The notes under the pieces: model-generated
Database searches by the model: none
Told to the model about the DNA's origin: nothing
What the model saw: only the letters and a program-made list of their open reading frames with translations
Assembly: GCA_017445145.1 (NCBI GenBank)
Contig: JAFSVI010000144.1
Location: 36,992-100,991 of the forward strand
DNA: 64,000 nucleotides
DNA from: Bacteroidaceae bacterium
GTDB taxonomy: Bacteria; Bacteroidota; Bacteroidia; Bacteroidales; Bacteroidaceae
Direction: 5' to 3'
Shown here: in pieces, positions 1 to 64,000 of the stretch
Numbering within the stretch: the first letter of the stretch is position 1
Layout: every line of letters starts with the position of its first letter
Position numbers and translations under genes: made by a program

Positions 1-1913
1 GCCTCGTCGCCACGCTGGTTGAGTGTCACGCGGCAAGCCTTCCATGCTTCGGGAGTATGGGATGCTGAAATCTGTGCGCTGGGATATAGACCATAGAGGT
101 GAGAGACATGGCGATGGTGATCATCGGGGTTGTCAGCATCTTCGAGCCATTCCTGCAGCTGTCCGTATTGACCTATATGCAATGGCGGTAATTGGTTGAG
201 GAAGAGACGAAGCGAATCCTGATAATCATTATCGACACCCAATTGTTGAGCTGCAAGCAACGTTTGTGTGGCTACGTCGCGAACAATCTCGGTGTCCATC
301 GTGGGGCCAGCTACAACGGATGCCGAACCGCTGAATTCACCTCCGGGTCCGTGCTCTGGCGATACGCTGGGACAGGTGACGAGCCAACCGTATTGTGGGT
401 GCGGCACCATGAATGAACGGTAGAAATCAACAGCACCGCGCATGATGGGATATGCCTCTGCAAGGAAAGTGCGGTCGCCCGTAAACTGATAGTGTTCCCA
501 CAGATGAGTCGTAAGCCATGCACCACCATTGGGCCAAGCTCCCCAGAAAGCGCCATCGACCATACCCGTAGTGCGCCAAATGTCGGTATTGTGGTGAGCG
601 CACCATCCTTGGGCACCATACATATCGCGTGCCGTTTGTTGCCCCGTCTGACTGATGTCGCGGATAAGCCTGAAAAGCGGTTCTGCCAGTTCGCTAAGGT
701 TGCATACCTCGGCTGGCCAATAGTTCATCTGTGTGTTGATGTTGATAGTGTATTTCGAATCCCAGATGGGCTTGGTGTCTTTGTTCCATAGCCCTTGCAG
801 GTTGGCTGCCTGTCCTCCCGGTTGCGAAGATGAGATAAGCAGGTAACGGCCGTAGTTGAAGAGCAGAGACAACAGGCCGGGGTCGGCACAGGTAAGGCTG
901 TCCGCGTGTTCGGCAAAGCGTTTGACACGCAGGTCTGTATCAAGGGATTTGCTATTTGCAATTTGCTGCGCTGTGCCATCCAGTCGCAGGCTTACGCGGT
1001 CGAAGTACCTGTGGTACATCTCGCGATGCTTGCGCAGTAACTTTTTCCAAGACTGTCGGGCGGCAACATCAAGCATTTCTTCCGTTCGCGCGTGTGCAGA
1101 TGCTGAGACATCATTGTAACTAACGAAGTTTGTGGCTGCTGCAATGTAGATGGTTGCCTCGGTAGCATCTGTAATGGTCAAAGTGGAGTCTGTCAGCACC
1201 TGCTTGCCGTCACGTTGGCGCGCTTCCACCTGCATCTCCATATTCAGTGCTGCGGACACGCCCTCATGCTCCATGCCCTCGGCACGAGATACGAGGCGGT
1301 TGTTTTCCCCTGTGGTGGTAAATGTAGGCAGTGGTGAGTTGAAGCGCAGACAGAAAGTGAGGCTGTGTGGCTTGGATGCTGTGAGGTGCAAGGCAATGAC
1401 CCCCGTCGGTAGTGAGGCAATGACCTCTGTGCGGTAGTCGGTTCCGGCTTCTGTCCATTCTGTCGTGGCAACAGCATCTCCAATATTCAGACAACGATGA
1501 TAATCACGTATTTCTGTGGCATCGGCTTTCGGACGCTCAATCAACAATGAACCCAGCGTGCAGAAAGGCATACCGTTGCGCCCCGAAAGGAATTTGCGAT
1601 TGATGAGCTGCTGTGCTTCCATGTTTTTTCCATCGAATACGAGACGGCGCACTTCGGGAAGAGCCTCCAACGCGGCAGGATTATCGTTGCGGTGTGGGCC
1701 GCCAGCCCAAAAGGTTGCTTCGTTAAGCTGAATCTCATCGACAGCGACACCGCCATAAACCATGGCTCCCATACGGCCGTTACCCACAGGCAGCGCATCG
1801 GTCCATATGGCTGCTGGCCGTGAATAACGAAGGGTGAGGGCGTCATCCTGTGCTGACAGAAGCTGGCTAAAAGATATACAAATCAGTAGAATGGCAAAGT
1901 CTTTTGTTCTCAT
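1..1913 (-). CDS. Glycoside hydrolase family 95 alpha-L-fucosidase (N-terminal about 637 aa; C-terminus lies beyond the window edge)
   Basis: An uninterrupted minus-strand frame runs from the ATG (complement 1911-1913) to position 1. It is absent from the ORF track because there is no stop inside the window. My translation: MRTKDFAILLICISFSQLLSAQ (signal peptide) DDALTLRYSRPAAIWTDALPVGNGRMGAMVYGG..EATFWAGGPHRNDNP..NLQGLWNKDTKPIWDSKYTININTQMNYWPAE..GWCAHHNTDIWR. These are typical GH95 blocks. Confidence 0.85.
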   Translation of the reverse strand, partial: MRTKDFAILLICISFSQLLSAQDDALTLRYSRPAAIWTDALPVGNGRMGAMVYGGVAVDEIQLNEATFWAGGPHRNDNPAALEALPEVRRLVFDGKNMEAQQLINRKFLSGRNGMPFCTLGSLLIERPKADATEIRDYHRCLNIGDAVATTEWTEAGTDYRTEVIASLPTGVIALHLTASKPHSLTFCLRFNSPLPTFTTTGENNRLVSRAEGMEHEGVSAALNMEMQVEARQRDGKQVLTDSTLTITDATEATIYIAAATNFVSYNDVSASAHARTEEMLDVAARQSWKKLLRKHREMYHRYFDRVSLRLDGTAQQIANSKSLDTDLRVKRFAEHADSLTCADPGLLSLLFNYGRYLLISSSQPGGQAANLQGLWNKDTKPIWDSKYTININTQMNYWPAEVCNLSELAEPLFRLIRDISQTGQQTARDMYGAQGWCAHHNTDIWRTTGMVDGAFWGAWPNGGAWLTTHLWEHYQFTGDRTFLAEAYPIMRGAVDFYRSFMVPHPQYGWLVTCPSVSPEHGPGGEFSGSASVVAGPTMDTEIVRDVATQTLLAAQQLGVDNDYQDSLRLFLNQLPPLHIGQYGQLQEWLEDADNPDDHHRHVSHLYGLYPSAQISASHTPEAWKACRVTLNQRGDE

Positions 1914-2078
1914 AGATTGTTACGTTCTATTTTAAGTCGATGAGTGTAATCCATACTTGATGACGTCATGTGAGAAACCGGGAGGCTCTAGGTTCTGAAC
2001 TAATGAGTCAAGGAGTTGGCGAAGCAAGTGGTCGTAAATCGTATTGCCTTAATCCTATTTATTTAGCTATTTGTGCCG

Positions 2079-2086
2079 CAAAGGTA
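2079..2086 (-). promoter_or_regulatory. Bacteroidota -7 promoter box TACCTTTG (minus strand)
   Basis: The plus strand reads caaaggta, which matches TAnnTTTG on the minus strand. It lies 166 nt upstream of the GH95 ATG, much farther than the roughly 30 nt seen elsewhere in the window. Confidence 0.4.
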
Positions 2087-2163
2087 GTCATTACGCCCCG
2101 AAGAACCAAGCTTTTCGTCCAAAAATGTCCATATTCCCGTCTCAATTCACCCATATTTAACAC

Positions 2164-2229
2164 TTGACCCATGCGCATGGAACGTTTGACCCGTGCGCAT
2201 GGGTCAATCGTTCCATGCGCACGGGTCAA
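2164..2229. repeat. Nested palindrome of three 21-22 nt units (TTGACCC-RTGCGCAY-GG...)
   Basis: Unit A (2164-2184) is ttgacccatgcgcatggaacg. Unit B (2186-2207) is ttgacccgtgcgcatgggtcaa and is self-complementary. Unit C (2208-2229) is tcgttccatgcgcacgggtcaa, the reverse complement of A with one mismatch. The units lie between the PIN gene's 3' end and the GH95 promoter. Confidence 0.8.
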
Positions 2230-2323
2230 TCTACCAACCTATGTCTCTCGTTTCACGAAGCTTACAGATATGTCGCCATCATATATTATCCTTCACCACA
2301 AGTTCTGCATGTTGTTTAACGAC

Positions 2324-2744
2324 CTACATCTGCTTCAACCTCTCAATGAATGCCTGAAGCTTCAGCACGAGAATCTGCGGGAAGGGCAGGTCGCGCAGCA
2401 CATCGTAGTGCGAGTCATTCGACACGATGTAGGTGGCGTTGGCGGCGAAGGCACAGTCCACGAACTTGTTGTCGTCGGGGTCGGCGGTTATCAGCCCCAT
2501 GTGGAAGTGCGGGTCTATACGCATCACGTTGCTTCGCTTCAAGATGAGGTCTATCACGTTACGCGCAATCTCAGGCCTTGTCATACGTGCTATCACCTCT
2601 TCGTACTCTTCCAGTATCTCGGTACTGATGCAGAGCGTGTAACGGCCCCTCCTGAAAACCCTGCCATACGGGGTAGGCCGAGCCTCGTCTTGAGAGCGAG
2701 ACAAGCAGGCTGTTGGTATGGAGCACCACGCGGTCATTCTGCAT
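2324..2744 (-). pseudogene. PIN-domain toxin (toxin-antitoxin system), disrupted by a 1-nt frameshift in a GGGG run
   Basis: The frame from the ATG at 2744 gives MQNDRVVLHTNSLLVSLSRRGSAYPVWQGFQEG, a typical PIN N-terminus. The ORF-track frame 2324..2737 gives ..RYTLCISTEILEEYEEVIARM..LITADPDDNKFVDCAFAANATYIVSNDSHY. Removing one G from caggaggggccgt (about 2643-2655) joins the two frames. The start overlaps the upstream ORF's stop. Confidence 0.7.
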
Positions 2745-2976
2745 ATTCGTGCCGGCTGTTAGCGTGTACGTCCTCTTTCAGAATTTGGTTTATGCGCTCC
2801 TGGCTCCACTCGCCGCTGTCCCAGAGTCGGTCCATGCCCTCGTCTATCTTGCGGGCGTAGAACTGGCAGACCACCTCGCGCAGTTCGTCGAGTTCTTCCT
2901 TGGTCTTGATGTGTCCCAGCAGCTGAAGGAATTCCAGCTGTGCCTGGTTCAGTACGGTTCTTTCTGTTGCTTCCAT
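2734..2976 (-). CDS. Small alpha-helical protein, putative antitoxin partner of the PIN toxin
   Basis: ORF track 2734..3009, trimmed to MEATERTVLNQAQLEFLQLLGHIKTKEELDELREVV... (ATG at 2976). That start lies 31 nt downstream of a near-consensus box TTTCTTTG (complement 3007-3014). Its 3' end overlaps the PIN start by 11 nt (TATGCAGAATGA). Confidence 0.6.
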   Translation of the reverse strand: MEATERTVLNQAQLEFLQLLGHIKTKEELDELREVVCQFYARKIDEGMDRLWDSGEWSQERINQILKEDVHANSRHEYAE

Positions 2977-3133
2977 ATTTCTTGCGTTTATATCGTTAAC
3001 TGCGTGCAAAGAAATACTTTTCTGCGAGACAAATGCGATTTCCGCGCAAAATGTCGCACGGGAATGATTTTCCCCTGATTATCCGTCTGTCTCAGTCTGT
3101 CAACGCGCGATTGTTTCTGTCGGTAGAGAGGAA

Positions 3134-3179
3134 AGGAGGGCGGCTCCGTCCGCGCCGTGGCTTTCGGGGCCGCCCTCCT
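3134..3179 (-). terminator. Intrinsic terminator-like hairpin downstream of the T9SS-CTD gene
   Basis: An 11-bp perfect stem pairs aggagggcggc (3134-3144) with gccgccctcct (3169-3179). On the minus strand it is followed by TTTCCTCTCT. Confidence 0.6.
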
Positions 3180-3215
3180 TGGGTTTGGTTCAGTCGGATT
3201 TGTCTTGCAACAATG

Positions 3216-3896
3216 TTACTTCACCACGCCCTTCTTACCGCCGACGATGAACAGTCCCTTCGTGGGCTGCATCACGCGGCGACCCTGCAGGTCGTAGATG
3301 ACAGCGTCCTTGGTGTCGGCAGCTGTCTTGACGGTGCTGATGCCAGTGGTCTCGCCCTCAAAGACGATGCTCAGAGCGCGGGCATTGTTGGGTGACTGTG
3401 TAAGTTCAATCCAGCACTTGCCTGCGGCCAGCGTGCCGGCATCCTTCACCCATACAAAGTCGTGGCCGTTGGAGAGCACGTAGTAGTCGGCGGCCTGCAT
3501 GTCCTCGTCGGTGAAGGTCTTCTCCGCGAGCGTACCCTTGAAGTGCTCGCTGTCGTACTCCACGTCGTCGGCATCCTCGCTGATCACGACGAGACTCACC
3601 TCAACTTCCTCGTCATTGTCGTTGTAGATGAGGTAAGGCATCTCGGCGGCTACCACGCTCAGTTTGGCGGTCAGTTCCACCTCCGTGTTGCTGACGTTCT
3701 TCACCGAGTAGAGCGACACGCCTGCAACAGCGGTCTCTATCTGGCGCTTGTCGCCATCGATGCGGGCCATGTAGCTCTTGGCGGGGATGGTGATGGTGAC
3801 GCGCGACACCTCCACCTCAGCGGTGTTGGCGGCTGTGTTGAGTGCTGCGATGGCTGCTTCAACCTCTGCCTGCGTAGCGTCGGCATTGTCTTTCAC
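3216..3896 (-). CDS. T9SS C-terminal sorting-domain protein with a FIVAR-like helical N-terminal region. The frame is open up to 4028, and the likely true start at 4023 is out of frame.
   Basis: The C-terminus ...DAVIYDLQGRRVMQPTKGLFIVGGKKGVVK resembles the Por/T9SS CTD and the CTD of the CotH protein at 19623. The N-terminus has a KAVKDNADATQAEVEAAIAALNTA motif. See the finding on the defective 5' end. Confidence 0.6.
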   Translation of the reverse strand: MKDNADATQAEVEAAIAALNTAANTAEVEVSRVTITIPAKSYMARIDGDKRQIETAVAGVSLYSVKNVSNTEVELTAKLSVVAAEMPYLIYNDNDEEVEVSLVVISEDADDVEYDSEHFKGTLAEKTFTDEDMQAADYYVLSNGHDFVWVKDAGTLAAGKCWIELTQSPNNARALSIVFEGETTGISTVKTAADTKDAVIYDLQGRRVMQPTKGLFIVGGKKGVVK

Positions 3897-4051
3897 GGCC
3901 TTGGCGGCGTCGATGGCATCCTTCAGGGCGGCGGCAGCGTCGGGGGCGCTGTCCTTGATGCTCTCATAGTAGGCCTCAGCAGCGACGATGTCGTCGTTCA
4001 GGTCATCCTTGGTGTCCTTCCATAATAGCTATTATTGCGTGAATTAGAGCG

Positions 4052-4059
4052 CAAAGGTA
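4052..4059 (-). promoter_or_regulatory. -7 promoter box TACCTTTG (minus strand)
   Basis: The plus strand reads caaaggta. The box is 29 nt upstream of the ATG at 4023. Confidence 0.55.
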
Positions 4060-4255
4060 CTCCTTTTTCATGAATACACATGCTTCAGAGGCAAAAAATG
4101 GTAGGTAGGCAACGGAATATGAGCTTTTGGGAGGAAAAGGGGAAAAGAGTGTCTAATTTTTTGACGTTTTAACCCAAAGCATTACACTTCTGTCAGAAGG
4201 AATGCCCTTTGCGGTCTTTAGCGCCTGTACGTTATAGTCTTAGCACCTACGCGTC

Positions 4256-5299
4256 CTACATCAGCGCCTTGAAGGCGCTGATGAGCTGGTCGTTTTCGGG
4301 TGGGCTTTGCACGGCGATGCGGAAATGTGCTGGCGTGAGACCTTGGAAATTGGCTGCGTCGCGGATGAGGATGCCGTGGTTGTTGGCGAGGTGAGCCTTC
4401 AGTGCTGTCGCTGTGCCGCTATGCAGGTGGCACAGGAGGATGTGCGTGTCGGATGGATGCACATCGACAATCCCTGTTGCAGCGAGGGCCGCGGCCACGC
4501 GTTGGCGCTCGTCCAGGAGCTGTTGCAGCGGCAGCGTGTAGTGGCTTTCATGTTCGAGCAGGAACATGGCGGCTTTCTGCGCGAGGCTGTTGACGCTCCA
4601 CGGCATGTGATGCGCTCGCAGTTGGCCAATGAGTGCTTGGTGGGCTGTGACGAAGCCTATGCGCAGCCCCGGCACGGCGAAGCGCTTGGTCATGGAGTGC
4701 AACATGATGACATTGGGGCGCGCAACGGCCTCAGCCACAGGCAACAACGGTCGCTGCGTGAAGTGCGAATAGCTGGCATCGATGACAAACAGCGTTTGCG
4801 GGTTGGCATCGATGGTGTGCAGAAGAGGCTCCAGCGGCATCACCGTGCCAGTGGGGTTGTTGGGGTTGCACAGCCATGCAAGCGACGTGGGTGTGGAAGA
4901 CGGCAGTTGGTCCACTGCCGTCACGGCGATGCCTGCCAGGCGACATGCGTCGGCATATTCGCTGAAAGTAGGTGTCACGACCAAGGCGCTGGCTGTGCGT
5001 GGGGCATCCTCCACCACTCCCCCACCCTTTGCTGGGCGCGGTTGTGTGCTGGCAATGAGATAGATAGCCTCTATGGCACCATTGGTTACGATGACCTGCG
5101 AAGCGTCGATGCCGAGCCTCTGGGCGATGGCTCTCTCCACGGTTGCCGACGAAGGTTCGGGATAGTTGGCCACGGCGGGCATGCACGCCGCAAGGTGGGC
5201 GTAGAGTGGGCTGTGGTCGAAGTGGTTATAAACGTTGGAGCTGAAGTTGACCTTGATGCCGGGGTAGGCAAAGATGTCGTCGCCGTGGCCGTGGAGCAT
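4256..5299 (-). CDS. cobD: L-threonine-O-3-phosphate decarboxylase (PLP-dependent aminotransferase class I/II fold; Salmonella CobD)
   Basis: 347 aa. MLHGHGDDIFAYPGIKVNFSSNVYNH... and ...LHSMTKRFAVPGLRIGF (PLP-lysine context). It is the last gene of the cob block. Confidence 0.8.
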   Translation of the reverse strand: MLHGHGDDIFAYPGIKVNFSSNVYNHFDHSPLYAHLAACMPAVANYPEPSSATVERAIAQRLGIDASQVIVTNGAIEAIYLIASTQPRPAKGGGVVEDAPRTASALVVTPTFSEYADACRLAGIAVTAVDQLPSSTPTSLAWLCNPNNPTGTVMPLEPLLHTIDANPQTLFVIDASYSHFTQRPLLPVAEAVARPNVIMLHSMTKRFAVPGLRIGFVTAHQALIGQLRAHHMPWSVNSLAQKAAMFLLEHESHYTLPLQQLLDERQRVAAALAATGIVDVHPSDTHILLCHLHSGTATALKAHLANNHGILIRDAANFQGLTPAHFRIAVQSPPENDQLISAFKALM

Positions 5300-5347
5300 A
5301 GATGATGAGGTGTGTGGGATGGCTGTTGTGGTTGGTGAAGTCAGAGC

Positions 5348-8317
5348 TTACGCCTTGAGTATCGAGTAAAGGAGGTCCATGTCGAGATGGCGGCGCACGT
5401 GGTCGGCCAGGCGGTCGTACTGCGTCTCCTTGAACGCTGCCGGGTCCATGGCAGCGGGTTGCGCCGGGCTTTTGTCGTGGAGCAGGTAGTCGATGACGGG
5501 GGCGTTGTCCAGGAAGCCGTGGATGTAGGTGCCTATGCAATGGTCGCCCTCGAGGATGGCCTGGTCGGTGGTGCTCACGCCCTGATGAATCTCGTAGCCC
5601 CGGCACGTGTGGCCCCGGAAGGTGAATGAGACCTGGCGCGTGGTCTTCTCGGGCGACATCGTGGTGTTGATGGGCAGCAGCGCAAGTCCCGGCAGCGAGG
5701 CTATGGAACCCTCTATGCCATCTGGGTCGTTGACGGTGAGGCCCATCATCTGGTAGCCTCCGCAGATGCCAACCACTGTTGTGCCGCGGCGGTGAGCACC
5801 CTGTATGGCCGCCGCGCAGCCGTTGCGGCGCAGCTCCAAGAGGTCGTCGAGGGTGGCCTTTGTGCCTGGCAGGATGATGATGTCGGCCTTGGCGAGGTCA
5901 CTGACGTTGTTTGTGTAGAAGAGGTTGACGCGCGGTTCGCGCTCGAGTGTGTCGAAGTCGGTGAAATTGCTGAGGTGGCGGAGCAGCACCACGGCGATGT
6001 TGACCTTGCCCTCGGCGAGCTGGCGCCGTTTGTTGGCGAGGCTCACGCTGTCCTCTTCCTCGATGTAGATGTCATCATAATAAGGCACCACGCCAATGAC
6101 CGGCACGCCGCAGATGTCGTGGAGCAAGCGGCGGCCCTCGTCGAAGAGACGCATGTCACCACGGAACTTGTTGACGATGATGCCCTTGATGCGCGCGCGG
6201 TCGGCGGGTGTCTGAAGCATGATGCTGCCATAGGCCGAGGCAAAGACGCCGCCACGGTCTATGTCAGCCACGAGGACGACGGCGGCATCGGCATGGCGCG
6301 CCATGGGCATGTTGACGAGGTCGGTGGCGCGCAGGTTGACCTCGCTGATGCTGCCGGCACCCTCCATGACGATGGGGTTGTAGCGCTGCGCGAGACGGTC
6401 GAAAGCGCCACACACCTCAGCCCTGAAGTCGGGGCCGGCGGGTTGGCTGCCGCCGTCGGTGCGCCGCCAGAAGGAATAGGCATCACGGTTGCCTATGGGC
6501 CGGCCGTGGAGCACAACCTGGCTCGTGTGGTTGGAGTTTGGTTTTAGCAACAGGGGGTTCATGTCGGTGTGGCAGGGTATGCCTGCCGCCTCGGCCTGCA
6601 CGGCCTGTGCACGACCTATCTCGAGTCCCTCGGGCGTGGCGTAGGAGTTGAGGGCCATGTTCTGGGCCTTGAATGGCGCGGGGTGGTAGCCATCCTGGCG
6701 GAAGATGCGGCACAGAGCCGTGGCGACGACGCTCTTGCCCACGTCGCTCCCCGTGCCGGCGAGCATGAGGGGCCGCAGTGGGGCGTGGATGGTCGTTGAG
6801 GCTTGTGCGGGCGTAGCGGCCAGTGGCGCCGATGGCGGCCGTGAGGCGGCGCGGCTGTCGGCAGTGAAGAAGGGTGTGTAGAGGTGTGTGTAGCTGGCCA
6901 CGACGTTCTTGTAGCGCAGCACGGGCGTGGCCACGGGTGCGCCCGTGGCGTCATAAACCTGGCAGACGGACGTCGGCTGTGGAGCGGCGTCGCTGGTGCC
7001 GGCGCCGGTGTCGGCAGTTAGGAACTGCGTGTAGTGGAACTCATGGCCACGGTGCTCGACACCGTCGATGACGAAGCGCCGGTAGCCGAGCGAGAGGCGG
7101 CGCTGGGCTGTGCGTGCAGTTATGGTGTGTGGCAGCACGCCACACATGGGGTATGTGGCGTCGTCGGTGACTATGGCCTCGCAGAGATACATCATGCCTC
7201 CGCACTCGGCCGCCACACGTCCGCCGCGTTGGGCAAAGTTGCGTATGGCCGTGCGGCAAGCTTCGTTGGCTGCCAGCGTCTGGAGATGCTTCTCGGGATA
7301 GCCCCCGGGCAGGTACAGCAGGTCGATGCCGTCGAGGCGGGGCACGTCGGTCTCGGGGTCGAAGAAGGTGACATGGTGCCAGCGGTCGAGGTTCTCCTGG
7401 TAGATGAACGAGAAGGACTCGGCATTGCGCGCCACGGCCACGGCCCACTCCCCAGCCGCTGTGCCTGGCGCTTCTCCGCCAGCTGCCGTGCCTGGTGCTT
7501 CTCCGCCAGGTCCCCCAGCCGCCGTGCCTGGCGCTTCTCCGCCAGCCGCCGTGCCTGGCGCTTTTCCGCCAGATTCCCCAGCCGCTGTGCCTGGCGCTTC
7601 TCCGCCAGCTGCCGTGCCTGGTGCTTCTCCGCCAGCTGCCGTGCCTGGCGCTTTTCCGCCAGGCATGTCGGCGAGCAAGGCATCGACATCGACATGCTCG
7701 GCCACGAGGGCCGCCAGCTGGCTGATGTCGCTGCGCTCCGAGAAGTCCAGGCCCAGATAGCGTGAGCCATGCTCGAGGGCGGCGGTGCGGGGTATGAAGC
7801 CGTAGCAGCGCAGCTGAAGGTCGCGGCACACCTGCTGCAGCATGGCGCGGTGGCGCTGCGATCCCACCTTGTTGAAGATGACACCGGCGATGCGCACGTC
7901 GTGGCGGAAGGCGGCGAAGCCCGCGAGCAGCGGTGCCAACGAGTAGGCGGCACTGCGGGCATCGACCACCAGCACCACGGGGATGCCCAGCACGGCGGCA
8001 ATCTCGGCCGACGAGCCGCGGTCGCGGTCGTAGCCGTCGAACAGCCCCATCATACCCTCGACGACACACACGTCGGCGTCACGGCCATAGCGGCCAAAGA
8101 GGGTGGCGACGTGGTCGGGCGTGGCCATGAAGGTGTCGAGGTTGATGCTGGGGCGCCCGCATGCGCGGTGGTGAAACTTGGTGTCGATATAGTCGGGGCC
8201 GCACTTGAAGGGCTGCACGCGCAGACCGCGCTCGCGCAGCGCAGCGAGCAGCCCGAGGGCGACGGTGGTCTTGCCGCATCCCGACGTGGGGGCGGCTATC
8301 AGCATAGCATGAGGCAT
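5348..8317 (-). CDS. cbiA/cobQ: Fused cobyrinate a,c-diamide synthase (CbiA/CobB) and cobyric acid synthase (CbiP/CobQ), with no stop codon between the two halves
   Basis: ORF track 5348..8497, trimmed to MPHAMLIAAPTSGCGKTTVALGLL (ATG at 8317). The N-terminal half is CbiA (GPDYID, YLPGGYPE, ECGGMMYL). A linker ..SRAASRPPSAPLAATPAQASTT.. follows. The second half is CobQ (LMLAGTGSDVGKSVVATALCRI, NMALNS, NPLLLKP, ICGGYQMMG). Confidence 0.85.
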   Translation of the reverse strand: MPHAMLIAAPTSGCGKTTVALGLLAALRERGLRVQPFKCGPDYIDTKFHHRACGRPSINLDTFMATPDHVATLFGRYGRDADVCVVEGMMGLFDGYDRDRGSSAEIAAVLGIPVVLVVDARSAAYSLAPLLAGFAAFRHDVRIAGVIFNKVGSQRHRAMLQQVCRDLQLRCYGFIPRTAALEHGSRYLGLDFSERSDISQLAALVAEHVDVDALLADMPGGKAPGTAAGGEAPGTAAGGEAPGTAAGESGGKAPGTAAGGEAPGTAAGGPGGEAPGTAAGGEAPGTAAGEWAVAVARNAESFSFIYQENLDRWHHVTFFDPETDVPRLDGIDLLYLPGGYPEKHLQTLAANEACRTAIRNFAQRGGRVAAECGGMMYLCEAIVTDDATYPMCGVLPHTITARTAQRRLSLGYRRFVIDGVEHRGHEFHYTQFLTADTGAGTSDAAPQPTSVCQVYDATGAPVATPVLRYKNVVASYTHLYTPFFTADSRAASRPPSAPLAATPAQASTTIHAPLRPLMLAGTGSDVGKSVVATALCRIFRQDGYHPAPFKAQNMALNSYATPEGLEIGRAQAVQAEAAGIPCHTDMNPLLLKPNSNHTSQVVLHGRPIGNRDAYSFWRRTDGGSQPAGPDFRAEVCGAFDRLAQRYNPIVMEGAGSISEVNLRATDLVNMPMARHADAAVVLVADIDRGGVFASAYGSIMLQTPADRARIKGIIVNKFRGDMRLFDEGRRLLHDICGVPVIGVVPYYDDIYIEEEDSVSLANKRRQLAEGKVNIAVVLLRHLSNFTDFDTLEREPRVNLFYTNNVSDLAKADIIILPGTKATLDDLLELRRNGCAAAIQGAHRRGTTVVGICGGYQMMGLTVNDPDGIEGSIASLPGLALLPINTTMSPEKTTRQVSFTFRGHTCRGYEIHQGVSTTDQAILEGDHCIGTYIHGFLDNAPVIDYLLHDKSPAQPAAMDPAAFKETQYDRLADHVRRHLDMDLLYSILKA
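7455..7661. repeat. Tandem array: seven 27-nt units plus two 9-nt spacers, in-frame inside cbiA
   Basis: The units gccgctgtgcctggcgcttctccgcca and variants start at 7455, 7482, 7518, 7545, 7581, 7608 and 7635. The spacers are ggtccccca (7509-7517) and gattcccca (7572-7580). Each unit contains a CTGGCG-N6-CGCCAG hairpin. The array translates on the minus strand as (G)GEAPGTAAG repeats. Confidence 0.95.
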
Positions 8318-9096
8318 AGCGAGAGGTAGAGAAGCAGTTCGGTGATGATGAACGTGGCACCGCAGCAGTCGCCGGTGTAGCCCTGCAGACGGCGGTGCAT
8401 CCACGCGAAGAGCGCGGCGCAGCCGCCCACGGGCAGCACCAAGGCGGCGAGCCACTGCCCCATCGTGGGCGACGTGGCCGGCGTGAGCACCAGGCATAGC
8501 GCCACGGGTGCGACGGCGAGCAGCAGTGTGAGCAGGCGTTCGGCCACGGGTGTGGCTTCATAGACGAGGCGGTTCTTGGCCTCGGCCTCGCTGCGGGCGT
8601 ATGGCAGGAAGAGGATGATGGTGGAGCTGAGGCCCTTGGCCATGGTGTCGGCTGCCACGATGGCTAAGGGCGAGAGGCCCACGTCGATGAGTTCGGTGAG
8701 GACGTTCCACACGAGGAGCACGTAGAGCACCAGCCCCAGCACGCCGTAGGTGCCTATGTGGGAGTCCTTCATGATGGCGAGTGTGCGCTCGCGCGAGGTG
8801 CCGCCGCCAAAGCCGTCGCAGAAGTCGGCAAAGCCGTCCTCGTGCAGGGCACCCGTGAGCAGGCACCGCGCCGCCAGGGCCACGGCCACAGCCACCTCCG
8901 GCGCCAGGCAGAGGCTGTCGGCCACGGCGACGACCGCCGCCATCGTGCCGCCCGTGAGCCACCCGGCGAGGGGCCACAGCGGCACGACGTGCTGGAAATA
9001 GCGGCGCTCGATGGTGGCGATGCGCCACAGCGGCAGCCGCGTGAAGAACATCAGCGTCGCCAGCGCGCGCTTAGAAATACTTTGTAATCTCGGCAT
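8299..9096 (-). CDS. cobS: Adenosylcobinamide-GDP ribazoletransferase (cobalamin synthase)
   Basis: ORF track 8299..9273, trimmed to MPRLQSISKRALATLMFFTRLPLW.. (ATG at 9096). Also ..GALHEDGFADFCDGFGGG... It overlaps the cobT 3' end and the cbiA start. Confidence 0.85.
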   Translation of the reverse strand: MPRLQSISKRALATLMFFTRLPLWRIATIERRYFQHVVPLWPLAGWLTGGTMAAVVAVADSLCLAPEVAVAVALAARCLLTGALHEDGFADFCDGFGGGTSRERTLAIMKDSHIGTYGVLGLVLYVLLVWNVLTELIDVGLSPLAIVAADTMAKGLSSTIILFLPYARSEAEAKNRLVYEATPVAERLLTLLLAVAPVALCLVLTPATSPTMGQWLAALVLPVGGCAALFAWMHRRLQGYTGDCCGATFIITELLLYLSLCLMLC

Positions 9097-10093
9097 GTTG
9101 GAAATTGTCCATTTCGTTGAGCAGGTGAACGGCCGAGGCCACGATGGGGTAGGCACACAGCGCGCCCGTGCCCTCGCCAAGGCGCATGCCAAGGCGCAGC
9201 AGCGGCGTGGCATGCATGGCGTGGAGCATGAGGCTGTGGCCGCCCTCGTCGCCACAATGGCCAAAGATGGCACACTCGCGCACCGACGGTTGCAAGCGCT
9301 CGGCGGCGAGCATGCATGCCGTCATGATGAAGCCATCGACGAGAATCACCATGCGCCGCTCGGCAGCGCGTAGCATGGCACCGATGGCGGCGGCCATCTC
9401 GTAGCCCGCGAAATAGCGCACGGTGTCGGCTACGGAGGGGGCATCCACGCTTGCGCGGAAATGCTCCACGGCGCGTGTGAGCACGTCGAGCTTATGGCTG
9501 ATGCCGGCGGCGGCGAGGCCGCTGCCGGCTCCCACGCATTGCGGCAGGGGAATGTCGAGTAGTAGGTGCATGAGCACGCTCGATGGCGACGTGTTGCCAA
9601 TGCCCATCTCGCCGAGCGAGAGCACATTGCTGCCTTCGGCGCCAACGGCATCGACCTGCTCGCGGCCCACGGCCAGGGCGCGCTCCCACTCGGCGGCCGT
9701 CATGGCTGCGCCGTGGAGGAAGTTGCGGGTGCCGCGGGCTATCTTGCGGGGGATGATGTGGGCATGGCGCACGGGGTCGAAGTCGAAATCCACGCCCACA
9801 TCGACGATGCGCAGCGTGAAGCCATGCTGGCGGCACAGCACGTTGACGCCGCCGCCGCCGCGGCCGTAGTTGAGCATCTGCTGCCACGTCACCTCGCGCG
9901 GCGAGAGCGACACGCCCTCGCGCTCTATGCCATGGTCGCTGCCGAAGAGGATGTGGGCGGGTTGGCGCAGCTCGGGGCTGAGGGTGTCCTGGATGAGGGC
10001 CACTTGCATGGCCACCTCTTCGAGCACGCCAAGCGAGCCTTTGGGCTTGTTGAGGTTGTCGAGCTTGGCTTGTATGGATTGTTGGGAAATCAT
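9071..10093 (-). CDS. cobT: Nicotinate-nucleotide--dimethylbenzimidazole phosphoribosyltransferase
   Basis: ORF track 9071..10135, trimmed to MISQQSIQAKLDNLNKPKGSLGVLEE.. (ATG at 10093). Also ..GEMGIGNTSPSS.., ..GGHS... Confidence 0.85.
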   Translation of the reverse strand: MISQQSIQAKLDNLNKPKGSLGVLEEVAMQVALIQDTLSPELRQPAHILFGSDHGIEREGVSLSPREVTWQQMLNYGRGGGGVNVLCRQHGFTLRIVDVGVDFDFDPVRHAHIIPRKIARGTRNFLHGAAMTAAEWERALAVGREQVDAVGAEGSNVLSLGEMGIGNTSPSSVLMHLLLDIPLPQCVGAGSGLAAAGISHKLDVLTRAVEHFRASVDAPSVADTVRYFAGYEMAAAIGAMLRAAERRMVILVDGFIMTACMLAAERLQPSVRECAIFGHCGDEGGHSLMLHAMHATPLLRLGMRLGEGTGALCAYPIVASAVHLLNEMDNFQHAEITKYF

Positions 10094-10150
10094 AGCTTTT
10101 TGGGAGAAGGATGGGGGTGCGGCTGGCAGCCGCACGCAATGGACGAAATT

Positions 10151-10240
10151 AGGGGCAATAGGGGAATAGGGGCGGGGGAAGCGGGGAAGGTGAGGGTAAG
10201 GGAAGCGGGGTAAGGGAAGCGGGGTAAGGGGAAGCGGGTC
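10151..10240. repeat. G-run-rich tract with three copies of GGTAAGGGAAGCGG (C-rich on the transcribed cob strand)
   Basis: aggggcaataggggaataggggcgggggaagcggggaaggtgagggtaagggaagcggggtaagggaagcggggtaaggggaagcggg. It sits in the 159-nt cobU-cobT spacer. The adjacent perfect palindrome gtgcggctg-g-cagccgcac lies at 10117-10135. Confidence 0.9.
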
Positions 10241-10252
10241 GGGCTGAAGGCA

Positions 10253-10801
10253 TTATGGGGCGGTGGGAGGTTGTTGGCTCTTGAGGTGTATGGGGATTCC
10301 GCTCACCATGAGCACCACGTCGTTGGCTCGCGCGGCCACATACTGGTTGAGCCATCCCAGAAGGTCGGTGAAGCGGCGCTGTAGGGCATTGGCGCTGGTG
10401 CCTCCGAGGCCAATCTCGTTGGTCACGAAGATGAAGGTGGCGTCCTGCGCCGTGAAGCGGTCGAACTCCGCCTGCATGAGGCGCAGCGTGGCATCCACAT
10501 CGGGGGGCGCCTGGTCGGGGGCCTGCGGTGTGAAGTAGTTGGTGGCCCATAGGGTGAGGCAATCAACGAGCACCACGCGTCCGCTGACATCGTGGCGGCT
10601 CAGATGGCGCTCCTCCTCGATGTTGGTCCACTGCGGGCCGCGGCGTGTCTGGTGGCGGCGCACGCGCTCCCGGAACTCGTCGTCCCATATGTGGGCCGTG
10701 GCCACATAGACGGGGTGGTCGGTGAGCGAGAGCGCAAGGCGCTCGGCGTAGGCGCTCTTGCCGGAGCGCTGCCCGCCGGTGATGAGGGTGATGTGTGTCA
10801 T
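10253..10801 (-). CDS. cobU: Adenosylcobinamide kinase / adenosylcobinamide-phosphate guanylyltransferase
   Basis: ORF track 10253..11386, trimmed to MTHITLITGGQRSGKSAYAERLA.. (P-loop). The ATG at 10801 forms an ATGA overlap with the stop of the upstream permease gene. Confidence 0.85.
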   Translation of the reverse strand: MTHITLITGGQRSGKSAYAERLALSLTDHPVYVATAHIWDDEFRERVRRHQTRRGPQWTNIEEERHLSRHDVSGRVVLVDCLTLWATNYFTPQAPDQAPPDVDATLRLMQAEFDRFTAQDATFIFVTNEIGLGGTSANALQRRFTDLLGWLNQYVAARANDVVLMVSGIPIHLKSQQPPTAP

Positions 10802-11811
10802 GAGCGTCGGCGAAGGAGAATGGCTATTGCCACGGGCGCCCCGATGAGCGCCGTGACGGAGTTGATGGGCAGCGCGCCCTCCATGCCGGGCAGACGCGCT
10901 ATGAGGTTGCACACGAGGGCCAGAGCCGCCCCGCAGAGGAAGGTGGCTGGCAGGAGCGTGCGGTGGTCGGAGGTCACGAAGATGCCTCGTGCGATGTGTG
11001 GCACTGCCAGCCCGAGGAACATGATGGGTCCGCAGTAGGCGGTGGTGACGGCGGTGAGCACGCCTGCAGAGCAGATGATGAGCATGCGCGAGCGCCGTAT
11101 GTTGAGGCCGAGGTTGGCAGCATAGCGTTCGCCCAGGAGCAGCATGTTGAGAGGCTTGGCCAACAGCATGGCCAGCGGGCATAGCACGGCCATCAGACCC
11201 ACGAACACCCACACCTGGCCGCCGGTGACGCGCGCAAACGACCCCAAGCCCCAGATGACGTAGGCGCGGATGTCCTCCTCGCTGGAGAAGTATTTGAGCA
11301 CGCCGATGATGGCGGTGGCGATGTAGCCGATGAGCACGCCGACGATGAGCAACGTGGCGCGGCCCTCGACGCGGCGCGACAGCCACACGATGAGCATCAT
11401 GGCCGCTAGCGCACCCACGATGGCGGCCACCGTCAGCGCCGTGTTGCCCACAAGGCCGAAGCGCGACAGCGCGCGTCCGCCAAGGCTGCCGCCGAGCAGC
11501 ACCATGAAGGCTACGCCGAGGCTGGCCGCCGAGCTCACGCCGAGCACCGAGGGTCCGGCCAGGGGGTTGTGGAACACGGTCTGCATCTGCAGCCCGGCCA
11601 GCGAGAGGCCAGCGCCGCAGGCTATGGCCGTCAGCGTCTGCGGCAGGCGTGTGTGGAGCACAATGTTGGAAAACACCTCGCTGGGCGTGCCCCGGCCCAT
11701 GAGGATGTCGATGACCTCAGCAACGGGTATGGCCACCGACCCCACGGCGAGATTGAGCAGCGCCAGTGCGGGTATGCTGATGAGCAGGAGTAGGAATCGT
11801 GAGTGTGACAA
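10798..11811 (-). CDS. FecCD-family ABC transporter permease (BtuC-like)
   Basis: ..LPQTLTAIACGAGLSLAGLQMQTVFHNPLAGPSVLGVSS.., ..LLLGERYAANLGLNIRRSR.., ..GALPINSVTALIGAPVAIAILLRRRS. The proposed TTG start at 11811 is 15 nt after the cbiJD stop and gives MSHSRFLLLLISIPALALL. The start is uncertain. Confidence 0.75.
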   Translation of the reverse strand: MSHSRFLLLLISIPALALLNLAVGSVAIPVAEVIDILMGRGTPSEVFSNIVLHTRLPQTLTAIACGAGLSLAGLQMQTVFHNPLAGPSVLGVSSAASLGVAFMVLLGGSLGGRALSRFGLVGNTALTVAAIVGALAAMMLIVWLSRRVEGRATLLIVGVLIGYIATAIIGVLKYFSSEEDIRAYVIWGLGSFARVTGGQVWVFVGLMAVLCPLAMLLAKPLNMLLLGERYAANLGLNIRRSRMLIICSAGVLTAVTTAYCGPIMFLGLAVPHIARGIFVTSDHRTLLPATFLCGAALALVCNLIARLPGMEGALPINSVTALIGAPVAIAILLRRRS

Positions 11812-11825
11812 TGGTGGGGTGTGGG

Positions 11826-13616
11826 TTAAGCGTTGTGGATTATGATGTCGAGGTCGCCGGTGGGAAAGACGCGGCGGCAGTGCTCCATGCAGCGACGGCG
11901 CAGCGCCTCGAAGAATGGCGGCGGCATTAGCCCCCATAGCTCGCGCGCCATGGTGATGCCGCCGATGGCGGTGGCAGCGTCGGCGATGCCGGCCTCGCGG
12001 GCCACGCTGACGAGGAACTGGCGGTTCATGGTCACCTTGTGGGAGTGGGTGTCGAGGTGGCCCTCGGCAAGCTTCACGGCTTTGCCTATCATGATGCCCA
12101 GCACAACGCGCCCAAAGCCCAGGGCATGGGCACGCGCCAGCGCCTGGCCCACGAAGTTGCCATAGTGGATGACGCGCAGCGAGGGCATGGCGGCCAGCAG
12201 CGCCTCCTCGCCGCGCTTGCCGGAGGCCAGGCCTATGGCCGTGCAGCCCATGGCGCGCGCCACCTCCATCTCGCGTGATATGCTCTGCACAAAGGCGTCG
12301 TTGGAGAGGGGGGTGACGATGCCCGAGGTGCCTATGATGCTGATGCCATCGACGACGCCCACGCGCGGGTTGAACGTCTTCTCTGCCAGCTGGCGGCCGC
12401 CAGCGACGCTGATGGTGACATCCAGCGGGGCATCGGTCAGCGCCTGCAGCGACTCGGTGATGCAGCGGCGCGGCGTGGCGTTGATGGCGGGTTCGCCCAC
12501 GGCGATGCCCAGCCCGGGCAGCGTCACGCGGCCCACGCCGTCGCCCTGCAGGAAGCGGATGCCCTCGCGGCGGTCGGTCGCCACGGCAACGCGCGCGTCG
12601 ATGCGCGCGCCACGGGTGACGTCGGGGTCGTCGCTGAAGTCCTTGACACAGTAGGCGGTGGCGCTGAGTGTGGCGGGCTGCGCGATGGCAGCGGCGGAGG
12701 TGACGGGCGGCTCATACCCCACCTCGACGCCCACGGTCTCGCCGTCGGGCAGACGCACGTCAACGCTCGCGGGTGTCTCGCCAGTGAGCATATAGTGGGT
12801 GGCGGCCACGGCAGCGGCCGTGGCACAGGTGCCTGTGGTGAGTCCCGTGTGCAGGGGGAAGAAGGCCGGCAACAGGCGCTCCACACTGCGGCGCAGGCCC
12901 CGCGGACCGTTGACGGTCAGTACCTGGCAGCCCACATCGGGCAACGGCGGGCGCATGACGACGAACACCTGCACCCCGGCAGCACGGGCGGCGCGCACCT
13001 TCTCCTCGAAGCCGCCGCTGATGCCGCTTTCCTTCGTGATGATGGCCTCGGGACGTAGGCGGCTGATGAGCGCGGCAGTGTCGTCGTGCTCATAATAGGC
13101 CAGGCGGGCGGGCGGGAAGCCTTGGCCTACGGCCGTGGCTAAGGAGCTGCCGCGGTCGAGGATGCGGAACCAGCATGCATCGTGGTGCTGCCAGTAGGGC
13201 CGCAGCTTGGCGATGGTGTTGACGCCGGTGAGCGCCAGCAAGCGGCCGACATGGTGTCTCTCCAACTGCGCAACGGCATCGCCGAAGTCGGCACACCACA
13301 CGAGGTCGGCATCGCGAGGCGGATAGAGGCGCTCGTAGCGCACCACAGGCACGCCCAGCTCGTGCGCCGCAAGCATGATGTTGAGGTGCAGCGCTTCGGC
13401 AAACGGATGGGCAGCATCGACGATGAGCGCCACGCCGTGGGCGCGGCAGCAAGCCGTCATAGCCTCCACCGTCATGCCACCGCTGAGGGCCACGCCGTGG
13501 TGCAGCGCAAGGTCCTGTGCGCCGGTTTTGGTGCTGTAGAGAAATGGCTTGCCGGCCTGCTCGAGCACCTCTGCGGCCTTGCGGCCTTCTGTTGTTCCGC
13601 CGAATACTATGATCAC
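11826..13616 (-). CDS. cbiJ/cbiD: Fused precorrin-6x reductase (CbiJ/CobK) and cobalt-precorrin-5B C1-methyltransferase (CbiD)
   Basis: ORF track 11826..13832, trimmed to a GTG at 13616 giving (M)IIVFGGTTEGRKAAEVL. The N-terminal half is CobK-like (..AIITKESGISGGFEEK..). The C-terminal half is CbiD-like (..LHTGLTTGTCATAAAVAA.., ..EPAINATPRRCI.., ..GTSGIVTPLSNDAF..). Confidence 0.8.
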   Translation of the reverse strand: MIIVFGGTTEGRKAAEVLEQAGKPFLYSTKTGAQDLALHHGVALSGGMTVEAMTACCRAHGVALIVDAAHPFAEALHLNIMLAAHELGVPVVRYERLYPPRDADLVWCADFGDAVAQLERHHVGRLLALTGVNTIAKLRPYWQHHDACWFRILDRGSSLATAVGQGFPPARLAYYEHDDTAALISRLRPEAIITKESGISGGFEEKVRAARAAGVQVFVVMRPPLPDVGCQVLTVNGPRGLRRSVERLLPAFFPLHTGLTTGTCATAAAVAATHYMLTGETPASVDVRLPDGETVGVEVGYEPPVTSAAAIAQPATLSATAYCVKDFSDDPDVTRGARIDARVAVATDRREGIRFLQGDGVGRVTLPGLGIAVGEPAINATPRRCITESLQALTDAPLDVTISVAGGRQLAEKTFNPRVGVVDGISIIGTSGIVTPLSNDAFVQSISREMEVARAMGCTAIGLASGKRGEEALLAAMPSLRVIHYGNFVGQALARAHALGFGRVVLGIMIGKAVKLAEGHLDTHSHKVTMNRQFLVSVAREAGIADAATAIGGITMARELWGLMPPPFFEALRRRCMEHCRRVFPTGDLDIIIHNA

Positions 13617-13648
13617 GTGTGGATGGGCTGGGGGGATGGTGATAGGGC

Positions 13649-15412
13649 TTATGGCCGGAAGAGGTGTGAGAATGAGGCGTCGTAGAGGCGGCTCAAGCCC
13701 TCGCGGTTGTCGATGGCCTCGCCCACGACGAGCATCGTGGTCAGCGTGAGGCCGTTGGCGTGGACCATGGCGGCGAGATCCTTGAGCTGTCCGCGATAGA
13801 TGCGCTGGTCGGGCCAGGTGAGATGGTAGCACGCGGCCACGGGCGTCTCGGGCGGATAGCCGCCGTCGAGGAGCTGCGCCTGCACGTCATCGACGATGCT
13901 GGCAGAGAGGAAGATGCACATCGTGGACTGCGAACGTGCCAGCAGACGGAGCTTCTCGCGCTCGGGCATCGGTGTGCGCCCCTCGCCGCGGGTGAGGATG
14001 ATGGTCTGCGTGCGCTCGGGGATGGTGAATTGCGAGCGCAGCTCGGCGGCAGCAGCGAGGAAGCTGCTGATGCCGGGTGTGATGTGGTAGCTCATGCCGT
14101 GGCGGTCGAAATAGGCCATCTGCTCCTCGATGGCGCCGAAGATGCAGGGGTCGCCCGTGTGGAGGCGCACGATGAGATGTCCGCGCTCGTAGTGCTGACG
14201 CATGAGTTCGCACTGCTCCTCGAGCGCCATGTCGGCCGACGAGCGCACCGTGGCGCCCGCCTTGTGGCACTCGGTGAGAGCCTTGGGCACGAGGCTCCCG
14301 GCGTAGAGGATGAGGTCGGCACGCTCCAGGAAGCGTCGGCCCTGCACGCTGATGAGGTCGGGGTTGCCCGGCCCTGCACCCACTATCTCCACATGCCCGT
14401 GGCGCAGACAGCGGCTGTCGATGGCGAGCGCCAGTGTCCAGGTGTCGGCTTTTACCTTCGGCAGTACAAGGTTGCCGTGGTTGCTGCCAAGGATGGCCGC
14501 CGCCTCGCACACGCTGGGCGTGCCAACGTGTTTGGCCACCGTGGCGCTGGGCGTGGGCACTTCAACCTGGTTTAGCTCGGAGGCCGTGAAGAAGACCACG
14601 GCGTGGCCATGGCGCTTGCGCAACATGCCGACAAAGGGTTCATCTGCCTTCACGTCGATGGTGCAAAAGCGCGCCACAGACGTGGGATGAATGCCGTGGG
14701 CAACGAGGGCGTCGGCCATCTCGCTGTAGATCTCCTCGTAGCGTGCGGGGCGGTGGGCAAGCCCAAAGCCCGCGGTGGCAACCTTGGGCACGAAGTGGAG
14801 GCACGCCACTCCGGCGGGGGCGCGGCGCACGAATGGCGACACGACGACCACGAGGGCGAACCTGTCGGGCGTGGCATCGTCGATGGTGCTGATGGCGGTG
14901 ACGTGGGGTGGCATCGTGGTCTCAAGGTATTCGGTGCCCGCGTCGCGCACGTCGAGCAGCAGCGCCGTGGGTTTGCGGTTGACGAAGGCGAAGATGCATT
15001 GGTTCATGTCGGGCGCACCGGCAATGGTCCAGCCGAAGCGCGGCGCCAGCGTGTCGAGAGCCCACAGGCCCGCCACATCGCTCTGGGTGGTGACGACGGC
15101 TTCGCCGCCGATGGCTGCCGCCAGATGCGTGGCCAGGGCGTTGGCACCGCCGATATGCCCGGAGAGCACGGCGATGACCTTTTGCCCGAGGCTGTCGATG
15201 CACACCACGGCGGGGTCGGTGTGCTTGTCCTCGACCAGCGGGGCTATGGTGCGCACGCAGATGCCCAATGCCCCGACGAAGACGAAGGCGTCGAAGTCGT
15301 GCCAGCGCGTGGCCACGTCGCTGCGGCGGAGCATCTCGCCCGACAGCTCCTGCGCCACACGGCTCGCCACCTGCTGGCCGGCCTCACTGATTTGCAGTAT
15401 TGCTACTTTCAT
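13649..15412 (-). CDS. cbiG/cbiF: Fused cobalt-precorrin-5A hydrolase (CbiG) and precorrin-4 C11-methyltransferase (CbiF/CobM)
   Basis: 587 aa. The N-terminus is MKVAILQISEAGQQVA..VFVGALGICVRTIAP..VVCIDSLGQ (CbiG). The C-terminus is VEIVGAGPGNPDLISVQG..LILYAGSLVP..RLHTGDPCIFGAIEEQM..TPGISSFLAAAA..IILTR (CbiF). Confidence 0.8.
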   Translation of the reverse strand: MKVAILQISEAGQQVASRVAQELSGEMLRRSDVATRWHDFDAFVFVGALGICVRTIAPLVEDKHTDPAVVCIDSLGQKVIAVLSGHIGGANALATHLAAAIGGEAVVTTQSDVAGLWALDTLAPRFGWTIAGAPDMNQCIFAFVNRKPTALLLDVRDAGTEYLETTMPPHVTAISTIDDATPDRFALVVVVSPFVRRAPAGVACLHFVPKVATAGFGLAHRPARYEEIYSEMADALVAHGIHPTSVARFCTIDVKADEPFVGMLRKRHGHAVVFFTASELNQVEVPTPSATVAKHVGTPSVCEAAAILGSNHGNLVLPKVKADTWTLALAIDSRCLRHGHVEIVGAGPGNPDLISVQGRRFLERADLILYAGSLVPKALTECHKAGATVRSSADMALEEQCELMRQHYERGHLIVRLHTGDPCIFGAIEEQMAYFDRHGMSYHITPGISSFLAAAAELRSQFTIPERTQTIILTRGEGRTPMPEREKLRLLARSQSTMCIFLSASIVDDVQAQLLDGGYPPETPVAACYHLTWPDQRIYRGQLKDLAAMVHANGLTLTTMLVVGEAIDNREGLSRLYDASFSHLFRP

Positions 15413-15462
15413 TATGTGTTGCTTGTACTTGTATGCGTTATAGGCACGGATGGCGGTAGCTG

Positions 15463-16722
15463 TCAGCCGGCCACCACGGCCTTGAGTATCTCTATGGGGT
15501 TATTGTCGTTGAGCTGAATGCGCATGGGCGGCTCCTGTCTGAGGCCGAGCGCGCGGCATGCCTCGTCCCACATCTGGCGGCTCGGCGCGCGGTGGGGCGT
15601 GAGGCTATCCACGACGGCCGACGTCACGCTGTTCATCACGACGACGCCACCTGCTGGCAGGCGGTTCACGACCTTGGACATGATGGCCGCCAGCTGGCCG
15701 CCATGGCCGCCGATGAACACGGCATCGGGGGCGGCGACCTTGGACATGGTGGCGGCGTCCTCACACAGCGTACAGAAGTCGCCGATGTGGACATTGATGC
15801 CTGGCGTGCCGAAGCGGCGGGCATTGCGGCCGATGATGTCCTCGCATTCGGGCCGCACCTCAAACGCCTCCACGCGCAGGTGGGGAAACAGAAGGCGCGC
15901 CTCGATGCTCACCGACCCCGTGCACGCCCCGATGTCCCACAGCACACGGCGGCGCGGCAGGTCCAGTGCCTGCAGCGTGAGGAGGCGGACGGGCATCTTC
16001 GTGATCATCTTCTCGCGGCCGTCGAGAAGGGCAAACTCACCCTCGGGCAGACCATAGCGGCGACACTGCCGCGCTGTCGTTGCTCCTTCTGAGCCACGTC
16101 GCTCGCGTATGGCCATGACGCAGTTGGGCATCGCCACCTCCATGCCGTCGGCATAGGGGCGCACGCGCTCCAGCTCCGGGTTGCCAAGGCGCTCGCCAAC
16201 GAATACGCTATAGTCCGTGTAGCCATAGTCGCGCATGCGGCCCACGATGGCTGCGGGCGTGTGGTCGCGGTCGGTGAGGATGCCTATCATGGGCGCACGC
16301 TCGATGAGGGCGCGGTCCAGCTCGTGCCACGGCCGCCCGGTGAGCGACACGACGCGCATGTCGTGGTAGGGCAGGCACAGGCGGTGGGCCAGCATCTGCA
16401 GGGAGTTGGGCGCTGGCACCACGCGCATGGCAGCGTCGGGGAACTCGCGGCGCAGCGTCACGGCAAAGCCGTAGAATAGCGGGTCGCCGCTGGCAAACAC
16501 CACAATCGTCCCGCTGCCGACAGCGCGGTAGCGCTCCCACACGCCTTGTAGCGGCACGACGATGTCTATCCACTGCGCCCCGGGGGGCAGCAGGTGAGCC
16601 ACAAGCTCGTGGTGGCGACGCCCGCCGGAGAACACCTGCGCGCTGCCAATCAGCTCCGCCACTTCGGGGGCGAAATGGGGATTGGGCGCATCTGTGATGC
16701 CCACGACCACAAACGTCAGCAT
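15463..16722 (-). CDS. cobL: Precorrin-6Y C5,15-methyltransferase (decarboxylating), fused CbiE/CbiT (CobL)
   Basis: ORF track 15463..16764, trimmed to MLTFVVVGITD.. (ATG at 16722). Also ..IVVFASGDPLFYGF.. (CbiE) and ..LWDIGACTGSVSIEA.. (the CbiT SAM-binding region). Confidence 0.8.
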   Translation of the reverse strand: MLTFVVVGITDAPNPHFAPEVAELIGSAQVFSGGRRHHELVAHLLPPGAQWIDIVVPLQGVWERYRAVGSGTIVVFASGDPLFYGFAVTLRREFPDAAMRVVPAPNSLQMLAHRLCLPYHDMRVVSLTGRPWHELDRALIERAPMIGILTDRDHTPAAIVGRMRDYGYTDYSVFVGERLGNPELERVRPYADGMEVAMPNCVMAIRERRGSEGATTARQCRRYGLPEGEFALLDGREKMITKMPVRLLTLQALDLPRRRVLWDIGACTGSVSIEARLLFPHLRVEAFEVRPECEDIIGRNARRFGTPGINVHIGDFCTLCEDAATMSKVAAPDAVFIGGHGGQLAAIMSKVVNRLPAGGVVVMNSVTSAVVDSLTPHRAPSRQMWDEACRALGLRQEPPMRIQLNDNNPIEILKAVVAG

Positions 16723-16750
16723 GGCATGGCAGCTGCGAGGTGGGACGTTG

Positions 16751-17749
16751 TCATTTAACCTCATTGGCCAGCTCCTTGCCTTCGGCGAAGTCGAGGACGT
16801 TCTGTAGCGTGGTGGCGGCGATGTTGTGGGTGGCCTCGCGCGTGAAGAAAGCCTGGTGCGAGGTGACGATGACGTTGGGCATCATCAGCAGCAGGGCCAG
16901 CTTGTCGTCGTCGATCATCTTGTCCGAACGGTCCTCATAGAAGTAGTTGGCCTCCTCCTCATACACGTCAAGCCCGGCAGCACCCACCTGATGGGAGCGC
17001 AGGCCCTCGATGAGATCCTCTGTCTTGATGAGCTTGCCGCGGCCGGTGTTGATGATCATGACGCCGAACTTCATCTTCGTGATGGAGTCGCTGTTGATGA
17101 TGAACTTGGTGTCGTCGTTGAGCGGACAGTGGAGCGAGATGATGTCCGACTGCTCATATAGCTCGTCGAGCGACACGAGCTTCACCTGATAGTCCTCGGC
17201 AAACTGCTTGTCGGGGTACAGGTCGTAGGCCAGCACGTTCATGCCGAAGCCACGCAGGATCTTGATAAGCTCCTTGGCGATGCGGCCCATGCCGATGAGG
17301 CCGGCCGTCTTGCCGTGCATGTCGAAGCCCAGCAGGCCGTTGAGCTTGAAGTTGCCTTCGCGAGTGCGATACACCGAGCGATACACCTTGCGGTTGAGGG
17401 TGAGCATGAGCGTCACGGCATATTCGGCCACGGCATGGGGCGAATACGCCGGCACGCGCACCACGCGGATGCCATGCCTGTGGGCGGCATGCACATCGAC
17501 GTTGTTGAAGCCGGCGCAGCGCAGGGCGATGAGTTTCACGCCATAGGAGGCCATGCGCTCGATGACATTGGCATCGCACTCGGCGTTGACGAAGATACAC
17601 ACCGCGTCGGCACCCTGTGTCAGCGACACGGTGTTCATGCTCAGCCGCTCCTTATAATAATGTATGTCGAACCCAAAGTCCTGGTTCACCTTGGCAAAGG
17701 TGTCGCGGTCGTAGCTCTTGGAATCGAAGAAAGCAATTCTGATATTCAT
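16751..17749 (-). CDS. ldhA: D-lactate dehydrogenase / D-isomer-specific 2-hydroxyacid dehydrogenase
   Basis: 332 aa. MNIRIAFFDSKSYDRDTF..LRCAGFNNVD..GLIGMGRIAKE..HCPL.. (NAD-binding Rossmann motif). Confidence 0.8.
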   Translation of the reverse strand: MNIRIAFFDSKSYDRDTFAKVNQDFGFDIHYYKERLSMNTVSLTQGADAVCIFVNAECDANVIERMASYGVKLIALRCAGFNNVDVHAAHRHGIRVVRVPAYSPHAVAEYAVTLMLTLNRKVYRSVYRTREGNFKLNGLLGFDMHGKTAGLIGMGRIAKELIKILRGFGMNVLAYDLYPDKQFAEDYQVKLVSLDELYEQSDIISLHCPLNDDTKFIINSDSITKMKFGVMIINTGRGKLIKTEDLIEGLRSHQVGAAGLDVYEEEANYFYEDRSDKMIDDDKLALLLMMPNVIVTSHQAFFTREATHNIAATTLQNVLDFAEGKELANEVK

Positions 17750-17776
17750 TGTTGATAGGGTTTATGTGTGTGATGA

Positions 17777-18472
17777 TTATTGGATTCCCATTAGGCGAAG
17801 CACCAAGGGTGCCAGCAAGGCCGTGAGCAAGCCGTTGAGGATGAGGCCCAGCGAGGCGTAGGTGCCGTAGGTCTGACCCTTCTCCATGGCGCGCGAGGTG
17901 CCCACGGCGTGAGAGGCTGTGCCGATGCTCAACCCCTGCGAATAGGGGTTTTTGACGTGCCACACCTCAAGCACCTTGAAGCCAAACACGGCTCCAAACA
18001 GGCCCACGGTGACGACAATGGCCGCCGTCAGCGAGGGTATGCCACCCATGGCGCGGCACACCTCCATGGCGATGGGCGTGGTGACGGACTTGGGTGCCAG
18101 CGAGATGACGGTCTCGCGCGAGGCTCCCGCCACATGGGCTATGCCCACCACGCTCACCAGGCCCACCACGCATCCGGCCAGCTGGCTGAGGAAGATGGGC
18201 AGAAACTGGCGGCGTATCTGCCCCAGGTGGCGGTACAGCGGCACGCCCAGCGCCACGATGGCGGGCCTGAGCCAGAACTCGATGTAGCTGCCGGCGGCAG
18301 AATAGGTCTCGTAGCTGATGCCTGACGCCTTCAGCAACGCTATGAGCACCACGATGGTCACGAGGATGGGATTGAGCACAATCCAGCCTGTTAGCTTCTG
18401 CAGCTGACGCGCACCGTAGAAGATGCCGAAGGTCAGTGCCAGCAACACGATGTTGTTATTCAGTATCTCCAT
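17777..18472 (-). CDS. lrgB: LrgB-family membrane protein
   Basis: ORF track 17777..18517, trimmed to MEILNNNIVLLALTFGIFYGARQLQK.. (ATG at 18472). Also ..LAPKSVTTPIAMEV... It overlaps the lrgA 3' end. Confidence 0.8.
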   Translation of the reverse strand: MEILNNNIVLLALTFGIFYGARQLQKLTGWIVLNPILVTIVVLIALLKASGISYETYSAAGSYIEFWLRPAIVALGVPLYRHLGQIRRQFLPIFLSQLAGCVVGLVSVVGIAHVAGASRETVISLAPKSVTTPIAMEVCRAMGGIPSLTAAIVVTVGLFGAVFGFKVLEVWHVKNPYSQGLSIGTASHAVGTSRAMEKGQTYGTYASLGLILNGLLTALLAPLVLRLMGIQ

Positions 18473-18803
18473 GGCGCTTGAAGAGTTGATGGGTCCAGCC
18501 TGTGACAACGAGCACAAGCACCGTGCTCACCACCGTGGCCACAACAATGGGCACGAACTCGGCCTTGATGACGTCGAGATAGAGCATCAAGGCCACGCCG
18601 GGCGGCACAAAGAAGAAACCCATGTTGGAAATGAGGAAGTCTGAAATGCCACTCACCCACTCCACCTTGATGGCACGCAGGTGGAGAAGCAGGGTGAGCA
18701 GGAGCATGCCAATGATGCTGCTGGGGATGGTGATGTGCGTGAGCCACACGACAATCTCCCCCAGTGCCAGGCAACCGAAGATGATGAAACACTGACGAAT
18801 CAT
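18456..18803 (-). CDS. lrgA: CidA/LrgA-family holin-like membrane protein
   Basis: 115 aa. MIRQCFIIFGCLALGEIVVWLTHITIPSSIIGMLLL... It has four hydrophobic segments and is paired with lrgB. Confidence 0.8.
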   Translation of the reverse strand: MIRQCFIIFGCLALGEIVVWLTHITIPSSIIGMLLLTLLLHLRAIKVEWVSGISDFLISNMGFFFVPPGVALMLYLDVIKAEFVPIVVATVVSTVLVLVVTGWTHQLFKRHGDTE

Positions 18804-18851
18804 AATGTCGAAAGGGAGTCTGCCTCAAACACGAGGGGCAAACCACGGTGA

Positions 18852-18859
18852 CAAAAGTA
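18852..18859 (-). promoter_or_regulatory. -7 promoter box TACTTTTG (minus strand)
   Basis: The plus strand reads caaaagta. The box is 49 nt upstream of the lrgA ATG. Confidence 0.45.
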
Positions 18860-19019
18860 GCAACTTTCCACGACGTGGCCAAAGGTTTTCACCATTTTTT
18901 GGCCGAAAGCCGCAAAAATGCGCTTGGCGCTTGGCACAACCTGCATGGCAAAGCGCGGCGAAGTGGACGCAGCAAGCACTTTTCTTTGCCTTTTTCTTGG
19001 CCGTTACCCAAACTTTGCC

Positions 19020-19027
19020 TACATTTG
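19020..19027 (+). promoter_or_regulatory. -7 promoter box TACATTTG (plus strand)
   Basis: The box matches TAnnTTTG and lies about 90 nt upstream of the mce ATG. Confidence 0.45.
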
Positions 19028-19116
19028 CAGCCGCAAATGCGGCACTGGGCAACGGAGGCCTTGCGCCGCACCACCACAGACCTATCAACCCATTATCACT
19101 AATTCCTACAACAACA

Positions 19117-19530
19117 ATGAAGATTTCAAAGATTGAACATCTGGGCATTGCCGTGCAGAGCATAGAGGAGGCATTGCCATTCTACGAGAATGTCCTGGGC
19201 CTGAAGTGCTACAAGACGGAAGTCGTCGAGGACCAGAAGGTGAAGACCGCCTTCCTCAAGGTGGGCGAGGTGAAGCTCGAGCTGCTCGAACCCACATGCC
19301 CCGAGAGCACCATACAGAAGTGGCTCGACAAGGGCAACAAGGGTGTCCACCATGTGGCGTTCTGCATTGAGGACGGAGTGGCCAACTCGCTGGCTGAGTG
19401 CGACGCCAAGGGCATCCGCCTCATCGATGCCGCCCCGCGCAAGGGTGCCGACGGCTTGCAGATTGCTTTCCTCCACCCGAAGTCAACGGTGGGTGTGCTC
19501 ACCGAGCTGTGTGAGGACCCCAACAAGTAA
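19117..19530 (+). CDS. mce: Methylmalonyl-CoA epimerase (VOC/glyoxalase fold)
   Basis: ORF track 18805..19530, trimmed to MKISKIEHLGIAVQSIEEALPFYENVLGL..VKLELLEP..GVHHVAF..IAFLHPKST. Confidence 0.8.
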   Translation: MKISKIEHLGIAVQSIEEALPFYENVLGLKCYKTEVVEDQKVKTAFLKVGEVKLELLEPTCPESTIQKWLDKGNKGVHHVAFCIEDGVANSLAECDAKGIRLIDAAPRKGADGLQIAFLHPKSTVGVLTELCEDPNK

Positions 19531-19562
19531 TAGCCCCGCCAGACATTGGCAGATATATAGCG

Positions 19563-19603
19563 CGACACCGCGGTAAAGCCTCAAGCTTTGCCGCGGTGTC
19601 GCG
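19563..19603. terminator. Bidirectional terminator hairpin between convergent mce and the CotH gene
   Basis: gcgacaccgcggtaaagc-ctca-gctttgccgcggtgtcgc forms an 18-bp stem with one G-T pair and is followed by gtttgg. Confidence 0.7.
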
Positions 19604-19622
19604 TTTGGTGGTGGCGCAGGTG

Positions 19623-22124
19623 TCAGTCAACGAGCACCTTACGGCCGTTGACGATGTAGAGGCCACGCGGCAGACCATCGCGCCAGTTGCCACCCGTCAC
19701 GCCCTGGCGCAGACGCACACCGCGCAGGTCATAGACATCGAACGTCGAGGGTGCTGCCGTGTGGTTGCCTGTGGGGAGGGCTTGCTCCTCGCCATCGGCA
19801 GGAAGCTCCTCGATGGCGTTGGCGATGTCGTAGGGGGTGAGATGCGAGTAGATGTAGTTGGCACGCTGCTGCAGCCAGCGCTTGGCATTGGTCGTGACGG
19901 TGGCATAGCCGCTGCCGTCCCACCACATGGAAGCATTGTGCTCGAGCGACGGCTGTGCGTAGGCGTAGTACTCGTCGCAGAAGTCGAGAAGCTCGTCGAG
20001 GCCACCCTCCTCCATGAACCTGTGCCACACATAATATATAGTACGGTCGAGTGGCTCGCCGCATCTGCGCAGTGCCGACCAGAACGAGTTTTTCTCCATG
20101 GACTTCGCCGTGAGCAGGCTGCTCTGCTGCCCGGTGGTGAAATAGGTGCTCTGTGCCAGCTCGTGGCCAAAGGCCCAGTCGAGATCCCACACGGGTCCCC
20201 ACGTCCAGCGGCTGGCAGGGTCGCTGATATCGGGGTGGTAGAGGTATGTGCTCTTGGGATGCATGATCTCGAGGTTGAGTATGAGGTCGTTGACAGCGTA
20301 GAAGCGTGCCAGTGCGTCGATATCGACACAGGTGGAGATATCTGTGCGTTGCGCCACCTCGTTGAGCATGGCATTGAAGCTGACCTTGATGTCGTCGATG
20401 GTCAACGATGTCTCGTCGTCGATGAAATTGGGGTACTTCACCTTGGCGGGCAGGGAATAGCGCGTGGTGGTGAACAGCGTCTCGTCGGCATCGGGGGAGT
20501 AGGTGTCGAGTTCAATGAGCGCGGCATGCATATCGTCGGCCAGGTCGATGCTGTTGTTGTGGAAGCCCAGTTTCTCTGTGAAGTTGTAGCTGCCGCGGTA
20601 CTCGCCGTTGATGTACAGCTCCACCGGCACGATGTGGTTGTAGGCCACGGAGCCGATGATGCCGGCGGCCTTCATGCCTATGGCGTTGGTGGTCATGGAG
20701 CCATTGATTTTGTTGGCAAGAAGCACCCAGCTCTTGCCCTTGGTGAGGCCGAAGGGCTTCACCTTCTCCTCAAACTTCAGGCGATAGGGGTTCTTGGGTG
20801 AATACCAATACACATTGCTGTCCCATGAGCTGTTGCCGCGGCCTTTGACCTGCACGGGTGTGGCCTCCATGCTGGGAAACACGCCGGCACCGTCGATGGT
20901 GATGGTGGCGTCGATATAGTACTCCTTGGAGTAGATGGCATCCCAGCCGTCGGCGAGGTCGAGGTCTATGCGCGGCACGTTGGTGGCCCTGTCGGTCGGG
21001 AAGTCGAGATGCACGGTGTAGTCAAGCCCCAGCGGCACCATGTTGCAATGGCCGGTGGCGGTCGATGGCGTTGTGCCGCCGCCGCTCTGTGTCACCTTGT
21101 ACAGGCGCAGCTCCGAGAGGCAGAGGTAATTCTTGTAGTTGGCGGCCGTCATTACGAGGCGCACCCGCGAGAAATTGCCACCAAGGTCGATGGTCGGCGA
21201 CGTGTATTCGCCCTGCAAGGGGAGGCCGTCGGCATCGGCCGACAGCTGTTTCACCGTGGTCCACGTGGTGCCGTTGGCGCTCACCTGTATGTCCCAAGCC
21301 AGCGGCGAACGGTTGGCATTGTCCATGCGCGTGCAGTAATATACTTGCAGGTGGTGTATGGCTTCGGGCAACTGGGCCTCAATCCACGGCGACTCATCGA
21401 GCGAGAGCTTCGCGTAGGGGCCGTTGTCGCCCCATGTGGAGTGGAAGAAGGTGGCGGTGTTGCCGTCGAGAAGCTGGTCCAGGTCCTCGATGTCGGGGTA
21501 GTTGCTCGGGGCATTGGTGGAGAGTTTGTCGGCCGTGAGGGCTATGAGTTCTGCCGTCTCTGTGGCCTGCTGTGCGGGCGTGGTGTCGTCGGCATCCACA
21601 TAACGGCGCAGCACGGTGCGCCCTGGCAGTGCCACGGTATATACCTTGTCCTCGGTAAAATGCTGCCGCGAGCGCTTGCTGCGCTGCTCCACCCCGTCAA
21701 CATACACCTTGGCATAGTCGCTCGAACACTGGAACGACGGCGTACACCACTTGCCGATGGCCGGCACGGTGGCGGTGAGGCGTGTGCCCGCCGCCGGGTC
21801 GAGTATGATGTCGGTGAAGATGTTGCTGTTGTATTTGTTGTTGAACTTGAACACCGTCAGCCAAGGATTGTCGGTAGGCCCCGTCTGGCTCTCGCTGACG
21901 ATGTCGGCACGGCGGATGGTGTGGCGCCCACCGTCGATGTCGGTGAACACGAGCTGGGTGGTGCTCTGACTGCGCTCCTTCACGAGTGCTGCCGGGTAGG
22001 CTTGGATGGAGCCGTCGTTGAGGCGTATGAACGTGGTATCGGCTCTCTGGGCAGCGACGGCGCTACACGTCAGCGCCACGACAGCCGTGGCGATGCCTCG
22101 CAATGGTGATATGAATGATGGCAT
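19623..22124 (-). CDS. Secreted CotH-family (atypical kinase fold) protein with an F5/8 type C (discoidin) domain and a T9SS C-terminal sorting domain
   Basis: ORF track 19623..22238, trimmed to MPSFISPLRGIATAVVALTCSAVAAQ (signal peptide; ATG at 22124). The discoidin-like part is ..LLDGNTATFFHSTW..LSELRLYKV. The CotH-like part is ..KNPYRLKFEEKVKPFGL..VELYINGEYRGSYNFTEK..VWDLDWAFG. The CTD is ..FDVYDLRGVRL..GLYIVNGRKVLVD. Confidence 0.75.
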   Translation of the reverse strand: MPSFISPLRGIATAVVALTCSAVAAQRADTTFIRLNDGSIQAYPAALVKERSQSTTQLVFTDIDGGRHTIRRADIVSESQTGPTDNPWLTVFKFNNKYNSNIFTDIILDPAAGTRLTATVPAIGKWCTPSFQCSSDYAKVYVDGVEQRSKRSRQHFTEDKVYTVALPGRTVLRRYVDADDTTPAQQATETAELIALTADKLSTNAPSNYPDIEDLDQLLDGNTATFFHSTWGDNGPYAKLSLDESPWIEAQLPEAIHHLQVYYCTRMDNANRSPLAWDIQVSANGTTWTTVKQLSADADGLPLQGEYTSPTIDLGGNFSRVRLVMTAANYKNYLCLSELRLYKVTQSGGGTTPSTATGHCNMVPLGLDYTVHLDFPTDRATNVPRIDLDLADGWDAIYSKEYYIDATITIDGAGVFPSMEATPVQVKGRGNSSWDSNVYWYSPKNPYRLKFEEKVKPFGLTKGKSWVLLANKINGSMTTNAIGMKAAGIIGSVAYNHIVPVELYINGEYRGSYNFTEKLGFHNNSIDLADDMHAALIELDTYSPDADETLFTTTRYSLPAKVKYPNFIDDETSLTIDDIKVSFNAMLNEVAQRTDISTCVDIDALARFYAVNDLILNLEIMHPKSTYLYHPDISDPASRWTWGPVWDLDWAFGHELAQSTYFTTGQQSSLLTAKSMEKNSFWSALRRCGEPLDRTIYYVWHRFMEEGGLDELLDFCDEYYAYAQPSLEHNASMWWDGSGYATVTTNAKRWLQQRANYIYSHLTPYDIANAIEELPADGEEQALPTGNHTAAPSTFDVYDLRGVRLRQGVTGGNWRDGLPRGLYIVNGRKVLVD

Positions 22125-22152
22125 AGTAGTTAGTTTAGCTGTTATTGCGGCG

Positions 22153-22160
22153 CAAAGGTA
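22153..22160 (-). promoter_or_regulatory. -7 promoter box TACCTTTG (minus strand)
   Basis: The plus strand reads caaaggta. The box is 29 nt upstream of the CotH-gene ATG (22124). Confidence 0.55.
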
Positions 22161-22245
22161 TGCATTTCCTCTTGAAATTCGGTTAAAGAAGTGTAAGAAA
22201 ATAGCATAAAAAGTGTAAATCCTTGCTTTTCGAGCCACAAAGGCT

Positions 22246-22253
22246 TACCTTTG
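22246..22253 (+). promoter_or_regulatory. -7 promoter box TACCTTTG (plus strand)
   Basis: The box is only 9 nt upstream of the ATG at 22262. This implies either a leaderless mRNA or a start at the next ATG (22274). Confidence 0.45.
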
Positions 22254-22261
22254 CGGCCGCA

Positions 22262-22942
22262 ATGACCAAAACAATGTACACCACATTGCTGGAGCTGCCC
22301 CTCTTCCAGGGGCTTGGTGCAGACACACTGACCGCCATCATCGAGACCTGCGAGATGGATTTCCACACCGCACCCGCAGGACACACGCTGTGGCGCGACG
22401 GCGACACCTGCACGGGGCTCACCTTCCTCATCAAGGGCTGCCTCGACGCCACCGCCACCTCTGCCGACGGCACATGGCGCGTCACCGAGGAGTTGCGTGC
22501 GCCGGCCGTGGTGGGTTTGGAGGTGCTCTACGGCTCGCGCCGCACCCATCGGCACACCCTATCGGCGCAGGTGGCATCGCGCATGATGCACATCGACAAG
22601 CCCACTGTGGCTTCGCTCATCAAGAACTACGAGGTTTTTCGCCTCAACGTGCTCAACTCTCTCACCTCGCAGGTGATACACTCTGCCACGCCGCTGTGGC
22701 TGCCTCCACAGGAGACAACGGAGGGCCGCATCGTCAACTTCTTCCACTGCCATGTGCAGCGCCCGGCAGGGTACAAGGTCTTTGACATCTCGCAGGCCAC
22801 TCTGGGTGCCTATCTGGGCGAGGACCCGCGCTATGTGGCCCGCGCGCTGGCCACGCTGGCACACGAGGGACTGATTCGCACCGGGCGGCGCCGCGTCGAG
22901 GTGCCTCAGTTTGAGCGCCTCCTCCACCGCTACCAGGCCTGA
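22262..22942 (+). CDS. Crp/Fnr-family transcriptional regulator (cNMP-binding domain plus C-terminal HTH)
   Basis: MTKTMYTTLLELPLFQGLGADTLTAII..GDTCTGLTFLIKG.., with C-terminus ..ISQATLGAYLGEDPRYVARALATLAHEGLI... Confidence 0.7.
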   Translation: MTKTMYTTLLELPLFQGLGADTLTAIIETCEMDFHTAPAGHTLWRDGDTCTGLTFLIKGCLDATATSADGTWRVTEELRAPAVVGLEVLYGSRRTHRHTLSAQVASRMMHIDKPTVASLIKNYEVFRLNVLNSLTSQVIHSATPLWLPPQETTEGRIVNFFHCHVQRPAGYKVFDISQATLGAYLGEDPRYVARALATLAHEGLIRTGRRRVEVPQFERLLHRYQA

Positions 22943-23016
22943 CCGCCGTGGCCCCAGGCCCGCGCCACCAGCAAACCGATAGTCACGATTCAACGGAACG
23001 TCAATATCTTCACCCA

Positions 23017-25080
23017 ATGAACCCATTCTGGGACAGACACTACCCCACCCCCCACGAGACGCCACCTTTCGACAAGATACGTCTCGAAGACTATGAGCCT
23101 GCCATCATGGAAGGCATGAAACGCGACCGCGAGTTCATCGACCGCATCGCCAATAACCCCGAACCGCCGACCTTCGACAACACCATTGCCGTCGTTTCCT
23201 TCGACGACCTCCTGGAGCGGGTCAGCAAGGTGTTCTCGTGCATGCTCTCGGCCGACACCAGCGACGAGCTCGATGCACTGGCCACACGCCTGGCACCGCT
23301 GCTCACGCAACATGCCAACGACATCATCTTCAACCGCCGCTACTTCGAGCGCGTGGAGGCCGTCTATAAGAACCACCGCGAGCTCAACGCCGAAGAGCAG
23401 ATGCTGCTGCAGAACTGCTATGACGGCTTTGTGCGTGCCGGTGTGAACCTGCCCGAGGAGAAGCAACAGCGTCTGCGCCAGATGAACGTGGAGCTGAGTG
23501 AACTGACACTTCAGTTCTCGCAGAACAACCTCAAGGACACCAATGCCTTCCAGCTCCACATCACCGACGAGGCGCAGCTTGCCGGGCTGCCCGACAGCGC
23601 ACGCGAGGCGGCGGCTGCAGCGGCGCGCGAGCGCGACCTCGACGGATGGCTCTTCACCCTGCATGCTCCGAGCTACGGCCCCTTCATGACCTACGCCGAC
23701 GACCGCGAGCTGCGCCGCCAGATGTATATGGCCAAAAACACCATCTGCACTCATGGCGACGACCGCGACAACCGCGACCTCGTGCGCCGCATCGTCAACC
23801 TGAGGCTCGAGCGCGCACGCCTCATGGGCTATGAATGCTATGCTGACCTGGTGCTGGAGCGGCGCATGGCCGAGAACAAAGGCAACGTGTTCCACCTCCT
23901 CGACGAGCTGATTGACGCCTATCTCCCCGCCGCACGCCGCGAGCTTGCCGAGGTGGAGCAGTTGGCACGCCGCCTCATGGGCAGCGACTTTGAGATGCGG
24001 CCATGGGATTTCTCCTACTTTGCCCATAAACTCAAGATAGAACGCTGGAACATCGACGCCGAGATGCTGCGCCCATATTTCGAGCTGGGCCGCGTGAAGC
24101 AGGGGGTGTTTGGCCTGGCCACACGCCTCTATGGCATCACCTTCCACGAGCGCAAGGACATACCTGTCTATCACCCCGACGTCACCGCCTACGACGTGCT
24201 CGACGGCGACGGCACCTTCCTGGCGGTGCTCTACACCGACTTCCACCCCCGCGCCTCCAAGCAGAGCGGCGCGTGGATGACAAGTTTCAAGGACCAGTGG
24301 ATAGGCCCGGAGGAGGGATGCAGCGACCCCACCGACGCGTCGCAGTGGAAGAATAGCCGCCCGCAGGTGAGCCTCGTGATGAACCTCACCAAGCCCACGC
24401 CAACCAAGCCCTCGCTCCTCACCCTCGGCGAGGTGGAGACCTTCCTCCATGAGTTTGGCCACGCACTCCACGGCATCTTCGCCAACACACGCTTTGCCAG
24501 CCTCTCCGGCACCAACGTGTATTGGGACTTCGTGGAACTGCCCTCACAGCTCATGGAGAACTTCGCCACCGAGCCTGCATGGCTGCAGACATTCGCGCGC
24601 CACTACGAGACCGACGCCCCCCTGCCGCAGACGCTCATCGACCGCATCGTGGCCTCCAACAACTTCAACATAGCCTACGCATGCATACGTCAGGTGAGCT
24701 TCTGTCTGCTCGACATGGCCTATTACACCATCACTTCACCCCTCGATGGCGACATCATTGACTTTGAGCGCAATGCTTGGCAACGTGCCAAGCTCTTCGA
24801 CGAGGAACCAGGCACATGCATGAGCGTGCAGTTCGGCCACATCATGTCTGGCGGATATGCCGCTGGCTACTATTCCTACAAGTGGGCCGAGGTGCTCGAC
24901 GCCGATGCTTTCTCCGTGTTCAAGGAGGCCGGAATCTTCGACCGCGCCACGGCACAGCGCTTCCGCGACTGCATACTCTCGCGCGGTGGCACGGAGCATC
25001 CCATGACACTCTACCGCCGTTTCCGTGGCCAGGAACCGACCATCGATGCGCTGCTGCGCCGCAACGGCATACGCCAGTGA
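23017..25080 (+). CDS. dcp: M3-family peptidyl-dipeptidase Dcp / oligopeptidase
   Basis: ORF track 22948..25080, trimmed to MNPFWDRHYPTPHETPPFDKI... It carries the zinc motif FLHEFGHALHG. Confidence 0.85.
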   Translation: MNPFWDRHYPTPHETPPFDKIRLEDYEPAIMEGMKRDREFIDRIANNPEPPTFDNTIAVVSFDDLLERVSKVFSCMLSADTSDELDALATRLAPLLTQHANDIIFNRRYFERVEAVYKNHRELNAEEQMLLQNCYDGFVRAGVNLPEEKQQRLRQMNVELSELTLQFSQNNLKDTNAFQLHITDEAQLAGLPDSAREAAAAAARERDLDGWLFTLHAPSYGPFMTYADDRELRRQMYMAKNTICTHGDDRDNRDLVRRIVNLRLERARLMGYECYADLVLERRMAENKGNVFHLLDELIDAYLPAARRELAEVEQLARRLMGSDFEMRPWDFSYFAHKLKIERWNIDAEMLRPYFELGRVKQGVFGLATRLYGITFHERKDIPVYHPDVTAYDVLDGDGTFLAVLYTDFHPRASKQSGAWMTSFKDQWIGPEEGCSDPTDASQWKNSRPQVSLVMNLTKPTPTKPSLLTLGEVETFLHEFGHALHGIFANTRFASLSGTNVYWDFVELPSQLMENFATEPAWLQTFARHYETDAPLPQTLIDRIVASNNFNIAYACIRQVSFCLLDMAYYTITSPLDGDIIDFERNAWQRAKLFDEEPGTCMSVQFGHIMSGGYAAGYYSYKWAEVLDADAFSVFKEAGIFDRATAQRFRDCILSRGGTEHPMTLYRRFRGQEPTIDALLRRNGIRQ

Positions 25081-25114
25081 AACACCCACACCTCCCCCAT
25101 CCACCATCACGAAA

Positions 25115-25543
25115 ATGAAAGACAACAGCATCCTGGACCTGCGCTATCTGCGCATGGCTCGCATCTGGAGCGAGAACAGCTACTGCGTCCGCCGCCAGGT
25201 GGGCGCGCTCATCGTCAAGGATAAAATGATTATCAGCGACGGCTACAACGGCACGCCGTCGGGCTTTGAGAACGTATGCGAGGACGACAACGACGTCACC
25301 AAGCCATACGTGCTCCACGCCGAGGCCAACGCCATCACCAAGATAGCGCGGTCGAGCAACAACTCCGAAGGTGCCACGCTCTATGTCACCGACTCGCCAT
25401 GCATAGAATGCTCAAAGCTCATCATCCAGGCCGGCATACGCCGCGTCATCTACGCACGTGCCTACCGCCTCACCGACGGCATCGACCTCCTGCGCCGTGC
25501 CGGTATCGAAGTGTGCCAGCTTCCCATCGAGGGCTATGAGTGA
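25115..25543 (+). CDS. dCMP deaminase (ComEB-type cytidine/deoxycytidylate deaminase)
   Basis: MKDNSILDLRYLRMARIWSENSYC..HAEANAI..PCIECSKLIIQAGI... Confidence 0.85.
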   Translation: MKDNSILDLRYLRMARIWSENSYCVRRQVGALIVKDKMIISDGYNGTPSGFENVCEDDNDVTKPYVLHAEANAITKIARSSNNSEGATLYVTDSPCIECSKLIIQAGIRRVIYARAYRLTDGIDLLRRAGIEVCQLPIEGYE

Positions 25544-25608
25544 CGGTGGCCACGCGCAGTGCGGCCGCCGTGCTTGTGATTAACACTACAACGACTAAAA
25601 CGCATAAC

Positions 25609-27228
25609 ATGAAATTACGATTCACACCGCTCTGGCTTGCCCTGGCCACCATCGCCGGCATCGCCATTGGCTATTTCTACAGCGCCACCTATGCCGGACG
25701 GCAGCTCAATTTCACCGGCAGCGGCAGCGACAAGCTCAACTTCCTCATGCAGATCATCGACGGCAACTATGTTGACACCGTTGACATGGCGCAGGTCGTC
25801 GAGGACGCCATGCCCGAAATACTGGCCGAACTCGACCCACACAGCAGCTACATACCTGCATCCGAGGCCAAGGCCAGCACCGAGGACCTCGACGGCCACT
25901 TCTCGGGCATCGGCATACGCTTCACCGTCAACAAGGACACCGTCAACGTGATGAACGTCATAAAGGGCGGACCGTCGGAGCGCGTGGGCATACTGCCCGG
26001 CGACCGCATCATTGCGGCCAACGACAGCAGCCTCATCGGCAAAGACAACTCAGAAATAATGAAGCGTCTGCGCGGGAAGAAAGGCACCCCGGTGCGCCTG
26101 AGCGTGGTGCGACAAGGGCAGTCAAAGCCCCTGGTGCTCACCGTCGTCCGCGGCGACGTGCCCGTTGAGACCGTGGATGCCTACTTCATGCTCGACAAGA
26201 ACACGGGCTACATCAGCATCGAGAGCTTCGGCATGAACACCTACCCCGAGATGCTCACCGCCCTGGCACGCCTCAATGTTGAGGGGATGAAGAACCTGGT
26301 CGTTGACCTGCGCGGCAACCGTGGCGGCTACATGCAGACGGCCATCATCATGGCCAACGAGTTCCTGCCGGCACGCCAGCTCGTGGTATATACCGAGGGC
26401 TTGCACTCGCCGCGCGAGGACTATGCCACCGATGGCCACGGCTCCTTCCAGCAACTGCCCATCATAGTGCTCATCGACGAGGGGTCGGCATCGGCATCCG
26501 AGATTTTTGCCGGAGCCATCCAGGACAACGACCGCGGCACCATCATCGGGCGCCGTTCCTTCGGCAAAGGGCTGGTGCAGCAGCCCATGGAGTTCAAGGA
26601 CGGCAGCATCGTGCGTCTCACCATTGCGCGCTACTACACGCCCTCGGGGCGCTGCATCCAGAAGCCATACACCCCCGGCCATGGCGAGGACTATGAGAAC
26701 GACCTCATCATGCGCTACGAGCGCGGAGAGTTCTTCTCGGCCGACAGCATCCACCAGGAAGGTCCGGAGTACAAGACGCGTATCGGCCGCACCGTGTATG
26801 GCGGCGGCGGCATTATGCCCGACATCTTCATCCCCGAGGACACGGCTCTCTACACGAGCTACTACCGCGAGGCCGCATACCGCGGCTTGCTCCTGCAGTT
26901 TGCCTTCGAGTTCAACGACCAGCATCGCGCCCAGCTCTCCAAGCTCAAGAGCGCAGCCGAGATGGAACGCTGGTTGCTCGGACAGAACCTCCTCGAGTGC
27001 TTCGCACAATATGGCGAGAGCCACGGCCTGCAACGCCGCAACCTCATGCTCAAACGCAGCGCACCGCTCTTCGAGCGCAGCCTCATCGCCAACATCATCT
27101 ACGACGCCTCCGACCAGGAACACCGCCTGCAGTACCTCTGCAAGCAGGATCCGGCTATACTGCGCGCGCTGCAAATCATGGAGGCAGGCACCTCGGTGCC
27201 AACGCTCGCCGACAGCCATGCCGAATAA
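25609..27228 (+). CDS. S41-family C-terminal processing peptidase (PDZ domain)
   Basis: MKLRFTPLWLALATIAGIAIGY (TM/signal). Also ..GIGIRF..GGPSERVGILPGDRI.., ..VVDLRGNRGGYM.., ..DEGSASASEIFAGAIQDNDRGTIIGRRSFGKG... Confidence 0.85.
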   Translation: MKLRFTPLWLALATIAGIAIGYFYSATYAGRQLNFTGSGSDKLNFLMQIIDGNYVDTVDMAQVVEDAMPEILAELDPHSSYIPASEAKASTEDLDGHFSGIGIRFTVNKDTVNVMNVIKGGPSERVGILPGDRIIAANDSSLIGKDNSEIMKRLRGKKGTPVRLSVVRQGQSKPLVLTVVRGDVPVETVDAYFMLDKNTGYISIESFGMNTYPEMLTALARLNVEGMKNLVVDLRGNRGGYMQTAIIMANEFLPARQLVVYTEGLHSPREDYATDGHGSFQQLPIIVLIDEGSASASEIFAGAIQDNDRGTIIGRRSFGKGLVQQPMEFKDGSIVRLTIARYYTPSGRCIQKPYTPGHGEDYENDLIMRYERGEFFSADSIHQEGPEYKTRIGRTVYGGGGIMPDIFIPEDTALYTSYYREAAYRGLLLQFAFEFNDQHRAQLSKLKSAAEMERWLLGQNLLECFAQYGESHGLQRRNLMLKRSAPLFERSLIANIIYDASDQEHRLQYLCKQDPAILRALQIMEAGTSVPTLADSHAE

Positions 27229-27760
27229 AGCCTACCTACGCCGCGAGATGCGCCGCCTCAAGGCTGCCCACACCGCCTCCGAGCTGCAAAGGCTCTCGGA
27301 GGCGGCGGTGGGCAATCTGCTTCGGCATCCGCAGTGGCTCGCCGCGCATACCGTGTTGCTCTACCACTCGCTGCCCGACGAGGTGTCCACAAACACGCTG
27401 CTCGATGCCGCCCTGGCGGGGGACAGGACGGTGCTCCTGCCCGTGGTGAGCGCCGACGACCTCGTGGTGCGCCGCTACGACGGCGCCGCCACCCTCACAC
27501 CCGGGGCCTACAACATCCTCGAACCCACGGGCGCCGACTTCACCGACTATGCCGCCATAGACCTGGCCGTCGTGCCAGGCATGGCCTTCACCCGCCAAGG
27601 TCTGCGCCTTGGCCGCGGCAAAGGCTATTACGACCGCCTCCTGCCACGGCTCACCAACGCCATGAAGATTGGGCTTTGCTGGCCGTTCCAGCTCATCGAC
27701 GCCATCCCTGCCGAGGCTCACGACGTGACCATGGACCTCGTGCTGACGGCTGGTGATTAG
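27218..27760 (+). CDS. 5-formyltetrahydrofolate cyclo-ligase
   Basis: MPNKAYLRREMRRLK.. and ..DLAVVPGMAFTRQGLRLGRGKGYYDRLL... The start overlaps the S41 peptidase stop. Confidence 0.8.
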   Translation: MPNKAYLRREMRRLKAAHTASELQRLSEAAVGNLLRHPQWLAAHTVLLYHSLPDEVSTNTLLDAALAGDRTVLLPVVSADDLVVRRYDGAATLTPGAYNILEPTGADFTDYAAIDLAVVPGMAFTRQGLRLGRGKGYYDRLLPRLTNAMKIGLCWPFQLIDAIPAEAHDVTMDLVLTAGD

Positions 27761-27782
27761 CACGCTAATGTTCAACGTCGGC

Positions 27783-28073
27783 CTATGTGAACACTATTTT
27801 CTCTATCACCTGCGCCCCGACGTGCTGGTTGAGCCGGTGGACGAGTGCCACGCGGTTGAGCGAGAGGTCCATGCGCAGTGCCGGCGAGTTGATTTTCACG
27901 TAGAGCACACGCCCGCGGATGAACATGTCGCCAGTGACGCGCGCTATGCCCTCGCCCATAACTTCCGGCCACGATTCGATCAGACGATATTCGTTGTAGG
28001 GCGTCTCCAGCCCCAGCTCGCGTAGCACCTGGTGGGTCACTTGACCCACTTCCTCCACTTTCTTCTTCCTCAT
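27783..28073 (-). CDS. DUF721 (DciA-like) protein, conserved neighbour of recF
   Basis: 96 aa. ..YRLIESWPEVMGEGIARVTGDMFIRGRVLYVKINSPALRMDL... It overlaps the recF stop by 4 nt. Confidence 0.7.
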   Translation of the reverse strand: MRKKKVEEVGQVTHQVLRELGLETPYNEYRLIESWPEVMGEGIARVTGDMFIRGRVLYVKINSPALRMDLSLNRVALVHRLNQHVGAQVIEKIVFT

Positions 28074-29170
28074 GGCCGCACCTCCCCTCCTCTGACGTGG
28101 AACAAACTATAATCGCTCTGCGCCGATGCCAGTATGCTGTCCAAATGGTCGCGGTTGGTGTCGGTGACAAAGATCTGGCCGAAGCGCTCACCCACCACCA
28201 ACCTCACTATCTGCTCCACGCGCCGGGCGTCGAGCTTGTCGAAGATGTCGTCGAGCAACAACAGCGGCGTCGTCTGGCTACCCGTGCGCCTCAGGAAGTC
28301 GAACTGAGCCAGCTTCAGCGCTATGAGGTACGTCTTGTTCTGACCCTGCGAGCCTTCGCGCCGGATGGGGTAGCCGCCGAGCGTCATCACGAGGTCGTCC
28401 CTGTGCACACCGTGGAGCGAATAGCCCACGGCGAGGTCGCGCTGGCGGCCGCCGCGTATGACGTCGAGCAGACTGCCGCGCGCGCCGTGGGATGTATATT
28501 CGAGCCCAACATGTTCACGCGCGCCGCTAACACGTCCGTAGAAGTCCTCAAAGAGCGGAGTGAACTCCTTTATATATGATTCGCGCGCGCGAAACACCAC
28601 TTCGCCGTGGCGAGCCATCTCCTCCTCCCACAGGGCGAGCAACTCGCCATCGGCCGGCGGCTCCTCCTGCTTGAGCAGGGCGTTGCGCTGTTGCAACGCC
28701 TTGTTGTAGGCCACGAGGGCATCGAGATACCGGCGGTCATACTGAGAGATCACCACATCCATGAACCGGCGACGCTCCTCGCTGCCTCCGGCAATGAGCA
28801 ACCCATCCTCGGGCGACACCATCACCAGCGGGATGAGACCGATGTGGTCTGACAGCCGTGGGTAGGCCTTCTTGTTGCGCTTGAGCTGTTTCTTCTGCCC
28901 GCGGCGCAGACCGAGGGTGATTTCCTCGCGGGTGCCGTCCTCGTGGGTATAGGCCCCCTGCAGGAATGCCATGTCCTGGTCGTGGCGTATGCATGCGCTG
29001 TCGGCAGAAGCGAGCGCGCTGCGGCACAGCGAGAGGAAGTGTATGGCGTCGAGCACGTTGGTTTTCCCCTCGCCATTGTCGCCGATGAAGCAGTTCATCT
29101 TGCTGGAGAATGCCAGCTCGGCGTTGGCGATGTTTCTGTAGTTTACGATGGAGAGTTGGTGCAGTATCAT
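28070..29170 (-). CDS. recF: DNA replication and repair protein RecF
   Basis: MILHQLSIVNYRNIANAELAFSSKMNCFIGDNGEGKTNVLDAIHFLS.. and ..LLLDDIFDKLD... Confidence 0.9.
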   Translation of the reverse strand: MILHQLSIVNYRNIANAELAFSSKMNCFIGDNGEGKTNVLDAIHFLSLCRSALASADSACIRHDQDMAFLQGAYTHEDGTREEITLGLRRGQKKQLKRNKKAYPRLSDHIGLIPLVMVSPEDGLLIAGGSEERRRFMDVVISQYDRRYLDALVAYNKALQQRNALLKQEEPPADGELLALWEEEMARHGEVVFRARESYIKEFTPLFEDFYGRVSGAREHVGLEYTSHGARGSLLDVIRGGRQRDLAVGYSLHGVHRDDLVMTLGGYPIRREGSQGQNKTYLIALKLAQFDFLRRTGSQTTPLLLLDDIFDKLDARRVEQIVRLVVGERFGQIFVTDTNRDHLDSILASAQSDYSLFHVRGGEVRP

Positions 29171-29196
29171 TAGCGTTTTGGGCGCTTAAAGCGGTG

Positions 29197-29204
29197 CAAA
29201 GGTA
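29197..29204 (-). promoter_or_regulatory. -7 promoter box TACCTTTG (minus strand)
   Basis: The plus strand reads caaaggta. The box is 27 nt upstream of the recF ATG. Confidence 0.55.
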
Positions 29205-29277
29205 ACATTTTTTCGCCTTTCTGCGGCCAAAAAGTGAAATAATAGCGAAAAAACTTTACCAAACCGCGGAAATTGAC

Positions 29278-29285
29278 TACTTTTG
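29278..29285 (+). promoter_or_regulatory. -7 promoter box TACTTTTG (plus strand)
   Basis: The box is 45 nt upstream of the ATG at 29330. Confidence 0.5.
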
Positions 29286-29329
29286 CGCCGCTTTATTGCG
29301 CAAATAACAATAAAAATCATCATACAAAA

Positions 29330-30007
29330 ATGGCAAAACAACAAAAGACAGCCGCGCCCGAGAACATCGAGGTCGTGACAGCTACAGAAGCATTCGTTGA
29401 CAAGTACAAGAAACAAATCGTGGCATGCGTCGTCTGCGTGTTCGTCCTCGCAGCGTGCATCATAGGCTGGAATGCCTATTCCAAGAGCAACAACAAGACG
29501 GCTTCCGAGGCCCTGTTCCCCTGCGAGACCTATTTCACTGAGGGCAACTACGACAAGGCACTCAACGGCGACGGCGCCGCATGCGTGGGCTTCCTCAAGG
29601 TGGCCGACGAGTATGGTTCCACCAAGGCCGGCAATCTCGCCCGCCTCTATGCCGGCATCTGCCTGGCGCAGACGGAGAAGTATGACGAGGCTGCCAAGCA
29701 GCTCGAGCAGTTCGACATGAAGGACGATGCCATGGTGTCGCCAGCAGCCCTCGGCCTCCTGGGCAATGTGTATGTGAGCATCGGACAAAAGGACAAAGCC
29801 ATAGAGACGCTGAAGAAGGCAGCCAAACGTGCCGACAACCCCAGCCTCTCGCCCACGTTCCTGGTGCAGGCCGGCCAGCTCTACGAAGCCGACGGCAAGA
29901 AGGACGAGGCGCTGAAGCTCTACAAGCAGGTGAAGGAGCAGTACCCCACGTCCATGGTCGTGCAGATGCAGGAAATCGACGGCTACATAGAGCGCGCCAG
30001 CAACTAA
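29330..30007 (+). CDS. Membrane-anchored tetratricopeptide-repeat (YfgM-like) protein
   Basis: ORF track 29273..30007, trimmed to MAKQQKTAAPENIE... It has a TM segment (IVACVVCVFVLAACIIGW) followed by TPR-like helices (..GNYDKAL.., ..KYDEAAKQL.., ..GKKDEALKLYKQV..). Confidence 0.65.
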   Translation: MAKQQKTAAPENIEVVTATEAFVDKYKKQIVACVVCVFVLAACIIGWNAYSKSNNKTASEALFPCETYFTEGNYDKALNGDGAACVGFLKVADEYGSTKAGNLARLYAGICLAQTEKYDEAAKQLEQFDMKDDAMVSPAALGLLGNVYVSIGQKDKAIETLKKAAKRADNPSLSPTFLVQAGQLYEADGKKDEALKLYKQVKEQYPTSMVVQMQEIDGYIERASN

Positions 30008-30085
30008 GCTTGCGGCCGCACCCACCACGCCCACTGGCGTTCGGATGCAGTAAATCGACGCCTACATTGGCAGCACAAGAGATAA

Positions 30086-30142
30086 GGGACCAAAGATTAG
30101 AGAGCAGGAAATCCCTTCCCCTCATCTCTAATCTTTGGTCCC
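30086..30142. terminator. 18-bp perfect inverted repeat (hairpin) downstream of the TPR gene
   Basis: gggaccaaagattagaga (30086-30103) pairs with tctctaatctttggtccc (30125-30142), with a 21-nt loop. There is no clear U-tract. It is AT-rich relative to its surroundings. Confidence 0.5.
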
Positions 30143-30254
30143 TCCCTTATCCCCTCCTTTCACCCTTCCCTACAATCTCCTTTCTCCCTTCCCTCCACTT
30201 CTCCCTCCTCAACTCCTCATTCCCTCCCCTTCTCTCCCACACTTAACACCCCCT
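30143..30254 (+). repeat. Roughly 110-nt almost purine-free (C/T) tract forming the ribH leader
   Basis: ctcccttatcccctcctttcacccttccctacaatctcctttctcccttccctccacttctccctcctcaactcctcattccctccccttctctccc... Confidence 0.85.
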
Positions 30255-30737
30255 ATGGCTACATCCCTCCATAACCTCTCCCTATACGACCCCACCACCA
30301 TCCCTTCGGGCAAAGGCCGCCGCTTTGGCATCGTCGTTGCCGACTGGAACGACCGTTACACCTACGCCATGCGCGACGGTGCCATCCGCACCTTCCTGGC
30401 CAACGGTGTCAGCGCCGACGACATCGTCGTGCGCCACGTGCCTGGCAGCTTCGAGCTTGTATATGCCACGGCTCTGATGATGCAGGCCGGCAATGTCGAT
30501 GCCATCATCAGCATCGGCTGCGTAATTCGCGGCGACACGCCCCACTTCGACTACATCTGCCAGGGCACCACCCAGGGCCTGGCCGAACTCAACACGCGGG
30601 CCACGGTGCCCGTCATCTACGGCCTTTTGACATGCAACACCGAGGCCCAGGCCGCCGACCGCACCGGCGGCGCTCTCGGCAACAAGGGCGACGAGTGCGC
30701 CGTGGCCGCACTGCGCATGGCCGCCATATCCTTCTGA
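30255..30737 (+). CDS. ribH: 6,7-dimethyl-8-ribityllumazine synthase
   Basis: ORF track 30135..30737, trimmed to MATSLHNLSLYD..RFGIVVADWN..VPGSFEL..IRGDTPHFDY..GNKGDECA... Confidence 0.9.
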   Translation: MATSLHNLSLYDPTTIPSGKGRRFGIVVADWNDRYTYAMRDGAIRTFLANGVSADDIVVRHVPGSFELVYATALMMQAGNVDAIISIGCVIRGDTPHFDYICQGTTQGLAELNTRATVPVIYGLLTCNTEAQAADRTGGALGNKGDECAVAALRMAAISF

Positions 30738-30740
30738 ACC

Positions 30741-31208
30741 ATGGCAAAGGAAAAACAACGCACCATCAACATCAAGAACCGCAAGGCTCCCTTCGACTAC
30801 GTCCTGCTCGACAAATACACCGCCGGGCTGGTGCTCACGGGCACCGAGATCAAGAGCATCCGCCAGGGCAAGGCGAGCCTCGTCGATACATACTGCGTGG
30901 TCCAGGGCGGCGAGATGTGGGTCAAGGGCATGAACATTGCACAGTACTTCTACGGCACCTACAACAACCACGCCGCGCGCCGCGACCGCAAGCTCCTGCT
31001 CAACCGCCGCGAGATCCACAAGCTCTCCAACGCCATCAAGAGCCCTGGCTTCACCATCGTGCCCACTCTCCTCTTCATCGACGAGAACGGCCGCGCCAAG
31101 CTCGACATACATCTTGCACGTGGAAAGAAGAGTTTCGACAAGCGCGAGACGCTGAAGGAGAAAGAAGACCGCCGCGACATCGACCGTCAGTTCAAGCACA
31201 GCTATTAG
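30741..31208 (+). CDS. smpB: SsrA-binding protein
   Basis: [53 protein letters not shown]... Confidence 0.9.
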
Positions 31209-31217
31209 CCGCCCGCG

Positions 31218-34067
31218 ATGCCACGGCCATCATCCTCTACGCCGCCACCCCACCCCATGACACCACTCCACACCCTCCTCAAGCAGCGCGTCCTCGTCCT
31301 CGACGGCGCCATGGGCACCATGCTCATTGCGCGCGGCTACACCCGTGGCTGCAATGACCTGCTGTGTCTCGAAGCACCCGCTGTCGTCGAGGACATCCAC
31401 CGCCGCTACCTCGCTGCCGGTGCCGACATCATCGAAACCAACACGTTCAACGCCCAGCGCATCTCGCTGGCCGACTACGATGCCACCGAGCGCGTGCGCG
31501 ACATCAACCTTGCTGCGGCGCGCATGGCGCGGCGCCTGGCCGACGAGCAGACACGCCTCACACCCTCGCGTCCACGCTTTGTGGCGGGTTCTGTGGGTCC
31601 CACCAGCAAGACACTGTCCATGAGCCCCGACGTGGAGGACCCTGCCCTGCGCACGATCACCTTCGATGCCCTGTGCGATGCCTACGTGGAGCAGATGACA
31701 GCCCTCATCGAAGGGGGCGTGGACGTGCTCCTCATCGAGACCATCTTCGACACGCTCAATGCCAAGGCCGCCCTGTGTGCTGCCACACACGCCATGCACG
31801 CCGTCGGCCGCACGGTGCCCATCATGCTGTCGTTCACCGTCACCGACCGCGCCGGGCGCACGCTCTCGGGCCAGACCATCGACGCCTTCCTCACCTCCGT
31901 GGCCCACGCCGACCTTCTCAGCGTGGGCCTGAACTGCTCGTTTGGCGCCGCCGACATGCTCGCGCCGCTGCGGCAGATGTCGGCCCAGGCACCATATTTC
32001 ATCAGCGCATACCCCAACGCCGGCCTGCCCAACGCCCTCGGCCAGTACGACGAGTCCCCCACCACCATGCTCGCCCACATGCGGCGTTTCACCGACGAGC
32101 GTTTGGTGAACATCATCGGCGGATGCTGCGGCACCACCGACGACCACATACGCCTCCTCGCCACCCTGGCCGACCAGGCGCGCCCCCACGAGCCTGTGGC
32201 CGTGGCGCCCACGCTGCGCCTGGCCGGGCTCGAGCGCTTGGAGCTGACGCCGGAGCTGGCCTTTGTCAACGTTGGCGAGCGCTGCAATGTTGCCGGCTCG
32301 CGCAAGTTCCTGCGCCTCATCCGCGAGCACGACTACGACGCCGCCCTGGCCATAGCCCGCCAGCAGGTGGAGGACGGCGCCCTCGTCATCGACATCAACA
32401 TGGACGACGGGCTGCTCGACGCCGCCAGCGAGATGACCCATTTCCTCGACCTCATCGCCGCCGAACCCGAGATAGCACGCGTGCCGGTGATGATCGACTC
32501 GTCGGAGTGGGGCGTCATCAGCCAGGCACTGCGCCACGTGCAGGGCAAGGCCATCGTCAACAGCATATCGCTCAAGGAAGGCGAAGCCACCTTCATCGCC
32601 CATGCCCGCGAGTTGCGCGCCATGGGAGCCGCCGCCGTGGTGATGGCCTTCGACGAGCAGGGTCAGGCCACGACCTACGAGCGCCGCACGGCGGTGTGCC
32701 GCCGTGCCTACGACCTCCTGACACGCGTCGTGGGCATGCCCGCCGCCGACATCATCTTCGACCCCAACGTGCTCACCGTGGCCACGGGCATGCCCCAGCA
32801 CGATGCCTACGCGCTGGACTTCATCCGCGCCACACGCTGGATCCGCACCCACCTGCCTGGCGCTCACGTCAGCGGCGGCATCTCCAACCTGAGCTTTGCC
32901 TTCCGCGGCAACAACGACTTGCGCGAGGCCATGCACGCCGTGTTCCTCTACCACGCCCGACGCGCAGGGCTTGACATGGCCATCCTCAACCCCGCCACGC
33001 GCGTGGCCTATTCCGACATCCCCGCCCCGCTGCTTGAGGCGCTGGAGGACGTGGTGCTCTGTCGCCGCCCCGACGCCACAGAGCGCCTCATCGCCATGCA
33101 GGCAGCACCCGCCGCCCAGGCCACCACGACGCCACCCACTGTGCCCGGCGCTTTTCCGCCGGGTCTCGGCGCTTTTCCGCCGGGTCTCGGCGCTTTTCCG
33201 CCGGGCCACGACACCGCCGACGCCGCATCCACGCCAGAGGCATCGGTGGCCACGCGCCTCATCACCGCCCTGCGCCGCGGCACCACCGACACCCTCGAGG
33301 CCGACCTCGAGGCCGCGCTGGCCGCCTACCCCAGCCCCGTGGCCATCATCGAGGGTCCGCTCATGGAGGGCATGAACCTCGTTGGGCAGCTCTTCGGCGA
33401 GGGCAAGATGTTCCTGCCGCAGGTGGTGAAGACGGCACGCACCATGAAGCGCGCCGTGGAAATCCTGCAACCCCACATCAACGCAGCGGCCACCGGGCCG
33501 GCAGCGCCGGACACGCCGTCGCCGGCCTCGCGCCCCCGCGTGCTGCTTGCCACGGTCAAGGGCGATGTCCACGACATCGGCAAGAACATCGTCGCCGTGG
33601 TCATGGCATGCAACGGCTACGACGTCATCGACCTCGGCGTGATGGTGCCGGCAGAGACCATCGTGGAGAAAACGCTTGAGCTGCAACCCGACGTCATCGG
33701 TCTCTCAGGCCTCATCACACCATCGTTGGGCGAGATGGTGGCCACGGTGCGCCTCCTTGACCAGGCTGGCATACACGTGCCAGTGCTCATCGGTGGTGCC
33801 ACGACAAGCCCGCTCCACACGGCGCTGAAGATAGCCCCGGCCTACGCCGGACCCGTCATCCATGTGCGCGACGCCAGCCAGAACGTGCCGCTCGCGGCTC
33901 CCTTCCTCAATGCCGCCACGGCCGACGAGGCCGCTGCCGAGCTGCTGCGCCGCCAAGAGACATTGCGCAGCGCCGCCACCACGCCGCCCGGCGCCGAACT
34001 CCTCACGATAGAGGAGGCGAGACGCCGCAAACCCAACTTCTTCCATCACGACAGCAACCAGCCATGA
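31218..34067 (+). CDS. metH: Cobalamin-dependent methionine synthase (Hcy, pterin, cap and B12-binding modules; no AdoMet reactivation module)
   Basis: ..VLVLDGAMGTML..ADIIETNTFNA.., ..NVGERCNVAGSRKF.., ..INMDDGLLD.., ..GISNLSF.., ..VKGDVHDIGKNIV.. (DxHxxG). The start may instead be M14 (31257). The protein ends about 60 aa after the B12 domain. Confidence 0.9.
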   Translation: MPRPSSSTPPPHPMTPLHTLLKQRVLVLDGAMGTMLIARGYTRGCNDLLCLEAPAVVEDIHRRYLAAGADIIETNTFNAQRISLADYDATERVRDINLAAARMARRLADEQTRLTPSRPRFVAGSVGPTSKTLSMSPDVEDPALRTITFDALCDAYVEQMTALIEGGVDVLLIETIFDTLNAKAALCAATHAMHAVGRTVPIMLSFTVTDRAGRTLSGQTIDAFLTSVAHADLLSVGLNCSFGAADMLAPLRQMSAQAPYFISAYPNAGLPNALGQYDESPTTMLAHMRRFTDERLVNIIGGCCGTTDDHIRLLATLADQARPHEPVAVAPTLRLAGLERLELTPELAFVNVGERCNVAGSRKFLRLIREHDYDAALAIARQQVEDGALVIDINMDDGLLDAASEMTHFLDLIAAEPEIARVPVMIDSSEWGVISQALRHVQGKAIVNSISLKEGEATFIAHARELRAMGAAAVVMAFDEQGQATTYERRTAVCRRAYDLLTRVVGMPAADIIFDPNVLTVATGMPQHDAYALDFIRATRWIRTHLPGAHVSGGISNLSFAFRGNNDLREAMHAVFLYHARRAGLDMAILNPATRVAYSDIPAPLLEALEDVVLCRRPDATERLIAMQAAPAAQATTTPPTVPGAFPPGLGAFPPGLGAFPPGHDTADAASTPEASVATRLITALRRGTTDTLEADLEAALAAYPSPVAIIEGPLMEGMNLVGQLFGEGKMFLPQVVKTARTMKRAVEILQPHINAAATGPAAPDTPSPASRPRVLLATVKGDVHDIGKNIVAVVMACNGYDVIDLGVMVPAETIVEKTLELQPDVIGLSGLITPSLGEMVATVRLLDQAGIHVPVLIGGATTSPLHTALKIAPAYAGPVIHVRDASQNVPLAAPFLNAATADEAAAELLRRQETLRSAATTPPGAELLTIEEARRRKPNFFHHDSNQP
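33147..33206. repeat. Three tandem copies of a 21-nt unit ggcgcttttccgccgggtctc, in-frame inside metH
   Basis: Copies lie at 33147, 33168 and 33189 and translate to GAFPPGL GAFPPGL GAFPPG. Each has the hairpin CCGGCG-CTTTTC-CGCCGG. The core matches the cbiA array at 20 of 22 positions. Confidence 0.95.
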
Positions 34068-34594
34068 CACCCGACACCACCCCAGCCACCATGCCCGGCG
34101 CTTTTCTGCCAGATTCCGACGCTGCTGCCGCGCTGCAGCAGACGGCCACCAACATCCTCGACCGCGTGGGCGGCACGCTCGACGCCAACACCATGCCCCT
34201 GCTCACGGCCGACCAGATCACGCTCCTGGCCTACAGCACCCTGCGCGCGGAGGTGCTCGAGGGTGGCTTCATACAGCTCATACACAACGGCTACGGCCCC
34301 TTCATCTTCCTCAACCCCTTTGCCAAGGCCATGCGCCTCTGGGGCAAGGAGCTTGCGCCCGACGCCGCCGGCGAGGTGCTACACTCGTTCTCCCGCCTCG
34401 TCTATGACGGCCGCCAACTCTTCGAGCGCCATGGCGCGGCGCTCACCGCCGAGATGGACGACGACGCCTTCATGGCCCTCTATGAGCAATACCCCGACTT
34501 CGACGAACTCGACGATACCTTCATCGACACGGAGGACGACATCACGGCTGCCGTCATGAGCTACGTCAGCAGCCACCAAGATGCCTTTTCCTGA
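34064..34594 (+). CDS. Hypothetical protein, DUF4375/DMP19-like
   Basis: 176 aa. ..LRAEVLEGGFIQLIHNGYGPFIFLNPFAKAMRLWG... There is an ATGA start/stop overlap with metH. The N-terminal residues MPGAFLPDS are encoded by a copy of the dispersed repeat. The family call is tentative. Confidence 0.5.
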   Translation: MTPDTTPATMPGAFLPDSDAAAALQQTATNILDRVGGTLDANTMPLLTADQITLLAYSTLRAEVLEGGFIQLIHNGYGPFIFLNPFAKAMRLWGKELAPDAAGEVLHSFSRLVYDGRQLFERHGAALTAEMDDDAFMALYEQYPDFDELDDTFIDTEDDITAAVMSYVSSHQDAFS

Positions 34595-34811
34595 TAGCGC
34601 ATCCCCCATTGAGGCGCCACATCATGGCAGCAGCTCCCGTGGATGGCCCACCGTAGCTGCCGTTAAGCGCACGAAGAAGCAGTGGAGCGAGATGACGGGG
34701 ACCTACGTGGCTGGCACGTTGCTCGAGTCACAGAAGCTCTTCATCAGCGGCAACAAGTTCTGGTACTGTGATGTGCCTGTCGAAGCGAAGCGGGGAGATG
34801 CACACTGTTGA
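34581..34811 (+). CDS. Possible small ORF (39-76 aa) of unknown function
   Basis: ORF-track entry. The 3' half (MTGTYVAGTLLESQKLFISGNKFWYCDVPVEAKRGDAHC) has GC3-rich codons like real genes. Its stop lies in the loop of the terminator hairpin. I recognise no homology. Confidence 0.25.
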   Translation: MPFPDSASPIEAPHHGSSSRGWPTVAAVKRTKKQWSEMTGTYVAGTLLESQKLFISGNKFWYCDVPVEAKRGDAHC

Positions 34812-34829
34812 GGCTGTGCATCTCCCCGC
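34790..34829. terminator. Bidirectional terminator hairpin between convergent genes
   Basis: A 15-bp perfect stem pairs gcggggagatgcaca with tgtgcatctccccgc, with a 10-nt loop. Confidence 0.7.
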
Positions 34830-34857
34830 GGCGTTGTGACCCATGGGTCCGTGGTGT

Positions 34858-36357
34858 TCAGGCTTTGAGGGCCTGCCAGTAGGTGAGGATAGGGTGTTTG
34901 GCAGCAAGAACATCATCCACGCGCCCGATGGGCGTGGTGTGTGGTGCTGTCTTGACGAGCTGTGGGTCTTGGCGTGCCTCCTCGGCTATGCGGTGCATGA
35001 TGTCGATGAAGGCGTCGAGTGTCTCGCGGCTCTCGCTCTCGGTGGGTTCTATCATGAGCGCCTCGTGGAAGAGGAGCGGGAAATAGATGGTGGGTGCGTG
35101 GTAGCCGTAGTCGAGGAGGCGCTTGGCGATGTCGAGGGTGGTGACGCCTGTGCTCTTGTCGCGCAGGCCGTCGAACACGCACTCGTGCTTGCATAGCCCG
35201 GCTATGGGGAGCAGGTAGTCGTCGCAGAGGCGTTGCTTGACGTAGTTGGCATTGAGCGTTGCGAGGGGCCCCACATGCTTAATGTTGTCGGCGCCCAGGG
35301 TGAGCATGTAGGCAAAAGCTTTGAGCATCACGCCATAGTTGCCGAAGAAGGCGCCGATGGAACCCAGCGTGGAGTCGTCGGCGAGGTCATCGACCTGGAA
35401 GAAGAGGTCGTCGCTCTCCGGGAGCTTGCAGGCCCTGACGCGCGGCTTGGGCAGACAGGCTTCGAGGCCCAGACGCACGCCCACGGGTCCGCTGCCTGGT
35501 CCGCCGCCGCCATGTGGTGTGGCGAATGTCTTGTGGAGGTTGATGTGGCACACGTCGAAGCCCATGTCGCCGGGGCGGCACTCGCCGAGCAGTGCGTTGA
35601 GGTTGGCACCGTCGTAGTACATGAGTCCGCCGGCTGCGTGCACCATGTCGGCGATGTCGGTGATGCGCGGCTCGAAGATGCCGAGGGTGTTGGGGTTGGT
35701 CATCATCATGCCTGCCACCTGGGGGCCGAGGTCGTCGAGGAGCTGGCGCAAGTGGCCGACATCCACTGTGCCGTCGGGGAGGCTGCGCACCTCCACCACC
35801 TCGAGGCCGCACACGGCGGCAGAGGCGGGGTTGGTGCCGTGGGCAGAGTCGGGGATGAGCATCTTGGTGCGTGACGTCTGGCCCTGTGCCTCGTGGTGGC
35901 GGCGTATGACCATGAGTCCGGTGAGTTCGCCGTGGGCGCCGGCGCAGGGGTTGAGTGTTACCTCCGCCATGCCTGTCAGCTCGGCGAGCATGCGCTGCAG
36001 GTCATAGTATATGGCCAGTGCGCCCTGGCAAGTCTCGACAGGTTGCAGGGGGTGCATGCCGGCTATGGTTTTGTTGGCGGCTATCTCCTCGTCGATGACG
36101 GGGTTGTACTTCATGGTGCACGAGCCTAAAGGATAGAATCCGTCGTTGACACCGAAGTTGTTGTGGCTGAGGTTGGTATAGTGGCGCACGACGGTGAGCT
36201 CGTCGCACTCGGGCAGACGCGGCGCGGCGGCGCGGCGCAGGTGTGGCGGCAGCTCGGAGGTGGTGTGCGCCGGGTTGGCATCGTTGGGCAGCGAGTAGCC
36301 CACGCGTCCGGGTTTCGACAGCTCGAACACGAGCTTTCCATAGAGTGTCTTGTTCAT
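34858..36357 (-). CDS. gcvPB: Glycine dehydrogenase (decarboxylating) subunit 2
   Basis: 499 aa. MNKTLYGKLVFELSKPGR..VVRHYTNLS..YPLGSCTMKYNP..NLHKTF... Confidence 0.9.
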   Translation of the reverse strand: MNKTLYGKLVFELSKPGRVGYSLPNDANPAHTTSELPPHLRRAAAPRLPECDELTVVRHYTNLSHNNFGVNDGFYPLGSCTMKYNPVIDEEIAANKTIAGMHPLQPVETCQGALAIYYDLQRMLAELTGMAEVTLNPCAGAHGELTGLMVIRRHHEAQGQTSRTKMLIPDSAHGTNPASAAVCGLEVVEVRSLPDGTVDVGHLRQLLDDLGPQVAGMMMTNPNTLGIFEPRITDIADMVHAAGGLMYYDGANLNALLGECRPGDMGFDVCHINLHKTFATPHGGGGPGSGPVGVRLGLEACLPKPRVRACKLPESDDLFFQVDDLADDSTLGSIGAFFGNYGVMLKAFAYMLTLGADNIKHVGPLATLNANYVKQRLCDDYLLPIAGLCKHECVFDGLRDKSTGVTTLDIAKRLLDYGYHAPTIYFPLLFHEALMIEPTESESRETLDAFIDIMHRIAEEARQDPQLVKTAPHTTPIGRVDDVLAAKHPILTYWQALKA

Positions 36358-37718
36358 GCCTTGGCCTCCTTTTCCTTTATGTAGTCGTTGATGATGTCCA
36401 CAAGCTCATCGACCTCCTGCGGGGTGCGCTGCTCGGTGGCGCAGAACATGATGGTGGCGCTGTTGACTTTCACGCCGGCGAGGTAGCCGCGCTCGGCGCA
36501 GTAGGAGCGGAGAGCGTCGATGTCGCCGCTGAAATCTACGCAGAACTCGTTGAAGAAGGGCTGCGTGGGATAGGAGAGGCGGAAATGGCCAGTGGCCACG
36601 AGGCGGTCGGCCAGGGTGTGGGCCATGGCGTAGGACAGCTCGCCCACCTGGCGCAGGCCGCTGGGGCCCATGAGCGCGAGATACACGGTGGCGTAGAGGG
36701 CCATGAGGCTCTGGTTGGAGCAGATGTTGGAGGTGGCTTTCTGGCGGCGTATGTGCTGCTCGCGGGCTTGCAGGGTGAGCACGAAGCATCGCTGGCCGCG
36801 GCTGTCGAGCGTCTGCCCCACGATGCGGCCGGGGAGCTTGCGCATGAGCTTGTCGGTGCATGCCATGAAGCCCACGCCCGGCCCGCCAAAGGTCATGGGT
36901 ATGCCCAGGCTCTGGCCCTCGCCCACGGCGATGTCGGCGCCCCACTCGGCGGGTGTGCGCAGTATGCCGAGGTCGGAGGGGTTGGCGTTGATGATGAAGA
37001 GACCCTTCTGTGCGTGGAGGGCGTCGGCCAAGCCGGTGAAGTCCTCGACGATGCCATAGTAGTTGGGCTGCTGCACGACGAGGCCCGCCACGCCGCCCTG
37101 GGCCAGGGCGGCGTCGAGCGCTGCGCGGTCGGTGGTGCCCTCGGCGGTGGCCGGCAGGGTGGTCACGTCGATGCCGTGGTAGTGGGCGTATGTATCGACG
37201 ACGCGGCGCATGCGCGGATCCACGGTGGCACTGACGCACACGCTGCGCGGCCGCTTGGCGTTGTTCCACGCCATCATGACGGCCTCGGCGGTGGCCGTGG
37301 CGCCGTCGTACATGGATGCGTTGCTGATGTCCAAGCCCGTGAGTTCGGCAATCATCGACTGGTATTCGAAGATATAGTGGAGCGTGCCCTGCGAGATCTC
37401 GGCCTGGTAGGGGGTGTAGGAGGTGAGGAACTCGGAGCGGGCGACGATGTTCTGGGCCACGGCGGGCGAGTAGTGGTCGTAGCACCCGGCGCCTGCAAAG
37501 CAGACGAGGCGGCGCGTGTCCCACGAGGTGTCGATGCTGTCGAAGAAACGGCGCAGGTCGCTGTCGGTCCACGCCTCCGGGAAGTCGGCATAGCCGTCGG
37601 ACAGGCGCACGCCCTCGGGCACGTCGGCAAAGAGGTCGGCCAGCGAGGCGGCGCCCACGGTGTGGAGCATCGCCTGCAGGTCGTCGGCGGTGTGGGGGAA
37701 ATACTTGAACGGCTCCAT
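36354..37718 (-). CDS. gcvPA: Glycine dehydrogenase (decarboxylating) subunit 1
   Basis: ORF track 36354..37874, trimmed to MEPFKYFPHTADDLQAML.. (ATG at 37718). Also ..TSYTPYQAEISQGTL.., ..NASMYDGATA... Confidence 0.9.
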   Translation of the reverse strand: MEPFKYFPHTADDLQAMLHTVGAASLADLFADVPEGVRLSDGYADFPEAWTDSDLRRFFDSIDTSWDTRRLVCFAGAGCYDHYSPAVAQNIVARSEFLTSYTPYQAEISQGTLHYIFEYQSMIAELTGLDISNASMYDGATATAEAVMMAWNNAKRPRSVCVSATVDPRMRRVVDTYAHYHGIDVTTLPATAEGTTDRAALDAALAQGGVAGLVVQQPNYYGIVEDFTGLADALHAQKGLFIINANPSDLGILRTPAEWGADIAVGEGQSLGIPMTFGGPGVGFMACTDKLMRKLPGRIVGQTLDSRGQRCFVLTLQAREQHIRRQKATSNICSNQSLMALYATVYLALMGPSGLRQVGELSYAMAHTLADRLVATGHFRLSYPTQPFFNEFCVDFSGDIDALRSYCAERGYLAGVKVNSATIMFCATEQRTPQEVDELVDIINDYIKEKEAKA

Positions 37719-37722
37719 GGTG

Positions 37723-38103
37723 TTATTCAGCACAGTGGGCTTCGTATGCCTTGGCGTCCATGAGTGCGTCGAGCTCGGAGGGGTCGGCGAGCTGCACCTT
37801 GATGATCCATGTGGCGAAGGCGTCCTGGTTGATGAGTTCGGGCTGGTCCTCGAGGGCTTCGTTGACCTCGACAACGGTGCCGCTGACGGGTGCTATGAGG
37901 TCGCTGGCGGCCTTGACGCTCTCCACGGCTCCAAACTCCTCGCCGGCGGTGACTTCGTCATCGACTTCGGGCATATCGACATATACAATGTTGCCCAGTG
38001 CGTGCTGAGCGTAGTCGGAGATACCGACGTAGGCGTAGTCGCCGTCGAGGCGGACATACTCGTGGGACTCGCTGTAGCGCAGTCCTTCTTCAAATTTTGC
38101 CAT
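37723..38103 (-). CDS. gcvH: Glycine cleavage system H protein (lipoyl carrier)
   Basis: MAKFEEGLRYSESHEYVRLDGDYAYVGISDYAQ..ESVKAASD.. (lipoyl-lysine motif). Confidence 0.9.
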   Translation of the reverse strand: MAKFEEGLRYSESHEYVRLDGDYAYVGISDYAQHALGNIVYVDMPEVDDEVTAGEEFGAVESVKAASDLIAPVSGTVVEVNEALEDQPELINQDAFATWIIKVQLADPSELDALMDAKAYEAHCAE

Positions 38104-38134
38104 GATGTGTGTGGGGGGATTGAGGGTGAATGGG

Positions 38135-39289
38135 TTATTTCTTATAGTGCTTGTCGTAGAAGCGCTTCCTGACCACAGTGCCGGGGAAGGTCTTCTTGCG
38201 GATCTGGATGAGCAGCGGCGTGCCCAGTGCTGCGCACTCGCTGCGCACGAGCGCCATGCACACGCTCTTATCGACGCTGATGGCGTGGTAGCCCGTGGTG
38301 ACTTCGCCCACGGTGCTGCCGTCGGGCGTGAGCACGGTGTAGCCGTGGCGGGGTATGGCCTTGCCCTCGAGCTCTATGCCCACGAGCTTGGTGGCCGGGC
38401 CTTCAGCCTTCTGGCGCGCGAGGGCGTCGCGGCCTATGAAGTCCTTGTCGAGCTTGCAGAACATGGCGAGGCCCGCCATGACGGGCGTGATGGTGGGCGA
38501 GAGCTCGTCGCCATAGAGCGGCAGCCCCACCTCGAAGCGCAGCGTGTCGCGGCAGCCGAGGCCGCAGGGCTTGCAGCGGCCGCTGGCGATGAGCTTCTGC
38601 CAGGCCTGGACGATGACGTCGGGGGCGGCATAGATTTCGAAGCCGTCCTCGCCGGTGTAGCCCGTGCGCGAGATGATAAGCCCAACCCCTCCCTGGGGTG
38701 GGATGCTCGTTTTCACTTGTTCACAGCCTGGCAGGTCTCCCCTCCCCTGGGCGGGTGCGGGGGCTGGCAGCTCTTTGGCCTCGTAGAACTTGAGGTCGGC
38801 ACAGGCTATGCCCAGCACTTGCTCCACGACGCTCTCGGCCTCGGGGCCTTGTATGGCGAGCTGGCCGTAGGCGTCGCTCTGGTGGTCGAAGTTGATGTCG
38901 AAGCCCTCGCGCTGCTGCTGCATCCACGCCACATCCTTGTCGATGTTGGCGGCGTTGATGACGAGGAAGAAGTCCTGCTCGCCCATCTTATACACAAGGA
39001 GGTCATCGACACAGCCGCCGTCGGGGTAGAGCATCATGCCGTAGAAAATCTTGCCTATCGGCGCCCCGGCCACGTCGTTGGTGAAGATGTGCTGAACGAA
39101 GCGCTCGGCATCGGCGCCGGTGATGCGCACCTCGCCCATGTGGCTCACGTCGAACACGCCGCATGCCTGGCGCACGGCGTTGTGCTCGTCGGTGATGTTG
39201 GTGTATTGTATGGGCATGTCGAAGCCCGCAAAGGGCGACATCTGGGCACCCAGCTTCAGGTGCTCGGCATGGAGACAGGTTTGTTTCAT
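38135..39289 (-). CDS. gcvT: Aminomethyltransferase (glycine cleavage T protein) with an apparent internal insertion
   Basis: ORF track 38135..39370, trimmed to MKQTCLHAEHLKLGAQMSPFAGFDMPIQY... Also ..VFDVSHMG.., ..SRTGYTGEDGFEI.., ..RDTLRFEVGLPLYG... At 384 aa it is about 20 aa longer than the roughly 360-aa GcvT proteins I recall. Confidence 0.85.
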   Translation of the reverse strand: MKQTCLHAEHLKLGAQMSPFAGFDMPIQYTNITDEHNAVRQACGVFDVSHMGEVRITGADAERFVQHIFTNDVAGAPIGKIFYGMMLYPDGGCVDDLLVYKMGEQDFFLVINAANIDKDVAWMQQQREGFDINFDHQSDAYGQLAIQGPEAESVVEQVLGIACADLKFYEAKELPAPAPAQGRGDLPGCEQVKTSIPPQGGVGLIISRTGYTGEDGFEIYAAPDVIVQAWQKLIASGRCKPCGLGCRDTLRFEVGLPLYGDELSPTITPVMAGLAMFCKLDKDFIGRDALARQKAEGPATKLVGIELEGKAIPRHGYTVLTPDGSTVGEVTTGYHAISVDKSVCMALVRSECAALGTPLLIQIRKKTFPGTVVRKRFYDKHYKK

Positions 39290-39293
39290 TGGG

Positions 39294-40016
39294 TCAGGAT
39301 TGGTTTGTAGGTTGAAGGTTGTGGGGTAGTTGCGGGATGAAGTGGTGCTCCAAGGTTCGTATGGCAGCAAGGTCGCTGTCAGTGAGTTGCAGCTCGTCGG
39401 TACATAGACGCTTGCGGGCCATGGCGATGAACTGGCGGGGCGTGGTGGCGGTGTGGTGGCTGAGCAGGCCTATGCGCTGGCTCACACTGGCCACGCCGTG
39501 GCGCCCGAGCTTGGAGGGTGGCGGCGTGATGGCGCGCTGCATGTGGTGCATGTCGGCATCGAAGAGCATGGTGGAGTGCACCACACTGTGGCCCGAGGGC
39601 GTGAGGTGGTAGGCTGTGCCGGCCACCTTGTGGGCGCCCACGAGTATGTCGTTGCGGCCGGTGTGTGTGGCCTCCACGACCATCTCGCGGAGCAGCAGCA
39701 GCAGCATCTCCACGAAGCGGTGGTAGGTGAACGCCACCTGGTCGGAGGGGGTGATGAAGGTGAGCATGACGTTGCCGCGGTCGGCATAGACACAACCGCC
39801 GCCGCTCTTGCGGCGAAACACGCCGATGCCATGGGCCGCACAGTAGGCGAGATCCACTTCTGCGGCGATGTCCTGGTTGCGCCCGCAGATGACGCTGGGT
39901 CCCACCTGCCACATCATCCAGCAGTCGGCAGCGGGGCGCAGCGTTGCCGAAACATACTCCTCAGCCGCAAGATAGAAGCTGAGGCGCTGGCCGTCGGGGA
40001 GTGGGATGAAGCGCAT
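39294..40016 (-). CDS. lplA: Lipoate--protein ligase family protein (BPL/LplA/LipB catalytic domain)
   Basis: ORF track 39294..40088, trimmed to MRFIPLPDGQRLSFYLAAEEYV..VICGRNQD..RRKSGGGCVYAD..KVAGTAY... It lies 4 nt upstream of gcvT. Confidence 0.7.
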   Translation of the reverse strand: MRFIPLPDGQRLSFYLAAEEYVSATLRPAADCWMMWQVGPSVICGRNQDIAAEVDLAYCAAHGIGVFRRKSGGGCVYADRGNVMLTFITPSDQVAFTYHRFVEMLLLLLREMVVEATHTGRNDILVGAHKVAGTAYHLTPSGHSVVHSTMLFDADMHHMQRAITPPPSKLGRHGVASVSQRIGLLSHHTATTPRQFIAMARKRLCTDELQLTDSDLAAIRTLEHHFIPQLPHNLQPTNQS

Positions 40017-40046
40017 GTGTGGGCGTTGATGGGGGGTAATGCGGGG

Positions 40047-40054
40047 CAAAGATA
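40047..40054 (-). promoter_or_regulatory. -7 promoter box TATCTTTG (minus strand)
   Basis: The plus strand reads caaagata. The box is 31 nt upstream of the lplA ATG. Confidence 0.55.
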
Positions 40055-40141
40055 CGCATTGCCCGCATACTTTCCAAACTTGTGCCATGTTTTAACCTTT
40101 TTTGGGTCACGGCTCATGCCGTTTTGCCCCGCGCGGGGCGA

Positions 40142-40204
40142 GGGGCATCCCCGCCAGGACACGGCGCATCCCCGCCGGGGAGCGCCGCACACCCGGCGGG
40201 ACTG
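40142..40204. repeat. Three tandem 21-nt units related to the metH/cbiA repeat (same stem, different loop), intergenic
   Basis: ggggcatccccgccaggacac / ggcgcatccccgccggggagc / gccgcacacccggcgggactg. They are preceded by the 14-nt perfect palindrome gccccgcgcggggc (40126-40139). Confidence 0.85.
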
Positions 40205-40210
40205 GGCGTC

Positions 40211-40296
40211 GCGTGCCGCGGCAAGCGTGGCAACATGCCGCGGCGAATAACGCAACTTGCCGCGGCGAGTAATGCAACTTGCCGCGGACATCTGTG
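40211..40296. repeat. Iteron-like 22-nt direct repeats, each carrying the palindrome TGCCGCGG(CA)
   Basis: caacatgccgcggcgaataacg (40231), caacttgccgcggcgagtaatg (40253) and caacttgccgcggacatctgtg (40275), plus a partial gcgtgccgcggcaagcgtgg (40211). The palindromic cores are spaced exactly 22 nt apart. Confidence 0.85.
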
Positions 40297-40330
40297 GCGC
40301 GGGGCAAGCCCTGGCAGGCGCATGCGCACG

Positions 40331-40369
40331 AAAAAGCCCGCCCCTGGCCTTGGCGGCCGGAGGCGGGCT
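40331..40369 (-). terminator. Intrinsic terminator of the DUF2582 gene
   Basis: On the minus strand, AGCCCGCC-N19-GGCGGGCT is followed by TTTTT. Confidence 0.65.
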
Positions 40370-40447
40370 GTGGGAGAAAAGAAACCCCATGCGCTGCGTG
40401 CTGTGCGGCTGGCATGGGATGAGAATAGCGTTGATGGTGCCTGTGGC

Positions 40448-40648
40448 TTACTTGAGGCTGAAGACGGGCTCCTTCTCGTCGCCGGCGACGTTGAGCTTGT
40501 CCTCGCGCAGCAGCCAACCGATGCCAAGGAAGAGTTCCTTGTCGTTCTTGGCCTTAACGGTTTTCTTCAGATCCTTGGCGCTGAGGGCGCCGTTCTCGCT
40601 GAGGGCCGACCATACGGCACCTGCCATTTCTCCTGCTTTGTCAAACAT
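40448..40648 (-). CDS. Small winged-helix protein (DUF2582-like)
   Basis: ORF track 40448..40777, trimmed to MFDKAGEMAGAVWSALSENGALSAKDLKKTVKAKNDKELFLGIGWLLREDKLNVAGDEKEPVFSLK (66 aa). Confidence 0.6.
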   Translation of the reverse strand: MFDKAGEMAGAVWSALSENGALSAKDLKKTVKAKNDKELFLGIGWLLREDKLNVAGDEKEPVFSLK

Positions 40649-40793
40649 AGTCTTTTTTACCTTAATTGTGTTAATAAATGTAACGAATACTGACTCTATC
40701 GTCAAGAAAAGGCTTCGGAGACGGGGGTTAGACCTGAGCAGCCGCCGACAGGTCGGCGACCTCGGGCGCGGACGCACCCATCCAAAAGCGCGG

Positions 40794-40801
40794 CAAAGGT
40801 A
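40794..40801 (-). promoter_or_regulatory. -7 promoter box TACCTTTG (minus strand)
   Basis: The plus strand reads caaaggta. The box is 146 nt upstream of the DUF2582 ATG, which implies a long leader. Confidence 0.45.
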
Positions 40802-40891
40802 AGCAATTTTTTCGTAATGCGGGCCGCAGGACGCTATATTGGCGTATTATAGACCACAGTTGCCGACATATAGCACAGAAATATGTGTGCG

Positions 40892-41950
40892 TCAGCCTAT
40901 CATCTTGGTGATGCGCTGTTCCTCCGAGCGTTTGCAGATGAGGAGCGCGTCGCCGTGTTCAGCCACGATGTAGTCGTTGAGACCCTGGATGATGACCTTC
41001 TTCTCGCCCACGGTGTGGATGAGGCAGTTGGTAGTCTCGAAGAGTTGCACGTCGGGGCCCATGGCCACATTGCCGTTGGCGTCGGCCGGCAGCTGTTGCG
41101 AGAGCGAACCCCATGTGCCGATGTCGCTCCAACCGAAGCTGGCGGGGAAGACATAGACGTCGTCGGCCTTCTCCATCACGGCATAGTCGATGCTGATGCT
41201 CGGGCATTTGGGGAACTGCTCGTCGATGGCAGCCTGCTCGGCGGGGGTGCCATAGACGTGGGCCAGTTCCTCGAACACCTGGTTGATTTCGGGGGCATAG
41301 ATGCGCAGCTCGTTGACGATGGTCGAGACGCGGAACACGAAGATGCCGGCGTTCCAGAAGAAGCTCTTCTGGCGTATGTAGCGCTCGGCGGTGGCGGCGT
41401 TGGGCTTCTCGTGGAAGGCATCGACGCGGTAGATCTCGCGCTGGCGGGCGCAGGGCGCGCTGAGGTCGGCCTGGATGTAGCCGTAGCCCGTCTCGGGGCG
41501 CGTGGGCTGCATGCCGAGGGTGAGGATGCCGTCGGTCTCGGCGGCAAAGGCCAGCGCCAGTCGCGCCACGCGGCGGAACTCGTCGGTGTCGGTGACGACG
41601 TGGTCTGCCGGCGTGACGATGATGTTGGCGCGCGGGTCCTGGCTCTTGATGCGCCAGCTCACGTAGGCTATGCACGGAGCCGTGTTGCGGCGGCAGGGTT
41701 CGCAGAGGATGTGGTCGCGGCGCAGCTGTGGCAACTGGCGGGCCACGATGTCGGCATAGTCGCGGCTGGTGACGACCCAGGTGTTCTCTGCCGGGCAGAT
41801 GCCGGCGAAGCGGTCGGCGGTCTGCTGGATGAGCGTGCGCCCGGTTGCCAGCGGGTCAATGAATTGTTTTGGGCACTGCTGGGTGCTCATGGGCCAGAAG
41901 CGGCTGCCCACGCCTCCGGCCATGATGACGAGGTGGTTGTTGGCGTCCAT
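40892..41950 (-). CDS. manC: Mannose-1-phosphate guanylyltransferase
   Basis: MDANNHLVIMAGGVGSRFWPMSTQQCPKQF..EPCRRNTAPCI..TPADH..GYGYIQ... Confidence 0.85.
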   Translation of the reverse strand: MDANNHLVIMAGGVGSRFWPMSTQQCPKQFIDPLATGRTLIQQTADRFAGICPAENTWVVTSRDYADIVARQLPQLRRDHILCEPCRRNTAPCIAYVSWRIKSQDPRANIIVTPADHVVTDTDEFRRVARLALAFAAETDGILTLGMQPTRPETGYGYIQADLSAPCARQREIYRVDAFHEKPNAATAERYIRQKSFFWNAGIFVFRVSTIVNELRIYAPEINQVFEELAHVYGTPAEQAAIDEQFPKCPSISIDYAVMEKADDVYVFPASFGWSDIGTWGSLSQQLPADANGNVAMGPDVQLFETTNCLIHTVGEKKVIIQGLNDYIVAEHGDALLICKRSEEQRITKMIG

Positions 41951-41978
41951 GGGAGTATGTGGCTTGAATTTGAGGTTG

Positions 41979-41986
41979 CAAAATTA
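41979..41986 (-). promoter_or_regulatory. -7 promoter box TAATTTTG (minus strand)
   Basis: The plus strand reads caaaatta. The box is 29 nt upstream of the manC ATG. Confidence 0.5.
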
Positions 41987-42091
41987 GTGGTTTTGTTGCT
42001 ACGAGGCAACAAGACGGTGCCCTTTTCTTTGAAAATAAGTGAAAACAGGCAAAAAAAAGTAATTACGCTTGGCAGAATCGGAAAAACGGCG

Positions 42092-42099
42092 TATATTTG
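42092..42099 (+). promoter_or_regulatory. -7 promoter box TATATTTG (plus strand)
   Basis: The box is 64 nt upstream of the response-regulator ATG. It is the likely promoter of the polysaccharide locus. Confidence 0.5.
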
Positions 42100-42162
42100 C
42101 GCAGTTTTGGCGTTATGGCCAAGGGCGTGTTTACGCCAAATGTGTATAACCATACATCTACT

Positions 42163-42525
42163 ATGAAAAAGAAAATCCTCATCCTCGATGACAAGGAGAC
42201 CATAGCAAAGGTGCTCTCCATCTACCTCCAGAGCGAGTTCCAGTGTACGTGGCTGCCCGACGGCCTGCAGGGCGTGAAATGGCTGCAGGACGGCAACACG
42301 CCCGACCTCATCATCAGCGACATACGCATGCCGGGCATGCGCGGCGACGAGTTCCTTGAGTGGATCAAGCAGAACGACCTGTTCAAGCACATCCCCGTCA
42401 TCATGCTCTCGAGCGAGGACAGCACGAGCGAGCGCATCAAGCTGCTGGAGGTGGGCGCTGCCGACTACATCGTCAAGCCCTTCAACCCCATGGAGCTGAA
42501 GATACGCATCAAGAAAATCATCTGA
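42163..42525 (+). CDS. Stand-alone response-regulator receiver (CheY-like) protein
   Basis: ORF track 42097..42525, trimmed to MKKKILILDDKETIAKVL..DLIISDIRMPGMRGDEF..VIMLSS..GAADYIVKPF... All canonical receiver residues are present and there is no output domain. Confidence 0.85.
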   Translation: MKKKILILDDKETIAKVLSIYLQSEFQCTWLPDGLQGVKWLQDGNTPDLIISDIRMPGMRGDEFLEWIKQNDLFKHIPVIMLSSEDSTSERIKLLEVGAADYIVKPFNPMELKIRIKKII

Positions 42526-42553
42526 CGCCCGCTGCCACCACCGCCTTAAGCCC

Positions 42554-43711
42554 ATGTTAAGCATTATTTACCTCGGCAACGACGGGAGGATGAAGTCGGC
42601 ACTGGGATTCCTGCCGGGCTACTCCGTGCGCATGGCACGCAACTACAGGGAGCTTGCACCCGAGCGCGGCGGCGACGACGCCGCGACCAACCACCTCATC
42701 TTCATCGAGCGCCACAGCCGCCAGGAGGACCTCACCGCCATCTCCTTCGTCAAGATGCATGTGCCACGCACATACATCATACTCATCTCGCCGCCACTGG
42801 GCAGCAGCGAACGGGTGGTGTATCTCGGCGCGGGTGTCAATGACACCATTGCCGACGCGGCCAGCATCAGCGACATCCACCAGAAGGTGGCCTTCGTCGA
42901 TGACCATGCCGACCAGCTCTTTGCCGACGTGGTGGTGCAGCGGCGCCTCTTCCAGTTCCGCATACCGGCGTGGAAGCGCCTCTTCGACATCGTGTTCTCG
43001 CTCACGGCACTCATCGTCCTGGCGCCGGTGTTCCTCGCCACGGCCATTGCCATACGCCTCGAAAGTCCCGGCCGGGTGTGGTACAAGAGCAAGCGCGTAG
43101 GGGCCAACTACAAGGTGTTCGACTTCCTCAAGTTCCGGAGCATGCGACCCGATGCCGACGCACACCTCAAGGACCTTGCGGCACTGAACCAGTATGGCGG
43201 ACAGACGGAGGCCCCGGCATCCGTCAGCAGCGAGGCGGCACTGGAGACGCTCATCGCCAACCCCGGCACACCGATTCTCATCGGCGACGACGGCATGGTG
43301 CTGGCCGACGACTTCGAGCGCCAGCGCGAGGCCGAGCGCAGCGCCGCCTTTGTCAAGATCGAAAACGACCCGCGCATCACACGCGTGGGGCGCTTCATAC
43401 GCAAATACAGCATCGACGAGCTGCCGCAGCTCATCAACATCCTACGCGGCGACATGAGCGTCGTGGGCAACCGGCCACTGCCGCTCTACGAGGCCGAGAA
43501 GCTCACCGACGACGACAGCATTGACCGCTTCATAGCCCCGGCGGGCCTCACCGGCCTCTGGCAGGTGATGAAGCGCGGCGACAGCGGGCGCCTCAGCGCC
43601 GACGAGCGCAAGCAGCTCGACATCACCTACGCCAAGACCTACAGCTTCGCCCTCGACTGCAAGATACTGCTCAAGACCGTCACCGCATTCATACAGAAGG
43701 AAAACGTTTGA
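42554..43711 (+). CDS. Initiating phosphoglycosyl transferase (bacterial sugar transferase family) with a degenerate receiver-like N-terminal domain
   Basis: The C-terminal part is ..[86 protein letters not shown]... The N-terminal roughly 120 aa align with the neighbouring receiver but with ND for DD, HLIFIE for DLIISD, and no conserved Lys. Confidence 0.8.
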
Positions 43712-43821
43712 ACCATCCCACACTACATATATATAATGAACGCCATAATTACCTCCGTTCATTGTGCGGCTTTCCAAGCCGCAACGCCAAAATTAAAGAA
43801 AACATTAATGTCCTTTACTTT

Positions 43822-44646
43822 ATGTACAGACGCACAATAACGGCAATAGCCGTGGCACTCGCGGCCGCTGGCGCCCACGCTCAGGACGTCGAACGCCAGC
43901 GCGACGGCGCCACCAACGAGGACAATGGCATCGTGGCCGGATTCTTCGACACGGCCGACGGCTCCAAAATCAACTTCTCCGAATTCAAGCTCCCGCCACT
44001 GAGCGAGCTGTTTGCCAACGCGCGCACCAACCCCTCGGTGGAGATGATTGCACGCGAGGAGGAGATACAGCGCGAACTCATCAAGAAGGAGAAGCGGAGC
44101 CTGCTCGAATACATCAGCGTGCATGCCAACTACACCTACGGCATCATGGACAACTATGGCAGCAACTCCACCGTCACCTCGCCCATCTACTACCAGTACA
44201 TGGGGTCGAAGCAAAGCTACTGGAACGTGGGGGCGAGATTCCACATGCAGCTCGACGAGGGCTTCGACTACCGCGGGCGCATACGCCGCCAGAAGCTCGC
44301 CGCCGAGAAGGTGCGCATGGAGAAGGAGAAGGCTTTCGAGGAACTCAAGCAGAAGATAGCATCGCTCTACGTCAGCATAACCAACAAAATCATCGCCCTC
44401 AAGACCGCCGGCGAGAACGCAGCCGCATACAAGGGCGCCGGCATGCTCACCGACCAGGAGTTCAAGATGGGCGACGTCACCGTGCGCGACCTCGCCGAGA
44501 CAAAGCGATGGGAGAACGAGGCCGTGGGCAACTACCAGACGCTGCAGGCGCAGATCGAGCAGGACATACTCATCCTCGAGATCATCACCAACACACCCAT
44601 CATAACCAACGCGGCAGCCGACGTGCACGTTGACAGCGGCAACTGA
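43822..44646 (+). CDS. Half-size TolC-like outer-membrane-factor protein (single OEP repeat)
   Basis: ORF track 43708..44646, trimmed to MYRRTITAIAVALAAAGAHAQ (signal peptide). It has long heptad-like helices flanking a short beta segment (..ISVHANYTYGI..YWNVGARFHMQL..). At 274 aa it is about half the size of a canonical OMF, which I recall as roughly 450 aa. Confidence 0.55.
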   Translation: MYRRTITAIAVALAAAGAHAQDVERQRDGATNEDNGIVAGFFDTADGSKINFSEFKLPPLSELFANARTNPSVEMIAREEEIQRELIKKEKRSLLEYISVHANYTYGIMDNYGSNSTVTSPIYYQYMGSKQSYWNVGARFHMQLDEGFDYRGRIRRQKLAAEKVRMEKEKAFEELKQKIASLYVSITNKIIALKTAGENAAAYKGAGMLTDQEFKMGDVTVRDLAETKRWENEAVGNYQTLQAQIEQDILILEIITNTPIITNAAADVHVDSGN

Positions 44647-44692
44647 CGCACCACGCCCATACCACACCCGACTGACACCTAAACTAACGACA

Positions 44693-46855
44693 ATGGAAAT
44701 CATACAATATATCTCACGATTCCTCTACCGCATACGCTGGTACCTGCTCATCATCCCGCTCATAGCCGTCATCGTGGCTTGGATGCTCACCCGCGAGATT
44801 CCCAAGAAGTTCGACGTCGAGACAACCATCTACACCGGCATCATCTCAGGCTACACGCTCGAAGGCTCCGTCTCGGTCAACTCAAGGGTGAACATGGCCA
44901 ACCTGCTCAACATCATACAGACCGAGAACACCATCAAGCGCGTGGCAACACGCCTGCTCGCCAGATGCCTCATGTACGGCGACCCCGAGCACGACAACAA
45001 CTACATCAGCGCAGAGCACTTCCGCGCACTCGAGGCCGCAACGCCCGTCGAGGTGAAAGCGCTCGTCGATAAGCGCAGCGAGACACACACCACCGACAAC
45101 CTCACCGCCTACGCTCACCCAACGCCCGGCAACTTCGTCTATGGCATTCTCGAGCGACATCCCTACTTCGGCGTGCGCTCCATCGCCAGCAAGCTCATCG
45201 TGGCGCAGATGGGCGAGAGCGACATGATCCACATAGCCTACTCCAGTGACGATGCCGGCATAGCATTCAACACGCTCGAGATACTCAACGAGGAATTTAT
45301 CAACCAGTACCAGACCATTCGCTTCGGCGAGACGAACAACGTCATCAAGTTCTACGAGGGGCAGGTCAACCGCCTCTACCGCATACTCTGTGCCAGCGAG
45401 GAAAACCTCATCAACTACAACATCAGCAAGCGCATCATCAACTACGGCGAACAGACAAAGCAGGTCGCCATACTCGACGCCGCCCACAAGACCATGCAGA
45501 ACGGGCAGCTCATGTCGTACACCGCCGAGAAGGCCATACTCGACTACCTCGAGGCACAGATGGGCGACCGCGTCAACCTCTTCCGCCAGAACGAGGAGTT
45601 CATACAGTCGCAGCAGCGAATATCAAAGCTCATGTCGCGAGTGAGCAACATGCAGCTCATGGCCGAGGAAAACGACGCACAGGCCATTGGCGAGCTGCAA
45701 CGCGCCCGCCGCGAGCTGCAGGAGGAGGAGAACCACGTGCGCGAACTCACCGAACGCATAGCGCAGAACAACGCCGGCAGCAGCAACGGCGTGCGCAAGG
45801 ACGACCTCATGAAAACGTGGCTCGAGCAGTCGCTCAAGACGCTCACCACAGAGGCCGAGATGCGCACCATGAACATCATGCGACGCAACATCGACGACGA
45901 CTTCCTCTACTTCTCGCCCATCGGCGCCACCCTCAACCGCAAGGAGCGCCACATAGGATTCGTCGAGAGCAACTACATGGAGATGCTGCGAGCACTCAAT
46001 GCCGCACGCCTCCGCCTGAAGAACCTGCAGATGACCACTGCCACACTGCGAGTGCTCAACCCGCCAATGTTCCCCATCAACTCAGCACCCAACAACCGCC
46101 TCATGGTGTTGCTGGCATCGTTCTTCATCTCGCTGCTGGCCACGGCGGCATACTTCTTCGTCATAGAGCTGCTCGACCGCACACTGCGCGACCGACGGCG
46201 CACAGAGCACCTCACCAAGTGCCCCGTCATAGGCTGCTACCCGCAGGAGAGCTCGCTGCGCTACCGCAAATACAACAAGGTCATTGCCGACATGGCCATA
46301 CGCCAGCTCAGCAAAGCGCTGCTCCCACACATCGACAACGGCGGGCGCAACATCATCAACCTGCTATCCACAGCACCCGGCGACGGCAAGAGCTATGTGG
46401 CCAACGAGCTCGAGGAACTGTGGATGTCGATGGGCCTGCAGGTGCGACGCATCACCTACGACGAGGACTTCCTCACCGACGATGCCACATACATCCTCGC
46501 ACAGCGCGTCGAGGACCTGTGCCCCGACTTCGACGAGAAGGAGGTGCTCATCATCGAGTACCCGCCGCTCGACGAGCACGAGGTGCCGCCAACGCTCATC
46601 AACCAGGGCACGCTCAACATCGTCGTGGCCAGGGCCAACCGCACATGGAAGGACATCGACGACAAGGCGCTGCGAGCACTGCTCTCACGCCTCATCGACA
46701 AGAGCAACATCTTCTTCTATCTCACGGAGGCCGGACGCGAGGCCGTGCAGGAGTTCACCGGACAGCTGCCGCCATACACGCCCTTCAAGAACTTCACCTA
46801 CCGCATGTCGCAACTCGGGCTGACAGCCTCGGAGAATGCCCCAAGGGGCAAATAA
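44693..46855 (+). CDS. Polysaccharide co-polymerase (Wzz/GumC-like) fused to a degenerate BY-kinase-like P-loop domain
   Basis: ORF track 44630..46855, trimmed to MEIIQYISRFLYRIRWYLLIIPLIAVIVAWML (TM1). It has a long coiled-coil periplasmic region and a second TM (LMVLLASFFISLLATAAYFFVI). The C-terminus has ..LLSTAPGDGKSYVA.. and ..VLIIEYPPLDE... There is no C-terminal Tyr cluster. Confidence 0.7.
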   Translation: MEIIQYISRFLYRIRWYLLIIPLIAVIVAWMLTREIPKKFDVETTIYTGIISGYTLEGSVSVNSRVNMANLLNIIQTENTIKRVATRLLARCLMYGDPEHDNNYISAEHFRALEAATPVEVKALVDKRSETHTTDNLTAYAHPTPGNFVYGILERHPYFGVRSIASKLIVAQMGESDMIHIAYSSDDAGIAFNTLEILNEEFINQYQTIRFGETNNVIKFYEGQVNRLYRILCASEENLINYNISKRIINYGEQTKQVAILDAAHKTMQNGQLMSYTAEKAILDYLEAQMGDRVNLFRQNEEFIQSQQRISKLMSRVSNMQLMAEENDAQAIGELQRARRELQEEENHVRELTERIAQNNAGSSNGVRKDDLMKTWLEQSLKTLTTEAEMRTMNIMRRNIDDDFLYFSPIGATLNRKERHIGFVESNYMEMLRALNAARLRLKNLQMTTATLRVLNPPMFPINSAPNNRLMVLLASFFISLLATAAYFFVIELLDRTLRDRRRTEHLTKCPVIGCYPQESSLRYRKYNKVIADMAIRQLSKALLPHIDNGGRNIINLLSTAPGDGKSYVANELEELWMSMGLQVRRITYDEDFLTDDATYILAQRVEDLCPDFDEKEVLIIEYPPLDEHEVPPTLINQGTLNIVVARANRTWKDIDDKALRALLSRLIDKSNIFFYLTEAGREAVQEFTGQLPPYTPFKNFTYRMSQLGLTASENAPRGK

Positions 46856-46867
46856 GCCCACACGCCC

Positions 46868-48433
46868 ATGCCGCAACGCGATGCCGACACCAACCACGGC
46901 GCCACAGCCGCCACGCCGACGACGAAGCACGACAGCCCCCGCACGCTGCCGCTCATCTTCATCGCTGGCTTCACTGTCAACTACCTGCTCATGGGCCTCA
47001 GCCGCTATGGATACATGCTGCCCATACCGACGTCGGCACACGTCGAACTCGCATACCTCGTGCTCATAGCCTACGGAGCAGCCCACGCACAGCGATGGGG
47101 CACCGGCGCCAGCCGTGCCATGGGGCCGATGATTGGCATCTACCTCGCGTGGACGTTCTTCTCAACCATTCAGGCCGTGAACCTGAGCAGCGAGATCGAC
47201 TTCTCAACCATCATCACGCGATGGCTGGCCGAATACCGCACCATGACGCTGCAGGTGTTCTGGGCATTCATGGTCAACGGCCTCTACTTCAAGCGCATGG
47301 AGCAGGTGCGCGCCCTCTACCGCCTATGGGCCCTGCTCACCATAGTGGCCGTGGCGTGGGGCTTGCGCCAGCAGTTTGGGGGCTTCGACCGCGCCGAGTG
47401 GGCTTGGCTCCTCGCTGTGGGCATGAAGACTCACTTTGTCAATGGCATCATACGCTACTTCTCCTTCTTCTCCGAAGCGGCCAACTACGGATGCTGCATG
47501 GGGGCATCGACAGTGGTGTTCGGGGTGCTCTTCCTAACCACGACGTCGTCCAAACGCGACAGGATGCTCTTCGGCCTGGCTGCCGCAGCCGCGCTCTACG
47601 GCATGATGGCCTCCGGCGCGCGGGCTGCCATCTTCGTGCTCGCCGCCGGACTCATGGCCTACTGCGTCATCTCCAAGCGCATAAGCACCCTCATAGCCAC
47701 CATGGTCGTCGGAGGTCTCTTCGTGGGCTTCCTCATGCTCACCGACATCGGACAGGGCAACGCCATGATACGCCGCATGCGCTCGGCCTTCAACAAGGAG
47801 GACAACTCGCTCGCTGTGCGCGAAATCAACAAGGCAACCATGAAGCGGTACATCGACGCCATGCCTTTTGGCCTCGGCGCCGGCATCCGCAACAGCGACG
47901 TGCCGCCAAGCAACAAGAACCACTACCTGGCCACCGTGCCGCCCGACTCCACATGGGTTTATGTCGATATCCACTACGGCCACCTCGGACAGCTGCTCTT
48001 CCTGCTCTCCTTCGGCGGCATGATAGCCATCGGGGGCATGAAGGTGCTCTTCAACATCCGCGACCCGGAGCTGAGCGGGCAGATGGCGGCCATCGTCGCC
48101 GGCTCCTTCGCCATGTTCGTGGCGGGATATGCCAACCAAATCATGTTGCAGTTCCCCAACACATGGCTCTTCTTCGGCAACCTATCCCTCGTGGCACTGG
48201 CCGAGGAGATGGAGCAGCAGCGCAATGCCGACCTCGCGGCAGCTCAGGGCAACGCCCCGCATACGGCCGAGACGGCACACCACAGCATCTTCCCGCTCGA
48301 GAGCCAGCCACCACTCGCCTACCCGCTCGACAACCCACCCGCCAGCCAGGCTCCACTCGACACCCAAACGCCTGTCGCCTTCCCGCTCGACAACCTACCC
48401 GCCGACATCTTCCCACTCGACCACAAAGCATAG
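46868..48433 (+). CDS. O-antigen ligase/polymerase-like (Wzy_C domain) polytopic membrane protein with a C-terminal decapeptide-repeat tail
   Basis: 521 aa with many hydrophobic segments. ..LYGMMASGARAAIFVLAAGL.. is a Wzy_C-like loop/helix. The tail is FPLESQPPLA YPLDNPPASQ APLDTQTPVA FPLDNLPADI FPLDHKA. Confidence 0.65.
   Translation: MPQRDADTNHGATAATPTTKHDSPRTLPLIFIAGFTVNYLLMGLSRYGYMLPIPTSAHVELAYLVLIAYGAAHAQRWGTGASRAMGPMIGIYLAWTFFSTIQAVNLSSEIDFSTIITRWLAEYRTMTLQVFWAFMVNGLYFKRMEQVRALYRLWALLTIVAVAWGLRQQFGGFDRAEWAWLLAVGMKTHFVNGIIRYFSFFSEAANYGCCMGASTVVFGVLFLTTTSSKRDRMLFGLAAAAALYGMMASGARAAIFVLAAGLMAYCVISKRISTLIATMVVGGLFVGFLMLTDIGQGNAMIRRMRSAFNKEDNSLAVREINKATMKRYIDAMPFGLGAGIRNSDVPPSNKNHYLATVPPDSTWVYVDIHYGHLGQLLFLLSFGGMIAIGGMKVLFNIRDPELSGQMAAIVAGSFAMFVAGYANQIMLQFPNTWLFFGNLSLVALAEEMEQQRNADLAAAQGNAPHTAETAHHSIFPLESQPPLAYPLDNPPASQAPLDTQTPVAFPLDNLPADIFPLDHKA
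48291..48420 (+). repeat. Five copies of a 30-nt degenerate tandem repeat (core YCCRCTCGA) at the 3' end of the Wzy-like gene
   Basis: The core recurs at 48291, 48321, 48351, 48381 and 48411, an exact 30-nt period. Confidence 0.85.
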
Positions 48434-48456
48434 CGCTCAACCCAAACTCAAACGTC

Positions 48457-49419
48457 ATGCCTGAACTGTCATTCGTCACCATCAACTTCAACGGCCTGGC
48501 CGACACCACGGCGCTCATACGCTCGCTGCAGAGCGTGGTACACTCCGTGAGATGGGAGCTGGTGGTCGTTGACAACGCCTCGGCCGGCAACGATGTATTC
48601 GCCTTGCAGACCATCTTTGCTGCCGACCCACGCGTGCGCATCATTCAGGCATCGCGCAACCTGGGCTTCGCCGGTGGCAACAACCTCGGCATTGCGGCGG
48701 CAAAGGCGCCATGCATCATGCTCATCAACAACGACACCCTCGTGGAAACCGACCATTTCCGCCAGCTCACCGACCGCATCCAATGCGACACATCCATAGG
48801 CATCATATCGCCGAAGATACGCTATGCCACGCCAGGACGATTCATACAATATGCAGGATTCACCGACCTCACACCCGTAACGCTGCGCAACGCCGCCATA
48901 GGTCATGGCGAACCCGACAACGGGCAGCACGACACACCCCGTCCCACGGCCTTCGCCCACGGGGCTGCCATGCTCTTCACGCGCCACACACTCGATGCCG
49001 CAGGTCCCATGACGGAACAGTATTTCCTCTACTATGAGGAGATGGACTGGAGCATGCAGGTGCGGCGCGCAGGACTCACCATCTGGTATGACCCCGTGCA
49101 GACGGTGTTCCACCGCGAAAGCCGCACCACGGGAGCCAACTCACCATTGCGCGCGTACTACATGACACGCAACCGCCTCCTCTTCGCACGCCGCAACCGA
49201 CGCCAACCCACACGGGCCCTCGCCATGGCCTACGTATCAGCCGTGGCACTCCTGCGCGACGTGCCACGCCACCTGCTCACCCGCCACACATCCTTGGCAG
49301 CGGCAACTCTGCGCGGCCTCCGCGACTTCTGGTGCGGCAACCTCCACCAGCCACTCCCACAACACCACCAACAACCCCTACAAAGCCCAACCTCACCAGC
49401 GGCCAACCCTACCCCATAA
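48457..49419 (+). CDS. Glycosyltransferase family 2
   Basis: This is the 3' part of ORF-track entry 45817..49419. MPELSFVTINFNGLADT..VVVDNAS..GFAGGNNLG..LINNDTLV..YYEEMDW... Confidence 0.8.
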   Translation: MPELSFVTINFNGLADTTALIRSLQSVVHSVRWELVVVDNASAGNDVFALQTIFAADPRVRIIQASRNLGFAGGNNLGIAAAKAPCIMLINNDTLVETDHFRQLTDRIQCDTSIGIISPKIRYATPGRFIQYAGFTDLTPVTLRNAAIGHGEPDNGQHDTPRPTAFAHGAAMLFTRHTLDAAGPMTEQYFLYYEEMDWSMQVRRAGLTIWYDPVQTVFHRESRTTGANSPLRAYYMTRNRLLFARRNRRQPTRALAMAYVSAVALLRDVPRHLLTRHTSLAAATLRGLRDFWCGNLHQPLPQHHQQPLQSPTSPAANPTP

Positions 49420-49432
49420 CGCCTGACCTAAC

Positions 49433-50845
49433 GTGCTCTGGCAAATAGTCTCCATACTCGACATCATCCTCTTCATCATGGTGCTCATCACTGTGGTGTA
49501 CCTGAGCGTGTTTGCCATCGCCAGCCTCTTCTACAGCAAGTTCGAGGCACCAGCCACACGCAAGACAGCACGCATTCTCATACTCATCCCATGCTACCGC
49601 GCCGACGACATCTACCAGCTCACGCTCGACGCCATCGCCGCCCAGGACTATGACCCTCGTGCCATCGACATCATGGTGGTCTCCGCCGGCAACAAGCCCA
49701 TCACAAACATGAAGCTCGCGCAATATAACCTCACCATGTGCATCATGCCCGAGGACGAATATACCGACGTGCGCGCGTGGCAGTTCGGCATGGACCACTG
49801 TGCACCACTAAGGCTCTACGACATAGTGCTCATCATCGAAGCCGGAGAGACGATGCAACCCACATATCTCACCGACATCAACGAGGCTTTCCAGCTCGGC
49901 TCGAAAGCCATACAGACACACCGCACGTACCCGCACCGCACGACACCGAAGGAAATGCTCACTGCCACCTTCGAGGAAATCAACTCCAGCATCTTCCGCA
50001 TGGGCCACGTGGCGCTGGGGCTGTCGTCGGGTCTCCTGGGTTCGGGCATGGCCTTTGAGCACAAATGGTTTCGCGACAACATCGGCCTCCTGACCGCCGA
50101 CAGCGACCTCAAAGCCTTTGAGGCAATGGTGCTTGCCGCCGGACGCTACGTTGACTACCTCGACGACACGCACTTCGTCGGCAAGCCGCAGAAAGCCGTC
50201 GGCGGACTGCCCGTCATCGACCGCTCGAAATGGATGTACGCACAGTGGCACGCCCTGCGCACTCACGTCAAGGACCTGCCGCGAGCCATCCTGCAAGGCA
50301 ACCCCGACCTCTTCGACAAGGTGTTCCAATGGATTCTCATGCCGCGAGTGGTTATGATGAGCATTATCGCCCTCATGTGCGTCATCACGCCCCTCTTCTG
50401 GTGGAGCATGACGCTGAAATGGCTCGTCATGGGCTTCTGGGTGATGCTGGTGTTCGCCATCGCCACGCCCGACTACCTCATCAACCGCGAGTGGGAGAAG
50501 GCTTTCATCTACGCCCCGCTGCTCATGGTCAAAGCCCTCTTCGACGCACTGCCATCGGGATGGGCGCTGGCATTCACCCGCAGCCACAAGGACGAGTGGA
50601 TCGACGACTTGCGCCAAGGCAGCGAGATGCTGATGGAACAGGGCGAGAAGCTCAAGGAGCAAGGAGCAAAGCTCAAGGAGCAGGGCGCAAAGCTCAAGGA
50701 GCAGGGCGCAAAGCTCAAAGCCCAGGGCGGGAAGCTCGGGGAGCGCAGCGGCTTCTTCAGCCGTCTGAGCCGCATAGCCGGTGGACGCCGACGCGACAAC
50801 ACCACCGACAGCCGCGAGGAGGAGGCACACCCATGGCCCACATGA
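49433..50845 (+). CDS. Multi-TM synthase-like GT2-fold protein with degenerate catalytic motifs and a C-terminal heptad-repeat tail (probable pseudo-glycosyltransferase)
   Basis: 470 aa with a GTG start. It is paralogous to the next gene (shared ..EEINSSIFRMGH..GSGM..). However, it has IIEAGE where the paralog has ILDADN, ADSDLKA where it has GEDKEI, and DRSKW where it has QRRRW. Confidence 0.7.
   Translation: MLWQIVSILDIILFIMVLITVVYLSVFAIASLFYSKFEAPATRKTARILILIPCYRADDIYQLTLDAIAAQDYDPRAIDIMVVSAGNKPITNMKLAQYNLTMCIMPEDEYTDVRAWQFGMDHCAPLRLYDIVLIIEAGETMQPTYLTDINEAFQLGSKAIQTHRTYPHRTTPKEMLTATFEEINSSIFRMGHVALGLSSGLLGSGMAFEHKWFRDNIGLLTADSDLKAFEAMVLAAGRYVDYLDDTHFVGKPQKAVGGLPVIDRSKWMYAQWHALRTHVKDLPRAILQGNPDLFDKVFQWILMPRVVMMSIIALMCVITPLFWWSMTLKWLVMGFWVMLVFAIATPDYLINREWEKAFIYAPLLMVKALFDALPSGWALAFTRSHKDEWIDDLRQGSEMLMEQGEKLKEQGAKLKEQGAKLKEQGAKLKAQGGKLGERSGFFSRLSRIAGGRRRDNTTDSREEEAHPWPT
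50636..50740 (+). repeat. Five copies of a 21-nt tandem repeat encoding EQGxKLK heptads
   Basis: gaacagggcgagaagctcaag / gagcaaggagcaaagctcaag / gagcagggcgcaaagctcaag / gagcagggcgcaaagctcaaa / gcccagggcgggaagctcggg. Confidence 0.9.
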
Positions 50846-52032
50846 TGCTTGCTGCCGCCATCGTCGAGATGGTGCTCTTTGTCCTTGCCGCATGGTCGGT
50901 GGCCTACGTGCTCGTTTTCGCCGTGGCGTCACACCTGCCCGCCCACCCACTGCCCATTGACGCGAAGGCACGGCCACGTTTCCTCATCATCATCCCCGCA
51001 TACGCCGAGGATGAGGTGGTGGAGTCAACAGTGAGATACGCCACAGGGCAGGCGTACCCGGACTTTGACGTGTGCGTCGTGGCCGATGCCATGCAGCCAG
51101 CAACCCTTGAGCGGCTCGCTGCCATGCCCATCACCCTGCTCCAAGCCAACTACACCGACAGCACCAAAGCCAAGGCACTGCAGCTGGCGATGGCCGAAGC
51201 CTACGTCCCCGGCCGACACACCCATGTGCTCATCCTCGACGCTGACAACGTCATCGTGCCCGACATGCTCCTGCGCATCGCCCGGCACTGCACCCGCGAT
51301 GTCAAGGCCATACAGCTCCACCGCAAGGCCAAGAACACCGACACCGATGTGGCCATGCTCGACGCCGTGAGCGAGGAAATCAACAACAGCATCTTTCGCC
51401 GCGGCCACAACCGCCTCAACATGGCGGCGGCGCTCATCGGCAGCGGCATGTGTCTCGACGCACAGTGGTTCGCCGAGGCTGTCAAGGGCCTGCAGTCGGC
51501 CGGCGAGGACAAGGAGATTGAGCGCCAGCTGTTGCTCGACGGCCACACGACAATCTTTGCCGACACGCTGCCGGTGCTCGACGAGAAGGTAACCACACAC
51601 ACCAGCTTCGGCCGGCAGCGCAGACGATGGCTTGCCGCTCAGGCATGGGCCTTGGCACACATGGTGCGCGGTCTGCCACAGGCCTTCGCACGGCGCTCGC
51701 CGACGCGGCGCCTCGACTATCTCGACAAAATGCTGCAACAAACACTCGTGCCGCGCTCGCTGCTCATGGTGCTCACCGCCGCGATGCTGCTTGTCACGAT
51801 AGTGGCTGCCGCCACAGGCCTGGCACCATGGAGCATGCCCCTGCGGTGGGCCGTGCTCGACGTGTGCCTCGACACCGCCATTCTCCTGGCCATACCCCGC
51901 ATCATGTTCGGCCCGCGCCTGGCCAAGGCCGTCGCTGCCCTGCCACCGATGCTGTGGCAGATGGTGGCGGCTCTGTTCCACATGCGCGGCGCTTCCCACA
52001 ACTTCATCCACACCAGCCACGGAAAGCCATGA
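50833..52032 (+). CDS. Multi-TM processive-type GT2 glycosyltransferase (synthase-like; D,D,D,QxxRW motifs present)
   Basis: ORF track 50230..52032, trimmed to MAHMMLAAAIVEMVLFVLAAW (TM). Also ..FLIIIPAYAEDEV.., ..VLILDADN.., ..GSGMC.., ..GEDKEI.., ..FGRQRRRWLAAQ.., followed by C-terminal TMs. Confidence 0.75.
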   Translation: MAHMMLAAAIVEMVLFVLAAWSVAYVLVFAVASHLPAHPLPIDAKARPRFLIIIPAYAEDEVVESTVRYATGQAYPDFDVCVVADAMQPATLERLAAMPITLLQANYTDSTKAKALQLAMAEAYVPGRHTHVLILDADNVIVPDMLLRIARHCTRDVKAIQLHRKAKNTDTDVAMLDAVSEEINNSIFRRGHNRLNMAAALIGSGMCLDAQWFAEAVKGLQSAGEDKEIERQLLLDGHTTIFADTLPVLDEKVTTHTSFGRQRRRWLAAQAWALAHMVRGLPQAFARRSPTRRLDYLDKMLQQTLVPRSLLMVLTAAMLLVTIVAAATGLAPWSMPLRWAVLDVCLDTAILLAIPRIMFGPRLAKAVAALPPMLWQMVAALFHMRGASHNFIHTSHGKP

Positions 52033-52877
52033 ACCATTGGTACGACACATACCTCAGCGTCTATGACAAGCCCTTCGACCCCGTGGCACAGGCCAACGTC
52101 ATCGACGACATCCGACACCGCATGGCTGCCCTGCAGACGCAACAGCCCGTGACGACCGTGGCCGTCATTGCCTACAATGAAGAGCGACACCTGCTGGCGT
52201 GCCTGTGGAGCCTGAGCCACATGCAGACCCCATTCCCCGTGGAGGTCATTGGCATAGACAACGACAGCACCGACCGCACAGCCGACATCTTTCGCGCGTG
52301 CGCGATACCTTATTATATAGAGACGCGCCACAGCTGCGGGTGGGCAAGGCAGTGTGGCCTCAGCCACGCGCGAGGACGCTACCACCTCAACATCGATGCC
52401 GACACTATGTACCCGCCAGCCTACGTGGAACTCATGACGCGCCAACTCCAACACAAGGGCGTGGTGGCCGTGAGCAGCCTATGGAGCTACATACCTGATG
52501 CCACACACTCAGCCACAGCACTCCGCCTCTATGAGGCATTGCGCGACACCCACCTGTGGCTGCAGCACTTCAGCCGGCCGGAGCTTGCGGTGAGGGGGCT
52601 TGTATTCGGCTACCACACCGATGCTGCACGCCGCTTTGGCATTCGCACCGACATCGTCCGCGGCGAGGACGGCTACCTGGCCTACCAGCTGCGCGACGTG
52701 GGCAAGATACGTTTCCTGCGCGACCGGCGAGCGCGGGCCGTCACCGGCTACGGCACCGTGGGCGAGAGCCTCGCCGTGGCCCTGCGCCACCGTGTGGGCA
52801 AGTACCTGCGGGCATTCACCAACTACCTCACGCCCTCGCGCCAATACCGCGACGACCCATCAAACCTCGTGACATGA
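52029..52877 (+). CDS. Glycosyltransferase family 2
   Basis: ORF track 51627..52877, trimmed to MNHWYDTYLS.. (ATGA overlap). Also ..VAVIAYNEERHL..IGIDNDSTDRT..LNIDADT... Confidence 0.75.
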   Translation: MNHWYDTYLSVYDKPFDPVAQANVIDDIRHRMAALQTQQPVTTVAVIAYNEERHLLACLWSLSHMQTPFPVEVIGIDNDSTDRTADIFRACAIPYYIETRHSCGWARQCGLSHARGRYHLNIDADTMYPPAYVELMTRQLQHKGVVAVSSLWSYIPDATHSATALRLYEALRDTHLWLQHFSRPELAVRGLVFGYHTDAARRFGIRTDIVRGEDGYLAYQLRDVGKIRFLRDRRARAVTGYGTVGESLAVALRHRVGKYLRAFTNYLTPSRQYRDDPSNLVT

Positions 52878-53821
52878 CACCCGACGTCACCATCATCATA
52901 CCCGTCTATAACACAGCATCGTACCTCAAAGCCACTATAGCAAGCCTTGAGGCTCTCGACCCGCGGCTGACCTACCAGTTCATCTGCGTGGACGACGGCT
53001 CCACGGACACCTCGCCACACATGCTCGCACAGTGGGCACAACGCGACGGGCGGGTGGAGGTATATACGCAGCGCAACCAGGGACAGAGCGTGGCACGCAA
53101 CGCGGCACTCAGCCATGTGCGGGGCATGTGGACCTACTTCCTCGACAGCGACGACATCCTCATGCCCGACGCCCTCGTGGCAGCCCACGCCGCTGCCACG
53201 CGCCACGGTGCCGACATGGTGCTCTTCTCAGGCACCATCATCGATGAGCAAGGGCAGCACATCGACGAGGCCGAAGGCACCATCTTCACACATCAGCGCT
53301 ACCAGCGCCCCGACGCCTTGCCCGGTGACAGGTGCATCGATGGGGTGCAGGTTATGGACATACTGCTCAAACACTACATCTTCCGCGCCGTACCATGGCT
53401 ATACATGGTGCGCACCGACTTCCTCCGCAACAGCGGCATCACCTTCCATCCCGGCATCATCCACGAGGACGAGCTGTTCACCGCAACGCTCACCCTCGCT
53501 TGCCACAACGTGGTCACACTCCACCGCACCCTCGTGCTGCACCGCATACGCCAGTCGAGCACCATGGGTCAGCGCTTCTCGCGCCGCAACATGGACTGTC
53601 TGCTCACCGTCATCGACGGCGTGGAGCAATGGGTGACACACCACCCCGAGCGGCGGCGCCCGGCATGGGACTACTGCCGCTACACCCTCAACCACGTGCT
53701 CATCACGGCACGCTCGCTGCCGCTGCCCGACCGCTGGGCAGCGCTGCGCCGCATCGTGGGCAGCGGCTACCTGCCTTACGTGGAACCCAAACGCCTCATC
53801 CTCTTCATCTATGGCAGATAG
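52874..53821 (+). CDS. Glycosyltransferase family 2
   Basis: ORF track 52556..53821, trimmed to MTPDVTIIIPVYNTASYL..VDDGSTD..NQGQSVARN..FLDSDD.. (ATGA overlap). Confidence 0.8.
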   Translation: MTPDVTIIIPVYNTASYLKATIASLEALDPRLTYQFICVDDGSTDTSPHMLAQWAQRDGRVEVYTQRNQGQSVARNAALSHVRGMWTYFLDSDDILMPDALVAAHAAATRHGADMVLFSGTIIDEQGQHIDEAEGTIFTHQRYQRPDALPGDRCIDGVQVMDILLKHYIFRAVPWLYMVRTDFLRNSGITFHPGIIHEDELFTATLTLACHNVVTLHRTLVLHRIRQSSTMGQRFSRRNMDCLLTVIDGVEQWVTHHPERRRPAWDYCRYTLNHVLITARSLPLPDRWAALRRIVGSGYLPYVEPKRLILFIYGR

Positions 53822-55361
53822 AGTCAGCAAAAGCCTCAAGAATGCGAAGGTGAACTTCATCTTCTACTTCCTCGGACTCTTCTTCGCGTTCTTCTCCCGA
53901 CGCATCTTCCTCGAGTGCCTCGGCGAGGAGTTCGTGGGGCTGACGCTCACCCTGGGCTCCATACTTGGCTACCTGAACCTGGCCGAGCTGGGCATATCGT
54001 CGTCGATAAGCTATTTCCTGTACAAGCCGCTGCAGGGCAACGACCGCCGCGAAGTGGCCGACGTGCTCTCGCTGCTGGGCTACCTGTACCGCTGGATAGG
54101 GCTTTTCATCCTCGTCGCTGCCGTGGTCATCAGCCTGTTCTTCCCGCTCATTTTCGGCGGCAAGGGGCTGAGCATGGGCATCATCTATTTTGCCTTCGCC
54201 AGCATACTGGGTTCGCAGCTCATCGGCTATTTCATCAACTACCGCGAGATTCTCCTCGCCGCCGACCAGAAGCAGTATCTCGTCAGCGTCTATTACCAAA
54301 GCGCAGGGCTGGTGAAGACGGCCCTACAGATAGCGCTGGCCTACACCTGGGGCAACCCCTACGTGTGGGTGGCCATAGAGTTTGTGTTCGGCGTCATTGC
54401 CTGTGCTGTCCTCAACTGGAAGATCAACCGCGAGTACCCGTGGCTCCACACCGACAAGAGCCGTGGCCGCGAGCTGCTGCGGCGCTACCCCGAAGTAATG
54501 CGCAAGACGCGCCAAGTGTTCGTCCACCGCATCAAGGACTTCGTGCTCACCAAGAGCGACGAGCTGTTCGTGTTCCTCTTCGTCTCGCTCAAGATGGTGG
54601 CATACTATGGCAACTACACCATGATAGCCACCAAGATCTCGCAGCTCTTCACCACCGTGCTCAACAGCGTCAACGCCGGAGTGGGCAACCTCGTGGCCGA
54701 GGGCAACGAGGAGCTGGAGCAGCGGGTGTTCTGGGAACTCACGGCGCTGAGGCAGGCCGTGGCGGCCATCATCAGCTACGGTCTGCTCATGCTCCTACCA
54801 TCGTTCATCGCCATCTGGGTGGGCGAGAAGTACGTCCTCTCGCCATGGGTGCTCATCCTGCTCGTGGCCTACACCTTTATGAACCTCACGCGGGCCGTGG
54901 TCGATATCTTTAACCATGCCCACGGCCTCTACGACGACGTGTGGTCGTGCTACGTCGAACTTGGGTTGAACGTGGCCGTTACCTTCACCCTGGGGCCGCT
55001 CTTCGGCATCGCCGGCATCCTCGCCGGCAAGCTCGTCAGCGTCGGCCTCATCATCATGGTGTGGAAACCCTATTACCTCTACCACCGTGGCTTCCACATC
55101 GGCGTGAGGCAATACTGGAGCGGCACGCTGCGCTACTATGCCATACTCCTGGCGAGCGCCGCACTCGCCGCTGCCACCACCATGCTCATACCGCTGCCCG
55201 AGGCTGCCAACTTCGTCCTTTGGCTGCTCAGGGCCGTGGTGGTGATGGCCATATACCTGGCGTTCTACCTGCCCATGCTGTGGTGGTTCGGCCGCGGGGC
55301 GCGCGACTGTGCCCACCGCCTGACCACACTGCTGCCTCACGGGCTGCGCCCCCGACATTAG
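53811..55361 (+). CDS. wzx: Oligosaccharide flippase (Wzx; MOP/polysaccharide-biosynthesis family)
   Basis: 516 aa. MADRVSKSLKNAKVNFIFYFLGLFFAFFSRRIFLECLGEEFVGL... It has about 12-14 hydrophobic segments. Confidence 0.75.
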   Translation: MADRVSKSLKNAKVNFIFYFLGLFFAFFSRRIFLECLGEEFVGLTLTLGSILGYLNLAELGISSSISYFLYKPLQGNDRREVADVLSLLGYLYRWIGLFILVAAVVISLFFPLIFGGKGLSMGIIYFAFASILGSQLIGYFINYREILLAADQKQYLVSVYYQSAGLVKTALQIALAYTWGNPYVWVAIEFVFGVIACAVLNWKINREYPWLHTDKSRGRELLRRYPEVMRKTRQVFVHRIKDFVLTKSDELFVFLFVSLKMVAYYGNYTMIATKISQLFTTVLNSVNAGVGNLVAEGNEELEQRVFWELTALRQAVAAIISYGLLMLLPSFIAIWVGEKYVLSPWVLILLVAYTFMNLTRAVVDIFNHAHGLYDDVWSCYVELGLNVAVTFTLGPLFGIAGILAGKLVSVGLIIMVWKPYYLYHRGFHIGVRQYWSGTLRYYAILLASAALAAATTMLIPLPEAANFVLWLLRAVVVMAIYLAFYLPMLWWFGRGARDCAHRLTTLLPHGLRPRH

Positions 55362-55442
55362 CTTTCCGCCAACGCCCCGCCACCAACGCCCCGCCGCCAT
55401 CAGCCCACCGCCAACATTCCACCGCAAACACCCGCAAGACAA

Positions 55443-56324
55443 GTGTCACCAACGTTCTCCGTCATCATACCGCTCTACAACAAAGGCCGCTACATCGATG
55501 CCACGCTGGCATCGGTGACGGCGCAGACCTTCGCCGACATGGAGGTGATAGTCATCGACGACGGCTCCACCGACGACGGTCCGGCACGCGTGGCAACCCA
55601 CGCCTCAGCCGACACGCGGCTGCGGCTGCTCCGCCAACCCAACGGCGGCGTGTCGGCAGCACGCAACGCCGGGCTGCGTGCCGCACGTGGCGAGTGGGTG
55701 GCGTTCTTGGATGCCGACGACACCTGGATGCCGACATACCTCGCCGAGATGCACGCCCTGGCACGGCGCCACCCCGAAGCCGGCCTCTGCGCCTGTGCGC
55801 GGCAAGGGCGGCGCATCCCCACACTGCCAGAGGAATGCGTCGTCAGCGACGCGGCAGCCTGGGGTGTCATCTATTGGACAGGCACCACCATGGCGCGGCG
55901 CACGCTCTTCGCCACCGCCGGTCTTTTCCGCGAAGGCATCAGCCGTGGCGAGGACCGCGACATGTGGCTGCGCCTGGGTCTGCACGCACCCACGGCATTC
56001 CTCAACCGCGAGCTGGCCCGCTATGAGGAGCACGCCGCAGGGAGCCTCACGGACTTGGTGCCACTGTGCCACGAGTTCCCATACTGGGAGTGGTACGACC
56101 TGCCCCGCCGCTACCCCACCCTGCGCCATATCAACCCCGCCCTGCCTGCCACATACCGCGACAGCATACGCCGCTATGCCACCAACCAGCTCATGCAGCT
56201 GGCCAACGCCCATTTCCGGGCCGGCCACCGGAAGGATGCACTGCGCGTGCTGCTGCGTTGTCGCGGCATGTCGGACATGCGCGCCCGTCTGCAGCTGCTG
56301 CGGCGCATCCTCACCCAATGGTGA
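55443..56324 (+). CDS. Glycosyltransferase family 2
   Basis: GTG start. (M)SPTFSVIIPLYNKGRYI..VIDDGSTD..NGGVSAARN..FLDADD... Confidence 0.8.
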   Translation: MSPTFSVIIPLYNKGRYIDATLASVTAQTFADMEVIVIDDGSTDDGPARVATHASADTRLRLLRQPNGGVSAARNAGLRAARGEWVAFLDADDTWMPTYLAEMHALARRHPEAGLCACARQGRRIPTLPEECVVSDAAAWGVIYWTGTTMARRTLFATAGLFREGISRGEDRDMWLRLGLHAPTAFLNRELARYEEHAAGSLTDLVPLCHEFPYWEWYDLPRRYPTLRHINPALPATYRDSIRRYATNQLMQLANAHFRAGHRKDALRVLLRCRGMSDMRARLQLLRRILTQW

Positions 56325-56372
56325 ACACCACGTCAGCCATCAGCAACCCACATCCCACCAACTCCACACCAC

Positions 56373-57305
56373 ATGCCCCTATTCTCCGTCACCATCCCCG
56401 CATACAAGGCCAAATATCTGGCCGAGACCATCGACAGCGTGCTCGCGCAGCAATGTCCCGACTTCGAGCTCATCATCGTCAACGATGCCTCGCCCCACGA
56501 CCTCGACGCCATCGTGAACCGCTATGCCGACCCGCGCATACGCTATTTCACCAACGAGCACAACTGCGGCGCGCGCAATGTCGTTGACAACTGGAACATC
56601 TGCCTCGGCCATGCCCGCGGGGAATATGTTTGCTGCATAGGCGACGACGACACACTCACACCCACCTACCTCGCTGACTTTGCCGACCTCATCGGGCGCT
56701 ATCCACAGGTGGACCTCTTCCACGCACGCTCGGTGATCATCAACGACAGGTCGGAGGTCGTGGAGCAGCTTGAGCAGCGGAAGGAATGGGAATCCGTGTA
56801 TTCCCTCATCTGGAACCCGCGCAACACCCACCTCGGCGACTTCCTCTTCCGCACGTCAGCACTGCGCAGCTGCGGCGGCTTCTACCGTCTGCCCTACGGC
56901 TGGGCGGCCGACGACCTCACGGCCTTCACCGTCGCCGCTGCCCACGGGTGCTGCAACACCCAGCGTGTGGGCTTCTGCTATAGGGGCAATGCCGAGAGCA
57001 TCAGCCACGACATGACGTGCATCGAGGACAAGATACGTGCCTACCAGCACTGGGGGGAATGGATGGCGCATTTCCTCGAGCGCGAGCCTTCCGACCCCGA
57101 CGACCGCCGTCTGCGCCTGCTAATCGCTGCCGGTCTGCGCCACTATGTCGAGGCCCACATCGACGACATGGTGGAATGGGACATACGGAAAGCCCCGCTG
57201 CGGCGTGGACTGTTCTGGCTCACACACCACACGGCCCACGGCATCTCGCTGCGCAGATACCTGCGCGCCACCGCCAAGGCGCTCAAACACCGCATCCTAT
57301 CATAA
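56373..57305 (+). CDS. Glycosyltransferase family 2
   Basis: MPLFSVTIPAYKAKYLAETIDSVLAQ..IIVNDAS..CCIGDDD... Confidence 0.8.
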   Translation: MPLFSVTIPAYKAKYLAETIDSVLAQQCPDFELIIVNDASPHDLDAIVNRYADPRIRYFTNEHNCGARNVVDNWNICLGHARGEYVCCIGDDDTLTPTYLADFADLIGRYPQVDLFHARSVIINDRSEVVEQLEQRKEWESVYSLIWNPRNTHLGDFLFRTSALRSCGGFYRLPYGWAADDLTAFTVAAAHGCCNTQRVGFCYRGNAESISHDMTCIEDKIRAYQHWGEWMAHFLEREPSDPDDRRLRLLIAAGLRHYVEAHIDDMVEWDIRKAPLRRGLFWLTHHTAHGISLRRYLRATAKALKHRILS

Positions 57306-57322
57306 GCCACACCCCACCGACA

Positions 57323-58510
57323 ATGGAGATAGCCATACTCACCTCGGGCATACTGCCCGTGCCAGCCACTCAGGGCGGTGCCGTGGAGGCGCTCATCGAC
57401 CACTACATCAACCGCAACGCCCTGACGGGTGAGCACGAGTTCACCGTGTTCAGCGTGGCGCCGCCGACCGGCACACCCCGCCCCACCCTGCCCCACACCT
57501 CCTACGTCCATGTGCCGACAGCCACCCCATGGGCACGCATGCGGCGCAAGCTGCGGTCGTGGCTGTCCGCGCCAGGGTTCTACAACTATTTCATCAACGA
57601 CTTCTACCTCACGTGCCGCCAGCGCCTGTTGCGCCGGCGCTGGGACGCCATTGTGCTCGAGAACCGCCCGGGCTACGCCATAGACCTGCGGCGCCACTAC
57701 GATGGTCCCATCATCCTGCACCAGCATCTCGACAGCGTCAATGCCGACACTCCGCGTGGCGACGACATCTGCCGTGCGCTGACCCACGCCATCGGAGTCT
57801 CCGACTACATCTGCCGTCGCATGGCGCAGGTGGGCACACCGCTGCCGACCACAACCGTTTACAACGGCATCGACACGGAGCGCTTTGCCCGCGCAGCCAC
57901 GGCGCGGCGCAGCGACTTCGGCCTGTCGCCCGGCGACTTCGTGGTGGCCTACTGCGGGCGCATCGACCCCATCAAGGGCGTGGCCGAGCTTATCGACGCG
58001 ATGGTGCAGCTGCGTGACATGGGCAACCTGCACCTGCTCGTCGTCGGTGGCAGCTTCTACGGCAACGCCGCGGGCTGCGACACGCCCTTCATCGAGGCGC
58101 TGAAGACAGCCGCCAAGCCCATCCGCGAGCGCATACACTTCACCGGATTCGTGCCCTACGAGCGCGTGCCATCGCTGCTGAAGATGGCCGACTTGGCCGT
58201 GATGCCCTCGACATGCCAGGAGGCCTTCCAGCTCACCGTGGTCGAAGCCATGGCCGCCGGCGTGCCGGTGGTGGCAACGCGCTCGGGTGGCGTGCCGGAG
58301 ATATGCGAGGGTGTGGCGTGCATCGTGGATCATGGCGAGCATCTCGCACAGCGTCTCGCCAAGGCCATTGCCACTCTCGCAGCCGACCCTCAAGAGCGAC
58401 GCGCCATGTCCGCCAGGGGCCTCATGCGCGCCCAGCGCTTCGCCCACACGGCCTATGCCGACGCCTTCCTGCACGCTTTGACGTCAATATTACGGCCGAA
58501 AACAAAATAA
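57323..58510 (+). CDS. Glycosyltransferase family 4 (GT-B, 'glycosyl transferase group 1')
   Basis: ORF track 57017..58510, trimmed to MEIAILTSGILPVPATQGGAVE... The C-terminus has ..EAFQLTVVEAMAAGVPVVATRSGGVPEI.. (EX7E context). Confidence 0.8.
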   Translation: MEIAILTSGILPVPATQGGAVEALIDHYINRNALTGEHEFTVFSVAPPTGTPRPTLPHTSYVHVPTATPWARMRRKLRSWLSAPGFYNYFINDFYLTCRQRLLRRRWDAIVLENRPGYAIDLRRHYDGPIILHQHLDSVNADTPRGDDICRALTHAIGVSDYICRRMAQVGTPLPTTTVYNGIDTERFARAATARRSDFGLSPGDFVVAYCGRIDPIKGVAELIDAMVQLRDMGNLHLLVVGGSFYGNAAGCDTPFIEALKTAAKPIRERIHFTGFVPYERVPSLLKMADLAVMPSTCQEAFQLTVVEAMAAGVPVVATRSGGVPEICEGVACIVDHGEHLAQRLAKAIATLAADPQERRAMSARGLMRAQRFAHTAYADAFLHALTSILRPKTK

Positions 58511-58556
58511 AGCTAAAAAAAAGCTTGCAAAGATTGTCGGCGTTACACTTTTTTGC

Positions 58557-58564
58557 TACCTTTG
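58557..58564 (+). promoter_or_regulatory. -7 promoter box TACCTTTG (plus strand)
   Basis: The box is 32 nt upstream of the ATG at 58596. Confidence 0.55.
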
Positions 58565-58595
58565 CCCACGCAACAAGCATATACCGTGTATCCCA

Positions 58596-59198
58596 ATGCC
58601 TGACAAAGCCACTTTTGGCCACAAGCACCCGCGGCTGAAACGCTTCGCGCACTGGTGCGTCATCAATCCCACGCTATCGCGCCCGCGATGGTGGGTTCGC
58701 TTTTTGCGTCCATGCTTCACCAATGCCGCTTGGTCCAGCCACATCTACCACTCCGCACGCATGGACGTGGTGCCATGGAGCCGTTTCCGCCTGGGCCGCC
58801 ACAGCGTTGTTGAGAGCTTCGCTTGCGTCAACAACGCGATGGGCGACGTCGTCATCGGCGACCATACGCGCGTGGGGCTTCACAACACCATCATCGGCCC
58901 CGCCACCATCGGCTCACATGTGAACCTTGCCCAGGGAGTGGTGGTGACAGCCATCAACCACAACTTCAGCGACCCGGCCAAACCCATTGACATGCAAGGT
59001 GTCAGCGCCCAGCGCATCGTCATCGATGATGATGTGTGGGTGGGTGCCAATGTGACCATCACCGCCGGTGTGACCATAGGCTCGCACAGCGTCATCGGCG
59101 CCGGCAGCGTCGTCACGCGCGACATCCCCGCCGGTTCTGTTGCCGTGGGTTCGCCGGCCAAGGTCATGCGCACCATCGTGCCCCAACAGATACCCTGA
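58596..59198 (+). CDS. Hexapeptide-repeat (LbH) O-acetyltransferase
   Basis: ..IGDHTRVGLHNTIIGPATIGSHVNLAQGVVV..DDDVWVGANVTITAGVTIGSHSVIGAGSVVTRDIP..VGSPAKV... Confidence 0.8.
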   Translation: MPDKATFGHKHPRLKRFAHWCVINPTLSRPRWWVRFLRPCFTNAAWSSHIYHSARMDVVPWSRFRLGRHSVVESFACVNNAMGDVVIGDHTRVGLHNTIIGPATIGSHVNLAQGVVVTAINHNFSDPAKPIDMQGVSAQRIVIDDDVWVGANVTITAGVTIGSHSVIGAGSVVTRDIPAGSVAVGSPAKVMRTIVPQQIP

Positions 59199-59252
59199 AC
59201 ACACCATCAGCAACCCTACATTATCCAACACTTATAAACCAACACTTAAATT

Positions 59253-61271
59253 ATGAATGACATCAAAGTACTGAACCACGCAGCCGACAACATACGCATC
59301 CTGGCCGCGTCGATGGTAGAGAAAGCCAAGAGTGGACACCCCGGCGGCGCCATGGGTGGAGCCGACTTCATCAATGTGCTCTACAGCGAGTACCTCAACT
59401 ACGACCCCGCCGACCCGACGTGGGTGGGCCGCGACCGCTTCTTCCTCGACCCCGGCCACATGGCACCAATGCTCTACAGCCAGCTCGCACTCATCGGCAA
59501 GTTCTCGCTCGACGAGCTGCAGCAGCTGCGCCAGTGGGGCTCGCCAACGCCCGGCCACCCCGAGGCCGACCCCGCCCGCGGCATAGAGAACACCAGCGGC
59601 CCTCTGGGTCAGGGCCACACCTTCGGCATCGGCGCCGCCATCGCCGCCAAGTTCCTGGCCGCCCACACCGGCAACCCGACGTTTGAGAAGGAGACCATCT
59701 ACATCTACATCTCCGACGGCGGCGTGCAGGAGGAGATCTCGCAGGGCGCAGCCCGCATTGCCGGCACTCTGGGTCTGGACAACGTGGTGATGTTCTATGA
59801 CAGCAACGACATCCAGCTCTCCACCGAGACGGCCGAGGTTATGAACGAGGACACCGCCGCCAAGTACCGCGCCCTGGGCTGGGAGGTGTTCTGCATCAAC
59901 GGCAACGACGCCTCACAGATACGCACCGCCATCGAGCAGGCCAAGGCCGTGAAGGGCAAGCCTGCCCTCATCATCGGCAAGACCATTATGGGCAAGGGCG
60001 CCCTGAAGGACGACGGCAGCAGCTACGAGCGCAACTGCAAGACCCACGGCGCACCTCTCGGCGGCGATGCCTACAGGAAGACTATAGCCAACCTGGGCGG
60101 CGACGCTGACAATCCGTTCGTTATCTTCGACGACGTGAAGGAGCTCTATGCCCGTCGCGCTGAGGAGTTGAAGGGCATCGTGGCCGAGCGCAAGGCCGAG
60201 GAGGCCGCCTGGGCAGCCCAGAATCCCGAGTGTGCCGCCGCTCAGACCGAGTGGTTCAGCGGCAAGGCCCCGCAGGTGGATTGGTCGAAGGTGCAGCAGA
60301 AGAGCGGCGACGCCACGCGCAACGCCAGCGCCGCCGTGCTCAGCCAGCTGGCCCAGCAGGTGCCCAACATGATTGTGGCGAGCGCCGACCTCTCCAACTC
60401 CGACAAGACCGACGGCTTCCTCAAGCAAACCCACGCCCTCAAGGCCGGCGACTTCAGCGGTGCCTTCTTCCAGGCCGGTGTGGCCGAGCTGACGATGGCC
60501 TGCTGCTGCATCGGCATGGCCCTGCACGGCGGCGTCATCCCCGCCTGTGGCACGTTCTTCGTGTTCTCCGACTACATGAAGCCCGCCGTGCGCATGGCCG
60601 CACTGATGGAGCTGCCCGTGAAGTTCATCTGGACGCACGACGCCTTCCGCGTCGGTGAGGACGGCCCCACCCACGAGCCTGTGGAGCAGGAGGCCCAGAT
60701 CCGCCTCATGGAGAAGCTCAAGAACCACCACGGCAAGAACTCAACCCTCGTGCTGCGCCCCGCCGACGCCCAGGAGACCACGGCCGCCTGGTGCCTGGCC
60801 ATGGAGAACACTACCAGCCCCACGGCCCTCATCCTCAGCCGCCAGAACATAGCCGACCTGCCCGCCGGCAACGACTACAGCCAGGCCGCCAAGGGCGCAT
60901 ACATCGTGGCAGGCTCTGACGAGCAGCCCGACGTCATCCTCCTGGCCAGCGGCTCGGAGGTGAGCACGCTCGTGGCCGGTGCCGAGCTTCTGCGCCGGGA
61001 CGGCGTGAAGGTGCGCATCGTCAGCGTGCCCTCCGAGGGCCTGTTCCGCAGCCAGCCCAAGGAGTACCAGCAGTGCATCCTGCCCGCCGGGGTGAAGAAG
61101 TTTGGCCTCACCGCCGGCCTGCCCGTGAACCTCGAGGGACTCGTGGGTGCCGACGGCAGCGTGTGGGGCTTGGAGAGCTTCGGCTTCAGCGCCCCCTACA
61201 AGGTGCTCGACGAGAAGCTGGGCTTCACCGCCGACAACGTCTATAAGCAGGTGAAGGCCCTGCTGGCCTAA
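59253..61271 (+). CDS. tkt: Transketolase
   Basis: 672 aa. ..SGHPGGAMGGADF..GHPE..GPLGQG..SDGGVQEEIS..DGPTHEPVEQ... Confidence 0.9.
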   Translation: MNDIKVLNHAADNIRILAASMVEKAKSGHPGGAMGGADFINVLYSEYLNYDPADPTWVGRDRFFLDPGHMAPMLYSQLALIGKFSLDELQQLRQWGSPTPGHPEADPARGIENTSGPLGQGHTFGIGAAIAAKFLAAHTGNPTFEKETIYIYISDGGVQEEISQGAARIAGTLGLDNVVMFYDSNDIQLSTETAEVMNEDTAAKYRALGWEVFCINGNDASQIRTAIEQAKAVKGKPALIIGKTIMGKGALKDDGSSYERNCKTHGAPLGGDAYRKTIANLGGDADNPFVIFDDVKELYARRAEELKGIVAERKAEEAAWAAQNPECAAAQTEWFSGKAPQVDWSKVQQKSGDATRNASAAVLSQLAQQVPNMIVASADLSNSDKTDGFLKQTHALKAGDFSGAFFQAGVAELTMACCCIGMALHGGVIPACGTFFVFSDYMKPAVRMAALMELPVKFIWTHDAFRVGEDGPTHEPVEQEAQIRLMEKLKNHHGKNSTLVLRPADAQETTAAWCLAMENTTSPTALILSRQNIADLPAGNDYSQAAKGAYIVAGSDEQPDVILLASGSEVSTLVAGAELLRRDGVKVRIVSVPSEGLFRSQPKEYQQCILPAGVKKFGLTAGLPVNLEGLVGADGSVWGLESFGFSAPYKVLDEKLGFTADNVYKQVKALLA

Positions 61272-61303
61272 GCCACGACATCCCGACAAACACACGTCAC
61301 ACC

Positions 61304-61744
61304 ATGGACATCAAAGTCATAGGGTTAGCCAGCGACCACGCTGGCTACCCTCTCAAACAATACGTGAAGCAGTACCTCGACGCCAAGGGCCTGACCTACA
61401 AGGACTATGGCACCTTCAGCGAGGCAAGCTGCGACTACAGCGACTTCGGCCACGCCCTGGCACTGGGCATCGAGTGCGGCGAGGTCTATCCCGGCATTGC
61501 CATCTGCGGTTCAGGCGAAGGCATCAACATGACACTCAACAAGCATCAGGGCATCCGCGCCGGTCTGTGCTGGATTCCAGAGATTGCACATCTCATCCGC
61601 CAGCACAACAACGCCAACGTGCTCGTCATGCCGGGCCGGTTCATCGACACCGACATGGCCTCGAAGATCATGGATGAGTTCTTCGCCACCGACTTCGAGG
61701 GCGGACGCCATCAGGCGCGCATCGACAAGATTCCTGTGCAATAA
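61304..61744 (+). CDS. rpiB: Ribose-5-phosphate isomerase B
   Basis: MDIKVIGLASDHAGYPLKQ..ICGSGEGINMTLNK..ARIDKI... Confidence 0.9.
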   Translation: MDIKVIGLASDHAGYPLKQYVKQYLDAKGLTYKDYGTFSEASCDYSDFGHALALGIECGEVYPGIAICGSGEGINMTLNKHQGIRAGLCWIPEIAHLIRQHNNANVLVMPGRFIDTDMASKIMDEFFATDFEGGRHQARIDKIPVQ

Positions 61745-61773
61745 GCCGCAGGACAATCACCACGCAGCCATCG

Positions 61774-61809
61774 CCAGCGGCGGCTCCCCCGCGAGGAGCG
61801 GGCCGCTGG
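61774..61809 (+). terminator. GC-rich hairpin downstream of rpiB (possible terminator, no U-tract)
   Basis: ccagcggc-ggctcccccgcgaggagcgg-gccgctgg forms an 8-bp outer stem, with an inner GCTCC/GGAGC stem. Confidence 0.4.
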
Positions 61810-61867
61810 TGGCGGCGGCATCACCCACAACAACCACAAGCACACACACAACACACCCCTTACATCG

Positions 61868-63175
61868 ATGATTTGGAACCCCAACAAAGAATGCATGAGC
61901 CGCGACGAGATGAGCGCGCTCCAAGGCAAACGCCTCCACAAGATTGTGGAATATGTGTATCACAACGTCCCCTTCTACCGCAACAAGCTGCAGGAGATGG
62001 ACATACGCCCCGACGACATTCAGACCATTGAGGACATACACAAGCTGCCTTTCACCACCAAGAAAGACCTTCGCGACAACTACCCCTTCGGCCTGCAGGC
62101 CGCACCACAGAGCGAGATCATACGCATACACGCCAGCAGCGGCACGACCGGCAACCCCACCATCGTGGGCTACACGCGCAAGGACATCGGCGTGTGGAGC
62201 GAGTGCATGGCACGGTGCCTGACGGCCTACGGCGTCACCCGCGACGACATCTTCTCCGTGTCCTACGGCTATGGCCTGTTCACCGGCGGCCTGGGTGCCC
62301 ACTACGGCGTGGAGCACATCGGCGCCAGCGTCATCCCTGCCGGCACGGGCAACACCGAGAAACACCTGAAGCTCATCCGCGACCTGGGCATCACGGGCAT
62401 AGCCTGCACCCCGAGCTACGCCCTGTACCTGGCCGAGACGATGGACAAGCTCGGCATACGCAAGGACGACATCCGTCTGCGCGTGGGTGCCTTTGGCGCC
62501 GAGCCTTGGACAGAGAACATGCGCTGCGAGATCCAGGAGCGCCTGGGCTTGAAGGGCTACAACCTGTATGGTCTGTCGGAGGTGATGGGACCGAGCGTGA
62601 GCTACGAGTGCCAGATGCAGAACGGCTCCCACATCTGTGAGGACCACTTCTACCCCGAGATTATCAACCCCGTGACGCTGGAACCGCTGCCTGCCGGGCA
62701 GACCGGCGAGCTGGTGTTCACGACGCTGACCAAGGAGGGCATGCCCGTGCTGCGCTACCGCACGCGCGACCTGTGCTCCCTGCTGCCCGGCACCTGCGAC
62801 TGTGGTCGCACGTCCGTGCGCATGGGCCGCATCCAGGGCCGTTCGGACGACATGCTCATCATCCGCGGCATCAACGTTTTCCCGTCGCAGGTGGAGAGCG
62901 TGGTGCTCTCGATGCCGGAATTTGCGCCGCGCTACATGCTCGTTGTGGATCGCGTGAACAACCTCGACACGCTTCAGGTGCAGGTGGAGATTCGCCAGGA
63001 GTTCTTCACCGGCACGTTCGACACGCCCGCCGCCGTCGATGCCCTCGAGAAACGCTTGGCAGCCAAGCTCAAGAGCGTGTTGAGCATCTCGGCCAAGGTA
63101 CAGCTCAAGGCCCCTGGCACGATAGAGCGCAGCCAAGGCAAGAGCGCCCACGTCATCGACAAGCGCCAGCTCTGA
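61868..63175 (+). CDS. paaK: Phenylacetate--CoA ligase
   Basis: 435 aa. ..KLPFTTKKDLRDNYPFG..IHASSGTTGNPT..YGYGLFTGGLG..GAEPW..YGLSE... Confidence 0.85.
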   Translation: MIWNPNKECMSRDEMSALQGKRLHKIVEYVYHNVPFYRNKLQEMDIRPDDIQTIEDIHKLPFTTKKDLRDNYPFGLQAAPQSEIIRIHASSGTTGNPTIVGYTRKDIGVWSECMARCLTAYGVTRDDIFSVSYGYGLFTGGLGAHYGVEHIGASVIPAGTGNTEKHLKLIRDLGITGIACTPSYALYLAETMDKLGIRKDDIRLRVGAFGAEPWTENMRCEIQERLGLKGYNLYGLSEVMGPSVSYECQMQNGSHICEDHFYPEIINPVTLEPLPAGQTGELVFTTLTKEGMPVLRYRTRDLCSLLPGTCDCGRTSVRMGRIQGRSDDMLIIRGINVFPSQVESVVLSMPEFAPRYMLVVDRVNNLDTLQVQVEIRQEFFTGTFDTPAAVDALEKRLAAKLKSVLSISAKVQLKAPGTIERSQGKSAHVIDKRQL

Positions 63176-63191
63176 CCGGGCTGTGCACCCG

Positions 63192-63274
63192 ATATGTGTC
63201 GCAACGCATGCTGCGTCACCGGCGCCACGTCGCGCCAGCGGCATGCACGGCCGCCAGGTGCGTTGCGACATATA
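63192..63274. repeat. Inverted repeat between the two paaK paralogs
   Basis: gtcgcaacgca (63198-63208) pairs with tgcgttgcgac (63259-63269). The flanking atatgt/acatat extend the stem with a 2-nt bulge. The loop is GC-rich and 50 nt long. Confidence 0.6.
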
Positions 63275-63283
63275 ATAACTGAT

Positions 63284-64000
63284 ATGCCACTTACAAACAA
63301 AGAAATGATTGACAGCAAATCACCTTACTTCAACCCCGAACATGAGGCCATGTCGCGCGAGCAGATCGAGACACTGCAGCTCGAACGCCTCAAGGCCACT
63401 GTGCGCCACTGCCTGACGAACGAGTTCTACCAGAAGAAGTTTGCCGAGGCCGGCATCACGGCCGACGACATCCAGACGCTGGCCGACGTGCGCAAACTCC
63501 CCTTCACCACGAAGCAGGACCTGCGCGACACCTATCCTTTTGGCATGGCGTGTGTGCCGCTTCGCGACTGTGTGCGCCTACACTCGAGCAGCGGCACCAC
63601 CGGCAACCCCACTGTCATCCTCCACACTCAGCGCGACCTCGACGAATGGGCCAACCAGGTGGCGCGCAACCTGTGGATGGTAGGTCTGCGCCCTGACGAC
63701 GTGTTCCAGAATTCCAGCGGCTACGGCATGTTCACCGGCGGCCTGGGCTTCCAATACGGTGCCGAGCGGCTGGGCATGCTCACCGTGCCGGCCGCCGCCG
63801 GCAACTCCCTGCGCCAGATCAAGTTCATCAAGGACTTTGGCACCACGGCCATCCACGCCATACCGTCCTACGTCACACGCCTCTATGAGGTGATGCGGCA
63901 AGAGGGCGTTGACCCCCGCCGCGACACCAAACTCAAGGTGCTGGCCATCGGCGCCGAGCCCCACTCGGAGGAGCAGCGCCAGCGCATAGAGCAGATGATG
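63284..64000 (+). CDS. paaK: Phenylacetate--CoA ligase paralog (partial; runs off the window edge)
   Basis: It is not in the ORF track because it has no stop in the window. My translation: MPLTNKEMIDSKSPYFNPEHEAMSREQIETLQLERLKA..KLPFTTKQDLRDTYPFG..LHSSSGTTGNPT..SGYGMFTGGLG..IGAEPHSEEQRQRIEQMM. Confidence 0.85.
   Translation, partial: MPLTNKEMIDSKSPYFNPEHEAMSREQIETLQLERLKATVRHCLTNEFYQKKFAEAGITADDIQTLADVRKLPFTTKQDLRDTYPFGMACVPLRDCVRLHSSSGTTGNPTVILHTQRDLDEWANQVARNLWMVGLRPDDVFQNSSGYGMFTGGLGFQYGAERLGMLTVPAAAGNSLRQIKFIKDFGTTAIHAIPSYVTRLYEVMRQEGVDPRRDTKLKVLAIGAEPHSEEQRQRIEQMM

Follow-up and report, generated by a model that had tools for sequence, protein, structure and literature searches.

A probable in-frame cluster of REP-type hairpin elements in the interdomain linker of CbiA from a Bacteroidaceae bacterium

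The cbiA-cobQ fusion gene in the 64-kb stretch of Bacteroidaceae DNA analyzed here (the window) carries seven hairpin units in tandem, and we conclude that this array is probably an intragenic cluster of a REP-type element that entered the CbiA linker and was then amplified in place. The element itself is of the REP type and is dispersed in Prevotella-like gut and rumen bacteria, and what is new here is the bacterial group, not the kind of event. Short hairpins of the REP type are as a rule regarded as intergenic. REPs inside genes have nevertheless been catalogued (PMC3733652 and PMC6006769), among them clusters that encode 43 to 82 amino acids (PMC3733652).

The cbiA units share the consensus GTGCCTGG(C/T)GCTT(C/T)TCCGCCAG and run head-to-tail, with successive heads starting 27, 36, 27, 36, 27, and 27 nt apart (Table 1). 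A preliminary description had parsed positions 7455 to 7661 into seven units of 27 nt and two spacers of 9 nt (207 nt and 69 codons in all), and both the sequence and the unit spacings bear this out. TRF reported periods of 27 nt (7.3 copies), 36 nt, and 63 nt (3.0 copies, 91% matches), and the three 63-nt super-units are 90 to 97% identical to one another. Gaps of 4 to 13 nt separate the hairpins, and the units themselves vary, with distinct point differences that form an ordered pattern. Folded as DNA, the cbiA units are of modest stability (−4.8 to −6.4 kcal/mol, z about −1.4). Short reads resolve super-units of 63 nt poorly when these are nearly identical, and the array or its copy number might on that account be an assembly artifact. 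This is hardly credible for an array that keeps exact frame between two conserved domains, whose units differ in an ordered way, and which has similar in-frame counterparts in independent assemblies.

Table 1. Features in the window and in-frame copies of the element in related contigs. Unit scores are from the R1 covariance model.
Feature	Contig	Coordinates	Strand or frame	Remarks
Host ORF, cbiA fused to cobQ	Window	5348..8497	−	One frame; array between the nucleotide-binding and glutamine-amidotransferase halves of the CbiA part
Tandem array of seven REP-like hairpin units	Window	7450..7663	+ (element orientation)	Three 63-nt super-units plus one extra unit
Unit 1, GTGCCTGGCGCTTCTCCGCCAGC	Window	7461..7483	+	36.2 bits
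Unit 2, GTGCCTGGTGCTTCTCCGCCAGG	Window	7488..7510	+	35.9 bits; T·G wobble on + strand
Unit 3	Window	7524..7546	+	36.2 bits
Unit 4	Window	7551..7573	+	36.3 bits; loop CTTTTC
Unit 5	Window	7587..7609	+	36.2 bits
Unit 6	Window	7614..7636	+	32.6 bits
Unit 7	Window	7641..7663	+	39.3 bits
metH, 949 aa	Window	31218..34067	+	Host gene
Three element copies, 21-nt period	Window	33141..33205	+	In metH; TRF 33146-33205
DMP19-like protein gene	Window	34064..34594	+	Host gene; start overlaps metH stop (ATGA)
Single decayed copy, ATGCCCGGCGCTTTTCTGCCAGA	Window	34091..34113	+	In DMP19-like gene; 27.5 bits
GH94 phosphorylase	L126		Sense frame
Aminotransferase	L148		Sense frame	Two sites
691-aa membrane protein	L148		Sense frame	Two sites; resembles OPT-family transporter by look alone
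AsnRS	L138		Sense frame
141-aa protein	L141		Sense frame	TsaE-like by eye
Small membrane protein	L150		Sense frame	1.5 versus 3.5 units in P0121/P0122

As had been proposed, the minus-strand reading frame survives the array: the translated ORF is uninterrupted and reads ...VDVDALLADMPGGKAPGTAAGGEAPGT...AAGEWAVAVARNAESFSFIY across it, and the Pfam domains CbiA/AAA_26 and GATase_3 flank it on its two sides. The likely start of the fusion protein is the methionine of MPHAML at 8317. cbiA reads the element antisense, yielding 69 residues rich in P, G, A, and T with GGEAPGTAAG repeats; AlphaFold assigns them a pLDDT of about 30 and a coil conformation, and the insert is predicted to be disordered. 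We aligned 14 CbiA orthologs (410 to 523 aa; top identity, up to 77%), and all 14 have a variable linker of 20 to 40 aa without the array, the insertion being lineage specific in this comparison. The best-matching CbiA and MetH orthologs (67 to 77% identity) lack the inserts, and the homologs of the host proteins come from Prevotella or Bacteroidaceae MAGs. The CbiA of another species (P0012) has an unrelated repeat of its own at the same linker position. The product of the window gene is a CbiA whose linker of about 69 residues is probably neutral for the enzyme.

Two more loci in the window carry the element, one in metH and one in the gene for a DMP19-like protein. With up to two mismatches allowed, the core CCYGGCGCTTYTCCGCCRG matched the 64-kb window 11 times, in every case on the + strand (11/11), against a dinucleotide-shuffle expectation of 0.03; cbiA accounts for seven matches and metH for three (33144-33204), and the last is at 34094-34112. 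The family covariance model scored 11 window copies at 20 to 41 bits, the next separate site reaching 13 bits. These counts uphold two statements of the preliminary description, that the same core recurs on the same DNA strand in metH and in the 34092-34117 region and that this strand is kept whatever the orientation of the host gene (cbiA is on the − strand and metH and the DMP19-like gene are on the + strand). A "loop variant" at 40142-40204 that had been assigned to the repeat is not a member, its covariance model score (9 to 10 bits, E about 5 to 8) being at noise level. That stretch is an unconnected G+C-rich repeat located between genes. Each of the three window loci is inside a gene, and all window arrays are direct repeats.

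The repeated 21-nt unit in metH is 100% identical across the copies, of which the first alone has the GTGCC head. metH reads its copies in the sense direction as VPGAFPPGLGAFPPGLGAFPPG (PGAFPPGL / VPGAFPPG) within the linker joining the pterin-binding domain and the B12-cap domain, and the insert is absent from the aligned MetH orthologs; the cbiA and metH insertion sites are both interdomain linkers of variable length. As a DNA hairpin, the metH copy folds at −9.3 kcal/mol (z −4.1). The DMP19-like gene also reads its copy sense, as MPGAFLPD at codons 10 to 17, and this hairpin no longer folds. There is no net length difference between this protein and one ortholog, sequence having been replaced rather than added. 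Identity between loci extends beyond the hairpin, as GTGCC upstream and as a 3′ flank, AGATTCC, common to cbiA unit 4 and the DMP19-like copy. The metH and DMP19-like loci lie only 0.9 kb apart.

Because the same DNA is read from opposite strands, as GGEAPGT in one gene and VPGAFPPG in the other, peptide selection cannot explain the DNA identity. The array might still be an ordinary low-complexity linker or VNTR made by slippage in cbiA, with its likeness to the metH and DMP19 copies reflecting high-G+C Pro/Gly/Ala codon usage. A linker whose length varies among orthologs, the independent repeat of P0012 at the same place, and the clear higher-order tandem structure of the array would all suit such an origin. 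It is very improbable, however, being largely refuted by 11 matches on one strand where 0.03 was expected, by different peptides encoded from shared DNA, by stem compensation, and by the 22- to 23-nt sequence and its compensatory variants in intergenic DNA, unrelated proteins, and other genomes. The VNTR alternative raised in the preliminary description holds as far as local amplification of 27- and 63-nt blocks is concerned, and it complements the element reading rather than replacing it.

The element is 23 nt long. Its head is GTG or GTT, its 7-bp stem is G+C-rich and has three C-G pairs at the base, and its 6-nt loop is CTTYTC; like REPs, it is a stem-loop palindrome. In the head, G1 is conserved in at least 90% and T2 in at least 70% of copies, and most copies have G or T at position 3. 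Since a C, with which the stem begins, occupies the fourth position, the head reads GTGC or GTTC, versus GT[AG]G in REPs. Stems vary while head and loop stay the same (CCCGGCG/CGCCGGG, CCTGGCG/CGCCAGG, CCTGAGG/CCTCAGG, CCCGAGG/CCTCGGG, and CCCGACG/CGTCGGG). Over 32 distinct sequences, 93.8% of cells pair, versus 37 to 54% in slid controls, and double changes occur at four of the seven stem pairs, in an alignment drawn partly from a scan that demanded at least 6/7 pairs; the compensatory variants were also found by a sequence-only scan. Rfam at gathering thresholds gave no match in the 64-kb window.

A metagenome scan with a 22-nt pattern returned 32 loci, about 17 of them with real copies, which are arranged singly, in tandem arrays (periods of 30 to 56), or as head-to-head dimers. 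An identical 23-mer occurs on distant contigs with unrelated flanks, and four named MAG records with the element (Prevotella, Prevotellaceae, or Bacteroidaceae) are among the matches listed. Scanning genome contigs with the 19-nt core gave at least 117 loci, almost all of them single chance matches in high-G+C genomes. Three of seven Bacteroidales records inspected (L030, L034, and L057) were rejected as copies; they have no GTG head and resemble native coding sequence in Arg-rich frames. L143, from the metagenome scan, was likewise rejected as a native ParB-like GxRRFSA motif. REPs are mainly extragenic, with a frequent position immediately 3′ of genes, and the copies in the window are not extragenic; in related DNA both locations are found, with intergenic copies at L001, L031, L062, L086, L122, L129, L140, and L144 and intragenic ones at L126, L138, L141, L148, and L150 and in RAYT-like genes. 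Head-to-head dimers, another REP trait, occur in the relatives only. The densest related contig has up to 7 matches in 11 kb (L148). Syntenic DNA of relatives (L151 to L155; about 57 kb, not counting L152, in which the L151 locus recurs) contained neither copies nor empty sites.

At least ten other proteins, from Prevotella/Bacteroidaceae MAGs and metagenome contigs, carry the element in frame (Table 1). The related small membrane proteins P0121 (96 aa) and P0122 (130 aa), a pair recovered by a chimeric peptide query carrying both array reading frames, differ by two PAAVPGASPxG units. In unrelated proteins, at about 13 independent sites within genes, only two of the six stop-free frames are used; both give flexible Pro/Gly/Ala-rich peptides, and the Arg-rich peptides of the alternative frames (ARRFSAG, CPALLRR, RRRSAGH, and PAEKRRA) are not. 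One might suppose that the repeat has been retained because it is itself functional, as a flexible spacer coupling the ATP-binding and amidotransferase domains or as an mRNA structure that slows translation; besides this strict keeping of frame, the mRNA of the cbiA array region folds better than shuffles (z −4.05). Yet two cbiA units have a C·A mismatch on the mRNA strand, the orthologs work without the array, the element is also found between genes and in proteins of unrelated function, and the frame bias is explained equally well by purifying selection against the Arg-rich alternatives. We therefore consider a function of this kind improbable.

Direct repeats of host sequence, 6, 8, and 11 nt in length, flank several of the in-frame copies found in relatives, and the block-plus-repeat lengths at copies flanked in this way are 33, 36, 36, and 60 nt. 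Flanking direct repeats are not expected of HUH-type transposition.

A RAYT-like gene is present in related contigs. In L119, L121, L125, and L136, the HUH and Tyr motifs of this gene are separated by a head-to-head dimer of the element that keeps the reading frame, the two heads abutting in L119 (GGCAC-C-GTGCC), standing 10 nt apart in L125 and L136, and standing about 150 nt apart in L121. A further copy lies just 5′ of the gene, and unit number differs among the orthologs in L119, L125, and L136. The protein matched NCBIfam REP_Tyr_transpos with an E of 1e-10 and 41.6 bits, below the cutoff of 80; it matched Pfam Y1_Tnp at 27.2 bits (cutoff, 23) only after the element-encoded residues and 7 spacer residues had been removed, the intact protein giving no Pfam match. 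A PDB sequence search with it found no match. Judged by its sequence, the protein is a distant RAYT homolog. The same placement of an element inside a RAYT gene has been described for the Bacteroidetes and Cyanobacteria RAYTs of subclass 2.4 (PMC6006769). We found no RAYT-like gene in the 64-kb window by tblastn.

In the reading we favor, one copy or a two-hairpin block would have entered the length-variable CbiA linker in this lineage, the first copy perhaps arriving by single-strand transposition through a RAYT-like HUH tyrosine transposase, an enzyme by which the element in general may be mobilized. Replication slippage or unequal recombination between units, in 27- and 63-nt blocks, would then have raised the number to seven in place, and only frame-keeping, stop-free versions encoding a flexible Pro/Gly/Ala-rich peptide would have survived. 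The metH and DMP19-like loci would be separate copies of the same family. Several observations count against a REP or transposition origin: the intragenic position of every window locus, the head-to-tail array, the noncanonical head, the 6- to 11-nt direct repeats, the DMP19-like copy with no net insertion, the modest folding of the cbiA units, and a window free of RAYT-like genes.

Some of these observations would suit a family that spreads without a dedicated transposase, hairpin stalling leading to microhomology template switching, gene conversion, and partial tandem duplication, with multiples of three being selected. The direct repeats of variable length immediately adjoin in-frame copies, shared flank extends beyond the hairpin in cbiA unit 4 and the DMP19-like copy, the DMP19-like copy replaces sequence without adding any, two of the three window loci are near neighbors, and no RAYT-like gene accompanies them in the window. 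We nevertheless regard this mode of spread as rather unlikely, since a fixed GTG/GTT head joined to a compensated, variable stem is the signature of REP/RAYT protein recognition (PMC3733652), the element is found within and beside the RAYT-like gene at four loci, and the same 23-mer occurs in unrelated flanks on distant contigs.

Other classes fit poorly. A MITE has terminal inverted repeats around an internal sequence and a target-site duplication of fixed length, whereas here the whole element is one 23-nt hairpin and the flanking direct repeats at some sites vary from 6 to 11 nt, so it is not a MITE; nor is the array a CRISPR, having gaps of only 4 to 13 nt, variable units, and a position within a continuous ORF. 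With its 207 nt of low-complexity sequence, the segment is neither an intein nor an intron. An intrinsic terminator inside cbiA was rejected because the mRNA strand has no U-run after the hairpins; a diversity-generating retroelement, because a template/variable repeat pair is lacking; and a selected collagen-like peptide, because both strands of this DNA are read.

As the general phenomenon has already been documented, the advance is incremental. This family, which is repeatedly intragenic in gut and rumen bacteria of an abundant group, has lengthened linkers or loops in CbiA, MetH, AsnRS, a GH94 phosphorylase, and an aminotransferase; it constitutes a natural data set on protein sites that tolerate insertions, and strains are likely to differ through it in the length of core genes. 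It also cautions those who annotate genomes or assemble metagenomes against taking such arrays, which are real sequence, for errors, and it extends the REP-in-RAYT arrangement of Bacteroidetes to one concrete element. Much more tentatively, Prevotellaceae may harbor an undescribed REP/RAYT-type system that prefers coding DNA, with fixed strand orientation, two "peptide-friendly" frames, and in-frame array expansion. If so, the fixed orientation would match what single-strand insertion at replication forks predicts, the 6- to 11-nt direct repeats would point to an insertion chemistry unlike classic HUH transposition, and gut and rumen bacteria would have a regular source of fast-evolving linkers and loops in core enzymes.

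Compared with coding-region VNTRs, the cbiA array has the same head-to-tail order, a unit length divisible by three, and a 63-nt higher order, and a related array differs in copy number between P0121 and P0122; its unit, however, is not private to the locus but belongs to a dispersed hairpin family with members in other genes and in intergenic DNA. The preliminary description had pictured a palindromic element that colonizes ORFs, with Rickettsia RPEs as the precedent. A dispersed, in-frame hairpin family is indeed what we found; REPs are the closest kind, and RPEs are a behavioral parallel only. RPE-1, the best-known RPE, is on the order of 100 to 150 nt, much longer than the 23-nt element. 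Like RPEs, the palindromes sit in frame in surface or linker regions of many unrelated genes, translation here being read from the frames alone. They differ from RPEs in sequence and host (Prevotella/Bacteroidaceae-like; no Rfam match), and seven-unit tandem arrays with a 27-nt period have not been reported for RPEs. RPE-4 and RPE-6 have been placed among CGTC-tagged REPs, without an associated transposase (PMC3733652).

With RAYT subclass 2.4 (Quentin et al. 2018, PMC6006769), the related contigs share the in-frame element between the HUH and Tyr motifs, the three G-C pairs at the base of the stem, and the phylum Bacteroidetes. The motifs themselves differ, DHIH and YM(D/L)ENP here versus NH[IFV]H and YIxNNP in the subclass (PMC6006769). 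Also unlike the subclass, the RAYT-like protein here is extended at its C terminus by about 170 aa. Clusters of classic REPs stand outside genes, and the orientation of their units often alternates. Compared with GTAG-tagged REPs, the window copies are all intragenic, and the seven-unit cbiA cluster is purely head-to-tail. The head is GTGC/GTTC instead of GT[AG]G (degenerate forms such as GTGG are known), and Prevotella-like Bacteroidales are absent from the species described for these REPs (PMC3733652). In other respects the likeness to GTAG-tagged REPs (Di Nocera et al. 2013, PMC3733652) is close: both are short imperfect palindromes (20 to 40 nt) with a conserved 5′ head and a stem in the 5- to 13-bp range, both form compensatory subfamilies with G·T pairs, and both occur as singles, clusters, and head-to-head dimers, some of them in frame in the linkers or loops of ORFs.

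Re-reading of the stretch at 7455-7661 bore out its preliminary description at the level of sequence: it is an array of seven units of GTGCCTGG(C/T)GCTT(C/T)TCCGCCAG, with unit-to-unit spacings of 27, 36, 27, 36, 27 and 27 nt. The host open reading frame (ORF) remains open through the array, as had been claimed, reading MPGGKAPGTAAGGEAPGT...AAGE. Pfam domains flank the array on both sides, nucleotide-binding (CbiA/AAA_26) and GATase_3, and AlphaFold modeling of the CbiA portion, moderate in quality (mean pLDDT, 61; alignment shallow), puts the array residues in coil between the folded domains, at a pLDDT of about 30. Tandem Repeats Finder gave periods of 27 (7.3 copies), 36 and 63 (3.0 copies, 91% matches), and the three 63-nt super-units are 90 to 97% identical, implying that the array grew largely through duplication of a two-hairpin block.

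A second CbiA/GATase_3-type Pfam domain pair lies further along the same ORF, which is thus a CbiA-CobQ fusion: 1049 codons, stop-free, with a joining linker of about 30 aa, TPFFTADSRAASRPPSAPLAATPAQASTTIHAPLRPLML. The two genes are separate in syntenic relatives L151 and L153 and are also fused in one database protein, P0029. The window contained no cobalamin riboswitch or other Rfam family at gathering thresholds, despite the presence of a full cob operon and metH.

The core had been said to recur on the same DNA strand within metH and near 34092-34117, and a pattern scan agreed: CCYGGCGCTTYTCCGCCRG, with at most 2 mismatches, matched 11 times in the window, always on the + strand (shuffles predict 0.03). 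A covariance model of the hairpin family recovered exactly these 11 copies, at 20 to 41 bits; the only other match above 13 bits in the window was an echo of unit 7 on the opposite strand (17.6 bits). A "loop variant" proposed at 40142-40204 scored 9 to 10 bits, which is noise. Two tandem repeats in the 800-nt region between a divergent lipB-like gene and the next ORF do not belong to the family either.

The single-strand recurrence holds regardless of host-gene orientation, as first described. In cbiA, on the - strand, the element is read antisense, as P-G-G-E/K-A-P-G-T; in metH and the DMP19-like gene, on the + strand, it is read in sense, as V/M-P-G-A-F-P/L-P-G/D. GTGCC lies upstream of cbiA units 1 to 7 and metH copy 1 (ATGCC in the DMP19 copy; GGTCT in its place at metH copies 2 and 3), and AGATTCC lies downstream of cbiA unit 4 and the DMP19 copy. 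These opposite-strand readings, with flank similarity extending beyond the hairpin, cannot be put down to selection on a peptide or to codon usage in common; judged from these sequences, the conserved entity is DNA, not peptide. The DMP19 copy has ATG, not GTG, as its head, which places a Met codon in frame 27 nt past that gene's ATGA-coupled start.

Among 5.8 billion proteins, the closest CbiA homologs were 67 to 77% identical, and none of the window's proteins had a match above 90% identity. The 14 CbiA orthologs aligned (410 to 523 aa) have a variable linker of 20 to 40 residues without the array. One of them, P0012, from another species, carries an unrelated repeat of its own (SHFSLNTSHFSLNTS...) at the same spot; the gain of repeats at this interdomain linker seems to be recurrent. 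In MetH orthologs (66 to 70% identical), PGAFPPGLGAFPPGLGAFPPG is missing, and the linker that separates the pterin-binding from the B12-cap domain is variable. No family copy occurs in the DNA of syntenic relatives (L151, L153, L154 and L155; about 57 kb). By alignment, the cbiA and metH inserts are lineage-specific and located in linkers. The N terminus of the DMP19-like ortholog in L155 is as long as that of the window protein, so the copy in that gene is not a net insertion there.

Our first scan of sequence collections, with a 19-nt core, was swamped by chance matches; among the matches listed were a copy upstream of polA in a Prevotella sp. MAG (L001), two tandem copies just past a stop codon in a Bacteroidaceae MAG (L031) and further copies in a Prevotellaceae MAG (L086) and another Bacteroidaceae MAG (L062). 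A metagenome scan with a head-containing pattern, GTKCCYGGCGCTTYTCCGCCRG, gave 32 loci, about 17 of them with real family members, and the covariance model found 56 matches in these 17 loci (83 kb). The family consensus is GTG/GTT + CCCGGCG + CTTYTC + CGCCGGG. Stem variants with the same head and loop are CCTGGCG/CGCCAGG (the cbiA form), CCTGAGG/CCTCAGG, CCCGAGG/CCTCGGG and CCCGACG/CGTCGGG, several of them recovered by sequence-only search. Across 32 distinct 23-mers, drawn partly from a scan demanding at least 6 of 7 pairs, stem pairing holds in 93.8% of cells (37 to 54% in slid controls), with double changes in four of the seven pairs.

Elsewhere, copies are intergenic, single or arrayed, or lie in frame within genes. 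Between two related versions of one host, a small membrane protein, the difference is two units (P0121 versus P0122). None of the element's six frames contains a stop codon, and at about 13 independent intragenic sites only the sense VPGA(F/S)PPG or the antisense PGG(E/K)APGT reading is used; the four Arg-rich frames appeared solely in chance matches that lack the head and resemble native sequence. Such a two-frame restriction would follow from purifying selection on the insert peptides that a host protein tolerates.

The window has no gene like those for REP-associated tyrosine transposases (RAYTs). In four related loci (L119, L121, L125 and L136), an in-frame head-to-head dimer of the element lies within one gene, whose product has an HUH motif (PDHIHLL) and a GYHDRII...YM(D/L)ENP motif. 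This protein matched NCBIfam REP_Tyr_transpos at an E value of 1e-10 and 41.6 bits, below the cutoff of 80, and, once the element-encoded residues plus 7 spacer residues next to them had been removed, Pfam Y1_Tnp at 27.2 bits (cutoff, 23). A further copy is found immediately 5' of the gene. In L121 (966-1159), the inverted copies within it are about 150 nt apart and enclose sequence encoding a Ser/Pro/Gln/Thr-rich low-complexity peptide, as if extra sequence had accumulated between the doublet arms. The head-plus-hairpin design and the association with this gene suggest mobilization by a RAYT-like HUH enzyme that would act on single-stranded hairpins. Several in-frame copies in relatives (in L126, L138, L148 and L150) are bracketed at their borders by host-sequence direct repeats of 6, 8 or 11 nt, and the total lengths added come to 33, 36, 36 and 60 nt; chance alone should produce a shared word of 8 nt or longer at about 3% of positions. 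Flanking repeats of this sort are not an expected product of classic HUH transposition and fit that model poorly; they point more toward template switching mediated by microhomology or toward a partial tandem duplication, the main rival to that model for the spreading step. As for the array, a family member in the CbiA linker was probably multiplied locally, by steps of 27 and 63 nt, with selection for frame and peptide acting as the filter.

Positions of hairpin copies and of other features in the window and in related loci
Location	Strand	Feature	Detail
Window 7461, 7488, 7524, 7551, 7587, 7614, 7641	+	Heads of seven copies in cbiA	
Window 33144-33204	+	Three copies in metH (31218-34067, +)	Perfect 21-nt repeats
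Window 34094-34112	+	One copy in DMP19-like gene (34064-34594, +)	Head at 34091-34093
Window 5348-8497	-	cbiA-cobQ ORF	Junction about 6800-6900
Window 4200-17000		cob operon	
Window 2164-2229		Near-perfect 66-nt palindrome	33-nt arms 91% complementary, no spacer; start of ORF 2171-2860 (no Pfam match)
Window 10175-10239		14-nt tandem repeat	GGGTAAGGGAAGCG, 3-5 copies, between cobT-like and cobU-like genes
Window 40089-40882		Region between lipB-like gene (39294-40088, -) and ORF 40883-42166 (+)	
Window 40145-40201		Tandem repeat in that region	Period 21; unrelated to the next
Window 40230-40287		Tandem repeat in that region	Period 22, GCAACTTGCCGCGGCGAATAAC
Window 48286-48421, 50635-50744		Tandem repeats in glycosyltransferase-region ORFs	One of period 30/60, the other of period 21 (5.2 copies, GGAGCAGGGCGCAAAGCTCAA); sequence unrelated to the hairpin
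L153 6632-7960		CbiA (P0012)	
L031, L122, L140		Intergenic arrays	Period about 38
L142		Intergenic array	Period 56
L126		Sense copy in GH94 phosphorylase	...EATVPGAFPPPAAVPGAFPPGATIYHK...
L148		Sense copies in aminotransferase	Two sites
L148		Sense copies in neighboring 691-aa membrane protein	Two loops; OPT-transporter-like by eye
L138		Sense copy in AsnRS	AAVPGASSAG
L141		Sense copy in 141-aa protein	TsaE-like by eye
L150		Sense copy in small membrane protein	
L138 2752-2775; L148 3772-3794; L126 2215-2267; L150 1407-1429		Copies bracketed by direct repeats	

The finding is real, and its initial interpretation was essentially right. The precedent invoked, the Rickettsia palindromic elements, stands as a behavioral parallel but not as the family, which is of the repetitive extragenic palindrome (REP) kind. 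Literature searches turned up no account of elements of this type in Prevotella; judged from its sequences, this is probably a REP family whose copies within genes are predicted to be translated, and one apparently not described before in this lineage. GTAG- and CGTC-tagged REPs have been defined, with stems of 5 to 13 bp and a predominance of head-to-head dimers; sub-families are distinguished by compensatory stem changes, heads may be degenerate (GTGG included), and intragenic units are listed, in clusters encoding 43 to 82 aa that were interpreted as tolerated in linkers or loops (PMC3733652, Di Nocera et al.). The present family differs in its GTGC or GTTC head, in that every window copy is intragenic and in the purely head-to-tail cbiA array. 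The arrangement of L119-L136, with the element inside a RAYT-like gene, is that described for RAYT subclass 2.4, found in Bacteroidetes and Cyanobacteria (PMC6006769, Quentin et al.), although the motifs of our RAYT-like protein are unlike those tabulated. Given this match to published REP and RAYT features, we conclude that the family behaves as a REP family.

What the first reader, a model, noticed from the sequence alone, without database searches (positions are those of the whole stretch)
33147..33206. The same repeat family inserted in-frame in metH, in the linker before the B12 cap domain
Three 21-nt units ggcgcttttccgccgggtctc encode GAFPPGL GAFPPGL GAFPPG. They lie between the pterin-binding module (..RLIAMQAAPAAQ) and the cap/B12 module (..LITALRRGT..). 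The string gtgcccggcgcttttccgccgg matches cbiA-array copy 4 (7551-7572, gtgcctggcgcttttccgccag) at 20 of 22 positions. However, the host gene is on the opposite strand, so the element is read as GAFPPG here and as GGKAPGTAA in cbiA. Two essential B12-related enzymes therefore carry the same foreign DNA motif in permissive linkers.
Basis: seen in the sequence. Interest (0 to 1): 0.7.

Follow-up and report, generated by a model that had tools for sequence, protein, structure and literature searches.

The report
Palindromic repeat element inside metH linker
The triple GAFPPG repeat in methionine synthase is a small hairpin-forming, REP-like selfish DNA element that landed in a floppy interdomain linker and changes copy number between strains; this is a known kind of event seen here in a new bacterial group, and not a vitamin-B12-specific feature.

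Summary
Window 33146-33205 holds 2.9 perfect 21-nt units, in frame, in MetH. An AlphaFold model places them in a disordered segment between the pterin barrel and the B12 cap.

The repeat is specific to one species cluster. Orthologues are at most 74% identical, and their linkers are unrelated and range from 16 to 60 aa. Conspecific strains (99.6-99.8% identical DNA) carry 2 units or 3 diverged units.

The core is a hairpin, CCCGGCG-CTTTTC-CGCCGGG. The two mismatches to the cbiA copies form a compensatory base pair. A profile built only from outside sequences finds exactly three loci in the window, all on the + strand:
- metH (the best match)
- the cbiA array
- a third copy at the start of the gene just downstream of metH

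The same element occurs in rumen/gut Bacteroidales contigs. There it lies in frame in GH94, GH78 and AsnRS genes, in intergenic DNA, and above all inside or beside a RAYT-like HUH transposase gene.

Best reading: an intragenic REP-like element, locally amplified by slippage and tolerated because it has no stop codon in any frame and encodes a Pro/Gly/Ala-rich peptide. The B12 link is coincidental. This is a new member of a known kind, of moderate-to-low interest.

The parts
33136..33166 (+). Full-length REP-like unit: 5' flank CCACTGTG, hairpin CCCGGCG-CTTTTC-CGCCGGG, 3' flank TCT. It is the most canonical copy in the window.
   Evidence: Top hit (32 bits, E=5.5e-9) of a profile built only from non-window loci. 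The 27-mer GTGCCCGGCGCTTTTCCGCCGGGTCTC is identical to units of the L117 array.
33146..33205 (+). Tandem array of 2.9 units of 21 nt (GGCGCTTTTCCGCCGGGTCTC), read as GAFPPGL GAFPPGL GAFPPG.
   Evidence: TRF score 120 with 100% matches. One unit (33146-33166) is missing in strain L001/P0123. Strains L002/L003 carry 5 SNPs inside it and 1 just 3' of it. As single-stranded DNA it folds at -24.5 kcal/mol, z=-3.76.
33123..33236 (+). Disordered part of the MetH linker between the folate (pterin) barrel and the B12 cap: residues 623-660 of the 936-aa protein. It contains the repeat at residues 631-650.
   Evidence: AlphaFold2 model m460dbed7611e has mean pLDDT 84.8 and pTM 0.81. Residues 623-660 have pLDDT below 50 and no secondary structure, and lie between helices 607-623 and 664-674. 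The linker is hypervariable in 119 orthologues, 16-60 aa.
31218..34067 (+). metH ORF (949 aa from the first ATG; gene callers use the start at 31257, giving 936 aa). It is cobalamin-dependent methionine synthase without the C-terminal AdoMet reactivation domain.
   Evidence: ORF list. Pfam S-methyl_trans, Pterin_bind, B12-binding_2 and B12-binding. Orthologues named methionine synthase.
7448..7665 (+). Array of 7 REP-like units (27 nt, two of them with a 9-nt extension) with the hairpin CCTGGCG-CTTYTC-CGCCAGG. It is read on the - strand as GGKAPGTAA/GGEAPGTAA in the CbiA interdomain linker.
   Evidence: Strains carry 7 units, 5 units plus a truncated one, or 3 units. Orthologues lack it. The units are hit by the non-window profile.
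5348..8497 (-). cbiA(cobB)-cobQ fusion ORF that hosts the second array.
   Evidence: Pfam CbiA/AAA_26 and GATase_3, each matched in two stretches. Orthologues named adenosylcobyric acid synthase.
34084..34117 (+). Third, single and degraded REP-like copy (AGCCACCATGCCCGGCGCTTTTCTGCCAGATTCC), 17 nt after the metH stop codon. It is read as PATMPGAFLPDS in the non-conserved N-terminus of the downstream DMP19-like ORF 34064..34594.
   Evidence: 17.9 bits, E=1.5e-4. Pfam DMP19 matches residues 47-171 only. Homologues align only from about residue 20-30 onward. One SNP in this copy between strains.

Best explanation
The metH repeat is a copy of a short REP-like palindromic element. The family consensus is about GCCRCYGTG | CCCGGCG | CTTYTC | CGCCGGG | TYCTC, that is, a 7-8 bp GC stem with a 6-nt loop. 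The family is dispersed in rumen/gut Bacteroidales and is associated with a RAYT-like HUH/Y1 transposase gene.

Shown:
- One copy sits in the structurally disordered, length-tolerant linker between the folate barrel and the B12 cap of MetH.
- A 21-nt part of it has been tandemly amplified. The array gains and loses whole units and accumulates substitutions between near-identical strains.
- Related copies sit in the CbiA linker and at the start of the gene just 3' of metH.

Inferred:
- Copies are seeded by a single-strand HUH (RAYT-type) transposition process, or by template switching. Hairpin-promoted slipped-strand mispairing then expands and contracts the arrays.
- Only copies that are multiples of 3 nt and fall in one of the two Pro/Gly/Ala-rich reading frames, within loops, linkers or tails, survive selection. 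The element is stop-free in all six frames.
- In MetH the insert is most likely a neutral passenger that merely lengthens a flexible tether.
For: Hairpin and covariation. In an alignment of 28 copies from the window and 14 other loci, 93.8% of stem cells are paired. Three stem pairs show double compensatory changes (CG<->UA, GC<->AU, CG<->GC; 14 cells). None of 500 shuffles reaches the observed score, and slid controls give 33-53% paired.

The family is real outside the window. A 23-nt degenerate pattern found 16 metagenome loci. About 13 of these are Bacteroidales-type with shared flanks beyond the pattern.

RAYT link. tblastn shows that 10 loci fetched by the DNA pattern alone (about 8 distinct genes) carry one RAYT-like gene, with copies inside it or just upstream of it. 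After removing its insert, the protein P0247 matches NCBIfam REP_Tyr_transpos across both the HuH and Y motifs (E=1.5e-12). In-frame REP insertions inside tnpA_REP genes of Bacteroidetes and Cyanobacteria, and intragenic REPs in 'flexible linkers or loops', are described in PMC6006769 and PMC3733652.

Insertion nature. In GH94 the element replaces 2 residues of an otherwise colinear, highly conserved stretch when aligned to the solved structure 3QDE. GH78 and AsnRS show similar inserts.

MetH specifics. The repeat lies in a segment with pLDDT below 50. It is absent from all orthologues, whose linkers span 16-60 aa against 54 here.

Instability. Strains carry 2 or 3 units. Six of the 77 SNPs between the window and L002 fall within 64 nt (expected 0.22; Poisson P about 1e-7, my calculation). 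The cbiA array has 3, 5+ or 7 units.

Frames. Both arrays are open in all six frames. All 8 independent coding occurrences use the one Pro/Gly/Ala-rich frame available for their orientation, which has a chance probability of (1/3)^8, about 1.5e-4 (inference).
Against: - No RAYT-like gene lies in the 64-kb window. The rest of this genome could not be searched, so a cognate transposase in this organism is unproven.
- Only 3 loci occur in about 73 kb. All three are inside called ORFs and all are in direct orientation. Classical REPs are abundant, mostly extragenic and often in inverted pairs.
- The conserved 5' tag is GTG(C), not the canonical GTAG/GTGG.
- The RAYT-like protein scores below the NCBIfam and Pfam cut-offs (47.6 bits against 80; 21.8 against 23).
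- metH and cbiA share only about 20-30 nt. Gene conversion or convergence on a slippage-prone hairpin cannot be fully excluded.
- No empty-site allele of metH was found, so the insertion event itself is not observed.
- The outside loci were found with a pattern derived from the window motif, so only the flanks and genomic contexts count as independent evidence.
Confidence: 0.6

Rival explanations
1. The family is real, but it spreads and is homogenised without a dedicated transposase. Copies would move by ectopic gene conversion or replication template switching between hairpin-forming sequences. Local slippage would generate the arrays. The association with the RAYT-like gene would exist only because that gene has a permissive loop.
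For: No RAYT-like gene in the window. Low copy density: 3 loci in about 73 kb, and usually no copies flanking the RAYT-like genes in L106 and L112. The units within each array are near-identical, which is typical of slippage or conversion. In one strain the interior of a hairpin was deleted between short GCC repeats.
Against: About half of all independent occurrences found by DNA pattern alone lie in or beside one particular HUH-family gene, which is hard to explain by permissiveness alone. Inverted pairs resembling REPINs lie inside that gene. Identical elements occur in unrelated genes of different genomes. The published precedent links such insertions to TnpA_REP.
Confidence: 0.2
2. The metH repeat arose purely locally, by slippage of native linker codons. 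Its resemblance to the cbiA array and to other sequences would be convergence of GC-rich, Pro/Gly/Ala-coding low-complexity DNA.
For: Many MetH orthologues have their own unrelated low-complexity or tandem-repeat linkers, for example QQGDK x5 in P0046 and Ser/Pro-rich runs in P0019. The metH-cbiA match is short: 20 nt, E=1e-3.
Against: The shared part is a palindrome with compensatory changes, not a codon-driven motif, and it is read in different frames and on different strands. The shared flanks extend beyond the hairpin (CYGTG on the 5' side, GTCTC/GTTCTC on the 3' side) and match elements in other genomes exactly over 27 nt. A profile built from non-window loci ranks the metH copy first, at 32 bits against at most 7.1 bits in shuffles. 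Shuffles expect 0.06 core matches and 9 are seen.
Confidence: 0.1
3. The insert is functional. It might tune the tether length for MetH's large domain motions. Alternatively, as an mRNA or DNA hairpin, it might regulate expression of B12-dependent and B12-biosynthetic genes in a coordinated way.
For: Two of the three loci in the window are B12-related. The Fol-Cap linker is mechanically relevant in MetH (established knowledge of MetH domain rearrangements). The array folds stably.
Against: Copy number and sequence vary among strains that are 99.6-99.8% identical, and substitutions are enriched roughly 27-fold, which indicates relaxed constraint. The same element sits in GH94, GH78, AsnRS, a transposase-like gene and intergenic DNA. 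The linker length stays within the natural range of orthologues. No Rfam family matched.
Confidence: 0.07
4. The repeat is an assembly artefact caused by collapse or expansion of a short repeat.
For: Short tandem repeats are error-prone in short-read metagenome assemblies. Related arrays break contigs elsewhere (L041 and L046 end in arrays).
Against: At least four independent assemblies from different samples contain the array with identical flanks. Their unit differences are internally consistent, and two independent assemblies (L002, L003) agree base for base. The 60-nt array is shorter than a read.
Confidence: 0.03

Closest known systems
Intragenic REP sequences, and REP insertions inside tnpA_REP (RAYT) genes of subclass 2.4 (Quentin et al. 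2018, PMC6006769; Di Nocera et al. 2013, PMC3733652)
   Same: A short GC-rich palindromic unit. In-frame copies in unrelated conserved genes, located in linkers, loops or N-termini. [quoted passage not shown] Single units and clustered units that encode tens of amino acids. Strain-to-strain variation.
   Different: The 5' tag is GTG(C) rather than GTAG/GTGG or CGTC. The RAYT-like protein has DHIH / YH / RYMxENP motifs and a long C-terminal extension, and scores below family cut-offs. Copy density appears low, and the window copies are all intragenic and in direct orientation. MetH and CbiA hosts, and this sequence family, were not found in the literature I searched.
Rickettsia palindromic elements (RPE; cited in PMC3733652 as inserted in frame within ORFs)
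   Same: Selfish palindromic DNA that survives inside essential protein-coding genes. It stays in frame and is placed at surface or loop positions.
   Different: By my recollection of the RPE literature (not tested here), RPEs are much longer (about 100-150 bp), are restricted to Rickettsia, are unrelated in sequence and are not tandemly amplified like this. No transposase link is established for them.
Coding-region VNTRs (minisatellite-like in-frame tandem repeats)
   Same: The unit length is a multiple of three (21, 27 or 36 nt). Whole-unit gain and loss occurs between closely related strains, consistent with slipped-strand mispairing.
   Different: Ordinary VNTRs are locus-specific. Here the repeated unit is a dispersed, structured element shared between loci and genomes. 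It produces no frameshift-based phase variation.

Membership tests
REP / REPIN elements | Short (20-40 nt) GC-rich imperfect palindrome that forms a stem-loop, with base pairing maintained among copies | tested here: met
   An 8-pair stem is 93.8% paired over 28 copies. Three pairs show compensatory double changes, and 0 of 500 shuffles reach the observed score. The array folds at -24.5 kcal/mol, z=-3.76.
REP / REPIN elements | Conserved tetranucleotide tag (GTAG/GTGG, or CGTC) at the foot of the hairpin | tested here: inconclusive
   G-T-G immediately 5' of the stem is invariant or at least 90% conserved (columns 7-9 of A1). The tetranucleotide reads GTGC, which is not a published tag (PMC3733652, PMC6006769).
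REP / REPIN elements | Many dispersed copies per genome, predominantly extragenic | tested here: inconclusive
   Only about 73 kb of this genome could be read. It holds 3 loci, all within called ORFs. Related genomes show both intergenic and coding copies. The whole-genome count is not obtainable with these tools.
REP / REPIN elements | Inverted doublets (REPIN arrangement) | tested here: not met
   All window copies are on the + strand in direct orientation. Inverted pairs do occur inside the RAYT-like genes of L104, L106 and L112.
REP / REPIN elements | Physical association with a RAYT (TnpA_REP) gene - tested for the family as a whole | tested here: met
   Ten loci retrieved by DNA pattern alone carry one RAYT-like gene, with copies inside it or, in L110, upstream of it. 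The protein matches REP_Tyr_transpos at E=1.5e-12, below the cut-off.
REP / REPIN elements | A cognate RAYT gene present in this same genome | not testable with these tools
   tblastn of P0247 against the window finds only the repeat-encoded peptide.
TnpA_REP subclass 2.4 (Quentin et al. 2018) | [quoted passage not shown] | tested here: met
   P0247, L041/L046, L104, L106 and L112 carry inserts of type GGEAPGT.../VPEAFPSG between MPDHIHLL and GYHDRII...RYMxENP. With the insert removed, the match to the family model becomes contiguous.
TnpA_REP subclass 2.4 (Quentin et al. 2018) | Signature motifs NH[IFV]H, WQ and YIxNNP | tested here: not met
   P0247 has DHIH, YH(D) and RYMAENP, against Table 1 of PMC6006769. 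It is therefore RAYT-like, with its subclass unassigned.
Rickettsia palindromic elements (RPE) | In-frame insertion at loop or linker positions of conserved protein genes | tested here: met
   MetH disordered linker, GH94 loop aligned against 3QDE, CbiA linker.
Rickettsia palindromic elements (RPE) | Element about 100-150 bp long, with Rickettsia-specific sequence families | tested here: not met
   The unit here is about 27-35 nt and the host is Bacteroidales. The RPE size is my recollection, not a tool result.
Coding VNTR | Unit length a multiple of 3, with whole-unit copy-number polymorphism between strains | tested here: met
   metH has 2 or 3 units of 21 nt. cbiA has 3, 5+ or 7 units of 27/36 nt.
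Cobalamin-dependent methionine synthase (MetH) | Hcy-binding, pterin-binding, B12 cap and B12-binding modules in order | tested here: met
   All four Pfam domains score above their cut-offs. The model has pTM 0.81. The C-terminal AdoMet activation domain is absent, as it is in the Bacteroidales orthologues of about 900-1000 aa.

The most novel reading that the evidence does not exclude
A previously undescribed subclass of Bacteroidales RAYT-like HUH enzymes carries an inverted pair of its own hairpins inside its coding sequence. It actively seeds stop-free hairpin units into single-stranded DNA at coding linkers of housekeeping genes such as MetH, CbiA, AsnRS, GH94 and GH78. This would make REP insertion plus slippage a general generator of linker-length polymorphism in gut and rumen Bacteroidales, with measurable effects on multidomain enzymes such as MetH.
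Probability: 0.12. Interest if true: 0.6.

Novelty: new member of a known kind. Interest (0 to 1): 0.35.

Why it matters
The finding gives a concrete, strain-resolved example of selfish palindromic DNA living inside essential enzymes of gut or rumen Bacteroidales, a group in which REP/RAYT biology is little studied.

It explains a class of odd Pro/Gly/Ala-rich inserts that could otherwise be mistaken for functional motifs or for B12-specific features. It also accounts for some contig breaks in metagenome assemblies.

It supplies a defined hairpin consensus and a candidate RAYT-like partner that can be tested biochemically.

For MetH itself, it is a natural experiment. The Fol-Cap tether tolerates 14-21 extra residues.

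Tried and rejected
- **Genome-contig scan** with TGCCNGGYGCTTYTCCGCCNG. Most hits were chance matches in GC-rich genomes, many of which encode LAEKRLA-type peptides. It never reached the window's species, though it gave five or six useful Bacteroidales loci.
- **Tandem-unit pattern in JGI metagenomes**. Zero hits, so this species is apparently not in that collection.
- **Six-frame synthetic peptide query** against 5.8 billion proteins. It returned only the MetH and CbiA clusters and one RAYT-like protein. Single-unit inserts are too short or too low in complexity for HMMER, so the number of decorated proteins in this species remains unknown.
- **Rfam at gathering thresholds**. No match.
- **Viral contigs**. 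No match.
- **Intergenic hairpins in the window.** I looked for copies of this hairpin that might act as terminators. None were present.
- **GC skew**. It follows gene strand and gives no information on replication direction, so the all-plus-strand orientation cannot be interpreted.
- **PDB sequence search with the RAYT-like protein**. No meaningful hit.
- **Look-ups** of P0121 and of window ORF 2171-2860 returned nothing on record.
- **Extending about 9 kb** beyond the window's 3' end found no further copy.
- **Rejected explanations:** chance similarity, conservation at the protein level, a B12-specific function, and assembly artefact. These are treated under the rival explanations.
Full report
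**Observation.** Window 33146-33205 contains 2.9 perfect copies of a 21-nt unit (TRF score 120; sequence). The array lies in frame in the + strand ORF 31218..34067. That ORF carries the four MetH modules in order: S-methyl_trans, Pterin_bind, B12-binding_2 (cap) and B12-binding. The repeat encodes VPGAFPPGLGAFPPGLGAFPPGH, between the end of the pterin barrel and the cap. The quoted 20/22 match to 7551-7572 in the array of the - strand cbiA/cobQ fusion ORF (5348..8497) is correct, and that gene reads the motif as GGKAPGTAA/GGEAPGTAA.

**Is the similarity more than chance?** The 16-nt core with up to 2 mismatches occurs 9 times in the window, always on the + strand, against 0.06 expected from shuffles. 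This search exposed a third locus at 34084-34117, 17 nt after the metH stop codon. It lies in the N-terminus of the downstream DMP19-like ORF and is read as PATMPGAFLPDS. It matches the cbiA array over 36 nt at 89% identity (E=4e-6), while metH matches cbiA over 20 nt at 95% (E=1e-3). A profile built only from sequences outside the window scores the first metH unit highest (32 bits, E=5.5e-9), then the seven cbiA units and the third site. Nothing else in 64 kb exceeds 2.4 bits, and shuffled windows reach at most 7.1 bits. A caveat applies: the outside sequences were retrieved with a pattern derived from the window, so the core is not independent, although the flanks and genomic contexts are.

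**What the motif is.** The core is a palindrome: CCCGGCG-CTTTTC-CGCCGGG in metH and CCTGGCG-CTTYTC-CGCCAGG in cbiA. Across 28 copies from the window and 14 other loci, an 8-pair stem is 93.8% paired. Three pairs show double compensatory changes (CG<->UA, GC<->AU, CG<->GC; 14 cells). None of 500 shuffles reaches the observed values, and slid controls drop to 33-53% paired. A conserved GTG precedes the stem, and GTCTC/GTTCTC often follows it. As single-stranded DNA the metH array folds at -24.5 kcal/mol (z=-3.76), with out-of-register nested pairing, the kind of structure that favours slippage. Both arrays are free of stop codons in all six frames.

**MetH context.** Among 119 orthologues (the closest is 73-74% identical) the segment between ..DATERLI.. 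and ..RLI.ALRRG.. is unalignable and ranges from 16 to 60 aa, with a median of 28. The window has 54 aa. An AlphaFold2 model built on a 59-sequence alignment (mean pLDDT 84.8, pTM 0.81) shows residues 623-660 of the 936-aa protein with pLDDT below 50 and no secondary structure, between helices 607-623 and 664-674. The repeat occupies residues 631-650. Other orthologues have their own unrelated low-complexity or tandem inserts at this spot, so the linker is generally permissive.

**Population dynamics.** The cluster holds four protein variants. DNA from three other assemblies of the same species is 99.6-99.8% identical to the window over about 19-23 kb. L001 lacks exactly one unit (33146-33166). 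L002 and L003, two independent assemblies that agree with each other, keep three units but carry 6 substitutions within 33165-33228, out of 77 mismatches in 22.8 kb between L002 and the window. That is 0.22 expected, Poisson P about 1e-7 by my calculation. The cbiA array is equally unstable. It has 7 units in the window and 3 in L122. In L123/L124 it has 5 units plus a unit whose hairpin interior has been deleted. Orthologues at 71% identity or less have only a short unrelated linker.

**The family outside the window.** It nevertheless returned Bacteroidales loci:
- a 63-nt in-frame tandem array inside a gene with an HUH motif, split over two contigs of one reindeer MAG (L041/L046)
- a GH94 gene reading VPGAFPPG (L052)
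- intergenic, partly terminator-like copies (L011, L031)

A six-frame peptide search found only the MetH and CbiA clusters plus P0247, a protein carrying MPDHIHLL...[GGKAPGTAAREAPGT...VPEGSPSG]...GYHDRII...RYMAENP. Its DNA has a third compensatory hairpin variant, CCCGGGG-CTTTTC-CCCCGGG. With the insert removed, P0247 aligns contiguously to NCBIfam REP_Tyr_transpos positions 32-136 (E=1.5e-12, 47.6 bits, below the cut-off of 80) and to Pfam Y1_Tnp (21.8 bits, cut-off 23). I therefore call it RAYT-like and do not claim it is a curated family member.

A more specific metagenome scan gave 16 loci. tblastn shows that 10 loci fetched by DNA pattern alone carry this RAYT-like gene. [quoted passage not shown] Other hosts and contexts are:
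- GH94, where alignment to the solved structure 3QDE shows about 18 inserted residues replacing two residues in an otherwise colinear stretch
- a GH78 rhamnosidase
- AsnRS
- intergenic DNA, including a 56-nt-period array (not a multiple of three) whose units contain the exact metH 27-mer (L117)

All eight independent coding occurrences use the single Pro/Gly/Ala-rich frame available for their orientation. The chance probability of that is (1/3)^8, about 1.5e-4 (inference). This is what survivorship selection would produce.

[quoted passage not shown] The present family behaves in the same way. It differs in four respects: its tag is GTGC rather than GTAG/GTGG/CGTC; the protein signature motifs differ; copy density appears low; and the window copies are all intragenic and in direct orientation. 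I found no paper describing this family, or REP-like inserts in MetH or CbiA of Bacteroidales. That is a limited search.

**Mechanism.** Three things are shown. The element is a structured, dispersed repeat. The metH copy lies in a disordered, length-tolerant linker. The arrays expand, contract and mutate rapidly. Three things are inferred. Copies are seeded by RAYT-type single-strand transposition or, less likely, by template switching or gene conversion. Slippage then amplifies the 21-nt sub-unit. Selection keeps only in-frame copies in a benign reading frame. The B12 theme is most likely a coincidence of two long multidomain genes with permissive linkers lying in one window.

**Limits.** No RAYT-like gene lies in the window. 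About 9 kb beyond the 3' end adds no copy. The rest of the genome could not be searched. GC skew was uninformative. The window gave no hit at Rfam gathering thresholds, and a viral-contig scan for the element's 23-nt pattern found nothing.

**Verdict.** This is a new member of a known kind, an intragenic REP-like palindromic element. Interest is 0.35.

Noticed in passing
window 34084-34117: A third, degraded copy of the same hairpin element lies 17 nt after the metH stop codon. It sits in the non-conserved N-terminal roughly 22 aa of the DMP19-like ORF, which overlaps metH by ATGA. An in-element ATG at 34091 could be an alternative start codon.
   Followed up: partly
window 7448-7665; L122, L123, L124: The cbiA array varies between strains: 7 units, 3 units, or 5 units plus one unit whose hairpin interior (15 nt) has been deleted between short GCC repeats.
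   Followed up: yes
L103, L104, L106, L107, L110, L112, L114, L116, L041+L046: A family of RAYT-like genes (about 390-480 aa; DHIH ... GYHDRII ... RYMxENP, with a long C-terminal extension) carries an inverted pair or an array of the hairpin element in frame between its catalytic motifs. It scores below the curated cut-offs and may be an undescribed subclass.
   Followed up: partly
window 39997-40427: This intergenic region holds other GC-rich repeats: 21-nt and 22-nt tandem units and an inverted repeat CCCGCCGGG...CCCGGCGGG. Strain SNPs cluster at 40121-40263. It may be a different hairpin family.
   Followed up: no
window 48286-48421, 50635-50744, 10175-10239, 55366-55430: Further tandem repeats with periods of 30/60, 21 (the DNA unit translates to roughly KLKEQGA), 14 and 14 nt. 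They are unrelated to the hairpin element.
   Followed up: no
window 31218-34067: MetH here, like its Bacteroidales orthologues of about 900-1000 aa, lacks the C-terminal AdoMet-binding reactivation domain. A few orthologues are fused to 5-FTHF cyclo-ligase (PF01812) instead.
   Followed up: no
window 1-64000: No Rfam family reaches its gathering score anywhere in the window. In particular there is no cobalamin riboswitch, even though cobalamin genes (cobT/cobS/cbiA-cobQ/cobD-like) and metH are present.
   Followed up: no
MetH orthologues P0046, P0019, P0030, P0049/P0053/P0070: Other lineages have their own tandem or low-complexity inserts in the same linker, for example QQGDK x5 and Ser/Pro-rich runs. 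There is also a second insertion hot spot about 10 residues upstream (ASPNPLPKRGLADCAKE).
   Followed up: no
L117 285-764: An array of at least 9 units with a 56-nt period (not a multiple of three). Each unit contains the exact metH 27-mer, and the array is probably non-coding.
   Followed up: partly
L055 and L069 (Lachnospiraceae bacterium IMSAGC_003): Contig ends in a Firmicutes genome consist of tandem units with a similar hairpin (TGCCGGGTGCTTCTCCGCCCGG...). This may be an unrelated or a convergent repeat family.
   Followed up: no

Follow-up and report, generated by a model that had tools for sequence, protein, structure and literature searches.

Membrane GT2 synthases are usually regarded as self-sufficient enzymes. 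Heteromeric complexes that contain a non-catalytic glycosyltransferase (GT) paralog are also known, GAUT1:GAUT7 among them. In xylan synthesis, IRX9/IRX14 are likewise non-catalytic GT paralogs within heteromeric plant synthase complexes (PMC4132061). Among bacteria, the Wzx/Wzy machine of Myxococcus xanthus includes a tyrosine pseudokinase, EcpK (PMC12004946), and a Wzx/Wzy exopolysaccharide (EPS) locus of this species encodes EpsU, a GT2 of ~394 aa, together with a stand-alone receiver, a PHPT and a PCP (PMC7484181). For the synthases themselves, PMC9934533 gives the roles of Arg and Trp in QxxRW and places FxVTxK, the gating loop of BcsA/CesA, after IF3. In the literature on bacterial GT2 partners that are dead or pseudoenzymes, our search met nothing that describes the pair reported here.

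The pair, genes A and B, lies in a polysaccharide locus of the window, that is, the whole stretch of 64,000 nucleotides analysed, which comes from a Bacteroidaceae bacterium. The genes of the locus, with their family matches and synteny counts, are as follows.

42097..42525, + strand: stand-alone response-regulator receiver (PF00072, 91.8 bits; synteny 27/31)
42554..43711, + strand: polyprenyl-phosphate glycosylphosphotransferase, the initiating enzyme (PF02397, 196.6 bits; TIGR03025, 243 bits; synteny 30/33)
43822..44646, + strand: TolC/OEP-like outer-membrane protein, half-size (PF02321, 51 bits; synteny 37/38)
44693..46855, + strand: polysaccharide co-polymerase (PCP)-like protein, 720 aa (TIGR03007, 78 bits, below cut-off; synteny 42/43)
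46868..48433, + strand: Wzy_C / O-antigen-ligase-like polytopic protein (PF04932, 27.1 bits, cut-off 31.7; synteny 50/52)
48457..49419, + strand: soluble GT2, rhamnosyltransferase-like, always preceding the pair (PF00535, 54.8 bits; TIGR01556, 69.6 bits; synteny 64/66)
49433..50845, + strand: gene A, polytopic GT2-fold protein, catalytically degenerate (A-type; ORF of 470 aa)
50833..52032, + strand: gene B, polytopic GT2, motif set intact (B-type; ORF of 399 aa)
52029..58510, + strand: variable downstream part, poorly conserved in other loci, comprising the genes below
52029-52877, + strand: GT2
52874-53821, + strand: GT2
53811-55361, + strand: polytopic flippase-like protein, 516 aa (synteny 33/41)
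55443-56324, + strand: GT2
56373-57305, + strand: GT2
57323-58510, + strand: GT4

The receiver gene probably starts ~60 nt downstream of 42097, since its orthologs are ~120 aa long. Orthologs of the Wzy_C-like protein are flagged PF04932. Wza is absent from the locus, with the half-size TolC-like protein in its place, and the 516-aa polytopic protein matched no family and is not similar to the flippase (Polysacc_synt_3) that a related locus encodes. Besides A and B, the locus carries about seven GTs (six GT2 and one GT4), and the combination that marks a Wzx/Wzy system, an initiating phosphoglycosyl transferase plus several single GTs, is present. Since this transferase is accompanied by a Wzy_C-like protein, a PCP, a flippase-like protein and seven more GTs, the locus is, by gene content, a Wzx/Wzy-type heteropolysaccharide pathway and not a synthase-dependent operon. 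In such a setting, B could therefore equally well be a lipid-linked repeat-unit transferase or a processive secreting synthase. Synteny delineates a conserved core of eight genes, namely the receiver, phosphoglycosyl transferase, TolC-like protein, PCP, Wzy-like protein, soluble GT2, A and B; downstream, the counts are 2/58 for GT2_282 and 8/47 for GT2_315.

A and B align by BLASTP with 29% identity over 390 columns (E 8e-41), far above chance, and both belong to the GT2 (GT-A fold) superfamily, with significant profile matches for A (PF13632, 34.7 bits; PF13641, 30.5 bits; cut-off 27) and B (PF13641, 68.2 bits; PF13632, 63.6 bits; PF00535, 38.1 bits) and a GT-A domain in the model of A. The tandem of paralogous GT2 genes that a sequence-only reading had proposed was thus borne out, and the tandem is an old one. 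Gene A opens with GTG, a start backed by orthologs that begin M(I/F)W..I(I/V)SI. Neither protein reached the curated equivalog cut-offs of EpsU, PgaC/IcaA or CelA. EpsU (NF041865) was the top-scoring named family at 76.9 for B and 30.3 for A against 700; the corresponding scores were 37.5 and 15.0 against 422.3 for PgaC/IcaA (TIGR03937) and, with B, 15.5 against 699.1 for CelA (TIGR03030). EpsU further differs in coming from another phylum and in having no described dead paralog. The elements within the pair are listed below.

49676..49690, + strand: A residues 82-86, VVSAG (VVADA in B); Ala85 stands in place of the nucleotide-binding D1 by profile alignment
49832..49849, + strand: A residues 134-139, IIEAGE (ILDADN in B, the DxD); second Asp replaced by Gly
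50102..50122, + strand: A residues 224-230, SDLKAFE (GEDKEIE in B); catalytic-base Asp226 replaced by Leu
50219..50233, + strand: A residues 263-267, DRSKW (QRRRW, 262-266, in B); Gln and diphosphate-binding Arg lost
50462..50485, + strand: A residues 344-351, ATPDYLIN, a loop motif that follows the TM hairpin and marks A-types
50573..50599, + strand: A residues 381-389, FTRSHKDEW, near-invariant in the A family by alignment
50635..50744, + strand: 21-nt tandem repeat of 5.2 copies (TRF), encoding KLKEQGA heptads in the A tail
50816..50825, + strand: Shine-Dalgarno-like element GAGGAGGAGG inside A, ending 7 nt before the B ATG
50833..50845, + strand: 13-nt overlap of A and B (B ATG at 50833, A TGA at 50843-50845)
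52000..52020, + strand: B residues 390-396, NFIHTSH, after the IF3-like helix, near-invariant in B-types

Every motif quoted in the sequence-only reading was found in the translations. Since the motifs of A and B fall at the same residue numbers, with GSGM at 203-206 in both, residues ~48-250 are colinear without gaps. The registers of D1 and DxD are backed by profile alignment to solved GT2 structures, and that of the base is fixed by the conserved K227 and E230 in ~150 homologs, so that D226 of B corresponds to L226 of A and the catalytic base of A is lost. A BLASTP gap that brought D225 of A under D226 of B, as a kept catalytic Asp, was rejected, being unsupported by the multiple alignments and the residue numbering. 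Of the features that define processive GT2 enzymes, D1, DxD, the (T/G)ED base and QxxRW, B has all (VVAD85, D136-A-D138, GED226K and Q262RRRW, with FIHTSH at its C-terminal residues 391-396) and A has none; profile and multiple alignments placed no intact Asp or QxxRW elsewhere in A. The claim that A had lost all its catalytic motifs therefore stands for D1, DxD, the base Asp and the Gln and Arg of QxxRW, but two residues of the QxxRW helix, R264 and W267, are retained. So are the non-catalytic family motifs AIQTHR, FEEINSSIFRMGH, GSGM and K..E, together with EEIN..FR.GH. Acidic residues (E136, E139 and D225) are still found at or near the old catalytic sites of A, and a changed chemistry is thus conceivable.

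The degeneracy is common to all 11 A-family clusters. The description of A as the degenerate paralog of an enzyme with intact catalytic motifs was upheld. Among orthologs, residue 85 is variable (A/S/C/H/Y) and the diphosphate-binding Arg is Gly in most. To judge from its motifs, B is the catalytically competent enzyme of the pair, and A would be classed as a pseudoenzyme, an enzyme-family homolog with replaced catalytic residues and an ORF under purifying selection. In this A resembles IRX9/IRX14 and GAUT1:GAUT7, where a GT-fold protein with dispensable or lost catalytic residues remains necessary and seems to serve the active paralog as a structural partner; those are eukaryotic Golgi type-II proteins of GT43/GT8, whereas A and B are polytopic bacterial GT2 proteins known from sequence alone. 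EcpK is also a dead paralog kept in a polysaccharide assembly machine, although it is a BY-kinase and not a GT2.

We hold it to be quite unlikely that A remains an enzyme, whether with non-canonical residues (E136/E139 might be metal ligands and D225 the base) or with a new glycan activity. E136, E139 and D225 are indeed invariant across the 11 clusters, the GT-A core of A is conserved as much as that of B, and canonical motifs persist in 32/79 of the wider A-types. However, four independent donor-site elements were lost together (D1, the second Asp of DxD, the base Asp and the diphosphate-binding Arg), the gating-loop-like motif is absent from A, and in the wider A-type lineage a mixture of unrelated residues (G, S, T, N, V, L, E and others) occupies the lost positions, which points to relaxed constraint and not to a new conserved site.

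For the predicted fold, a first AF2 model of A from 11 orthologs only was discarded as poor (pLDDT 52.6), and the model in use was built from a 135-sequence alignment (pLDDT 84.4, pTM 0.76). Its layout comprises TM1 (2-31), the GT-A domain (48-249), interface helices (261-301), a TM hairpin (305-344), an IF3-like helix (352-372) and a tail helix (374-432). By Foldseek, the best PDB matches were HAS (8smm, E 3.5e-12) and BcsA (4hg6, TMq 0.58, rmsd 5.2 over 414 columns). An equally good match (TMt 0.60) was PcManGT, a membrane GT2 that is non-processive. The model superposes on BcsA/HAS with TMq 0.44-0.58, its membrane part being one N-terminal TM helix and one TM hairpin. A and B are thus predicted to share a hyaluronan/cellulose-synthase-like membrane GT2 fold, with TM helix, GT-A domain, interface helices, TM hairpin and IF3-like helix. 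A PDB sequence search with B gave no match, and searches with profiles matched only the N-terminal GT-A half of solved structures.

These comparisons bear on the reading that B is a processive, self-translocating synthase of the HAS, BcsA or NodC kind, making a homopolymer or backbone in a synthase-dependent pathway with A as co-polymerase, channel partner or regulator. HAS and BcsA are the best structural matches. The predicted order of GT-A domain, QxxRW interface helix, TM hairpin, IF3-like helix and short motif is the same in BcsA, HAS, chitin synthases and NodC, whose motif set (D, DxD, GEDK, QRRRW) is common to B and absent from A; GEDK and QRRRW are as in chitin, hyaluronan and Nod-factor synthases. 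The FIHTxH of B-types lies at the position of the gating loop, which in the synthases reads FxVTxK or WGTR/KG, and may be equivalent to FxVTxK, judging from position and pattern only. With only ~3 predicted TM helices per protomer, a dimer could be required to form a channel. Against this, D, DxD, ED and QxxRW are also present in the non-processive glucosylceramide synthase (GT21), so that the motif set by itself is no proof of processivity, and PcManGT is an equal structural match. B scores far under the cut-offs of the PgaC/IcaA, CelA and NodC-type models, sequence matches to solved synthases are limited to the N-terminal GT-A half, and the membrane part of A and B is far smaller, without a PilZ domain or a BcsB/PgaD-type partner. 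Above all, the genes sit in a Wzx/Wzy-type locus whose core includes a phosphoglycosyl transferase, a Wzy-like protein and a PCP, usually with a flippase-like protein and many single GTs. We therefore regard this reading as unlikely; of the earlier proposal of a processive synthase with a co-polymerase, the conserved pairing of a degenerate with an intact protein stood, and the processive part did not gain support from the locus or the motifs.

If A were a recently inactivated GT, it would be a functionless pseudogene in the making. Antigenic variation (serotype variation) commonly arises when surface-glycan GTs lose catalytic residues, and the losses among A-types are mosaic and recurrent. 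However, the ORF is full-length in 11/11 A-family clusters, and A orthologs remain ~58-75% identical across species-level divergence; within the same orthologous loci A is about 59-75% identical and B 46-59%, synonymous sites being saturated at these divergences. By region, the identities of A and B are 0.73/0.53 in TM1, 0.61/0.53 and 0.73/0.67 in the GT-A halves, 0.70/0.42 in the TM hairpin and 0.75/0.45 in the last helix, so the gap is greatest in the transmembrane helices. The rate of evolution is no higher in degenerate A-types than in their B partners (mean pairwise identities 0.598 and 0.606), and between near-identical strains the A genes show no differences other than the number of in-frame heptad copies and three substitutions. 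The pseudogene explanation is thereby effectively refuted: as far as protein identities tell, A is not decaying, and purifying selection on it is at least as strong as on B and strongest in the membrane helices.

The loss of motifs is asymmetric in the metagenome loci. The motif set is intact in 66/66 B-types, whereas at least one catalytic motif is lost in 47/79 A-types, across several separate lineages. Since all four motifs are kept in the other 32, the ancestral A-type was probably an enzyme, and partially degenerate A-types may still be active. Among the A-types examined, the fully dead form is found in the family of the window alone; it makes up one 50%-identity cluster among 1.84 billion representatives and is confined to MAGs labelled Prevotellaceae/Bacteroidaceae. 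The two types are also told apart by short motifs. ATPDYLIN occurs in 76/80 A-types and 0/66 B-types, and FIHTxH, whose position is occupied in A by FTRSHKDEW, in 64/66 B-types and 0/80 A-types, the latter as a statistical marker only, since the strict regular expression misses variants and 36 intact representatives have no exact match.

The sequence-only reading had made the conservation of the two genes as neighbours a point to check, and this conservation was confirmed: A and B adjoin in five independent orthologous loci, and an A-type is directly followed by a B-type in all 72 of the 72 testable metagenome loci, namely those with room downstream of the A-type gene. The reading frames mostly overlap at stop and start, or abut. 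Clustered at 90% identity, the A-types of gut and rumen Bacteroidales represent at least 59 distinct tandem pairs.

This adjacency weighs on a further explanation, in which A is a non-catalytic scaffold for the polymerisation/export core (Wzy-like protein, PCP, flippase) and its place beside B is operon order left by the duplication. The pair always lies just past the Wzy-like gene and one GT2, and the excess conservation of A over B is strongest in membrane helices. In three loci (L015, L018 and L019), a related degenerate polytopic GT2 stands directly 3' of Wzy_C and is followed by a GT4, with no adjoining B-type; L018 has no B-type within 12 kb, and that of L019 is 7 kb off on the opposite strand. 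Such degenerate proteins can therefore work without an adjacent intact paralog, which weighs against a partnership of A with B. However, these proteins form a separate group more distant from A, and the A-type lineage itself has the directly adjoining B-type throughout, with frames overlapping or abutting, an adjacency tighter than that of any downstream gene in the locus. We consider the scaffold explanation improbable. A single B-independent class comprising all degenerate relatives was likewise rejected, as the metagenome scan always paired A's lineage with a B-type.

Since all its catalytic residues are lost and it is nevertheless strongly conserved, A is most likely a non-catalytic membrane partner, that is, a subunit, of B, a reading to which we give a probability of roughly 55%. 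The universal adjacency is consistent with a heteromeric A-B complex, which is plausible. We infer that A would share the membrane with B, the two probably forming a heterodimer whose genes are translationally coupled, and that the TM/interface region of A and its retained acceptor-side residues (R264, W267, EEIN..FR.GH, GSGM) could hold or pass a lipid-linked glycan, on which B might act in a single step or processively. The length-variable heptad-repeat helical tail, presumably cytoplasmic, may serve as a spacer or as an adaptor to another component.

Features at the junction of the genes can be set beside this proposal. The 13-nt overlap noted earlier is present in this strain, while sister strains, whose A ends 9 nt earlier, have a 4-nt ATGA overlap at the same B ATG. 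The Shine-Dalgarno-like element GAGGAGGAGG is the sole one among the genes of the operon and also encodes the conserved C-terminal REEEA of A. In the tail, a gain of the family of the window, heptad copies number 3, 4 or 5 among near-identical strains, and the tails of orthologs carry related (E/Q)QG(A/G)K(L/I)(K/V) heptads. AF2 models the tail as one long helix (pLDDT 72-86). The extra tail that had been called a coiled coil is thus a heptad-repeat tail and a predicted helix, but a true coiled coil is unproven, since each heptad has only one hydrophobic residue. None of the RNA-seq runs searched contains the region, and the DNA runs that do are gut metagenomes only.

More tentatively, and with clearly less confidence than in the subunit reading itself, A-types may be a hitherto unrecognised class of pseudo-synthase subunits with the HAS/BcsA fold, each forming an obligate heterodimer with its B-type and providing half of a groove or channel in the membrane, shared by the two, for the lipid-linked glycan. 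With the A-type active site now dispensable, the gating-loop-like motif would have been lost first, followed by repeated decay of D, DxD, ED and QxxRW, and this process would end in the family of the window, to which a single-helix 'ruler' tail of strain-variable length was added. If true, bacteria would have in this pair a membrane-embedded counterpart to heterodimers in which one of the sites is degenerate. The asymmetry, with B-types never and A-types repeatedly losing the active site at equal conservation, is strong comparative evidence that a synthase-fold protein has an essential role other than catalysis. A-types also offer a natural mutant series, from intact through partly decayed to fully dead, and the label 'glycosyltransferase family 2' on A-like genes overstates function. 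The conserved eight-gene core defines an exopolysaccharide locus type of abundant uncultured gut Bacteroidales, and loci of this type are also found in uncultured Bacteroidales of the rumen.

Two paralogous membrane GT2 genes, here called A (upstream) and B (downstream), lie in tandem:

49433-50845, + strand, gene A, GTG start, 470 aa
50833-52032, + strand, gene B, 399 aa

Their paralogy is clear (29% identity over 390 columns, E 8e-41, BLASTP). B gave good matches to GT2 Pfam models (68.2, 63.6 and 38.1 bits) and A weak ones (34.7 and 30.5 bits), while neither protein reached the cut-off of a curated NCBIfam family, the best being EpsU (B 76.9 and A 30.3 bits against a cut-off of 700). All the strings quoted in the sequence-only reading were found in A and B. 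No gap interrupts the alignment of A with B between about residues 48 and 250, so that their motifs share residue numbers.

Corresponding motif positions in A and B
Residues 82-86: A VVSAG; B VVADA
Residues 134-139: A IIEAGE; B ILDADN
Residues 159-164: A AIQTHR; B AIQLHR
Residues 180-192: A FEEINSSIFRMGH; B SEEINNSIFRRGH
Residues 203-206: GSGM in A and B alike
Residues 224-230: A SDLKAFE; B GEDKEIE
QxxRW site: A 263-267 DRSKW; B 262-266 QRRRW

We confirmed the register with a family profile of 135 members, which aligns the first two motifs with the nucleotide-binding Asp (D1) and with DxD in GT2 enzymes of solved structure. For the region of the catalytic-base Asp (ED), K227 and E230, conserved in about 150 homologs, set a gap-free register, so the base Asp is replaced by Leu in A. 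D225 of A, placed under D226 of B by pairwise BLAST, was rejected as the catalytic Asp because it needs an opened gap. The earlier statement that A had lost all catalytic motifs holds for D1, the base Asp, the second DxD Asp and two residues of QxxRW, its Gln and its fourth-position Arg, but A still has R264 and W267 as well as the family motifs without a catalytic role. A residual or new enzymatic activity of A is unlikely, since unrelated residues fill the former catalytic positions across the lineage. In BcsA, the fourth-position Arg of QxxRW is essential and binds the donor diphosphate (PMC9934533).

We scanned a broad alignment of A-type proteins (A-type and B-type being the wider classes of upstream and downstream partner) against metagenome contigs, which gave 80 loci, and classified all family members by the family HMM. 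The pair is conserved as neighbours, as had been anticipated: a B-type gene directly follows the A-type gene in all 72 loci with downstream room. The upstream gene carries the PDYL(I/V)x loop motif in 76/80 loci and the C-terminal B-type motif FIHTxH in 0/80. All four catalytic motifs are present in each of the 66 full-length B-types, 64 of which have FIHTxH. The 79 full-length A-types comprise 32 with four intact motifs and 47 in which one or more are lost (DxD 36, QxxRW 21, ED 13, D1 3); loss of all four is confined to the window's family. The upstream partner in a more distant paired locus, L010, is intermediate, having lost D1 and the second DxD Asp and kept GEDKELE and QRGRW. A-types (59 clusters at 90% identity, 21 at 70%) form one clade separate from the B-types in the tree, where degenerate A-types are scattered among intact ones, which points to several separate losses. 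Judged from these comparisons, the pair is old and asymmetric.

Orthologs of A fall into 11 clusters at 90% identity (58-75% identical), all full length with the same degenerate motifs. At 50% identity they collapse into one cluster in a set of 1.84 billion representatives, and the bit score falls from 829 to 367 at the first match outside it. This A family is confined to three GTDB species, with MAGs labelled Prevotellaceae or Bacteroidaceae, and the reads holding the region come from gut metagenomes. At the same orthologous loci, identity to the window protein is 59.5-74.7% for A versus 46.4-59.0% for B, with the largest excess in the membrane parts.

Conservation (regional identity) of A and B
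TM1: A 0.73; B 0.53
GT-A halves: A 0.61, B 0.53; A 0.73, B 0.67
TM hairpin: A 0.70; B 0.42
Last helix: A 0.75; B 0.45

Against L010 the order flips (A 35%, B 43%), consistent with rapid change along the branch to the A family and tight constraint afterwards. The overall rate is equal for A-types and B-types (mean pairwise identity 0.633 versus 0.645), also where both A-types are degenerate (A 0.598, B 0.606). Since degenerate A-types diverge at the B-type rate, loss of catalytic residues does not free the protein from selection. By these measures A is conserved rather than decaying, and its conservation excludes a functionless relic.

The structure of A was modelled poorly from the 11 orthologs alone (pLDDT 52.6); a 135-sequence alignment gave pLDDT 84.4 and pTM 0.76, with the following predicted elements:

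Residues 2-31, N-terminal TM helix
Residues 48-249, GT-A domain
Residues 261-301, interface helices
Residues 305-344, TM hairpin
Residues 352-372, amphipathic helix
Residues 374-432, one long helix

The best PDB neighbours were hyaluronan synthases (8smm, E 3.5e-12) and the cellulose synthase BcsA (4hg6, TMq 0.58, rmsd 5.2, 414 columns), followed by PcManGT, a non-processive membrane mannosyltransferase (6yv7, TMt 0.60). The BcsA order of IF2, TM5-6, IF3 and gating loop corresponds here to the QxxRW helix, TM hairpin, amphipathic helix and a short conserved motif. At the gating-loop place, B-type proteins end in the nearly invariant FIHTxH, which may be a gating-loop-like element; the C-terminus would then be cytoplasmic. 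The fold, as modelled for A, and the motifs of B are of the membrane GT2 synthase kind, with B at most a candidate processive synthase: non-processive GT21 enzymes also carry D, DxD, ED and QxxRW, so the motifs do not settle its processivity.

The genes around the pair are listed with their conservation among those related loci where each was testable:

40892-41950, - strand, GDP-mannose pyrophosphorylase-like (PF00483, 132 bits), divergent, upstream of the locus
42097-42525, stand-alone response-regulator receiver domain, upstream, at the head of the locus, 27/31
Polyprenyl-phosphate glycosylphosphotransferase, upstream, 30/33
43822-44646, half-size TolC/OEP-like OMP, 274 aa (PF02321, 51 bits), 37/38
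44693-46855, polysaccharide co-polymerase (PCP)-like 720-aa protein, upstream, 42/43
Wzy_C-like protein, upstream, 50/52
Soluble GT2, upstream, 64/66
53811-55361, 516-aa polytopic membrane protein at the flippase position, 33/41

Downstream genes vary among loci (2/58, 8/47 and 33/41). The 516-aa protein has no Pfam or NCBIfam match and is unlike the Polysacc_synt_3 flippase of the related locus L006. The gene content points to a Wzx/Wzy-type heteropolysaccharide locus and not to a synthase-dependent operon; eight genes make up its conserved core, and its glycosyltransferase part varies. No Wza/OPX exporter is encoded, and the half-size TolC/OEP-like protein is present instead.

We propose that A-type and B-type proteins, which are always adjacent and usually overlap in their genes, would act together. 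Catalysis would be supplied by B; the active site of A would be dispensable in many lineages, with the protein, above all its membrane part, still required. On this reading A, itself non-catalytic, would serve the B enzyme as a membrane subunit inside the Wzx/Wzy machine; we assign this a probability of roughly 0.55. That A instead partners the polymerase/export core seems rather unlikely to us; the main caveat to our reading, which speaks for this alternative, comes from degenerate polytopic GT2 proteins of another group, encoded immediately behind the Wzy-like gene:

L015 1190-2344, P0147
L018 5648-6841, P0148
L019 4523-5704, P0155

All three lie between the Wzy_C gene and a GT4, without an adjoining intact paralog, and locus L012 has an intact enzyme at the same position. 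For A as a subunit of the B enzyme, functional analogies are offered by IRX9, a non-catalytic GT paralog in a heteromeric complex (PMC4132061), and EcpK, a pseudoenzyme of a Wzx/Wzy machine (PMC12004946). In the literature searched, the coverage of which is incomplete, neither a catalytically dead bacterial GT2 partner of the synthase fold nor such a locus type is described.

Neither B nor the wider A-types have the last ~90 residues of A. This tail includes a tandem repeat (21 nt x 5.2, 50635-50744) encoding KLKEQGA heptads and predicted to be part of a single helix (pLDDT 72-86). Orthologs have related (E/Q)QG(A/G)K(L/I)(K/V) heptads in differing number. Among near-identical strains, which differ elsewhere by three substitutions, the copy number is 3, 4 or 5, with B constant at 399 aa. 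The tail had been described as an extra coiled coil; it is indeed extra relative to B, but one hydrophobic residue per heptad fits a coiled coil poorly. Given this and the Glu-Lys pairs at i to i+4, it looks more like a single charged spacer helix.

The stretch GAGGAGGAGG (50816-50825) encodes the conserved C-terminal REEEA of A and ends 7 nt before the ATG of B. It is the sole Shine-Dalgarno-like element among 13 gene starts checked in the window's operon, and GGAGG elements like it also occur before B in L003, L007 and L008. Bacteroidales seldom use Shine-Dalgarno sequences, and such an element before B is unusual for them. GAGGAGGAGG is both REEEA codons and a candidate ribosome-binding element, two roles inseparable at the sequence level. 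In strains whose A ends in AHP, B starts with MTHMM and the TGA of A forms an ATGA overlap with that same ATG, in support of a B start at 50833.

Several further features of the locus were noted. The order OEP-like, PCP, Wzy-like is kept across many Bacteroidales loci (L010, L012, L018, L019 and 37/38 metagenome loci). The receiver protein (42097-42525) is by far the most conserved of the locus, being 99% identical to its versions in L001, L003 and L009 and 85-95% in much more distant loci, against only 35-72% for the genes next to it in those loci. A P-loop-like GDGKS lies in the C-terminal part of the PCP-like protein, which has no kinase family match; a BY-kinase domain degenerated to a pseudokinase may be present there. 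The soluble GT2 gene has at its 3' end a 21-nt repeat of 1.9 copies, CCACCAACAACCCCCACAACA (49344-49383), which gives the protein a Pro/Gln-rich C-terminal tail. The GDP-mannose pyrophosphorylase-like gene and, in L001, a further gene for fucokinase/GDP-fucose pyrophosphorylase hint at GDP-sugar donors for the polysaccharide. The G+C content is 53-55% at 1-4000, 66-68% at 6000-16000 and ~60-64% in the polysaccharide locus.
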